NCBI RefSeq assembly: GCF_032191835.1
Contig: NC_083227.1
Location: 26,908,001 to 26,972,000, forward strand
DNA: 64,000 nucleotides
Source: Heteronotia binoei
Lineage: Eukaryota
Reading direction: 5' to 3'
The position numbers and the translations under genes were made by a program. This document shows, in pieces, positions 1 to 64,000 of the stretch. Position 1 is the first letter of the stretch. Each line of letters begins with the position of its first letter. The notes beneath the pieces are model-generated. The model made no database searches. It was given only the letters and a program-made list of their open reading frames with translations, and was not told the DNA's origin.

Positions 1-1450
1 GCTCTAAATAAAAATAAAAATTTCGGGAAAATAAAGGTTTTAATAATCTGAATTTTCTCATTCCACGGAATTAGAGAAGCATTCTTATTCTTCTGCAAGC
101 TAATTATATCATTATTCAAAAGATGATGATTGACTTTAAAAATGTCACTCAAGTTTATGGAGATATTCACCCCTAAATACGTCCAGACCTTGTCAATCTT
201 GTTAAAATGCTAATTGGAGTAAATAAAGTCTTGAAGAGCATTAGATATTACGATGGGATATAAAATGGATTTGGATGGATTAGATCTAAGCCCAGACATG
301 GAGGCAAATAGAGACAATAAATTTGCTATAGCCGGTAATGATTAATCAGGATTAGTAACAAAAAGTATCAAATCATCAGCAAGCAAAGAGAGTTTGATAT
401 GTTGATTATTGACAGGTATACCCACAAATTCAGGAGTGTTCTGGAGGGCATTGGCCAATGGCCAGGGTTCGAAAGAGGACAGCCCTGTCTGGTGCTATGA
501 GAGAACTGAAATTCCTCTGAATCTAAATTGTTAACATGGATAATAGCCGACAGGGAGTGATATAGGGCACGAATGATTTTGATAAACACCGGGCCAAATT
601 CCATTTTTTCCAACAAAGTAATAAGGTAAGGGACTTCAACGGAATCAAAGGCTTCCTCAAAATCAATTGATTAGATAAAAGAGGAGTCAACACTGAATTT
701 CTTACAATACTGTATAATATTAAGTACCTTTCTGGTGTTGTCCGTTAATCCACGTTTTGGAATGAATTCAGACTGATCTGGATGGATATGATTTGTGATG
801 GATGTATTAAGATGTGAGACTAAAACCGCTGTAAAAATGTTATAATCACAGCTGAGAAGCGAAATAGGTCTATAGAAACTGGGTTCTAACAAGTCTTTGC
901 CTTTCTTGGGAAGAACTATAATTTTTGCTTGTGACCACGTAGCAGGGAAATTATTCAAATTCACAAATTGATTACAAAAAGCTAGAGTAGGAGCCAACAA
1001 GGTATTAAAAAAATTGTAAAATTCGGGAATAAATCCGTCCTGGCCTGGTGATTTATTGGGTTTTAAGGATTTAATAGTCTCTTGGATTTCAAGTGCAGTA
1101 AACAGTCGATCTAAGAAGGTTCTAATCGCCGAAGAAATTGGTTTAAGTTTGGAATGAGTATCTAAAAAAGAGTTAATGAGGTCAGGTGAGGGATGTCGAG
1201 ACAAGTACAAAGCAGAGTAATATTTTTTGAAGACCCCTACCATATCTTTGGCTGAATATTTCAAGGAGCCAGATTTAGTCCGAATAGAAGGAACTGCCAT
1301 CGAAGTTAACCTCTTTTTTACCTTCCACAAAAGAAGTTTAAGACATTCAGGGGTTCGAAACCAGTACTTTTGCTTAACTAATGCAATTTGTTTCTGAATG
1401 TCAGAGATCTCAAGCAACTCTAATTTTTTCCTTTCAATAAGTGTTTCTGA
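1..1450 (-). mobile_element. L1-clade LINE ORF2 reverse-transcriptase fragment, disrupted by stops
   Basis: ORFs 671-1417 and 368-616 carry KSPGQDGF, YRPISLL, HPDQ.FIP.R and RQGCPLS RT motifs, with a stop between the segments. Confidence 0.9.
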
Positions 1451-1457
1451 CTCTGGG

Positions 1458-1668
1458 GTGATGTCACTATCACAATGTTTTCACAGCAGACTTTTTAGGG
1501 GGTGGTTTGCCCTTGCCTCCCCCGTCATCCATGCTCCCCCCCCCCGAAAGTTGGGTACTCATTTTACTGACCTCAGAAGGATGGAAGGCTGAGTCAACCT
1601 CGAGCCGGCAACTCAGGTCGTGAGCAGAGCTCGGACTGCAGTACCGCAGCTTTACCACTCTGCGCCAT
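1458..1668 (-). mobile_element. Sauria SINE (partial)
   Basis: tRNA-like head TGGCGCAGAGTGGTAAAGCTGC and body GGTTGACTCAGCCTTCCATCC on the minus strand; similar to copies at 14.2k and 61.9-62.8k. Confidence 0.8.
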
Positions 1669-3074
1669 GGGCATACAGACTAACACAGCTACCCATCTTG
1701 ATCTGTATAAGATTATAGTGAAATTCTTTCAAGCACCCATACAGAGAGTGGAAGGGGTGAGGCAAAGGGGGTCTCTCTCTCTCTCTGATGTGGGGCAGTT
1801 TCAGATGGGTAGTTGTGTTGGTCTGCCATAGAAGAGCAAAATGTAGGGCAGTGGATCTGCCACCTTACAGGGTCTTTCTCTTCCCCTCAACAGATGTGCG
1901 GATTGTCTATTGGGCAGCAAAGCAAATCTGACACAAATGCCAGGACTGCCCCAATCCAAAGGAAACCAACCTCAGAGAATTTCTCACTGCCCTGGTATGT
2001 AGGGAGCATGGAAGGATATGAATCCATCCAGAGAAAAAGGGAGGGCAGATGAACAGGTGTGACTCTGAGCATTATTTTCACGTCTGCTGCTGCTACCAGG
2101 GGAATTTCACTTACAGGAGAGTATTATTTCAGGAGGGCAAATGGCAAAACCTACCTTTTGCCTCGCTCAGCACCTGCAAGAAGCAAATGTTCAGAGAGGC
2201 CAGGGGCACTCAGGTGGGGAGCTGCCCCCCAATTGGATCAGCTTAATTGTGAAAGAGTCACATGTGGCTCCTGAGCCACAGTTTGGACATCCCAGTTCTG
2301 GAGGGATACTTGCATTTGCCTTGAGTGGGGCGAGGGGAGGGCACTGTGTGAGAATGCAAGCACTTTGGGGCTACTAGTGGGGGATGGGGCACAGGGTTGC
2401 CAGACCCAGGTTGGGAAACTCCTGGAGATTTGGGAACAGAGCCTGAGGAGAACAGGGACCTCAGTGGGGTACAATGCCATAGAATCCACTCTCCAAAGCT
2501 TCCATTTTATCCAGGGGAACTGATCTCTGGAGGTGAGCAGTAATTCTGGGGGGATCCCCAGGTCCTGCCTGGAGGCTGGCATCCCTAGGGGATGTGGGAG
2601 GAGCTGGACCCAGAGGGAACACAGGCCTGCCAGGATGAAGGGGAAAGTTAAAGGAGGGCGTTTTCATTTCCCCTAATTTCCTGCCTTCCCACCATTGGAG
2701 ACACCTTCTTGCTCCCTCCTGCACGCTCCAAGCACCTCCCCATTCAGATCTGGATGAACAACAGCGATGCTTTTGCTATTAGGATCGGATAAATATTATT
2801 ACCTGGGGATTCCTCAACCCCCCCCCCCCTAAAAAAAGCAGGGTACCTGGAGTGTTTTCATCTCCTGAGGCCAGCCCCTCTCCACCCTCTCTTGCACTGC
2901 AGAAGAATGCAAAGCGGACCCCCCCTCCCGTTAGCAGAAAGGGGGGGGAGCCCGGCTGCCCTCTCTAGGAAGCGAAACTCTGTAGATTTAACCCTCCCTC
3001 TGATGCAGTGCGGATGAGCAGCTGAAAAAGGCTCCATGGGTCTCCTGGACAAGTTCCAGCCAGAAAGCAAGAAG

Positions 3075-3990
3075 AGGGGATGTGTCTCTACCAATGTTGC
3101 CTCTTAAAGCTGAGTGAGTGTGAGCTAGCTCACAATTTTTTAGCCTCCAGCTCACCCATTTTTGTCTCCACTCAGGAAAAATGGCCCTAGAGCAAACTAA
3201 TTGATGCAGTGAGCTCACAACTTTAATGTCAGTAACTCACAAAGTAGAATTTTTACTCACAAGACCTCACAGCTTAGAGCAAGGGTGTCAAATGTGCGGT
3301 TTTGGGGCTGAATCAGGCCCTTGGAGGGCCCCCAATCGGCCCCCAAGCAACTGGCTGTCATCTGCTTCCTTCTCCCTACATCTTGCTTCCTTCTGTATAA
3401 CAGCTTGTTTTGTAAGGCTTGCTCAATTGCTCCATTGGCTGAGGCTCCTCCCTTGGGGAGGAAGGAGAGGAGACAGAGCTTGTTTCTCCAGGCTCTCTCA
3501 GTCGCATAGCCAAGCCTCTCTTCCTTCTATGGGCTGAGGCTCCTCCCCTCCCAATCCCCTGGGGAAGGAAGGAAAGAGCCAGAGCTTCCTTTGCCCAATG
3601 GGAGAAATACAAAGAAAGCACCTTTAAGACTGAGTGCTAACGTTTTAAGCATGTAGATAGATCCCAGTAGGCAGCCGTGTTGGTCTGAAGCAATAGAACA
3701 AAGCAGTAGACAAGTGCACCTTTAAGAATTGTGTCCATTCCCATATGTCTGATGAAGTCTGCTTGAGAGCATATGAAATCTTACATTCTGAATAAAACTT
3801 AGTTGGTCTTAAAGGTGCACTTGTCTACTGCTTTGTTTTAAGCATGTTTTAAGTTTTTAAAATATATATATCTAATTGTATTTGCCTGTTCTTTATAAAG
3901 TTTATATCTCTGCTATCTGATCTTAAACAGGTACACACATGGCCTGGCCCAACATGGCCCAACCTCAAAATCGCCTGGCCCAACCCAACA
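3075..3990 (+). mobile_element. adjacent non-autonomous hAT-like DNA elements with a nested Penelope-like fragment
   Basis: TIR-like ends (GGGTGTCAAA ... TTCGACACCCCTG); related copies at 33.3-34.3k (inverted) and 47.4-47.6k. Confidence 0.55.
3655..3836 (+). mobile_element. Penelope-like element terminal fragment with hammerhead-ribozyme motif (3745-3786)
   Basis: ATGT-CTGATGA-A-stemII-GAAA-TCTT-ACAT within an internally inverted fragment. Confidence 0.6.
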
Positions 3991-4738
3991 AGGTCTCATT
4001 TATGTCGGATACGGCCCTCAAAACAAATGAGTTCGACACCCCTGGCTTAGAGGGAACCTTAGTCTCTATCCCCCAACCTGGAAATATATGGGGAGATTTT
4101 TTTTTTTTAAATGAGAATTGGGCATTCAGAGAATGGGGTGCAGCAATCACTCCAGTGCTGACTTTACAAAAGAAATTCTGAAAGGAGAGAATCACTTGCA
4201 GGGAATTGGGGCAGGGAAACCTGCCGATAGGGAGGTGGAAATCTTGCTGGTGCTGTGCTTTTTCTGCACCGGCAACAGGGAAAGCACAAAATCCCGTCCT
4301 CCGGGCTATAGTTGCCGGATCTGGCTTGGGAAATTCCTGGAGATTAGTGTGAGGGGGGGGAAGGAATGGAAACCGTGGAAGGCGGGATTTGGGGAAGGTA
4401 GGGATACCAAGAAAAATCCAGTAGCACCTTAAAGACCAACAAAATCTTGTGGCAAATTTCGTTAGTCTTTTAAGGTGTTACTGGACTCTTGCTCTTTTCT
4501 AGTGTAGACAGTACGGTAGATAGTAGTTGTTCTATTACTGTCTGCTGCAGTCAGGCTAGCACAGCTGCTCATCTTGAACAGTTGTGATTTGGGCAGATCC
4601 CCAGGTTCCACCTGGAGGTTAACCATCCTACGCACCCAGCAACAAATTGCAAGAAGTCAACAGATTTTTTCCACCCTACATCGACTCTCTTGTACGTCCT
4701 GTTGACCACAGCTGCTTCATAATCCATGGAGCTCTCAT

Positions 4739-5424
4739 AAGAACATAAGAGAAGCCATGTTAGATCAGGCCAATGGCCCATCCAGTCCAACACTCTGTGT
4801 CACACAGTGGCCAAATTTTTTTTATATACACACACACACACACACTGTGGCTAATAGCCACTGATGGACCTCTGCTCCATATTTTTATCTAAACCCCTCT
4901 TGAAGGTGGCTATGCTTGTGGCCGCCACCACCTCCTGTGGCAGTGAATTCCACATGTTAATCACCCTTTGGGTGAAGAAGTACTTCCTTTTATCTGTTTT
5001 AACTTGTTTGCTCAGCAATTTCATCGAATGTCCACGAGTTCTTGTATTGTGAGAAAGGGAGATAAGTACTTCTTTCTCTACTTTCTCCATCCCATGCATT
5101 ATCTTGTAAACCTCTATCATGTCACCCCGCAGTCGACGTTTCTCCAAGCTAAAGAGTCCCAAGCGTTTCAACCTTTCTTCATAGGGAAAGTGTTCCAGCC
5201 CTTTAATCATTCTAGTTGCACTTTTCTGGACTTTCTCCAATGCTATAATATCCTTTTTGAGGTGCGGCGACCAGAACTGCACACCGTATTCCAAATGAGA
5301 CTGCACCATCGATTTATACAGGGGCATTATGATACTGGCTGATTTGTTTTCAATTCCCTTCCTAATAATTCCCAGCATGGCGTTGGCCTTTTTTATTGCA
5401 AACGCACACGGTCTTGACATTTTG
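4739..5424 (-). mobile_element. CR1 LINE 3' end (RT C-terminus and tail)
   Basis: ORF 4851-5492 has HLEYGVQFWSPH, LFSLEKRRLRGD and FFTQRVINMWNSLP; (TTCTTATG)-type tail. Confidence 0.92.
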
Positions 5425-5449
5425 AGTTTGTCTTGACAGTTTGAGGTTG

Positions 5450-5580
5450 TGATCACACACACAAAACAGTGCACTGTCAGTGCACGTTCCAACTGGATTT
5501 TGCCAGTTCACGCAGTAAAATCCAGTTGGAAAGTGTATTGAAACTGGATTGAACGTGCATTATTTAGTGTGTGTGATTGT
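5450..5580. mobile_element. short palindromic MITE
   Basis: TTCCAACTGGATTTT / AAAATCCAGTTGGAA exact inverted repeat plus imperfect outer arms. Confidence 0.6.
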
Positions 5581-7348
5581 AGTTCTGCAATTGCTGACGT
5601 AGATCTCAGCGGACATGGATCGAGATGGGTCTCCATGTTAGTCTGTCTGTAGAAGCAGAAAAGATCAAGAGCCCTGTGGCACCTAAAAGACTAACAACAT
5701 TTGTGGCAGGGAAAGAGTTTTTGTGAGTCACCTCTCCCTTCTTCAGATACAGCCAGAATGTGAGTCCATCTGTCCTATATATGTAAAAGTGGAGCAATTT
5801 CGGACGCCAAATGACATTAGAAGGAAATGACAATAGCAGGCATGATTGGACGAGGTGTAATATGCAGGGGGTACTACTAACTCTTGGCTCTCTTCTACTG
5901 CTGCAGGCCTCAGCAAACAGGGATGATGCTCTGGAAGCAAGGTCTCCTTCGGCTATGCAGGGGCCCAGCCATTTAAAGGCCAAACTAGAAGTGACAGGCC
6001 CAGTCTGTGGATGGTGCCCTTTTCATAGAATTGGAAGGGACCCCCGGGGTCATCTAATCCTAGAGCTGCCAAGCTCACGCCAGGGACGGGGCATCCTCTG
6101 CCCAGGAGGGCCCCAACCCACTGGCAGGGAGTAGACCGCTGGGGGGATCCCCACCCCCAAAGAGCCCCGCCGGCATGTGTTGTCCCTAGCATGATAATGT
6201 CACCCAGAAGTGATGTCATTGGGCCAGGGACGTCGTGCCAGGGATGTTTTAGGACTCATGCTAAAAACTCTATGATGCTATAGAGTTTTTAGCACAAGTC
6301 CTAGAGCTTTTTTGGTCTGAGGAAACAAATGAAAAGCAATGTACACAAATGAAACCTCACGTGACCTATGCGCATTAGGTTTTGTTTGTGTACACTGTAC
6401 AATTTTATCTTGTACTGAGGCTATAGTTGGGCCCATAACAGTTTTTAAATTATCCTGTAATAAATACATGTTTAAAAAAATAATTTTGCATTATTGATAT
6501 GTTTATGTTGGAGAATCAAATGCCAGCAAAGACAGCTGGCTGATGGTCTATCAGTAGAATCCCAGTAGATTGCCAACATTGTCTTGGGAGACTCCTGGAG
6601 ATTTGGGGACAGTGTCTGAGGAGCTCAGTGCGGATGGAATGCCAGAGTGTCCACCCTCCGAAGTTGCCCTTTTTCTCCAGGGGAACTGATTTTTGTAGTC
6701 CGGAAATCAGCTGTAATTCCAGGAGATCTCCAGGCCCTTCCTGGAAGCTGTGCAACAAAAAGAATCTCATGGAAAGGAGAACTGGAGATTAAGAGTGATG
6801 CTCCGTGTAACCCCCCCCCCCCTCCCTCACACCCAATGTCGATTTCTTTCAATAAAGAACAGAGAATCACTTGCAATGGCTCAATTTTTTTTTTTCTTAT
6901 TTTATATGCACAAAAATGCTCACAGGTACAAAAATAGTTGAAAGTAGCCCATGCCTTACACAAACTTCACAAGACTTGGTTTCCTTCCCCCAACAATGTG
7001 GCTTACAATTATATCTTTCAGTTTTGCAGCCAATACTTCTCAATATTCAAAATGCATACAAACAGCAACAGGCCTTTTGCTGGGCAGGTTTTTTCCTAAG
7101 CTTCCGCTCCTTCTCTACATACAACTTTTCTCCCATTTCTCAAAGACAGTCTCTGTTTTCCTCACAATATTTTCACACACAAGAAAAAAGTCTTTGGGAA
7201 ATGGGAGAAAAGTTGTATATAGAGAAGGAGCCCCTGGCTCTGGGATTCAGAGATTTAGTACCTCTGAATGTGGAGATGACTCTCGGTCACCACGGCTAGT
7301 AACCATAGATAGACCTATCCAGGGCCGGCCTGCCCACTAGGCAAACTA

Positions 7349-7884
7349 TAAGAAACAATGGCGACACAGTATCAGTGAGATATCCAAAAACAACTGTGTC
7401 AAAAATACCAAACTCTTAATACAAAATGCAAAAATTGTATCTATTATGAGAGTGCATAAGCATCCAAAACACACAGGAGTATTAAAAATATATTAGTCCA
7501 ATAAGCAAAGTCCCATGCAGAAACATTCCATTTCATAGGGTGACTCCAAAGCAATTCATCAATCTTCTTAGAGTAGAATACTTCAAAGTAATCCAGCAGC
7601 GCGGAGTCCTCCCACTGGTGTCGGCTTCCAAAGGGAAATTCACCTTCACGTGATCACCGGCTTGCCACCACGTTCCGCTGCGATGCAGCTTCTTCATAAA
7701 CCAACTCATAAAGTCATCCTGACAAGTCCTCCTACACGCCCATTTTCAGGATTAAGAATACTGAAATTCTTAATACACCAGCCTCATGTTTGTTTTGGAT
7801 GCTTATGCACTCTCATAATAGATACAATTTTTGCATTTTGTGTTAAGTATTTGGTATTTTTGGCACAGTTGTTTTTGGATAGCT
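7349..7884. mobile_element. Penelope-like insertion with ~105-bp inverted arms, a hammerhead relic and a 14-bp target duplication
   Basis: arms 7374-7477 and 7782-7888 are reverse complements; CACTAGGCAAACTA at 7335-7348 and 7885-7898. Confidence 0.6.
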
Positions 7885-8672
7885 CACTAGGCAAACTAGG
7901 CATTTGCCTAAGACACCAACAGGGCGGGGGTGCTGGATCAGGCCCATTGGTTTTTCACATCCTGCCTCCCACCAGAGGCCAGCCAGAACCAAGTCAGCTT
8001 GTCTCAGAATTGATCAGGGGTTTGGACATATTTGATCTGTTTGATGACCTGTAAGAATGGAACACTGAAAATCACAAATCTGTTTGCAATTCAGGCCAGG
8101 CCTGTGGGGTTTTTTTTATTTAAGGCCACATCTTGGACCTGATGTCACAGGTGAAGTGGGTAGATAGTGATTTCAACAATAAAACTTTGAATTGGCCATT
8201 GTCTCAAGTGCCAAAATGTCCTCTTGCCCTTGCACTAATACCATCCAGAAGGATTGTGTACATTTGTGGGCTTTTACACAATAAAACTTCAAATCCATCA
8301 TTTCCTCAGGTGTCAACACATCCTCTTCCTCTTGCGTTGATACCTTCTGGACAAAACAGGTGAGCAAATTCCTGCTGGAGCACAAACGCTGAACTCTTCA
8401 CAAACAACATTTTGCTGCGGACGCTGGGTCTGTTTCTGAGGGCAGGACCCACTTCAGGGGCTCGCTCTTGATCTGCTGAACAACAGGAGGAAGGCAACAC
8501 AATGGGACATCAATACAAGTGATAGCTTCTGTGTGAGGGCTTTTCTCTCCCTGCCCTCAAGGGCTCTTTTCACTATGAGGTAAAATATCGCATGGATTCA
8601 AATGGGAGCGGCAGCTTCTCTTTCCTTCCTCCTGGGGTTTTTGAAGGATGTCTTTCCCTCAGAGCGGGCTCC

Positions 8673-9508
8673 TTAAGTGCTGGCCTTGCCGTCGCTGTGA
8701 ATGCTCTGGTGCCGAATGAGGTGAGCCTTGCGGATGAAATCCCGCCCGCAGGCTGGACATTTGTAAGGCTTCACCCCAGCATGGATCCGCTTGTGGTTGA
8801 TCAGCCCAGAGCCAGAATGGAAGCGGCTCCCACACTGAGAACACTTGTAGGGCTTCTCCCCAGTGTGGGTTCTCTCGTGGACGGTAAGGAGGGAGTTGCG
8901 GCTAAAACACTTCCCACAGGACAGGCACTTGAAGGGCTTTTCCCCCGTGTGGCTTCTCTTATGGACAAGGAGGTGCGAACTCTGACTGAAGGTCTTCCCG
9001 CAGAAAGAGCATTTGTACGGCTTCTCTCCCGCATGGCTCCTCTGGTGATAAATGAGGCCTTGGCGGGAGTGGAAGCTGCTCCCGCACTGCGTACATTTGT
9101 AGGGTTTCTCCACGTCATGGGTCCGCTGGTGGAAGTGAAGGTGGGAACTCTTGCTGAAGGTTTTGCCGCAGATGGAACATTTATTGTACAGCTTATCCTG
9201 ACCAGGGGCGCTTTCTCCTTTGGAAAGGGCTGAGTTCTGTCGGACGCCTTCCACCAAAGCCCCGCTTGAGTTTTGCATCGGTGGCAACATGGTTTCATTG
9301 ACGGTCTTCTTGTTTGGTGTGGAAGAAATGGGGACCACTGGTCTGTTCCTGGTGCGGTTCCCTGGCTCAATCTTTGGCCTGTGCTGATTCTGAGGAATGG
9401 TTCCTGGCTCATGTTCAGGAAAACCACTCTCAGGGGCTCTTCTTTGGCATGTCCAGGCTGTTTCCACTTGCCTGGGTCTTTCCTGTTCATTGTTCACTTG
9501 GCTGTAAT
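8673..9508 (-). CDS. Gene A terminal exon: 6 C2H2 zinc fingers
   Basis: six C-X2-C-X12-H-X3-H units with TGEKP-type linkers; acceptor AG at 9509-9510, phase 1 (D-Y-S-Q start). Confidence 0.93.
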
Positions 9509-9554
9509 CTTAAGAATGAGAAGGAAGAAAAAGACTCTTGATGCCATATAGTAG

Positions 9555-9760
9555 CAAGGGAGGGGGTGTGGCTCAGTAGTAGAGCATCTGCTTGGCACCC
9601 CTCTGTGTGATTTAAATCAGTGGCTACCAACCTTTTTGTCACCAGGTTCCGGTTTCATGGAAGGTCCCAGGTTCAGTCCCCACCATCTCCAGTTACAGGA
9701 CTTCAGGTATTGGGAAGGATCCCTCTGTGCCTGAGGTTCCTAACTTAGTAGACAATCCTC
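9555..9760 (+). mobile_element. tRNA-derived SINE (Squam2/Anolis-SINE2-like), interrupted; other copies near 11130-11318, 24925-25145, 27185-27358, 41140-41280, 42748-42963 (minus)
   Basis: TGGCTCAGTAGTAGAGCATCTGCT A-box head and GGTCCCAGGTTCA B-box-like segment; dispersed copies. Confidence 0.6.
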
Positions 9761-9814
9761 ATCCACCCTTCTAGTTCAAAAACTGAAACTTGTGCATAAG
9801 ACTATCTACAGATA

Positions 9815-10060
9815 AGAACATAAGAGAAGCCATGTTGGATCAGGCCAATGGCCCATCCATTCCAACACTCTGTGTCACACAATGGCAAAAAAACCAGGTG
9901 CCATCAGGAGCTCCATCAGTGGGGCCAGGACACTAGAAGCCCTCCCACTGTGGCCCCCCTCCAAGCACCAAGAATACAGAGCATCACTGCCCCAGACAGA
10001 GAGTTCCAGCAATACACTGTGGCTAATAGCCTCTGATGGACCTCTGCTCAATATGTTTAT
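9815..10060 (-). mobile_element. CR1 3' UTR fragment
   Basis: ATAAGAACATAAGAGAAGCCATGTTGGATCAGG tail identical to the other CR1 copies. Confidence 0.85.
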
Positions 10061-10379
10061 CCCTTGCTGACTTGATTACGGGTTCAGTAGTATGCCGGAC
10101 AACAGGGCCAGTGTAAGGCTTCTTGGGCTGTAAGGCCCCCCCAGCCCTCCTGCCCTGACTTCCTGCCTCACTGCCCTTCCTCCCGCCCTCCCTTGCTTTT
10201 CCCCCTGTGGCCCCACCATAACGGCCTCTGCCTCCTCCTTCTTAGGTGCAAGGGTGAAAGCTGGGAGGGTGGGGGCCGCCCCTTCCCTCCCGGGTGATTT
10301 AAATCAGGGGTCCCCAACCACCAGGCCGTGGACCAGTACCAGGCTGTGGCCTGCTAGCAACCAGGCCGTGGAGCGAGGC

Positions 10380-10920
10380 AGAGGCACTACACTGGCCACG
10401 CCCACTTGGAACCCAGGTGGACAAAAGTGCAGTGCAGCCTCACTCCGAGGCAGGGAGGCACCGTCGGAATGAGGCCACACCAACTCTTTTGTCCACCCGA
10501 GTCCCAGGCCAGTAGAAGAGGCAGCGCTGCTGCAACCTTAGCTCAACAATCTCCATTCCTTGGACAGTGGTTGACTGCTTGTGAGTTGCACACGCTCCTG
10601 TTTGTTTTGTTAGCTCTGGGGGCGTTGTCCCGGCAGCCCGACTTTGCAAGAGACTCTGATTTTAATGAGCACCTCTCCCCCATCTGTATTTTGCTGTGGA
10701 GTTTTAATGTGACTATTTGCTTACAGGACTGGCCGTCCGTTGCAATGGGAGTTTTGTTTTTGTTTTAATATTATCTTCTCTCTAATAAACTGTGTTGGAC
10801 TTTAAGTGAAGACCCTGGTGTGGAACAGCATTATTTCCAAGTACGTCTTTCCCCTGGAATCGAACCCTAAATCAGAAGGGCTTGACCTTTGAGGGAGCAA
10901 CCCCCGTGAAGATAAAACAG
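10380..10920 (+). mobile_element. possible solo LTR
   Basis: AATAAA at ~10783 followed by a U5-like stretch ending ...ACA; no internal ORF, TSD not resolved. Confidence 0.3.
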
Positions 10921-11330
10921 ACTGAATTTTGTCTGCCTGGATGCTGAGCAGGCTTAATTGCTGGTGGGAGAGAGCTGGGGAGAGGCTCTGAACTCACACA
11001 GGAAGGTGCGATAGAAATTGATTGATTGAATGAATCAATCAATCAATCAATGGTCGTATAGTGTGCATGGCTAAGAATATTTCCCCAAATTCTACTGATA
11101 AAAGCTGGCTGAAACTGCTTCTGAAACATGAACCCATGAATCTGTCTGAATGATGAACCCTTGGTCCATCAGCATTCAGTATTGTCTACTCAGGCTGGCA
11201 GCAACTCCCCAGGGTCTCAGGCAGAGGTCTTTCACACCACCTACTGTTTGATCCTTTAAACTGGAGATGCCAGGGATTGAACCTGGAACCTTCTGCATGC
11301 TCTATCACTGTGCCACGGCATGTTACTCAG

Positions 11331-11508
11331 GGCTTTTTTTTGTTGCAGGAACTCCTTTGCCTATTAGGCCACACACCCCTGATGTAGCCAATCCTCCAGG
11401 AGCTTAGAGGGCTCTTCTTACAGGGCCTAATGTAACCTCCAGGAGGATTAGCTGCATCAGGGGTGTGTGGCCTAATATGCAAAGGAGTTCCTGCTACAAA
11501 AAAAGCCC
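11331..11508. mobile_element. ~180-bp palindromic MITE; copies at ~15945-16110, 31908-32085, 38775-39312 (split) and 42580-42725
   Basis: GGGCTTTTTTT..CAGGAACTCCTTTGC.TATTAGGCCACAC arms in inverted orientation. Confidence 0.8.
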
Positions 11509-11556
11509 ACTGTTACTCCCATTCTGCAATCAGTCCTTTGGCTGCCCAGCAGTTAC

Positions 11557-11683
11557 CTAAGAGGCTGCTCTCGCTTTCTCTCTCCTGCTTGGCTTCCCTG
11601 CGAGGCTGGCTGTGGCTGGGATCCAAGGGAGCAGTCTCCACCTCTGGAAAACGCTTCTCTCCCTCCTCCGATGGTATCAGCTC
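11557..11683 (-). CDS. Gene A internal linker exon (127 nt, ELIPSEEGEK...ESSLLG), possibly a decayed KRAB-A
   Basis: ttttcAG acceptor and G|GTAACT donor; phase 0 to 1 bridges the SCAN and ZNF exons exactly (1695 nt total, 564 aa). Confidence 0.75.
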
Positions 11684-11950
11684 CTGAAAACAGTCATCAA
11701 GGTCCAGTTTTAGCAAGAACAGAACCACGAGGACAGAACAGCAGATTCAACCGATCAAAGTAATCACCTATTTGGCCCAGCGCACTGTTTCCAACAGAGG
11801 ACAGTTGGATGCTTCTGAAAAGCCCACAAACGGCACAAATGAGGGTTGCCAATTCCAGGCTGGAAAATTCCTGGAGATTTGGAGATGGAAAATGGGGAGA
11901 GGAAGGATTTGGGAAGGGGAGGGACCTGGACTGGGTACAATACCATACAG

Positions 11951-12179
11951 TAGGGGTGGCCAAACTGTGGCTTGGGAGCCACATCTGGCTCTTTCACACG
12001 TATGTGGCTCTTGAAGTCCCCACCATCCCACTGGCCAGCTTGGACAATGGTTTCTTTCCACCTCTTCCTCCCTCTCCATCTATTTTCCTTCCTTCCTCCC
12101 TCCCTCCCGTCTTGTGGCTCTCAAACATCTGATGTTTATTCTATGTGGCTCTTACATTAAGCAAGTTTGGCCACCCCTG
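11951..12179 (+). mobile_element. hAT (Charlie/Buster-type) MITE with AGGGGTGGCCAAAC TIRs
   Basis: terminal inverted repeats; degenerate 8-bp TSD (CCATACAG/CCTTAGAG). Confidence 0.75.
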
Positions 12180-12214
12180 CCTTAGAGGAATGTTACAAGG
12201 ATCAAGCTACAGCC

Positions 12215-36450: not shown

Positions 36451-37679
36451 GATTTTTCTTCCGTTTGGAGCCTGGCTTTAACCTGCAATTGGGTTTATCG
36501 GTCCTCTCTGTTTTGTCCCTTTGCCCATGCAATCTTACGCGCTGACATTGGACTCACCCTGCGATGCAGGATTGTCTTAATGGGTGGTGCCCGGGAGACT
36601 GAGCCTTCCCTACAGGGCTTTAGTTCAGGGGTAGCCAAACTGCGGCTCGGGAGCCACATGTGGCTCTTTCACACATATTGTGTGGCTCGCAAAGCCCCCA
36701 CCGCCCTGTCAGCTAGCCTGGAGAAGGCATTGCTCTATATAAATCACTTCTCTGAGCCAAACCAGCCAAAGTCTTGGAGAATGCATTCAAAGTTGCTTTC
36801 TTTTCACCTCTCCCTCCCTCCCCATCCATTTGCTATCCTTCCTTCGTCTTGTGGGTCTCAGTTCATGTCATGCGGCTCTCAAATATCTGATGTTTATTCT
36901 ATGTGGCTTTTATGTTAAGCAAGTTTGGCCACCTCTAGTTCAAATGTCGGTTCTGCAGCCCACATGCACTTTGTAGGATAGTAATTTTAACATTGCTTTT
37001 AAAAAAATCCCCCCAAAATTATTTCTCTGAACTAATTATAAGCAAGCTGCTCTCAGCAGAACAAAAATTTGAGCCCAGTGGCACCTTTAAGACCAACAAA
37101 ATTTAATTCTGGGAATAAACTTTCATGTGCACGCACACTTCTTCAGAATTAAACTATGTTGGTCTTGTCCTTTGGTCTTGTCCAGAGGTTGTCCTTGAAA
37201 GGGCAGCTGCTGTGAGAGTCCTCTCAGCCCCACGCACCTCACAGGACAACTCTTGCCAGAGCAATGGCTGACCCAAGCCATTCCAGCAACTGCAAATGGG
37301 GGAGTGGGGAATCAAACCCGGTTCTCCCAGATAAGAGCCCACACACTTAACCACTACACCAAACTGGCTCTTTTAAAGGTGCCACTGGACTAAAATTTTG
37401 TTATATTGTCTCCTGGTCTGTCATTTCAAAAAAGGGGCACAGCACAATGTCCAGGTTGGTCAATCTAGAATAGATTCCTAGTAACATACCTTTTATTAGA
37501 ACACCCCCTGCCCCCTCAAATAGTAGTATGCTTTGTTGTTTTAGAAATATGTAATTTTTTTATTTGATGTGACCTGCCCTGAACCCATTTATGCAGGGCA
37601 GTATAGAAATGTGAGTAAATACACACATGCATGCATACATACATACATACTGCACATTGGCTCTGAATATCCCATCAGT

Positions 37680-37955
37680 GTAAGAACATAAGAGAAGCCA
37701 TGTTGGATCAGGCCAATGGCCCATCCAGTCCAACATTCTGTGTCACAAAGTGGGCAAAGAAACCAGGTGTCATCAGTCCACTAGTGAGGCCAGGACACTA
37801 GAAGCCCTCCCACTGTGCCCCCACCCCAAGCACAAAAAATACAGAGCATCACTGCCCCAGACAGTGATTTCCAACAATAAACTGTGGCTAAGAGTTACTG
37901 ATGGACCTCTGCTCCATATGCTTATCCAATCCCCTCTTGAAGCTGGCTATGCCTG
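37680..37955 (-). mobile_element. CR1 3' fragment; another at 38505-38620
   Basis: CR1 tail consensus. Confidence 0.8.
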
Positions 37956-39427
37956 TGTAAATACAGTGGAGATGCTCTCCAAAACAGCTCTGCTATACAG
38001 ATCCCAAGGCAGAGTGAAAAAATAGTAGGAAAACAGCCCTACTAATAGGCAGTCGTGCATTTGGCCGCCAACAGCTCGCCAAGAAAGGCAATGAGATTAC
38101 AGCATCTGGATCATATCTTTATTTACACTGATAAGCCTGTCAAAAAGAAGTCACATGGTGTGTGTGTTAAATCTACAGCCTGCATTCCCTTTACTTGAGA
38201 TGAATAGGCAAGATGGAAACTTTGGGAGTTGAATTAGGGATGCCAGCCTCCAGGTGGGACCTGGGGATCCTCTGGAATTACAGCTCCTCTCCGGTTCCCC
38301 TGGAGAAAATGGATGCTTTGGAGGGTGGAATCTGAGGCCTTGTACCACACTGAGGCCCCTGTTTTCCCCATTCTCCACCCCCAAATCTCCAGGAGTTTCC
38401 CAACCTGAATCTGGCAACCTTATGCCCCATCCCCTGCCAGTGACCAGGGGGGACCTGGCCAACTCTAAATGAGGAAGAATGAATTCTAGCCCCCTCCCCA
38501 ATCATAAGAACATAAGAGAAGCCATGTTGGAACAGGCCATCTAGTCCAACACTCTTGTGTCACACAGTGGCCAAAAAACCCAAGTGCCATCAGGAGGTCC
38601 ATCAGTGGGGCCAGAATATCCAAGCACAGAATATGTTTAAGAATCAGATGCATTTCTTCTCACAGGGGTTGCCAGCTCCAGGCTGGGCAATTCCTGGAGA
38701 TTCCTGGAGATTTGGGGGTGCAGCCTGGAAAAAGTGAAGTTTAAGGAGGAGAGAGATCCCAGGGGATATAACCAGGGCTTTTTTTGTAGTAGGGACTCCT
38801 TTGCATTTTAGGCCACATATCCCTGATGTAGCCAATCCTCCTGGAGCTTACAGTAGGCCCAGTATGAAGAGCCTTGCAGGTAGGATTGCCAAGTCCCTCA
38901 CATCCTCTGGCGGGGGACTGCAGTGCAATGACATCATCCGGAAGTGACTTCATCACACCGGCAATGTCACATGGTGACCGCTCTAGGCATTTCCAGGAAA
39001 ACACTACGATTTTCCCAGACGCTCTAGCCTTTTGGGAGGGGAAAACTCTATGGTACCTATTGTACCATAGAGTTTCCCTGGAAATGCCTAGAGTGGCTGC
39101 CAAGCAAAGTCACCAGCATGATGACATCATTGCGCCTGCGATGTCAGGGGAGGTTCCCCCTGCCGGCCCAATGTTGGCCGGTGGGTTGGGAACATCCTGG
39201 GTGGGGGAACACCCACCCGAACCAGGGGCTTGGCAGCCCTACCTGTAAGCTCTTGGAGGATTGGCTACATCAGAGGCCTGTGGACTAATATGCAGAGGAG
39301 TTCCTGCTACAATTAATGCAAAGCATACACTGTTCTGCTATGTGACTCCCCCCACTCCCAATTATATAGTAAAGAATGACTTGTTTAAAAAATCTCTCAA
39401 ACTCAGGGCCTCTGGATCCCATACAGA

Positions 39428-40287
39428 TTATTGGATGCTTAATGCGAACATTTCTATGTGGTTTTTTTCATGTTTCAAAAGATGCTTTTGATGATGGAAA
39501 CCTTTCCCACAGGCAGAACAGTGGTATGGTTTCTCTGTGTGGGTCCGGTGGTGTATGACCAAGGTCGCGTTGCGGGCAAAGCACTTCCCGCAGACAGAGC
39601 ACTTGTGCGGTCTCTCCCCAGAATGAGTCTTGCCATGTAAAATTAGGGACGACTTGCAAGCAAACCCCTTCCCGCACGTCGGGCATTCGTAAGGTTTTTC
39701 CCCGGTGTGGATTCTTTCGTGGACGACAAGGTGTGACTTCGAACTGAAGCACTTCCCACAGGTCGAACACTTAAAGGGTCTCTCCCCAGTGTGGATACGC
39801 TCGTGGATGATAAGGTGCGAATTACGACTGAAGCGCTTCCCACAGACAGAACACTCATAAGGGTTGTCTCCCGTGTGAGATCTCTCATGAACAACGCGGT
39901 GGTAGCTCTGAGTGAAGGTTTTCCCACAGAAAGAGCATTTGTATGGTTTCTCCCCCGTGTGGGTCCTTTTGTGCCTAGTAATCTCTGAATTACTGCTGAA
40001 ACTCTTCCCACAGATTGTGCATTCGAATGGAGTCCCTTCTGCGTGGTGATCTAGGAGGGTTTCACTGAGGGCTTTGTTGGTCCCACCAAGAATGGACTTG
40101 CTCATTCTTTTCTTTGGCCGCTTCCTTGTGCTATCTCTAGAGTGGCTTCCTTCCTGCTTCCTGGGAGCACACTGATTCTGAGAAGACTGTTCCTTCTTCT
40201 GGAAGACATTCTCTGTCATCTTTCTTTGGGAAGGCCCAACCAGTCTGACTTCCTCTGTGTCCATCATGGTTGCTTCCCCACAAACCG
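39428..40287 (-). CDS. Gene C terminal exon: 7 C2H2 zinc fingers
   Basis: 7 C2H2 units; acceptor ttccattccAG at 40288-40289, phase 1. Confidence 0.94.
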
Positions 40288-40307
40288 CTGGAATGGAAAA
40301 AGTAATC

Positions 40308-40888
40308 ATAAGAACATAAGAGAAACCATGTTGGATCAGGCCAATGGCCCATCCAGTCCAACACTCTGTGTCACACAGTGGCCAAAAAACAAAAAAAAAG
40401 GAGGTTCATAAGTGGGGCTAGAAGCCCTTCCACTTTGCCCCCCCCCCCAGCACCAAGAATACAGAGCATCACTGCCCCAGACAGTTCCAATAACATGCTG
40501 TGGCTAATAGCCACTGATGGACCCCTGCTCCATATTTTTATCCAATCCCCTTTTGAAGCTGGCTATGCTTGCAGCCGCCACCACCCCCTGTGGCAGTGAA
40601 TTCCACATGTTAATCACCCTTTGGGGGAAGAAGTCATTCCTTTTATCCGTTCTAACCCGACTGCTCAGAAATTTCCTTGAATGCCCACGAGTTCTTGTAT
40701 TGTGAGAAAGGGAGAAAGGGACTCCTTTCTCTACTTTCTCCATCCCATGCATAATCTTATAAACCTCTATCATGTCACCCTGCAGTTGACGTTTCTCCAA
40801 GCTAAAGAGCTCCAAGCATTTTAACCTTTCTTCATAGGGAAAATGTTCCAACCCTTTAATCATTCTAGTTGCCCTTTTCTGCACTTTT
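40308..40888 (-). mobile_element. CR1 3' end abutting the gene C ZNF acceptor
   Basis: ORF 40504-40893 is CR1 RT; tail ends ~20 nt from the AG. Confidence 0.9.
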
Positions 40889-41294
40889 CCCAATCAGAAA
40901 TGAAGGATGGCTGAGGCTGAGAATAGGCTCTCAACTCTGAGCTGGGAAATTCCTGGAAATTTAGGGGCAAAGCCTGGGGAGGGTGGAGTTTGAAGAGGGA
41001 GGGAGCTCGGATGTGGTGCCACAGATTCCTACCCTCCAAAACCGCCATTTTTTTGTCTCCGGGGGAACTGATCTATGTAGTCTGGATTGCTTGTAATTCT
41101 AGGAGATCTCCAGTTCCTCCCTGGAGGTTGGAAACCCTTGCTGGTGGCTCTCCAGGGTCTCAGGTGGAGGTTTTCACATCACCTACTAGCTGATCCTTGA
41201 ATTGGAGATGCTGGGGATTGAACCTGGGACCTTCTGCATACAAAGCAGATGCTCTACCACTGAGCCACAGCCCCTCCCATGACTTAGATTGTGC

Positions 41295-41470
41295 AGGATA
41301 GCCTGATACTGTCAAATCTTGGAAGCTAAGCAGGGCTTGCCCTGGTTAATACATGGATGGGAGAACACCAAGGAAATCCATGTGGAGCCAGGCAATGGCA
41401 AACCCCCCTCTGTTTGTCTTCTCCCTTGAAAAGCAAGGCGTCATCAAATCAACTGTGACTTGACATCACT
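41295..41470 (+). mobile_element. 5S-rRNA-derived SINE (5S-Sauria-like); second copy at 47040-47230
   Basis: GGAAGCTAAGCAGGG..CCTGGTTA.TAC.TGGATGGGAGA 5S internal-control-like head joined to a GGCAATGGCAAACC Sauria-type tail. Confidence 0.65.
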
Positions 41471-41531
41471 TTACACACACAAGAGATTTAAATGTTTCCC
41501 ATATCATCACCGGGGAGGAAGGGGTTCTTAC

Positions 41532-41658
41532 CCAAATACGCAACGTTTGTATAGTTCTCCTGCGTGACTTCCAAGTGTAGAGCTCTTTGGTCCTGATCCA
41601 GCAGGGCCCACTCCTCCTCAGTGAAGCACACAGCTACCTCCTCAAAGGTGACTCGCCC
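41532..41658 (-). CDS. Gene C KRAB-A exon ([43 protein letters not shown])
   Basis: hand translation gives a canonical KRAB-A box; 127 nt, ctctttcAG acceptor, G|GTAAGA donor, phase 0 to 1; too short for the ORF track. Confidence 0.93.
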
Positions 41659-43057
41659 CTGAAAGAGGAAAATTTCCTAATTTACAAAATGCAGAATCCA
41701 TTTTCTTTTAATGTTGCAGAAACTGCCGTGGGTAGGAAGAGAAAACTGGGTTGGTGACGGCATGGCTGCATTGCCAATTGGTGCTGGACACTGTGCTGCA
41801 AACAGGAAGAAGTTTCCACTGAGTGCCATTCTGGGGACATGATCGTACACCTGACTACAATATAGTTATTGAGCTTTTTTAGTGATAGGCCCTACACTCC
41901 TGACAAAAGACCAGAGTCTGCTTTTGAGCAATTAGTGTCTCGTTAAAGTTGCCAACTCCAGGTTGTGAACTTCCTGGAGATTTTGGAGGAAAAGCCTGGG
42001 AGGGCAGGGTTTGGGTAGGGGAGGGACCTTAGCGAGTTGTAGAGCCCACCTTCCAAAGCAGCCATTTTCATCAGGAAACTGAATCTGTCATCTAGAGATG
42101 AATTATAATTCCAGGCCTGACCTGTGAGTTGGCAACCCTAGTTCTAATGAATGTTTGGAGACAGGCAGGAGAGACACCAGAACTGACACTAAGAAACCTT
42201 CAGGTGGGTTGTCGTGTTGATCTGAAGCAACAGAACAAAGTTTGAATCCAGTGGCTCCTTTAAGACCAACGAAGTTTAATTCTGGGTATAAGCTTTTGTG
42301 TGCATGTACCTGAAAGCTTAGAATTAAACTCTGTTGGTCTTAAAGGTGCCACTGGACTCAAACGTTATTCTATCAAGAAACCTCAATTTCTTGCCTCGAG
42401 ACGGTGACAGCACACTGTAGATGAAACAACACAGTTGCCTTCTACAAAGCAAACCCAGGGCTTTTTTGAGCAGGAACGCAGTTCCTCCTGGCTTGGTGGT
42501 GGTGTGTGTGTTGCCTAATATACAAATGAACTCCTGCTGGGCTTTTTCTACCCCCCCCCCCCCAAAAAAGCCCTGAGCAGGGGTGGAATTCTAGCAGGAG
42601 CTCCTTTGCATATTAGGCCACACCTTCCTGATGTAGCCAATCCTCCAAGAGCTTACAAAAAAGAGCCTTGTAAGTTCTTGGAGGATTGGCTACATCAGGG
42701 AGCTCCTGCTAGAATTCCACCCCTGGCCCTGAGCAAGCCTATATACATATATGAACATATGAAGCTGCCTTCTACTGAATCAGACCCTCGTTCCATCAAA
42801 GTCAGTGTTGTCTACTCAGACTGGCAGCAGCTCTCCAGGGTCTCAAGCTGAGGTTTTTCACACCTATTTGCTTGGACCCTTTTTAGTTGGAGATGCCGGA
42901 GATTGAACCTGGGACCTTCTGCTTACCAAGCAGATGTTCTTCCACTGAGCCACCGCCCCTCCCTAAAGTCTATCAAGTTCTTTGTTCTCTTCTATTGGCA
43001 ATGTGTCTCAGAAGAAGGCAGAGAAAGGTGTCTCCTGACTTCTGCTGTCTGAGATAC

Positions 43058-43121
43058 CTTGACAGGGACTCTCTGGAAAGTTGAACCTGGAGATCTTCTG
43101 TCTGCAAGCCATGTTCTCTAC
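43058..43121 (-). CDS. Gene C candidate small linker exon (VENMACRQKISRFNFPESPCQ)
   Basis: AG/GT-bounded 64-nt open segment, phase 0 to 1; sequence-only prediction. Confidence 0.3.
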
Positions 43122-43767
43122 CTAGAATTGCTCTGGATGCAGGTTGGGGAATGCCTGGAGATTGGGGGATGGAGCCTGGGGAGGACAGGGATCTCAGTGG
43201 GGTGCAATGCATCCATTTTCTCCAGAGGAACTGATCTTTGCAGTCTGGATATGAACTGTAATTCCAGGACAGGGTGGCCAAAATTGTGGCTCGGGAGCCA
43301 TGTGTGGCTCTTTCACACACATTGTGTCACTCTCAAAGCCTCCACTGCCTTGTCAGCCAGCTTGGAGAAGGCATTTGTCTCTTTAAATCACTTCTCCAAG
43401 CCATGCTTGGTGGCTTGGAGAATGCATTTAAAGTTAAATTTGCTTTCTTTCCACCTCTCNNNNNNNNNNNNNNNNNNNNNNNNNNNNNNNNNNNNNNNNN
43501 NNNNNNNNNNNNNNNNNNNNNNNNNNNNNNNNNNNNNNNNNNNNNNNNNNNNNNNNNNNNNNNNNNNNNNNNNNNNNNNNNNNNNNNNNTGATGTTCATG
43601 TCTTACGGCTCTCAAATATCTGATGTTTATTCTATGTGGCTCTTATGTTGAGCAAGTTTGGCCACCCCTGTTCCAGAAGATCCATGGGTCCCACCTGGAG
43701 GTTGGCATCCCTAGCTCTATCCCTGAACTATGGCCCATCTTTACCCACAGGCTGCATTCAGCCTCAC

Positions 43768-44178
43768 CCGTTGCCCTAGAACCATCATGAAATCCTCTGC
43801 AGCGGCCACAGCTTGGGTGCAGGTTTCTGGCTCGTATTCCCTGACCCAGCTCTGCATTTCTCCTGGAAGGACCGCCAGGAAGTGCTCCAGGATCAACAGG
43901 TCCAAGATCTCCTCCTTGGTACATTCCTCGGGTTTCAGCCACGCGTGGCAGAGGTTACGGAGCTGGGCGTAAGCCGTCTGTGGCCCTTTGGCCTCATGGA
44001 AGCGGAACTGCCGGAAGCGCTGCCGTTGCATCTCTGTTTCAACAGCTGCCCTTGGGAGAACGGTGATGTCTACCGTTGTCTTTCCTGTGTTCAGACTGCC
44101 AGCATCTCCTATGACACAAGGGGGACATTCTGCCTGGCTCACACCCTTCTGTCCTGATGCTTTCTCATCCATCACCAT
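43768..44178 (-). CDS. Gene C SCAN exon (pre-SCAN capsid part largely lost); upstream ATG at 44310 is blocked by TGA at 44290-44292
   Basis: QRQRFRQFRFHEAKGP...LILEHFLAVLPGEMQSWV; donor CGG|GTGAGG; acceptor at 44319. Confidence 0.8.
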
Positions 44179-45811
44179 CCTGAGGTGCTGCCAATGGTCC
44201 AGAGCAGCCTGCAGCTGGTCTCCCAAGGTCACCAGTAGCTCCTTCTCTGCAGTTATCTCACCAACTTGGACTGCTCCCACCTTTCCTTCTCAGAGATGCT
44301 CCAAATCCATGCTGTTCTCTGTATAAGCGGGGGAAGTCAGGATGCCTCCAAAAGTTGCATCAACTGGCCCAGTGGCATATCATGCTAGCTGTGCCAATGA
44401 AGTGGGTCTGCAAGCATTCCCAGGAGATGCTTCTTGTGAGTAGCAGCTCCTCCCTGTGGGAGAGAGATGATAAGATTTAACATAAGGAAGGCAAAGATGG
44501 CACAGAGCAGGGGTGGCTGAACTGTGGTTTGGGAGCCACATGTGGCTCTCTCAGACCTATTGCGTGGCTCTCAAAGCTCCTACCACCACTTCATTGGCTG
44601 GCTTGGAGAAGAAGAAGATGAAGGAGATGAAGATTTTGATTTATATCCCGCCCTATACTCTGAATCTCAGAGCGGTCACAATCTCCTATACCTTCCACCC
44701 CCACAACAAACACCCTGTGAGGTAGGTGGGGCTAAGAGTGCTTTTACAGCAGCTGCCCTTTCAAGGACAGCTTCTATGAAAGCTATGGCTGACCCAAGGC
44801 CATCTTAGCAGGTGCAAGTGCAGGAGTGGGGAATCAAACCCGGTTCTCCCAGATAAGAGTCCACGCACTTAACCCCTATACCAAACTGGCTCTCATAGAA
44901 GGCATTAGTGTGTTTAAATCGCTTTTCCAAGCCAAGCCAGCTGGTGGCTTGGACAGTGCATTAAAAGTTAAAGTTTCTTTCTTTCCACCTTCCCCTCCCT
45001 CCCCCTTCCATTTGCCTTCCTTCCTTTCTTTCAGTTCTCAAACATCTGATGTTCATGGCTTGTGGTTCTCAGACATCTGTTATTTATTCTATGTGGCTCT
45101 TATGGTAAGCAAGTTTGGCCACACCTGGTACAGAGGTTCTCCTTCTTTGGAGGTTTTTAAACAGAGATTGTACAGAGGCTCTCCTTCCTTGGAGATTCTT
45201 AAACAGAGGCTAGATGGCCATCTAACAGCAAGGCTGATTCTGTGAACTTAGGCTGGTCATGGGAAGGGTTGCATCACTGCTTAGTTCTCATGGCCCTTTC
45301 TTACATGTCCACAGAAATGCTGGTCACCACTTTGGGGTCAGGAAGCCATTTTCTCCAGGCCAGTTTAGCCAGAGATCCTGGAGGGGTTGTGTTTTTTTTT
45401 TGCCATCTTCTGGGCATGGAACGGGTCACTGGGAGTGGGGGGGGGGGAAGGTATTTGTGACTTTCCTGCATTGTGCAAGGGGTTGGACTAGATTACCCTG
45501 GAGGTCCCTTCCAACTCTATGGTTCTATGAGATTTCCAGGTCAGTTGAGGAGCTGCTCCTTCCTCTCCCGAAGAGTGGTAAATGAAATAATTCCTAACAC
45601 CAAGGGTCTATTATGCAAGCATACAGATGTAGTACAATGCAGAAAAAGGAGACGTTTTTAATATACCTCCTGCCAACTCCAGACGGCGGAGGAGGTGACT
45701 CTGCATATTAACTCACTGCCCACTTTCTCTATACTTAGGACTGCTTGCCATTCCATCCTATTGTCTGATGAAAAAGGTGCAAGTTGACTCTTGCTTTGTT
45801 CTTTGAACAAC

Positions 45812-46995
45812 ATAAGAACATAAGAGAAGCCATGTTGGATCAGGCCAATGGCCTATCCAGTCCAACACTCTGTGTCACACAGTGGCCAAAAATGCCCCCA
45901 GGTGCAATCAAGGTCCAGTGGGACTAGAAGCCCTTCCACTGTGCCCCCCCCACAAGCACAAGAATACAAAGCATCACTGCCCCAGACAGAGAGTTCCAAC
46001 AATAAGCTGTGGCTAATAGCCACTGATGGACCTCTGCTCCTTATTTTTATCCAATCCTCTTGAAGCTGTCTATGCTTGTAGCTGCCACCACCTCCTGTGG
46101 CAGTGAATTCCATGTTAATCACCTTTTATTTTATTTTTTATTGAGAAATAGATAATAGATTTTCCTTCATACTTGGTATATTAAAAGTTATAGCGAATGT
46201 GCAGTATGGATGAAATATGTAATACAGAATATATATTAAGGATGAAACTATTGTGCAAAATGCCTTAAAATCCTAATGAAGGAGATATCAGGGAGAAGTG
46301 TATCTTTACTTTTTTGTTTAATGTATCTTGTAAGTATAATAACCTTTGATCAGCATGTGTTCCATAATCCCTATTTGACCTCTTTCTTTCCTTCTGTACC
46401 CCTTTTACATTATTTCATTTTAAAAATAAAAATATATTACAAAAAAAGAAATAATTCCCAACACCTATAAGAACATAAGAGAAGCCATGTTGGATCAGGC
46501 CAATGGCCCATCCAGTCCAACACTCTGTGTCACACGGTGGCCAAAAAACCCAGGTGCTATTAGGTCCACCAGTGGGGCCAGGACACTGTTGCCCTTTTCC
46601 AAGCACCAAGAATACAGAGTATTGCTGTGCTAGACAGAGAGTTCTTTCTATACCTTGTGGCTAATAACCACTGATGGACCTCTGCTTCAGATGTTTATCC
46701 AATCCCCTCTTGAAGCTATCTATGCTTGTACTGCCACCACCTCCTGTGGTAGTGAATTCCATGTGTTAATCACCCTTTGGGTGAAGTGCCCACGAGCTCT
46801 TGTATTGTGAGAAAGGGAGAAAAGTACTTCTTTCACTACCTTCTGTATCCCATGCATAATCTTGTAAACCTCTTTCATGTCACCCCTCAGTCGTCGTTTC
46901 TCCAGGCTAAGGAACCCTGAGTTCTTTAGGGAAAGAGTTTCAACCCTCTAGTTGCCCTTTTCTGCACTTTTTCCAATGCTCTAATATCTTTTTGG
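45812..46995 (-). mobile_element. two CR1 3' fragments (45812-46122, 46468-46995) flanking an AT-rich probable L1 3' end
   Basis: CR1 tails and RT remnants; A-rich end with AATAAA near 46425. Confidence 0.72.
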
Positions 46996-47859
46996 AGGAG
47001 TGGTGACCATTGATAGAATAATATTTTAGCCTGGAAGGCACAGGCTAGCCCAATCTTGTCAGATCCAGCAAGTTAAACAGGGTCACCTCTGGTTAGTACT
47101 TGGATGGGAGACCACAAAGGAAGTCCAGAGTTGCTACACAGAAGTGAGCATTGGCAAACCTCTTCTGAATGTCTACTGCCTTGAAAGCTCCATGAAAGGC
47201 CACCATAAACTTGCTGCAACTTGACAACCCTCCCCATTCCCAGCATAGTTTAGGGTTGCCAATCTCCAGGTGGCTTCTGGAAATCCCCAGGAATTGCAGT
47301 TAATCTTCTGTGTAAATAGCATTGCTAGGTCCACCCTGCAGGGGATGGGGCATAGGGTTGTAAGATCCAGGTCGGAACTCCTAGAGATTTGGGGATGGAA
47401 CCTGGAGAGGGCAGGGACCAGTGTTCCCTCTACACTGAGTTAGTGTGAGCTAGCTCACAGTTTTTTAGCCTCCACTGCACACACTTTTGTCTTAGCTCAG
47501 GAAGGATGGCCCCAGAGCAAACTAATTTAATCAGTATCCAAATGGCTCACTAACAACTTTAATGACGAAGTAGAATTTTTGCTCACTCATTATACTCCAT
47601 AGCTTAGAGGGAAGTATTTGCTGGGACCTCAGTGGGGTACAATGCTATAGAGTCCACTGTCCAAAGCATCTATTTCTCCAGAGGAACTGATTTCTGTAAG
47701 TCCGAGATGTGGGGTAATTCCTGGGGGTCCCCAGGTCCCACCTGGAGGCTGGCATTTTTTTGTGTCTCCTGAACCTACCGCTGATCAGCTTCATTAGATG
47801 CTGAGTTCTTGTCTTTTGGGAGAGAAAGAAAAAAAATTCTCTTTGTCAGCCCTCTGCCC

Positions 47860-48250
47860 CGCGCATAATTTTTATAAACCTCACTGCCTGTAGTGGTTTG
47901 ACTTGCAGAAACCCACAGGAAACTGTCTTATAGTGGCCAGACGGACCCTTGGTCTGGCACAGTCTCTGGCAGGGAACTCCCTGAAGCCTTCTTTAAAAAC
48001 CAGCAATATCCAAGATTGAACCTGGAACTTTCTGTGAATAATGCATCCCAAAAGCCTCTCTTTCCCTGGCCCCATAGTTCCGTGCCCAAATGCTCTTTTT
48101 CCTGCCAACTCACCTTTTCCAGCTGCCGGTTTCCCCGCTTTCCTTTTGGCTGTCTATTGTTAAATGGCGGCGCAGAGCCCGAAAGCGGTTCCGCGGCTGC
48201 CACCTACTGGCAGCTCAAGAGAAAAGCAAAAAGCTCCCGGCCAAAAATAC
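47860..48250 (-). promoter_or_regulatory. CpG island / probable first exon of gene C with a YY1-like motif
   Basis: CpG cluster; AAATGGCGGC at 48162-48171; perfect donor AG|GTGAGT at 48113. Confidence 0.65.
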
Positions 48251-48289
48251 TAATCACAATGCTTACAAAAGCTGAACAATTTACAGTTC

Positions 48290-51200
48290 AACATTTGCCT
48301 CAGAGCTGACTTCCACCAGTCTCTTGCTTCAAAGCCTGCCTGCCTTCCACCCCAATCCCTTGCCTCAGAGTCTGACTTCCACCCCAATCCCTTGCCTCAG
48401 AGTCTGACTTCCACCCCAATCCCTTGCCTCAGAGTCTGACTTCCACCCTAATCCCTTGCCTCAGAGCTGACTCCTGCCAGTCTCTTGCCTCGAAGCCTGC
48501 CTTCCACCCCAATCCCTTGCCTCAGAGTCTGACTTCCACCCCAATCCCTTGCCTCAGAGTCTGACTTCCACCCCAATCCCTTGCCTCAGAGTCTGACTTC
48601 CACCCCAATCCCTTGCCTCAGAGTCTGACTTCCACCCTAATCCCTTGCCTCAGAGCTGACTCCTGCCAGTCTCTTGCCTCGAAGCCTGCCTTCCACCCCA
48701 ATCCCTTGCCTCAGAGTCTGACTTCCACCCCAATCCCTTGCCTCAGAGTCTGACTTCCACCCCAATCCCTTGCCTCAGAGTCTGACTTCCACCCCAATCC
48801 CTTGCCTCAGAGTCTGACTTCCACCCTAATCCCTTGCCTCAGAGCTGACTCCTGCCAGTCTCTTGCCTCGAAGCCTGCCTTCCACCCCAATCCCTTGCCT
48901 CAGAGTCTGACTTCCACCCCAATCCCTTGCCTCAGAGTCTGACTTCCACCCCAATCCCTTGCCTCAGAGTCTGACTTCCACCCTAATCCCTTGCCTCAGA
49001 GCTGACTCCTGCCAGTCTCTTGCCTCGAAGCCTGCCTTCCACCCCAATCCCTTGCCTCAGAGTCTGACTTCCACCCCAATCCCTTGCCTCAGAGTCTGAC
49101 TTCCACCCTAATCCCTTGCCTCAGAGCTGACTCCTGCCAGTCTCTTGCCTCAAAGCCTGCCTTCCACCCCAATCCCTTGCCTCAGAGTCTGACTTCCACC
49201 CTAATCCCTTGCCTCAGAGCTGACTCCTGCCAGTCTCTTGCCTCAAAGCCTGCCTTCCACCCCAATCCCTTGCCTCAGAGTCTGACTTCCACCCTAATCC
49301 CTTGCCTCAGAGCTGACTCCTGCCAGTCTCTTGCCTCAAAGCCTGCCTTCCACCCCAATCCCTTGCCTCAGAGTCTGACTTCCACCCTAATCCCTTGCCT
49401 CAGAGCTGACTCCTGCCAGTCTCTTGCCTCAAAGCCTGCCTTCCACCCCAATCTCTTGCCTCAGAGTCTGACTTCCACCCTAATCCCTTGCCTCAGAGCT
49501 GACTCCTGCCAGTCTCTTGCCTCAAAGCCTGACTTCCACCCCAATCTCTTGCCTCAGAGTCTGACTTCCACCCTAATCCCTTGCCTCAGAGCTGACTCCT
49601 GCCAGTCTCTTGCCTCAAAGCCTGCCTTCCACCCCAATCCCTTGCCTCAGAGTCTGACTTCCACCCTAATCCCTTGCCTCAGAGCTGACTCCTGCCAGTC
49701 TCTTGCCTCAAAGCCTGCCTTCCACCCCAATCCCTTGCCTCAGAGTCTGACTTCCACCCTAATCCCTTGCCTCAGAGCTGACTCCTGCCAGTCTCTTGCC
49801 TCAAAGCCTGCCTTCCACCCCAATCCCTTGCCTCAGAGTCTGACTTCCACCCTAATCCCTTGCCTCAGAGCTGACTCCTGCCAGTCTCTTGCCTCAAAGC
49901 CTGCCTTCCACCCCAATCCCTTGCCTCAGAGTCTGACTTCCACCCTAATCCCTTGCCTCAGAGCTGACTCCTGCCAGTCTCTTGCCTCAAAGCCTGCCTT
50001 CCACCCCAATCCCTTGCCTCAGAGTCTGACTTCCACCCTAATCCCTTGCCTCAGAGCTGACTCCTGCCAGTCTCTTGCCTCAAAGCCTGCCTTCCACCCC
50101 AATCTCTTGCCTCAGAGTCTGACTTCCACCCTAATCCCTTGCCTCAGAGCTGACTCCTGCCAGTCTCTTGCCTCAAAGCCTGACTTCCACCCCAATCTCT
50201 TGCCTCAGAGTCTGACTTCCACCCTAATCCCTTGCCTCAGAGCTGACTCCTGCCAGTCTCTTGCCTCAAAGCCTGCCTTCCACCCCAATCCCTTGCCTCA
50301 GAGTCTGACTTCCACCCTAATCCCTTGCCTCAGAGCTGACTCCTGCCAGTCTCTTGCCTCAAAGCCTGCCTTCCACCCCAATCCCTTGCCTCAGAGTCTG
50401 ACTTCCACCCTAATCCCTTGCCTCAGAGCTGACTCCTGCCAGTCTCTTGCCTCAAAGCCTGCCTTCCACCCCAATCCCTTGCCTCAGAGTCTGACTTCCA
50501 CCCTAATCCCTTGCCTCAGAGCTGACTCCTGCCAGTCTCTTGCCTCAAAGCCTGACTTCCACCCCAATCTCTTGCCTCAGAGTCTGACTTCCACCCTAAT
50601 CCCTTGCCTCAGAGCTGACTCCTGCCAGTCTCTTGCCTCAAAGCCTGACTTCCACCCCAATCTCTTGCCTCAGAGTCTGACTTCCACCCTAATCCCTTGC
50701 CTCAGAGCTGACTCCTGCCAGTCTCTTGCCTCAAAGCCTGCCTTCCACCCCAATCCCTTGCCTCAGAGTCTGACTTCCACCCTAATCCCTTGCCTCAGAG
50801 CTGACTCCTGCCAGTCTCTTGCCTCAAAGCCTGCCTTCCACCCCAATCCCTTGCCTCAGAGTCTGACTTCCACCCTAATCCCTTGCCTCAGAGCTGACTC
50901 CTGCCAGTCTCTTGCCTCAAAGCCTGCCTTCCACCCCAATCCCTTGCCTCAGAGTCTGACTTCCACCCTAATCCCTTGCCTCAGAGCTGACTCCTGCCAG
51001 TCTCTTGCCTCAAAGCCTGACTTCCACCCCAATCTCTTGCCTCAGAGTCTGACTTCCACCCTAATCCCTTGCCTCAGAGCTGACTCCTGCCAGTCTCTTG
51101 CCTCAAAGCCTGCCTTCCACCCCAATCCCTTGCCTCAGAGTCTGACTTCCACCCTAATCCCTTGCCTCAGAGCTGACTCCTGCCAGTCTCTTGCCTCAAA

Positions 51201-52610
51201 GCCTGCCTTCCACCCCAATCCCTTGCCTCAGAGTCTGACTTCCACCCTAATCCCTTGCCTCAGAGCTGACTCCTGCCAGTCTCTTGCCTCAAAGCCTGCC
51301 TTCCACCCCAATCCCTTGCCTCAGAGTCTGACTTCCACCCTAATCCCTTGCCTCAGAGCTGACTCCTGCCAGTCTCTTGCCTCAAAGCCTGCCTTCCACC
51401 CCAATCCCTTGCCTCAGAGTCTGACTTCCACCCTAATCCCTTGCCTCAGAGCTGACTCCTGCCAGTCTCTTGCCTCAAAGCCTGCCTTCCACCCCAATCC
51501 CTTGCCTCAGAGTCTGACTTCCACCCTAATCCCTTGCCTCAGAGCTGACTCCTGCCAGTCTCTTGCCTCAAAGCCTGCCTTCCACCCCAATCCCTTGCCT
51601 CAGAGTCTGACTTCCACCCTAATCCCTTGCCTCAGAGCTGACTCCTGCCAGTCTCTTGCCTCAAAGCCTGCCTTCCACCCCAATCTCTTGCCTCAGAGTC
51701 TGACTTCCACCCTAATCCCTTGCCTCAGAGCTGACTCCTGCCAGTCTCTTGCCTCAAAGCCTGACTTCCACCCCAATCTCTTGCCTCAGAGTCTGACTTC
51801 CACCCTAATCCCTTGCCTCAGAGCTGACTCCTGCCAGTCTCTTGCCTCAAAGCCTGACTTCCACCCCAATCCCTTGCCTCAGAGTCTGACTTCCACCCTA
51901 ATCCCTTGCCTCAGAGCTGACTCCTGCCAGTCTCTTGCCTCAAAGCCTGACTTCCACCCCAATCCCTTGCCTCAGAGTCTGACTTCCACCCTAATCCCTT
52001 GCCTCAGAGCTGACTCCTGCCAGTCTCTTGCCTCAAAGCCTGACTTCCACCCCAATCCCTTGCCTCAGAGTCTGACTTCCACCCTAATCCCTTGCCTCAG
52101 AGCTGACTCCTGCCAGTCTCTTGCCTCAAAGCCTGACTTCCACCCCAATCCCTTGCCTCAGAGTCTGACTTCCACCCTAATCCCTTGCCTCAGAGCTGAC
52201 TCCTGCCAGTCTCTTGCCTCAAAGCCTGACTTCCACCCCAATCCCTTGCCTCAGAGTCTGACTTCCACCCTAATCCCTTGCCTCAGAGTCTGACTTCCAC
52301 CCTAATCCCTTGCCTCAGAGCTGACTCCTGCCAGTCTCTTGCCTCAAAGCCTGACTTCCACCCCAATCCCTTGCCTCAGAGTCTGACTTCCACCCTAATC
52401 CCTTGCCTCAGAGCTGACTCCTGCCAGTCTCTTGCCTCAAAGCCTGACTTCCACCCCAATCCCTTGCCTCAGAGTCTGACTTCCACCCCAGTCCAGACTT
52501 CTATCCCAATCCCTTGCCTCAAGAACCCAACTTCTGCCTCAGAGCTGGCTCCCACCATAGTCTCTTGCCTCAAAGCCTAACTTCTACCCCAACCCCTTGC
52601 CTTAGAGCGG
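48290..52610. repeat. tandem array: 93-bp higher-order unit (32+29+32 bp related monomers), ~35 homogeneous copies plus a monomer-rich left portion
   Basis: the 31-aa periodicity of ORF 49084-52293 equals 93 bp; shared core CTTGCCTC..AG in every subunit. Confidence 0.95.
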
Positions 52611-52711
52611 CGGTCCCTAACCTTTTTTGACACCAGGGATCGGTTTTGTAGAAAACAATTTTTTTATGGACCAGGGTGGGGGGCGATGATACAATTGTGC
52701 AATTTATTTTG

Positions 52712-52978
52712 GTATGGTGGTTAAGTGTACGGACTCTTATCTGGGAGAACCAGGTTTAATTCCCCACTCCACCACTTGCAGCTGCTGGAATGGCCTTGGG
52801 TCAGCCATAGCTCTCACAGAGGTTGTCCTTGAAAGGGCAGCTTCTGGGAGAGCTCTCTCAGCCCACCCACTTCACAGGGTGTCTGTTGTGGGGGAGGAAG
52901 ATAAAGGAGATTGTGAGCCACTCTGAGATTCGGAGTTGGGGGAAGGATAAAAATCTAATGTGTTATTATTATTCCTAC
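52712..52978 (+). mobile_element. Squam3-like SINE
   Basis: consensus head and tail. Confidence 0.8.
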
Positions 52979-52984
52979 TACTAT

Positions 52985-53498
52985 ATTGTCACTTTGTGAC
53001 CAACACTGAAGTTCTCAAGCGGGCGGAGGTTACCAGCATCGAGGCACTGCTGCTGAAGATGCAGCTGCGCTGGGCAGGGCATATTTCTAGGATGGAAAAC
53101 CACCGCCTTCCCAAGATTGCCCTGTATGGCGAACTCTCCACCGGCCATCGAAATAGAGGGGCACCAAAGAAGAGGTACAAGGACTCCTTGAAGAAATCCC
53201 TTGGCACCTGTCGCATCAACCATCACCAGTGGTCTGACCTAGCCTCAGATCGCAAAGCATGGAGGCACACCATCCACCAAGCTGTCTCTTCTTTTGAGAA
53301 CGCACGCATAGCTGGTCTTGAGGACAAAAGGAGATTGAGGAAGAATCGCACTGCTACAGCACCAACCCTGAATCAGACTTTTCCCTGCAGCCACTGTGGC
53401 CGGACCTGCCTGTCCCACATTGGTCTTGTCAGCCACCAGCGAGCCTGCAGCAGACGTGGACTATTGCACCCTTCTTAAATCTTCGTTCGCGAAGCCAA
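52985..53498 (+). mobile_element. RTE-clade LINE 3' end (with C-terminal C2H2/CCHC-like motif)
   Basis: QLRWAGHISRM..RLPKIALYGEL..G.R.RG.PKKRYKD.LK and CSHCGRTCLSHIGLVSHQRAC; tail GAAGCCAA runs into Ns. Confidence 0.85.
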
Positions 53499-53829
53499 NN
53501 NNNNNNNNNNNNNNNNNNNNNNNNNNNNNNNNNNNNNNNNNNNNNNNNNNNNNNNNNNNNNNNNNNNNNNNNNNNNNNNNNNNNNNNNNNNNNNNNNNNN
53601 NNNNNNNNNNNNNNNNNNNNNNNNNNNNNNNNNNNAAGCAGGCTGATGGGAGTATGGTATCTCAATGCAATGACTATACTTTATTAACTATATCTGCACC
53701 AAGTACATTTTATTAACAATAAGGCACATCAACTGGATACAAACATTAGAATTAAACACAACATTGACACTGATGTCAGCAAGAGAAAAGGGGCACCCTG
53801 AATTCTGGATATTTTCCTTTGCCTCTGCG

Positions 53830-54410
53830 TGCCCCTTTGGGCATTACACAGAGCCAGTGATAGGTGAATGATTGCTTACATACATCACATTTATATGTCT
53901 TCTCATCTACCAGCTACTTCATGGTGTGGATTCTCTCATGGACTACAGAACTGTGACTTCCAGTTGAAGCTCTTCCTGCAGTACAAGCACTTGTGGAGTT
54001 TCAGATTGGCATGAGACCTTCCATGCAGATTAAGATGGCTGTTCTGCCTGAAGCCAATCCCACCGTAACATCTGCACTAATTCCATCTGGTGTGTGTGTG
54101 GGGGGGTTCTCTTGCGTGCAACCCACTGTCAACTCTGGCTGAGGGCTTTTGAGCAGTGGGATCATTAATTGGGCTTCTCCCCATGTAGACGGCAAGCTGA
54201 GACCTCTCAATGGTCTTTCCACAGAAAGAACATTCACACAGGCCACTCTCTGGTAGGACTCACTGGTAGCTTGCAAGGGGATCATTGCATCGAAGGCCTT
54301 TCTTGACAAAAAATAAAAGTTCTGTCACATAAAAGGTGGCTCCACGGACTCCAGCTTTACATTTGGCTTCTGCTGCTGTGGGGTTTCATTGACAGCCTTC
54401 TCACTTGCTG
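53830..54410 (-). pseudogene. decayed C2H2 zinc-finger exon of paralog D
   Basis: remnants ECSFCGKTIERSQLAV, HKCLYCRKSFNWKSQ..VVHERIHT and YKCDVCKQSF, broken by frameshifts and stops. Confidence 0.75.
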
Positions 54411-55023
54411 GACAAAAAATGGACGTACCTGTTCATTTCCTACAGTGGCCTTTTTGCCTTCTCTTGGGTTGGTGCTGGTTCAGGGATTCTAGGACCCGCA
54501 TGCGGTGCCTAAGTCAATGCCTGCTGTTAAGTCAGCTGTTCGCCATCAACACAATCCGTTGGGAGGCAGCCTTGAGCCAGGGGTTGTGGAAGGGGGGGAT
54601 GAGTCACAATGAAGATGCCAGGGAGAGCGCAATTTCCCAAAAGATTCGTTCATATCTCACAGGAGTTCCAAAGGGGTGGAGTCACCAAAGGGGTGGGTCT
54701 CAGGATGGGCCAGGTTCTCCCTAAGCAAAAGAAAACTGGCCAAGGAGGATATGCCTGCTCTTACGCCTCAGGTTCAAAGGAACAAGAGAAGGCAAAACTC
54801 CTTGGCCTTAGTCTGAAAAAAGCCCCTTCTGAGGGTCATGGCCCCTGCTGACAAGATCTGCCAGACTCAGGTACATCTTACATCTTAGTATTCAGCTGTT
54901 CCGCAACCCAGGAAAAGACTTCTTGCTTGGTATTTGGGGGCATGCTTTGGGACAATTCCACTCGCAACGGACTTTCTCAGGGACTCTTTCTTTTCACCAT
55001 CATTCCTTTGGCCGGAACCTACA

Positions 55024-55250
55024 TAAGAACATAAGAGAAGCCATGTTGGATCAGGTCAATCCAGTCCAACACTGTGTCACACAGTGGCCAAAAAAATCAG
55101 GTGCCATCAGGAGGTCCACCAGCAGGCCAAGAACTCCAGAAATCCTCCCACTGTTGACCCCCAAGAATACAAAACATTGCTGCCCCTAACAGAGTGTTCC
55201 TATATGTTGTGGCTAATAGTCACTGAGGGACCTCTGCTTCATATGCTTAT
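55024..55250 (-). mobile_element. CR1 3' tail fragment
   Basis: ATAAGAACATAAGAGAAGCC consensus. Confidence 0.75.
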
Positions 55251-57004
55251 GTTTGGTATTTTGAAAACAGGCATGACCAACCACAAAATGGCTGCCATGG
55301 GGCCAATCAGAAAACACTGGGTAGCTCCAACCTCAATGTTCTTTGGTATGGCGAAGAAAGCCATTGGCACCAAGGAACACCATATCGGGTATCATTGGCT
55401 AAGAGGATGAGAGTGAACACAAACACCACCCAAATGGGTAGGGTTGCCCAATCCAATTCAAGAAATATCTGGGGACTTTGGAGGTGGAGCCAGGAGCAAG
55501 GTTGTGACACGCATGACTGAACTCCAAAGGGAGTTCTGGCCATCACATTTAAAGGGACAGCACACCTTTTAAATGCCTTCCCTTCATTGGAAATAATGAA
55601 AAATAGGGGCACCTTCTTTGGGGGCTCATAGAATTGGACCCCCTGGTCCAATCCCTTTGAAACTTGGAGGGTACTTTGAGGAGAGGCACTGGATGCTATG
55701 CTGCAAATTTGGTGCCTATAACTCAAAAAACAGGCCCTCCCAAGCCCCAAATACCAGCAGAACAATTCTTCATTATACCCTATGGCAGGGTTTCCCAAAC
55801 TTTTATTTCCTGTGGCCCGCTTATTTTTACACTTCTCCTTCATGACCCACTAAAATTTGGGGGTACATCCAGGAGACTTTGGGGGTGGAGCTGGGAGACA
55901 GGAATTATGCCATTTCCTGTGGTGTCAAGGGTCAAGTGATGTCACTTCTGGGGCACACTGAACCAAAAAGCCACCTTTTCCTGTGATGTCACTTCCAGAA
56001 TGTCCACAAGTGGAGCCAGGGGACTAGAAGCCCTCCCACTGTTGCTTCCCCCCCTCCCAGCACCAAGAATACAGACAGAGCATCACTTGCAGGGAAAGAA
56101 AGAGGGGGGGGGGGGAAGCCTTCCTCGCCATCAGATGACGTCAGCCAGCAATAATTCTGCCATGGGGTCGTTCGGTTAAAAAAAAAAAATACTGGAATGC
56201 CCACTCCCCGCTGAAAAAAACACACACACCCTTCTTTGCCGCCCAGGCCTCCCGGAGGAATCTCCCCAAAAGAACATACTGAAAGGCACAGGAAAGCTCA
56301 TACCCTGAAGAACACTTCATGGATCTAAAGTGCCAGTGCATGCCAGCTTTACTCTCAAACATTGGGAGGGGAGGAGAAGAAAAGAGAGGCAGCCCAGCTC
56401 CTCTCTGCACAACACAGAGACGGGGGAAGGAAGAAAGCCAGAGCTCAGGCTTTGCAGCCTGTGTCAGTCTTCAAGGCTAGCTTTTCTCTGCACAACAGAG
56501 AGATGGGGGAAGGAAGGAAACAGAGCAAAGGTCATGCTTTGCTGGGGACGGAGCTAGCTTGGCTGGGGACAGGGCTAGCTTTGGCTTTTCTTGTGACCTG
56601 GTAGTGAGGCTTCTGTGGTCCGGTGCCAGGTCACGACCCTGCAAATGGGAAACATTGCCCTATAGGTATCGGTCTTCATAGGGAATAATGGAGTGCCCAG
56701 CAGACATTCTCCCCCCCCCCTGCTTTCTGATGATCCTGAAGCAGGGGGAGGGCCTCCAAACCGGGGAATCCCCTGCCCCCACCTGGGGATTGGCAACCCT
56801 ACAACTGGGGGCCATTTTTAAGGCTGCCAAGATGCTATTGTGGCCAATGTGAAAAGAATCCAAGTCCTTTCTCTTCTGCCTTGTTCCCCAACCAGGCCCT
56901 CCCTCAAACAAAACTGAAACACCAAGAGCAGGGAGAGATCAACCCTTAAGTGCCAAGACCAATTTGCCCTCATCCACTGCATCCTTTTTGCTATCCCTTC
57001 TTAC

Positions 57005-57720
57005 CTATGAAGGAAAACCTCAGCCAGGATCACTGCCTGGGCACAAGTTTCGGGGCTGCGTTCCCTGATCCTCTTCTGGCTGTCAAAGGCAGGATGCTCA
57101 ACAGCTGCTCAAGGAACAGCAGCTCCAAGATTTGGGCTTTCAAACATTTCTCCACCCTCAGTCATTGATGACAAAGTTTCTTGAACTGGCTGTAAGTCTT
57201 TCGTGGCTGCTCGGCCTGCTGGTAGCAGAAACACTAGAAGTGTTGACGCCGCTTCTCTGTCCTCATGGTGTCTTGTCATAAGATGGCCGCCTTCAACTTC
57301 CTGTAGCTCTCCTTGTCTCTGGCCTCCAGCTTGTCAAAGGCAGCTGGGTTTCTCCTCTTGAGGGCCAAAAGGAGTCCAGTCACCCACTCCTCTCTGGGCC
57401 ACTGACAGGCTTTGGCCACTTGCTCGAAGGCCAGAAAGGCCTTGGCATAATCCCACAGAGCAGGCCCCCCTGGCAGCTGTGAGGCACCCCAACCTAACTG
57501 AGGGGACTCCAGTTTCTTCAGGATCTCCTGCCACTGGGTTTTCTAAGTCTAGTACAATTCCACCCTTGACCTCTCATTACTACAGGAATTCCCTGATATT
57601 CCCGGCTTCAACAATGGACACCATGTCTCCTAGTTTGTGTCTGAAGGATTCAAGCACCTGTGTATGTATCTCTCTGTACCAAAGACTGCCCCCATCCCAT
57701 TTCGCAAAAATGTCAATGAA
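57005..57720 (-). pseudogene. extended-SCAN pseudo-exon of paralog D
   Basis: [52 protein letters not shown], with stops at 57276-78, 57234-36 and 57162-64 and a frameshift. Confidence 0.9.
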
Positions 57721-57819
57721 GATGTCCCACTTTAGGAATCATCAGGAAGAACTTATGTTTCAAGAAGTCTCAGATAGTATTGAGCAAAAGCCAAATCCAC
57801 TGGCAAGGTTAACATAAAA

Positions 57820-58270
57820 CAGCATAAGCTTTGAGTTCTCCAGAATTCTTCTACAGAGGCCAGATGCCTGGAACATCCTACATGGCATGAAACGTATTCG
57901 AAAGGGACTGCAAGCTTTCAAGTCCTCCAGAACTTTCCGGCAAGCTGGATGCTTGTTATTAATATTGTTTAATTAAAAAAGCATTTTAGAAGGACAGGAA
58001 TGGAAGCTTTTGAGTCCTCCAGAACTTTTCGGCAGGCTAGATGCCAAAGGGAGAGGAAGTTTAATAGCAAGCATCCAAGCCTGCCAAAATGCTCTGGAGG
58101 AAAGCTTGCAGTCCCGTCCTTCTGAGAGGATTCAGGTCTTCTAAGATGTTTCCAGTCATGTAAGAGGTTTCAGGTTTCCTTCCAAAAGGGGGAGGAGGTT
58201 CAATAACAAGCATCGAGCCTGCCGTAATGTTCCAGAGGACTCAAAAGTTTGCATTCCCTTCCTTCTGAGA
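57820..58270. repeat. foldback-like array: three direct and two inverted degenerate ~60-85-bp units
   Basis: AAGCTTT..GAGTCCTCCAGAAC...GGCAGGCT.GATGC at ~57826, 57912 and 58004; reverse complements at ~58060 and 58200. Confidence 0.75.
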
Positions 58271-58860
58271 TGGAGAACTTTATACCACAATATTTTTAAA
58301 ATATATAAATCTTTATGAACATTTCAATGCAAAACTCAACTGCAAGAGAGCCAGAAGGCACCCCACAAGAGACAAAAGGAAGTCAAACTAATCCAGGGAC
58401 AAGAGATCACAGCAAGCATAGGCCCCCAAATCCAAACATACACTTTCGACACACACAGACACTTCACTCACTCACTCTCTCTCACAAGCACACCATTTCC
58501 CTGCGTCCTAAGAAAAATGAGAAGGAAGAGGGTTTTAAACACACAAGCTCTCCTTTCTCTTGGCAAGCTGAGGCCTATACCATCACTGGCTCAGAAGAGC
58601 CTCAACAGCTTCAGTTGCCCTTTATCTCTGGAACTTCTGGAAGTTGTAGGATTGAAGATCCAGTAACAGAACTTTACCCCATTTCCTTCCCTCAAGAAAG
58701 AAGGACCCAAGAATCAGAAGGGCCACACAACTACTGTACTAATCTAAAACAGAAGGGCGAAAGGAAAGAGACAGAGAGAGAAGGGGGTAGCCTTTCGTCC
58801 CAATCCTGAGAGATTGAACGAGGGCAGCCACAAAGAAGCCTCCATACAAGCCCACACACA

Positions 58861-61053
58861 TCACTCGCTCTCAAAGGCCAGTTCCGGATAGTTCAAGAAC
58901 GGCAAGTTGACCTTCAAGAAGGCCAACTCCTCCAGATTTAAAGGGTATATGTCTGAAATGGTAACCTCGTCTGAACAGGCCAGTTTGCTCTGAACCCTGG
59001 CGGCAGGGCAGGAGAGGAGTTCCTGGGCCACGAGAGACAGGCCAGGCCACACAGCCTCCTTTTGGGCCCAATAGCTCAAGGGGTCAGCATCAGGGGACTC
59101 GCAGGGCTCCACGAGGTACTCAATCACCATTGCCTCTGCCCAGTCCTCCTTCCCCTGCCTCTCACTCCCGCTAACAGTTCCCCTGACTACACTCCGCACA
59201 AGTTCCGCCTCAGGAGCAGCGAGGCAGGATAAGTGGCTGGCAGAAGGGTATGGGAGGAGAGCGCCCTCCTCCATTCTTGCTGGTGTGACCATGCCCCTCT
59301 TGGCTTGAAAGTCCCTCACACGTTGAGCGAGCTCATCTCTCCAGGGGTGCAGAGCATTGTCACGCAGGGCAATGGCGCCCTTGACCCGGGGGTCACACAG
59401 GGTGGCCAGCATGTAGATCAGCTTCTGAGCGAGAGGCTGCAGATGCGCTTCAATCCCCCTTTGCAGCCTCCGCACTAGGGTTTCCACCGGTGGGTGGAGC
59501 TGAGAGCCGTCCTGACCTTGGTTGGAAAACGCAGCCAAGTCCTCCTGAAGCTTCTGGATCAGGGGAACGACCAGACCCAGGCTAGCCGTGGGGCGGCTGA
59601 GCATCTCCGTGAAGTCCTTAAAGAGCTTCAAGACAAGCAGCGTCTGGGAGAGTGTCTGCCACTCCCTGCAGGAAAGCGGTCTCTTTCCCGGCACGAGGTC
59701 GACCACTTCGGCAACTCGGCGCACGGCGTTCTTCTGCTCCAGAAGGCGCTCGATCATAGCGTAGACGGTCGTCCAGCAGGTGGCCACGTCGTCAATCAGG
59801 GGGTCATCCGGCACATCGGACTCTTCCTGCTTCTCCCCCAGCAGCCTCCTGGCTTCAATGCTGCTGCTGAAGTGAGCCCCGATTCTCCGGCATTCCTCCA
59901 GCAGGCACCACAGTTCACAGCCCGCGGCATCCCAGCCCGCCGGCCTGGAGGAACCCAAACCGAGTGCATCGTTCGCCACAAGGTCAAGGAGGTGTGTAGT
60001 GCACAGAATGCGCGTTAAGGACAAGTCACTCACTGCTGCCAAAACTTCGGCACCACCATCCGTTACCATAAAACCTCTGGCAACACCTTGGCCCACCCAA
60101 GCCTCTATCTGCTGCTTGACAACACCGGACAGGTCAGACACCGAATCCGCCGGACCCAAAACCTGGGCATGAAGCAAAGCCCGATGGTAACCCGCCTTGT
60201 AGCCGGTCTCCTCCTTCCTAAAGCTGCTCTGCCCCCCACCCACAGCATCCTCCATTTGCCACCAGTGTGCAGTCAATAACAGGTAGGTATACTCTGTCTG
60301 GGAGCAGGTCCAGATGTCTGAGGTGAAGTGCACAGTCCGCCCCTGGGCCTGGGACAACTGTGACTTCACAAGCTCCTTGATGGACTGATAAAGGGAGCGC
60401 AGGATGGTGCTACACAGCTTCTCGCAAGAAGGGAGCTCATACCAGGGAATGAAAAGCTGGAGCAACCCTTGGAAACCAGCGTTCTCGACAATGTTCACTG
60501 GAAAATCATCCACAGCAATCATCTCACAGATTAGGCGAGTGAACTTTTGAGAATCAGAATGGGACAAGCTGGCAGGAACTGATGACAGGGGGACAACGGA
60601 CTGAGAGGACAACCTGTGCGCCGTCTTTTCCCGCCCTGTGTCCGAAGAGCAGCTGGGCTGCCCATGACCTGGAGAAGTGAGGCCTACACCCAGCTCATGA
60701 AATGCCCTCAGGAAGACTGCCTCACTCCACTGAGTCTTTGCCACAGAGGTCTCCCCAGAAGACAGTTCTTGCTGCCGTTCCAAAGTCAAACTCGCAGCTA
60801 CCAGCGCCTTCCCTGCATTGCCTGTCTCAGAAGGTTGACGTTTAGGAGGCAGAACAGCAGTCTCTTGGGAAACAGTCTTACAAGGCTGCTTGTTGGTGGT
60901 ACCCCAACAGGGGGATGGGCAGCTGCTGAGGTTTGGGTGCTCTTGAGGCCTACCAATGGCCTGAGGGGTAGCCAGAGCACTTCTGTTATCTTCACCCAGA
61001 TTACTCTTGCGCTTCGCCTTACCCCAAAAGCCCCTCCCTCTAGCCTCACTCAT
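58861..61053 (-). CDS. hAT-transposase-derived protein (ZBED4/ZBED6/Ac-type core), 730 aa, probably domesticated and catalytically inactive
   Basis: TSDIWT (D1), VTDGG (D2), CTTH (CxxH), DVATCW, LATLCDPR, DPLSYW...LSCPA dimerisation domain; SER motif replaced by SKL; real ATG with an in-frame stop just upstream; no internal stops. Confidence 0.88.
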   Translation of the reverse strand: MSEARGRGFWGKAKRKSNLGEDNRSALATPQAIGRPQEHPNLSSCPSPCWGTTNKQPCKTVSQETAVLPPKRQPSETGNAGKALVAASLTLERQQELSSGETSVAKTQWSEAVFLRAFHELGVGLTSPGHGQPSCSSDTGREKTAHRLSSQSVVPLSSVPASLSHSDSQKFTRLICEMIAVDDFPVNIVENAGFQGLLQLFIPWYELPSCEKLCSTILRSLYQSIKELVKSQLSQAQGRTVHFTSDIWTCSQTEYTYLLLTAHWWQMEDAVGGGQSSFRKEETGYKAGYHRALLHAQVLGPADSVSDLSGVVKQQIEAWVGQGVARGFMVTDGGAEVLAAVSDLSLTRILCTTHLLDLVANDALGLGSSRPAGWDAAGCELWCLLEECRRIGAHFSSSIEARRLLGEKQEESDVPDDPLIDDVATCWTTVYAMIERLLEQKNAVRRVAEVVDLVPGKRPLSCREWQTLSQTLLVLKLFKDFTEMLSRPTASLGLVVPLIQKLQEDLAAFSNQGQDGSQLHPPVETLVRRLQRGIEAHLQPLAQKLIYMLATLCDPRVKGAIALRDNALHPWRDELAQRVRDFQAKRGMVTPARMEEGALLPYPSASHLSCLAAPEAELVRSVVRGTVSGSERQGKEDWAEAMVIEYLVEPCESPDADPLSYWAQKEAVWPGLSLVAQELLSCPAARVQSKLACSDEVTISDIYPLNLEELAFLKVNLPFLNYPELAFESE

Positions 61054-61899
61054 CCTTCACTACCCCTTCCTAAAACTAGGCCAAGCCCTCTCAAAGACAC
61101 ACACACACCCCTTCACAAGGATATACTACGCAAACGCACCCCAGCACGCACAAACAACCAGTCACCCACAGAATGTGAATGCACAACACAAATGGCTGTA
61201 AAAATCTGAAAACAAACAAAAGGAACAGGTTAAAAAACAGCAGCCTCCCCAATTTTTAGAAAAAGTCTGTCACAAAACAAAGCTAAAAGCAACCCCCTCC
61301 AAACAAATAAACTCAAATCAGGAAATTAAAAAAATAAAATTAAAAATCCAGACCCACCAACAGTCAGCAAACAAACCAACAGTAAAACAAACAGTCGACA
61401 AAATCTAAGAACAGGTTTCCCCTACCCTGCCTACACCCTATTCCAGAAAATATAAGGGGATTCCTCCCTAACTAAACTCTCCAGGGAAATAGCTCAAGTC
61501 TTTCCCAGCAGGTTTCCCCAGGCAGCTCTCTGGGAAACAGTTGTGCTTCAACCCAGTCTGCTTATATTTTCCTCCCAGAGTCCTCTCAGAGTTTCTTCAT
61601 GGCCATGGATTGTCCTCCAAAGAGATGGTCTTTCAATGCACTGGACTAAAACTGGACACTTTTTGACAAAAAAGGCGATCAGGCAGTCAAGAACATGAGA
61701 GGATCGTTCCTGGAAGAGAAGGAGGACAAGCTACATAAGGATAATGCATGCACAAAAAGATTTGTCTCAAAATCTACACATCCCTCTTGCATCACATGAC
61801 CCAAACGGCCCAGAATGCTTTTCTGCACAACATAACTCCCATTATCCCTTCAACCCCACCACAAGAACCCAGACTAGGGCATTAGGAGGCAACTAAACA

Positions 61900-62185
61900 G
61901 CCCCGTGGTGCAGTGTTAAAACTGCAGTACTGCAGTCCTAAGCTCTGCTCATGACCTGAGTTCGATCCCCGGCGGAAGCTGGATTTTCAGGTAGCCAGCT
62001 CGAGTTTGACTCAGCCTTCCATCTTTCCAAGGTTGGTAAAATGAGTACCCAGCTTGCTGGGGGGAAAGCGTAGATGACTGGGGAAGGCAATGGCAAAACC
62101 CTCCCCCGTAAAACGTCTGCAGTGAAAATGTTGTGAAAGCACCCCAGAATCGAAAACGACTGGGGCTTGCACAGGGGACCTTTCC
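61900..62185 (+). mobile_element. Sauria SINE
   Basis: GTGGTGCAGTGTTAAAACTGCAGTACTGCAGTCC head and consensus body. Confidence 0.85.
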
Positions 62186-62269
62186 TTCCTTCCAAACAGC
62201 CCTCAGAGCCAGCCTCTCTGGTGGATCTCACCACAGCTCTGTCTCCTGATAACATAGAGGTTAGAAATC

Positions 62270-62370
62270 TGAAGCAGACTTCGGAAGATGGTGGAAGACA
62301 GGAGGGCCTGAGGGTGACTTTGTTCATGGGTCACAAAGAGTTGGACTCGACTGTGTGAATGAACAACAAA
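62270..62370 (+). mobile_element. Bov-B/RTE 3' tail
   Basis: GGGTCACAAAGAGTTGGACTCGACT...AACAACAA. Confidence 0.65.
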
Positions 62371-62511
62371 ATAAGATCTTTGCGTGGTATCTAAAGAAGT
62401 GTGCATGCACAAGAAAGCTTATACCCGCCCAGAGTTAAACTTTGTTGGTCTTAAAGGAGCCTCTGGACTCAAACTTTTGTTCTATTGCTTGGGGCCAACA
62501 CACACAAAAGG

Positions 62512-62793
62512 GTAAAGGTAGTCCCCTGTGTAAGCACCAGTCGTTTTTGACTCTGGGGTGACGTTGTTTTCACAACATTTTCACGGCAGACTTTTTACGG
62601 GGTGGTTTGCCATTGCCTTCCCCAGTCATCTACACTTTCCCCCCCAAGCAAGCTCAGGGGGACCTCGGAAGGATGGAAGGCTGAGTCAACCTGGAGCCAG
62701 CTACCTGAACCTAGCTTCCGCTGGGATCGAACTCAAGTCGTGAGCAGAGGGCTCCGACTGCAGTACTGCAGCTTTACCACTCTGCGCCACCGC
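62512..62793 (-). mobile_element. Sauria SINE, inverted relative to 61900-62185
   Basis: reverse-complement consensus. Confidence 0.85.
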
Positions 62794-62799
62794 CCAATT

Positions 62800-63480
62800 A
62801 ATCTGATGGTTGTTCGAGTCCTCAATAAATGCGGATTGTTATGCTGCAGGCTGGGGCGTGCGTATTTGTGAATGCAACTGCACATCCTTCGCCCTGCGCC
62901 TTCTGAAAGCTGCACCACTTGCCCTGGCCCAAAGGCGCACCAACGCATCCCGCCGCCTTGCAATCCCGCCCCCTTCTTCCCTTACCCACGGCGGTTTACC
63001 CTTGCAAAAGTTTTCCCCACTGGAAGTTGCAGCCCGGGCCCGGGAAGGGAGATCGCAAAACAAACAAAAGGCGGCCTTCCAAAAGGAAAAGCCGCTCGCA
63101 GGTTTCTAGGAATCAAATGCAAAACTTCAGAATTGCACTTTTGGGACGGTTGCCCGGAGACTGGCGACTGACTGGCCTTGGGTTGCCTCGTTTATAACCC
63201 CTTCGCTCTCCTGTCCCGATTCACTGCTTGCTTAGGGTAGTTGGGTGCAGAGCCTGCAAGCAAAGCCTCTCTATCCCAGATCCACAGTACTCAGCCTAGG
63301 TGGCCTACCTTTTCTGGCGGCGTTTGGCGACTCCGAGCAGAGGCGCAGCTCCTTCCACCGAGACCTGGTTCTAGGGAACCACGTGGCCTGTTCGCGGGCC
63401 TTAAGTATAAACCAGCACCACGCCCCCCTCCCGGCTTTGAATACCCTCCTGGGCGGGGCTGCAGTCGCCTGTCCTTCCTA
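62800..63480 (-). promoter_or_regulatory. CpG island / probable first exon for the transposase-derived gene (and ancestrally paralog D)
   Basis: CpG-rich with GGGGCGGG boxes; donors GG|GTAAGG at 62985 and AG|GTAGGC at 63308; candidate acceptor ttttacAG near 61197. Confidence 0.6.
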
Positions 63481-63599
63481 GGCAGGGGTCATTCCATAGA
63501 AATAGAGGTGCCGGAGCTCATTAGCACACTTCATTTGCATAGCTCCTTGGCATATGCAGCACACCCCGGACATCCCCAAAAAGTGAACTAAATTATATC

Positions 63600-64000
63600 A
63601 GATAGATCCAAGCAGGCAGGCGTGTTGGTCTGAAGTAGTAGAACAAAATAGGAGTCGATTGCACCTTTAAGACCAAATTAGTTTTGTTGAGAACGTCAGC
63701 TTTTGTGCGCCCTCTAAGCACGCTTCATCAGACGAGGGATCCGGCACAGTGAGCAGGGCCATACATAACTGGAGGCAGTGGCCCAGAATGCAACATAGTG
63801 CAATGACAGTGAAGTAAAATTATCTGGTAAAATGGTACAAATATAAGATTTAATGACAGAATAGCAAAATTAACAAATTGAGCAAACCTTTGATCTGAGT
63901 AGCATGAGCATGTGAAAGCAACGAAACAGCAGTATGTCAAATTGTGAGAGTATCTGTCAGTGACTCTATTGCTATGGTCCTGGGCCAAAAGGAAGGAATA
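63600..64000. mobile_element. Penelope-like element end with a degenerate hammerhead (63693-63734, minus), running off the window
   Basis: same terminal sequence as 3655 and 19688; CGT-CTGATGA-A-stem-AAAA-GCTG-ACG. Confidence 0.55.

Follow-up and report, generated by a model that had tools for sequence, protein, structure and literature searches.

An intact, immobilised hAT-derived reading frame between a CpG island and the dead exons of a SCAN-ZNF paralogue in the gecko Heteronotia binoei: a possible surviving gene

In a zinc-finger gene cluster of the gecko Heteronotia binoei, an open reading frame (ORF) derived from a hAT transposase lies just upstream of the decayed exons of a SCAN-ZNF gene, which raises the question of whether the transposon-derived sequence is itself a gene, from where it would be transcribed, and whether it owes its promoter to its dead neighbour. 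The window, that is the whole stretch of 64,000 nt analysed (GCF_032191835.1, NC_083227.1:26,908,001-26,972,000, forward strand), holds the SCAN-ZNF genes A, B, and C and a further paralogue, D. Along the minus strand the order is CpG island, hAT ORF, SCAN relic, and ZNF relic, with all parts on that strand (Table 1); this arrangement, reported in a preliminary description of the DNA, is borne out with small coordinate corrections. The reading put forward here, tentatively and at somewhat less than an even chance, is that an old immobilised hAT copy survives as a single-coding-exon gene upstream of the dead paralogue, probably transcribed from the island. What is well supported in it amounts to one more immobilised hAT gene, catalytically dead and located in a zinc-finger cluster; genes of this kind are already known, and this one is ordinary among them.

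Table 1. Features of the hAT ORF and its surroundings, in window coordinates and in minus-strand order.
Feature	Position	Strand	Remarks
CpG-rich island, candidate promoter and non-coding first exon	62790-63520	minus	GC 0.57, CpG o/e 0.68
GC box	63456	minus	motif in island
TATA-like TTTATA	63411	minus	motif in island
E-box	63385	minus	motif in island
Two splice donors in island	last exon bases 63309 and 62986	minus	scores 8.4 and 7.6
Candidate intron in the 5' UTR (assuming a splice from donor 62986 to acceptor 61205)	61206-62985	minus	predicted splice sites
Two SINE copies inside candidate intron	61912-62179 and 62521-62781	mutually opposite	repeat matches to many window places
Other repeats inside candidate intron	62292-62501		repeat matches to many window places
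Candidate leader, acceptor to start codon	61054-61205	minus	no ATG; four stops in ORF frame
Intact hAT-derived ORF	58861-61053	minus	730 codons (2193 nt); reptile/amphibian 'ZBED4-like' family
Nested palindromic repeats, ~90 nt	57864-58272	none	presumed 3' UTR or spacer
SCAN pseudo-exon of D	56977-57542	minus	three in-frame stops, one frameshift (near 57085)
C2H2 ZNF pseudo-exon of D	53809-54301	minus	28-57% identity (tblastn); several stops and frameshifts

The transposase frame is open throughout, as had been claimed, while the other five frames over the same stretch contain 12-38 stops each. Members of the hAT superfamily are recognised by an RNase H-like catalytic core, into which a helical domain is inserted, and by a C-terminal hAT dimerisation region. 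The only Pfam match of the ORF is Dimer_Tnp_hAT (E 8e-07), its family profile matches Hermes (E 1e-17), and its predicted structure (mean pLDDT 75.6, core mostly above 87) finds Hermes in Foldseek (4d1q_A, E 4.5e-15, TM 0.67 by target). Residues 1-157 are predicted to be disordered and residues 160-730 to form a Hermes-like core, so the modelled product has the superfamily fold, with both the RNase H-like core and the dimerisation region. An active hAT enzyme needs a complete DDE triad (D180, D248, and E572 in Hermes). The core keeps 78% of the family-conserved positions and retains D246, D332, C351/H354, and W427, but the catalytic Glu is replaced by Lys (SKLACS; family consensus SERVFS) beside a short deletion, and the triad therefore lacks its third residue. 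ZBED genes carry one or more BED zinc fingers N-terminal of the hAT-derived region; the window ORF has no zf-BED Pfam match, the segment carrying the finger in P0001-P0003 is missing from the alignment, and a tblastn search for an out-of-frame BED remnant found none. With both the finger and the third catalytic residue lost, the protein cannot cut DNA, and its putative function, if any, would most likely lie in protein contacts, for example pairing with BED-bearing or SCAN-bearing relatives. Mobile hAT elements end in inverted repeats and are flanked by target-site duplications of 8 bp. Around the ORF there is no pair of ends with at least 10 of 14 inverted matches and an 8-bp duplication (at most one mismatch), nor any convincing flanking inverted repeat, which argues against a recent insertion.

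A domesticated transposase gene is single-copy and immobile, with purifying selection on its ORF, orthologs at the same locus across species, and a host mRNA. The closest relative of the window ORF is P0001, a stand-alone 'ZBED4-like' protein of Eublepharis macularius with 45-46% identity; the protein collections hold none above 46%, so no ortholog documents long-term conservation at the locus. The two are sisters in the tree (SH-aLRT 95), but at a dS of 1.27 between them (dN 0.54) they are more likely to be old paralogues, or to stem from separate insertions, than to be clear orthologs. Both have a single coding exon, the N-terminus MSxxRG...GKxK, and a long ATG-free run before the start (950 nt of leader in P0001), and each has catalytic lesions of its own, which in P0001 are a second Asp changed to Asn and a deleted Glu region. 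P0001 differs in retaining the BED finger and in sitting in a histone cluster without a SCAN relic, whereas the window ORF adjoins one, and its non-coding sequence does not resemble that of the window.

Paralogue D is long dead, with multiple lesions and an exon CpG content at background (o/e 0.20 for the SCAN exon and 0.18 for the ZNF exon; introns and spacers, 0.18-0.29). Its SCAN relic shares 54-56% identity with the corresponding exons of A and B (tblastn). The multiple stops previously noted in both exons are present, and frameshifts accompany them; the SCAN relic, previously placed at 57.7k, occupies the interval in Table 1, and weaker DNA similarity to A and B extends to ~57.6-57.7k. 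Beyond the ZNF relic there are an assembly gap (a run of N, 53499-53635) and a LINE fragment. Poly(A)-signal variants from the hAT stop to the SCAN relic are limited to minus-strand ATTAAA at 58065 and 57973, inside the palindromic repeats.

The decay of D provides a measure for the ORF beside it. At the lesion density of the SCAN relic (4 in 566 nt), ~15 lesions would be expected in the hAT ORF and none is seen; even the poorly conserved first 164-165 codons are open, as are only 0.1% of their shuffles (P about 0.001). The CpG content of the hAT core is exon-like (o/e 0.52) and its fold is confidently predicted. These features do not sit well with a silent relic, that is, an ORF unhit by chance or only recently freed of constraint, beside an island that serves a gene past the window end, possibly from a plus-strand or bidirectional promoter. 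Such a state would nevertheless agree with the loss of the BED finger and catalytic Glu, with the lack of an ortholog in the protein collections, with the near-background CpG of the N-terminal part (0.28), and with the end of the window at 64000, which leaves room for a plus-strand gene. The end branch of the ORF (0.91) is the longest, and its retention of conserved positions the lowest, among close relatives, and both also fit a gene losing constraint. Taken with the strand-specific features described below, the silent state is judged improbable.

The island contrasts with the CpG depletion of the whole window (o/e 0.26), and its retained CpGs imply that it is still used by something. Its minus-strand GC skew is +0.10. 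The donor GT reported at 62985 is present and is joined by another at 63308, while no plus-strand donor scoring at least 6 occurs within 62700-63995, which counts against service to a plus-strand gene. Of the acceptor announced near 61197, the existence is upheld but the position is shifted by ~10 nt: a strong AG lies at 61207-61206, with a predicted exon start at 61205, and an additional strong acceptor AG lies at 61711-61710. Donors of comparable quality occur at ~1.1 per kb on either strand, so the splice sites by themselves are within chance expectation.

The distribution of ATGs adds a second line of evidence. The candidate leader, in which the last of the in-frame stops is two codons before the start, has no minus-strand ATG against 2.7 expected (P 0.025) and three on the plus strand; it is the end of a 546-nt run (61599-61054) with none against 6.7 expected. 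Within the island, 543 nt (63491-62949) that include both donors are also free of minus-strand ATGs. Only four ATG-free runs of at least 500 nt are found among the 958 minus-strand ATGs, two of them being the run that leads up to the start codon and the run over the island and both donors; the runs were spotted post hoc, and with limits set by independent landmarks P is only 0.025 and 0.04. The depletion in both places is confined to the minus strand, which fits a non-coding first exon joined to the leader; before the start codon it also counts against a silent relic. Because the stretch from 61600 to 62948 contains upstream ATGs, intron retention would be an unfavourable route, and a splice would be required.

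Several indirect signs thus point to an active gene whose leader is on the minus strand. In the explanation proposed here, an old, immobilised hAT copy of the 'ZBED4-like' family, which lies on D's strand just upstream of D's dead exons, would have survived as a gene with a single coding exon. Transcription would most probably start 1.75-2.4 kb upstream, in the island; a short first exon without coding sequence, ending at donor 63309 or 62986, would be spliced to the acceptor at 61205, and the resulting leader, free of upstream ATGs, would lead to translation from 61053. The promoter in the island may have been taken over from D.

Some squamate relatives are organised otherwise. The SCAN-BED-hAT genes, annotated 'ZBED4-like' or 'ZBED6-like' (P0006/P0154 of Pogona vitticeps, P0004 of Eublepharis macularius, and P0003 of Anolis sagrei), belong to the same hAT family, with 35-42% identity to the window ORF; they lie in or near SCAN-ZNF genes, and some have catalytic-site lesions of their own. 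In P0004 and P0003 the SCAN domain precedes the hAT part and the BED finger has been retained, and the Pogona locus (L002) runs from a SCAN exon through a small exon to the fused BED-hAT exon and a weak ZNF relic. The window ORF is unlike these in being upstream of its SCAN relic, unfused, and without the finger. The Pogona order, and the position of P0004 and P0006 as sister clade to the window ORF and P0001, would allow the ORF to be the last exon of such a fusion with its SCAN exon past 64000, but this is very improbable, given the four in-frame stops between acceptor and ATG, an N-terminus that matches the stand-alone single-exon P0001, and the two-donor island that intervenes before any upstream SCAN exon. 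The same stops, together with the location of the SCAN relic downstream of the ORF stop, argue against a SCAN- or KRAB-transposase fusion frame at the locus, and the transient fusion stage suggested in the preliminary description is not supported. No KRAB domain was found by Pfam scan in the large ORFs of genes A-C.

The paralogues bear on whether the island was once the first exon of D. Gene B has a comparable CpG core (36003-36625, o/e 0.72) ~3 kb above its SCAN exon and gene C has a small island (~48.0-48.3k) ~3.8 kb above its own, in agreement with the layout described for them of island, 3-4 kb, and SCAN exon; gene A has no CpG island. The island of D is 5.2 kb above its SCAN exon, and 2.2 kb of that distance is the hAT ORF. 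The gap from the hAT stop to the SCAN exon is only 1.1-1.3 kb (CpG o/e 0.22), too short for a promoter and an intron 1 of 3-4 kb as in B and C. The first-exon and promoter regions of B and C have no sequence similarity to the island, and this comparison is uninformative because the two paralogues are also unlike each other there. Since the island is found at the place expected for the first exon of D from the tandem array, inheritance of the promoter from D would be the most economical reading of its position.

The fullest form of this idea is gene replacement: the hAT copy would have inserted into the non-coding intron 1 of D, been spliced to its first exon, captured its CpG-island promoter, and been kept by selection while all coding exons of D decayed, so that a host promoter, without any intervening fusion, would now drive nothing but a transposon-derived protein. 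That full sequence of events is rather doubtful. It is also possible, though somewhat less likely than the reading proposed here, that the two are independent neighbours, the hAT copy having landed or been duplicated into the spacer upstream of D, or beside a D already dead or truncated from birth; the island would then be the hAT gene's own host-derived promoter or that of another unit, no promoter would have been taken, and the insertion would not have killed D. Independence agrees with the lack of detectable paralogy linking the island to the first exons of B or C, and with gene A, a unit of the cluster without an island. In its histone cluster, with no SCAN relic nearby, P0001 is preceded by a CpG-rich zone, 2-3 kb upstream of the ATG, and the first coding exon of P0007 is ~2 kb upstream; an upstream exon and an intron of ~2 kb may therefore be usual for the hAT family whatever the host gene. 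Independence is harder to reconcile with the short gap between the hAT stop and the SCAN exon, with the lack of a second island or island relic in it (though a dead promoter would have decayed), and with the fact that a transposon brings no CpG island 2 kb upstream.

With a hAT core and dimerisation region and neither DNA-binding finger nor active site, the predicted protein may lend itself to testing which roles domesticated hAT proteins can have apart from catalysis and DNA binding, such as that of partner or antagonist to the squamate SCAN-BED-hAT proteins.

The preliminary description knew of no such layout, and the closest precedent is ZBED6, a domesticated hAT transposase that occupies, as one intronless ORF on the same strand, intron 1 of ZC3H11A in placental mammals (PMC2780926). 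ZBED6 is expressed from the ZC3H11A promoter, with a single Pol II/CAGE site, located upstream of exon 1 of ZC3H11A; it is read from a transcript that retains the intron, and it has two highly conserved, DNA-binding BED fingers (PMC2780926). It is single-copy and immobile, and the hAT copy in the window is likewise immobile; the succession of island, ORF, and the SCAN and ZNF relics along one strand would fit an intron-1 gene of this type, and the promoter would be shared as well if the island had belonged to D. The two cases part in that ZC3H11A is alive and co-expressed with ZBED6 (PMC2780926), whereas the presumed host in the window is dead, the BED finger is gone, and intron retention would serve poorly. 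In host-transposase fusions, a transposase ORF within a host unit is joined to upstream host exons by alternative splicing through an acceptor near its 5' end, SCAN is one of the listed host domains, and with age the host transcript is generally lost, leaving the transposase-containing transcript as sole product (Cosby et al., 10.1101/2020.05.07.082677). Those cases are protein fusions and favour the transposase DNA-binding domain, which is missing in the window ORF; here, because of the stops upstream of the ATG and the SCAN exon downstream, only a non-coding exon could be joined and nothing of the host protein would be retained. If D was indeed replaced, the locus would provide a clear natural case of one route of domestication, in which a transposase gains a permanent host promoter by landing in a 5' UTR intron and outlives the gene that it invaded, complementing the route of KRAB- or SCAN-transposase fusion and the co-expression route of ZBED6.

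SCAN-C2H2 zinc-finger genes form a tandem array across the window, and every unit lies on the minus strand. Genes A, B, and C are accompanied by a dead fourth paralogue, D, found by tblastn when the SCAN and ZNF ORFs of the first three served as queries. A more decayed 5' part of the D SCAN exon is suggested by DNA alignment out to about 57.6-57.7k. The SCAN relic carries four disabling lesions in its 566 nt, and the CpG observed/expected ratio (o/e) is 0.18-0.20 in the D relics versus 0.36-0.64 in the live exons of A-C. The preliminary description had D with many stops in its SCAN and ZNF exons beside an open transposase frame, and both the tblastn lesions and the open hAT ORF agree with it. 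The satellite sits between the first exon of gene C and the D zinc-finger relic and produces a spurious 1069-aa ORF (49084-52293), while the LINE fragment adjoins an assembly gap beside the truncated zinc-finger relic. Four N runs in the window were kept as N, and no Rfam family was found in 53000-64000. The anatomy as described (island, donors and acceptors, ORF, and D relics) is confirmed.

Features of the zinc-finger cluster and the hAT locus (positions within the window, except for the last row)
Feature	Position	Strand	Remarks
Gene A	SCAN ORF 13927-13088; ZNF ORF 9497-8673	minus	
Gene B	SCAN ORF 33128-32313; ZNF ORF 26490-25300	minus	
Gene B CpG core	36003-36625		o/e 0.72
Gene C	SCAN ORF 44280-43741; ZNF ORF 40309-39428	minus	
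Gene C small island	48.0-48.3k		donor near 48113
Satellite	48340-52481		93-bp unit, 44 copies, 96% identity; strong G/C strand bias
LINE ORF fragment	52960-53478	plus	172 aa; C-terminal zinc-knuckle-like CSHCGRTC...H motif
Assembly gap	53499-53635		
D zinc-finger relic	54301-53809	minus	several stops and frame changes (tblastn)
D SCAN relic	57542-56977	minus	54-56% identity to A and B; 3 in-frame stops; frame change near 57085
Nested palindromic repeats	57864-58272		~90 nt; arms 83-100% complementary; MITE-like
hAT ORF	61053-58861	minus	open, 730 codons; upstream of D SCAN relic, same strand
Leader ATG-free run	61599-61054	minus	546 nt
Acceptors	AG at 61711-61710 and 61207-61206	minus	simple splice-site scan
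Island ATG-free run	63491-62949	minus	543 nt
Donors	last exon bases 63309 and 62986	minus	simple splice-site scan
CpG island	62790-63520		GC 0.57; CpG o/e 0.68
Motifs 5' of first donor	GC box 63456; TATA-like TTTATA 63411; E-box 63385	minus	
Pogona vitticeps L002	10309-21110		order: SCAN exon, small exon, BED-hAT exon, weak ZNF relic

The sole Pfam match of the hAT ORF is the hAT dimerisation region, and a profile built from the ORF plus three relatives matches Hermes transposase at E 1e-17. In an AlphaFold model based on the family alignment, residues 160-730 form a confident core and the N-terminal 157 residues are disordered; the top Foldseek matches of the model are all Hermes structures (E 4.5e-15). 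The alignment of that profile to Hermes and the 31-sequence family alignment place the catalytic residues D246 and D332, the CxxH motif (C351/H354), and the conserved W427 as retained, and the catalytic glutamate as a lysine with a short deletion adjoining. The BED finger present in relatives is cleanly missing, and tblastn found no out-of-frame BED remnant. Neither terminal inverted repeats nor an 8-bp target duplication were found around it; 58121/61590 was rejected as a transposon end pair because it lies within an unrelated palindromic repeat. A good splice donor, tttggg/GTAAGG, lies at 61023-61022 on the minus strand (score 8.2), 31 nt inside the ORF, and may be due to chance. Alignment A2 contains 31 "ZBED4-like" hAT proteins from amphibians and reptiles. 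Almost all of them carry a private change at one of the three catalytic positions with the frame open, for example D replaced by N, K, Y, or E, E replaced by K, or a deletion. Private lesions of this kind are what immobilised copies are expected to show, and they point to a family that would include many independent immobilised copies. The locus itself is an immobilised, catalytically dead hAT gene in a zinc-finger cluster, adding to that class.

That the ORF is a silent relic is improbable. At the density of the D SCAN relic, about 15 lesions are expected in the 2193 nt of the ORF by simple arithmetic, and 0 are observed. Conservation is poor over the first 165 codons, and their CpG o/e of 0.28 is near background, yet they are open, an outcome seen in only 0.1% of shuffles; other frames carry 2-12 stops. 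The hAT core has an o/e of 0.52, within the range of the live exons and not that of the D relics. On the other hand, the ORF keeps 78% of the family-conserved positions, the lowest value beside the 81-97% of close relatives, and its end branch in the maximum-likelihood tree (0.91) is the longest among them. Comparison with P0001, its closest protein, gives dS about 1.27 and dN 0.54; because dS is near saturation at this value and above, neither a date nor a branch-specific ratio follows from dN/dS. It is concluded that selection probably kept the hAT frame through most of its history, and that constraint is now relaxed or altered; it may have been lost recently.

The nearest protein relatives are squamate. 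P0001, at 45-46% identity, comes from the leopard gecko, Eublepharis macularius, where its "ZBED4-like" gene has a single exon and stands alone; no relative above that identity was found in two word searches, one search seeded with P0001, or an exhaustive search across 1.84 billion representatives. The P0001 locus is part of a histone cluster, has no SCAN relic near, is not syntenic with the window, and has no non-coding similarity to it. No record of the exact hAT ORF product was found, nor gene records for P0003 or P0004. These two and P0006 represent squamate genes of the same hAT family in which SCAN, BED, and hAT are fused. In the maximum-likelihood tree, the window ORF groups with P0001 as its sister (SH-aLRT 95), and the fusions of Eublepharis (P0004) and Pogona vitticeps (P0006) are sister to that pair (SH-aLRT 99). 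The Anolis sagrei fusion (P0003) falls in a separate clade, so SCAN was captured at least twice in the family. The Pogona locus has the transposase between its SCAN and ZNF exons, whereas in the window the hAT ORF is upstream of SCAN.

A transient SCAN or KRAB fusion stage had been raised as possible for the window as well, but finds no support and is rejected: the D SCAN exon is downstream of the hAT ORF stop codon, and the ATG is separated from the acceptor by four in-frame stops. The N-terminus of the ORF matches the unfused P0001, which also counts against such a stage, and a Pfam scan found no KRAB in the large ORFs of genes A-C. Transcripts may end before D, the sole poly(A)-type signals being two ATTAAA variants (58065 and 57973) within a palindromic repeat. 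The nested palindromic repeats occupy part of the interval that separates the SCAN relic from the hAT stop codon.

Upstream of the ORF, composition and the splice-site scan bear out the proposed CpG island with a donor at 62985 (o/e for the whole window is 0.26). An acceptor expected near 61197 is present, but about 10 nt away, with its AG at the second of the tabulated acceptor sites. Either strand carries about one donor of like strength per kb, so splice sites alone prove nothing. Among 958 minus-strand ATGs, there are just four ATG-free runs of at least 500 nt: two lie elsewhere (the satellite and 1242-605), the leader run stops exactly at the hAT start codon, and the island run spans the island and both donors. 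Compared with dinucleotide-preserving shuffles, the leader run has 0 minus-strand ATGs versus 6.7 expected (plus strand, 3 versus 2.5) and the island run 0 versus 3.3 (plus strand, 1 versus 2.6); the depletion is confined to the minus strand. When the limits are set by splice sites instead of ATGs, P is 0.025 for 61054-61205 and 0.04 for 62986-63420. ATGs and two SINE copies lie between the two runs, so a scanning ribosome would need the intervening stretch spliced out. Joining exon 1 to 61205 gives a leader without an upstream ATG, while the alternative acceptor at 61709 brings three; exons were handled one by one, by reference. No donor on the plus strand of the island reaches a score of 6. 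The minus-strand GC skew of the island is mildly positive, as it is around the first exons of B and C. These features are suggestive, not proof, of a minus-strand first exon at the island and a leader before the hAT ORF. RNA sequencing runs containing 58600-61250 were sought and none were listed. The P0001 locus (L001) has a 950-nt ATG-free stretch 5' of the start codon (9050-10001) and a CpG-rich zone 2-3 kb upstream, a window-like layout without a SCAN host.

Replacement would require that the island had been the promoter of D, with the hAT element inserted into intron 1 of D and spliced to its first exon before D decayed. The CpG islands of B and C lie about 3 kb and 3.8 kb above their SCAN exons, matching the layout of 3-4 kb in the preliminary description. 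For D, a distance of ~5.3 kb with the transposase between had been given, and 5.2 kb is found, including the 2.2 kb of the ORF and about 0.7 kb of later repeats. Ownership by D is favored by the distance from the hAT stop to the D SCAN exon, just 1.1-1.3 kb where B and C use 3-4 kb. The CpGs retained by the island also count for ownership by D, as they show that the island remains in use by something despite the death of D. That hAT and D are unrelated neighbors, with no promoter taken, is a real possibility that stops well short of probable. Three points count against ownership of the island by D: gene A has no CpG-rich first-exon candidate across the 11 kb above its SCAN exon (13927-25300), P0001 and P0007 (another relative) have CpG-rich sequence or a first exon ~2 kb upstream and no SCAN host, and the window ends at 64000. 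Sensitive blastn and Smith-Waterman found no match between the island and the upstream regions of A, B, and C, except for a marginal D-C match just past the donors that was reached by 4 of 300 shuffles. Elsewhere in the window, too, the island has no counterpart. Because B and C likewise lack any match between their own unique promoter cores, paralogy can no longer be recovered at such divergence and the comparison is uninformative. Replacement of D by the transposase is partly supported as an interpretation of the locus; in full, it is tentative and less likely than not.

Two known systems bear on the replacement reading. ZBED6, an hAT-derived ORF without introns, lies within intron 1 of ZC3H11A and uses a common promoter upstream of ZC3H11A exon 1 (PMC2780926). 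Host-transposase fusions originate by alternative splicing, and in older ones the host transcript is generally undetected (Cosby et al., 10.1101/2020.05.07.082677). If replacement did occur, the locus would join ZBED6-like promoter sharing from intron 1 to host loss as in the older fusions, and promoter sharing without protein fusion, followed by loss of the whole host gene, would be a new combination.

What the first reader, a model, noticed from the sequence alone, without database searches (positions are those of the whole stretch)
58861..61053. Intact but catalytically dead hAT transposase gene inside a SCAN-ZNF cluster
Seen: a 730-codon stop-free ORF, whereas the neighbouring LINE fragments and paralog D are broken or truncated. 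The first two acidic residues (TSDIW, VTDGG), CxxH (CTTH) and the W of the RW motif are kept, but R is changed to C. The third catalytic Glu of the PAsSvpSERxFS motif is Lys (PAARVQSKLACS, codon 58984-58986). No BED zinc finger is recognisable in the ~170-aa N-terminus, and I found no TIRs or 8-bp TSD around it. Established: hAT enzymes need the DDE triad, and ZBED-type genes arose by domestication of such elements. Inference: a lineage-specific domesticated protein acting as a scaffold, dimerisation partner or dominant-negative transposase inhibitor rather than an enzyme.
Basis: partly seen in the sequence, partly recalled or inferred. Interest (0 to 1): 0.78.

Follow-up and report, generated by a model that had tools for sequence, protein, structure and literature searches.

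The report
Fingerless dead hAT transposase gene, gecko
A former "jumping gene" enzyme survives in this gecko as an intact 730-codon gene copy that can no longer cut DNA and has lost its DNA-binding zinc finger. It is a fairly ordinary extra member of an already tamed transposase gene family, and whether it still works is unproven.

Summary
Window 58861-61053 (-) is an intact 730-codon ORF with a Hermes-like hAT fold. It keeps D246 and D332 and the CxxH motif. The third catalytic Glu is Lys (K690), and RW has become CW. It has no BED finger, no TIRs and no target-site duplication.

It is not a fresh, lineage-specific domestication. It belongs to a squamate and amphibian "ZBED4-like" family and is sister to a Eublepharis gene at 46% identity. 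The next clade consists of SCAN-C2H2-BED-hAT fusion genes.

The frame has been kept open over a synonymous divergence of about 1.1 from that sister gene (dN/dS about 0.42). A 2.2-kb frame evolving neutrally would rarely survive beyond 1-2% divergence. The core keeps 83 of 91 family-conserved positions, but this branch is accelerated compared with its sister.

The only recent evidence is three small DNA runs at about 97-98% identity, with 7 non-synonymous and 2 synonymous changes. This cannot separate weak constraint from recent release. No RNA evidence was found.

Best reading (0.55): a non-catalytic, finger-less paralogue that acts through protein contacts. Main rival (0.3): a newly silent relic.

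The "promoter capture / intron 1" idea is not supported. Earlier notes of this scan describe similar hAT-derived genes elsewhere in this genome.

The parts
58861..61053 (-). Intact single-exon ORF of 730 codons plus TGA: a hAT/ZBED4-like derived protein
   Evidence: homology runs the full length to P0001, P0002 and P0003
60553..61053 (-). N-terminal 167 residues: predicted disordered, with a basic stretch near the start. The first ~60 residues are homologous to the N-terminus of P0001. The BED zinc finger present in relatives is missing.
59284..60552 (-). RNase-H-like catalytic core with the inserted all-helical domain (residues 168-590), pLDDT mostly above 90, matching Hermes
60316..60318 (-). 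D246, equivalent to Hermes D180 (kept)
60058..60060 (-). D332, equivalent to Hermes D248 (kept; the sister P0001 has N here)
59992..60003 (-). C351..H354, the CxxH motif (kept)
59773..59778 (-). C426-W427: the RW motif with R replaced by C (codon TGC; relatives have CGT/CGG). P0001 shares this change.
58984..58986 (-). K690 (AAA) in place of the third catalytic Glu (Hermes E572). The surrounding, otherwise near-invariant LSCPPTSVxSERVFS motif is eroded.
58864..59133 (-). hAT C-terminal dimerisation region (residues 641-730; the Pfam PF05699 hit covers 645-696 only). This segment has the lowest dN/dS against P0001 (0.23).
61205..61222 (-). Candidate 3' splice site (pyrimidine tract plus AG at 61207-61206) about 150 nt upstream of the ATG. 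It would make the ORF the coding exon behind a non-coding first exon. Inferred from sequence only.
62500..63750 (.). CpG-rich stretch (CpG o/e 0.62-0.74, against 0.1-0.35 in neighbouring DNA) 1.5-2.7 kb upstream. A candidate promoter, partly made of SINE copies, and untested.
56977..57542 (-). Context: the 5'-truncated, frameshifted SCAN exon of dead SCAN-ZNF paralogue D, directly downstream of the ORF

Best explanation
The ORF is a single-exon, immobile paralogue of the squamate and amphibian 'ZBED4-like' family of hAT-transposase-derived genes. Its closest known relative is a Eublepharis gene that lies beside histone genes. It most likely arose by duplication of an already non-mobile gene. 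It then lost the BED zinc finger and eroded two active-site motifs (the E572 equivalent became K, the R318 equivalent became C), so it can neither cut DNA nor bind DNA through a BED finger. These points are shown. What remains well preserved is the folded RNase-H-like and helical-insertion body and the C-terminal hAT oligomerisation region. By inference, the protein therefore acts through protein-protein contacts. The most plausible mode is forming mixed oligomers with BED-bearing relatives encoded in the same genome, as a modulator or dominant negative. Selection kept the frame open for nearly all of its independent history, though constraint was looser than on its sister gene. Current expression and function are not shown.
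For: Fold and family: Hermes is the top structural match (E 8e-16, TM 0.64-0.70 by target), and PF05699 scores above its cut-off. The ORF is sister to P0001 with 97% SH-aLRT support inside a squamate and amphibian clade.

Long-term constraint: against P0001 the core has dN 0.47 and dS 1.12, giving omega 0.42. The C-terminal domain has omega 0.23. The ORF keeps 83 of 91 core columns that are at least 80% conserved in the family, the same as P0001. A neutral 2.19-kb frame keeps at least a 5% chance of staying open only up to 0.9-1.9% divergence.

Internal control: the adjacent SCAN-ZNF paralogue D is frameshifted and its ZNF exon has decayed.

Not a mobile copy: no TIR or TSD, no second copy in the window, and similarity to P0001 is confined to the CDS.

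The start is ancestral: N-terminal homology to P0001 begins at Met1, and stops lie directly upstream.

In three DNA runs of organism A, about 538 bp of the ORF is present at about 97-98% identity without indels or stops.
Against: No RNA run holds the sequence, so transcription is unshown. The branch is accelerated at conserved positions: 39 unique changes against 18 in P0001, chi-square 7.7. The most conserved family motif is eroded and only part of the dimerisation profile matches. The recent changes against organism A are 7 non-synonymous and 2 synonymous. That fits omega near 1, although it is not significantly different from the long-term 0.5 of that segment. No orthologue above 46% identity exists in the protein libraries, but these libraries also lack gecko orthologues of P0001, so this absence says little. 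Heteromerisation with paralogues is pure inference.
Confidence: 0.55

Rival explanations
1. Recently released relic. The paralogue was a working gene for most of its history but lost function recently, for example with the loss of the BED finger or of its promoter. It is now a silent pseudogene whose frame has simply not been hit yet.
For: BED finger gone. Catalytic and dimerisation motifs eroded. About 2-fold excess of changes at conserved sites against the sister gene. 7 non-synonymous against 2 synonymous recent changes. No RNA holder. It sits beside a dead gene with no recognisable promoter cassette. An open frame is still compatible with up to about 1-2% neutral divergence.
Against: The 2.19-kb frame has no stop or indel. 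Core conservation equals that of the annotated sister gene. The C-terminal domain has omega 0.23. CpG o/e is 0.6-0.7 in the middle of the ORF against about 0.2 in the flanks. The 7:2 count does not differ significantly from this segment's long-term omega.
Confidence: 0.3
2. The terminal coding exon of a larger fusion gene, for example SCAN-hAT as in its relatives, whose upstream exons lie beyond the end of the window.
For: The next clade (Eublepharis, Pogona) and an Anolis relative are SCAN-(C2H2)-BED-hAT fusions. The locus lies in a SCAN-ZNF cluster. There is a plausible acceptor at 61206-61207.
Against: Two in-frame stops lie directly upstream of the ATG. The protein's N-terminus aligns from Met1 with the fusion-free P0001 and P0002. 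No SCAN exon lies on the minus strand between 61054 and 64000.
Confidence: 0.07
3. A copy of a hAT transposon, young or non-autonomous, rather than a host gene.
For: Clear hAT ancestry. This genome is reported to hold recently active hAT elements (earlier AI note s1-333623, unchecked).
Against: No TIR or TSD. The active site is disabled and there is no DNA-binding finger, so it cannot be autonomous. The nearest relative anywhere is only 45-46% identical. There is no other copy in 64 kb. The organism A runs hold a single form at about 97-98% identity and no swarm of variants.
Confidence: 0.03

Closest known systems
Eublepharis macularius 'zinc finger BED domain-containing protein 4-like' (P0001, 902 aa, single exon, beside H3/H1/H2B genes)
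   Same: Sister in the tree (97% support). 46% identity over the whole core. Shared N-terminal start. Shared R->C in the RW motif. Also damaged at the third catalytic position, by a deletion. Single coding exon.
   Different: P0001 keeps a (weak) BED finger and about 160 more N-terminal residues, has N at the second Asp, and lies in a histone cluster rather than a SCAN-ZNF cluster. A dS of about 1.1 suggests paralogy rather than orthology.
C7ORF29 / ZBED6CL, the BED-less relative of ZBEDX and ZBED6 (Hayward et al. 2013, PMC3606216)
   Same: A hAT-derived host ORF that lost its BED domain yet keeps an open frame, and was argued on that basis to be under constraint.
   Different: C7ORF29 is truncated to a short part of the catalytic domain plus the C-terminus, and it is mammalian. 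The gecko ORF keeps the entire catalytic core and insertion domain and belongs to a different clade.
Vertebrate ZBED4 (and the wider ZBED1/4/6 group)
   Same: Homologous hAT core and C-terminal domain (28-29% identity, E about 1e-48 to 1e-50). Single coding exon. Catalytically altered: ZBED4 has G at the first Asp.
   Different: ZBED4 has BED fingers and keeps the RW and SERxFS motifs. The gecko ORF falls in a separate clade from ZBED4 and has no finger.
SCAN-(C2H2)-BED-hAT host-transposase fusion genes of squamates (P0017/P0164/P0165 Eublepharis, P0019 Pogona, P0003 Anolis); for the general phenomenon see Cosby et al., bioRxiv 10.1101/2020.05.07.082677
   Same: Same hAT family. The next clade in the tree. 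They reside with SCAN or C2H2 genes.
   Different: They carry SCAN, C2H2 and BED modules. The window ORF carries none of these and starts at its own Met.
Hermes transposase (PDB 2BW3, 4D1Q, 8SJD)
   Same: Same fold over about 580 aligned columns, with motif-by-motif correspondence.
   Different: Hermes is an active enzyme with the full DDE triad, RW motif, BED-like N-terminal domain and TIRs. Here E572->K, R318->C, no finger and no TIRs.

Membership tests
hAT transposase superfamily (by descent) | RNase-H-like catalytic core interrupted by a large all-helical insertion domain | tested here: met
   AF2 model with pLDDT above 90 over most of residues 165-590. Foldseek top hits are all Hermes, E 8e-16 to 1e-11. 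The family profile hits Hermes at E 3e-62.
hAT transposase superfamily (by descent) | hAT C-terminal dimerisation domain (PF05699) | tested here: met
   29.2 bits against a cut-off of 21.4, but only profile positions 4-58 of 84 are matched.
Active or autonomous hAT transposon | Complete DDE triad plus CxxH and RW motifs | tested here: not met
   D246, D332 and CxxH are kept. The E572 equivalent is K690 and the R318 equivalent is C426.
Active or autonomous hAT transposon | Terminal inverted repeats flanked by an 8-bp target-site duplication | tested here: not met
   0 TIR+TSD candidates within 2.3 kb downstream and 2.9 kb upstream, against 0-1 in shuffles. The inverted-repeat list has nothing convincing.
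Active or autonomous hAT transposon | Multiple near-identical copies in the genome | not testable with these tools
   Only the 64-kb window is available, and it holds no second copy. The best relative in 15 billion proteins is 45% identical.
ZBED gene family (BED-finger proteins derived from hAT) | At least one BED zinc finger | tested here: not met
   No PF02892 hit at E<=1. All conserved ligand columns are substituted. No remnant in any frame.
ZBED gene family (BED-finger proteins derived from hAT) | Orthology to ZBED4 | tested here: not met
   28-29% identity. Mammalian ZBED4 and its near relatives form a separate clade that was used as outgroup.
Domesticated (host-retained) transposase gene | Long-term purifying selection on the coding sequence | tested here: met
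   Core pN 0.35 against pS 0.58, omega 0.42 against P0001. The open frame is maintained over a dS of about 0.5 per branch, whereas neutral survival is limited to about 1-2% divergence.
Domesticated (host-retained) transposase gene | Current or recent purifying selection among close orthologues | tested here: inconclusive
   Nine differences to organism A over 538 bp, 7 non-synonymous and 2 synonymous, with no indels. This excludes omega of about 0.2 or lower (p about 0.02, my binomial) but not 0.5 or 1.
Domesticated (host-retained) transposase gene | Syntenic orthologues in other species | not testable with these tools
   No gecko genome can be searched here. The organism A contigs are about 250 bp and carry no flanks.
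Domesticated (host-retained) transposase gene | Transcription and translation | tested here: inconclusive
   No RNA run among the holders. The tool itself says this does not show silence.

The most novel reading that the evidence does not exclude
A finger-less, catalytically dead hAT-derived protein is kept in gekkonid geckos as a dedicated non-DNA-binding subunit. It co-oligomerises through the hAT C-terminal domain with BED-bearing and SCAN-C2H2-BED-hAT paralogues and tunes or antagonises them. This would be a natural dominant-negative layer inside a family of transposase-derived transcription factors.
Probability: 0.15. Interest if true: 0.5.

Novelty: new member of a known kind. Interest (0 to 1): 0.3.

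Why it matters
If it is functional, it adds a second, independent case beside mammalian C7ORF29/ZBED6CL in which a tamed hAT transposase is kept after losing its DNA-binding finger. Here the whole catalytic body survives. That would make it a convenient natural test of what the non-catalytic, non-DNA-binding body of ZBED-type proteins does. If it is a newly silent copy, it merely documents turnover in a transposase-derived gene family that is expanding in squamate SCAN/C2H2 clusters. Either way it is not a new principle.

Tried and rejected
1. I first read the E->K as a change shared with P0002 and inherited from a dead common ancestor. The tree places P0002 elsewhere, E->K recurs in at least three separate clades, and it sits on an AGC|GAG CpG. 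I dropped that reading.

2. Blocks conserved upstream of the SCAN exons of paralogues A, B and C (about 15730-15940, 36626-36932 and 44497-45122) have no counterpart upstream of the ORF. D's SCAN exon is 5'-truncated at about 57540, and no missing piece lies upstream. Not supported within the window.

3. Orthology with P0001 by synteny. The window holds no histone genes, and there is no flank similarity beyond shared SINEs.

4. A search for a closer Eublepharis copy next to the P0165/P0164 pair found none. P0017 could not be located.

5. The sequence search against PDB gave nothing. The fold search and the profile search did.

6. Findings look-ups by sequence returned blanks, which are uninformative.

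It gave only three small DNA runs and no RNA run, so expression could not be examined.

8. The 1069-aa ORF at 49084-52293 is a minisatellite artefact, not a gene.

Full report
**Observation.** Window 58861-61053 on the minus strand holds an uninterrupted ORF of 730 codons plus TGA. Two in-frame stops lie immediately upstream of its ATG. Pfam recognises only the hAT C-terminal dimerisation region, at residues 645-696 with 29.2 bits against a cut-off of 21.4. An AlphaFold2 model built on a 68-sequence family alignment has mean pLDDT 77. Residues 1-151 are disordered and most of 165-590 and 640-730 exceeds 90. Its best structural matches are all Hermes transposase entries, with E from 8e-16 to 1e-11 and TM by target of 0.55-0.70.

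A profile alignment to Hermes fixes the residue equivalences:
- D246 corresponds to D180.
- D332 corresponds to D248.
- C351/H354 correspond to CxxH.
- C426-W427 correspond to R318-W319.
- K690 (codon 58984-58986) corresponds to E572.

The missing BED finger is also confirmed:
- Pfam finds nothing in the first 170 residues at E<=1, whereas the relatives scanned with the same library do hit zf-BED.
- Every family-conserved BED column is substituted.
- No remnant is detectable in any frame.

A dedicated scan for 8-bp duplications bracketing inverted termini found none, the same as in shuffled flanks.

**Family placement.** Word-based and exhaustive protein searches give the same picture. The nearest protein anywhere is a Eublepharis macularius "ZBED4-like" protein (P0001, 45-46% identity). 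Next come unnamed Logan ORFs (P0002, P0018), then squamate and amphibian "ZBED4-like" proteins at 35-44%. True ZBED4 is at 28-29%. In a maximum-likelihood tree of 29 core sequences, the window protein is sister to P0001 (SH-aLRT 97). That pair is sister to a Eublepharis+Pogona pair (support 98).

The Eublepharis+Pogona proteins, and an Anolis relative, carry SCAN and in part C2H2 modules in front of BED-hAT. In Eublepharis they form a tandem pair. The ORF is therefore one more paralogue of an older family that already behaves like host genes. It is not a new domestication. P0001 itself has no close gecko orthologue in the libraries either. The lack of an orthologue for the window ORF therefore reflects database coverage and cannot support "lineage-specific".

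**What changed.** Compared with all full-length relatives, the protein keeps its ancestral start: residues 1-61 align with P0001 from Met1 at E 6e-4. It lacks about 160 N-terminal residues, including the finger. In the core it retains 83 of 91 columns that are at least 80% conserved in the family, the same score as P0001. Its losses cluster in the RW motif and in the otherwise near-invariant LSCPPTSVxSERVFS motif.

Both active-site changes are CpG-type transitions: CGN to TGC for R->C, and AGC|GAG to AGC|AAR for E->K. E->K has arisen independently in at least three other members. The R->C is shared with P0001. This suggests, but does not prove, that their common ancestor was already immobile, so that the two arose by gene duplication.

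**Gene or decaying copy?**
- Nei-Gojobori estimates against P0001 give dN 0.47 and dS 1.12 (omega 0.42) for the core, and 0.23 for the C-terminal domain. pN (0.35) is far below pS (0.58).
- In this ORF, 3.1% of weighted substitutions create stops. Adding frameshifting indels at 0.05-0.15 per substitution, a neutral copy keeps at least a 5% chance of an open frame only up to 0.9-1.9% divergence. Well over 95% of the branch since the split from P0001 must therefore have been under selection for an open frame.
- The adjacent SCAN-ZNF paralogue D serves as a local control. Its SCAN exon is truncated and frameshifted, and its ZNF exon has decayed to about 30% identity.
- Against this, a Tajima-type test at sites conserved in outgroups shows 39 unique changes on this branch and 18 on P0001 (chi-square 7.7). 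Constraint has therefore been looser here.

**Recent history.** The only near-identical public data are three small DNA runs of one coded organism and study. Their ~250-bp contigs cover 59411-59948 at about 97-98% identity with no indels. The nine reliable differences are seven non-synonymous steps (one codon carries two) and two synonymous steps, and none creates a stop. By my binomial arithmetic this rejects strong constraint (omega of about 0.2, p about 0.02). It does not reject omega 0.5, which is the long-term value of that segment, or omega 1. No 99-100% contig was present, so these contigs are most simply an orthologue in a related lineage and not a second copy. No RNA run held the sequence, and the tool warns that this does not show silence.

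**Surroundings.** The window is a minus-strand SCAN-ZNF cluster. SCAN exons lie at 13091-13927, 32391-33143, 43765-44076 and 56977-57542, and ZNF exons at 8673-9497, 25300-26490 and 39428-40309. Short blocks conserved upstream of the SCAN exons of the three intact-looking paralogues have no counterpart upstream of the ORF. D's SCAN homology stops abruptly at about 57540, and no missing piece appears further upstream. The earlier suggestion that the ORF sits in D's first intron and captured its promoter therefore has no support inside the window.

A pyrimidine tract with AG at 61207-61206 could be the acceptor of a non-coding first exon. A CpG-rich stretch at 62.5-63.7 kb could be a promoter, but it partly consists of SINE copies. 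Both are sequence-only inferences.

**Mechanism.** These points are shown: the protein cannot carry out hAT catalysis as known from Hermes, because the E572 and R318 equivalents are lost, and it lacks the BED finger that its relatives use for DNA recognition. The rest is inferred. The conserved body and the most constrained part, the C-terminal oligomerisation region, point to a role through protein contacts. The most plausible mode is mixed oligomers with BED-bearing paralogues. I put 0.55 on "still a functioning, non-catalytic, finger-less gene", and only about 0.15 on the specific dominant-negative or partner model. I put 0.3 on a newly silent relic, 0.07 on an exon of a larger fusion gene, and 0.03 on a transposon copy.

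**Comparison with the known.** The closest precedent in kind is C7ORF29/ZBED6CL, a BED-less hAT-derived ORF judged to be constrained because its frame is conserved (PMC3606216). Host-transposase fusions with SCAN and KRAB domains are a described, recurrent phenomenon (bioRxiv 10.1101/2020.05.07.082677). Earlier notes of this scan are AI notes that I did not check, apart from seeing the Eublepharis counterparts. They name the genome as the gecko Heteronotia binoei and report several other hAT-derived genes in it. One of these lies in a histone cluster and would be the likely orthologue of P0001. The present ORF is thus a new member of a known kind.

**Limits.**
- No genome-wide copy count, synteny test or RNA evidence was possible.
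- dS near 1 is partly saturated, so omega values are approximate.
- The organism and study behind the three DNA runs are coded.

Noticed in passing
window 48340-52481: A 93-bp minisatellite with 44 copies, 96% matches and very strong GC skew (about -0.5). It produces a spurious 1069-aa ORF at 49084-52293 (+) with no Pfam match.
   Followed up: partly
window 53809-54301 and 56977-57542 (-): SCAN-ZNF paralogue D is a pseudogene. Its SCAN exon is 5'-truncated at about 57540 and frameshifted near 57085, and its ZNF exon is only about 30% identical to its paralogues.
   Followed up: partly
window 15730-15940, 36626-36932, 44497-45122: Short blocks conserved upstream of the SCAN exons of three SCAN-ZNF paralogues. 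They are candidate shared first-exon or promoter cassettes, and they are absent upstream of paralogue D and of the hAT ORF.
   Followed up: no
window 41203-41274 and 42888-42960 (-): Two tRNA-Thr-like predictions (anticodons TGT and GGT) lie 1.7 kb apart between SCAN-ZNF genes. They could be genuine tRNA genes or tRNA-derived SINE heads.
   Followed up: no
window 61912-62179 and 62521-62781: Two copies of a tRNA-derived SINE-like repeat in inverted orientation (79% identical to each other), with further copies at 14200-14440, 1443-1667 and 22568-22682. They contribute to the CpG-rich stretch upstream of the ORF.
   Followed up: no
window 57864-58272: A dense nest of inverted and direct ~60-bp repeats (83% complementary arms) lies in the 3' flank of the ORF, between it and the truncated SCAN exon. 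It is possibly a MITE-like or foldback element at the rearrangement breakpoint.
   Followed up: no
L003 (Eublepharis CM053280.1, about 187.41-187.44 Mb): A tandem pair of hAT-derived genes: a 924-aa C2H2-BED-hAT gene followed about 8 kb downstream by a 1040-aa SCAN-C2H2-BED-hAT gene, both lying inside the span of another called gene.
   Followed up: partly
window 59250-60250: The middle of the ORF keeps CpG o/e at 0.6-0.73, while the flanking DNA is at 0.1-0.3. This is compatible with coding constraint or germ-line hypomethylation.
   Followed up: no
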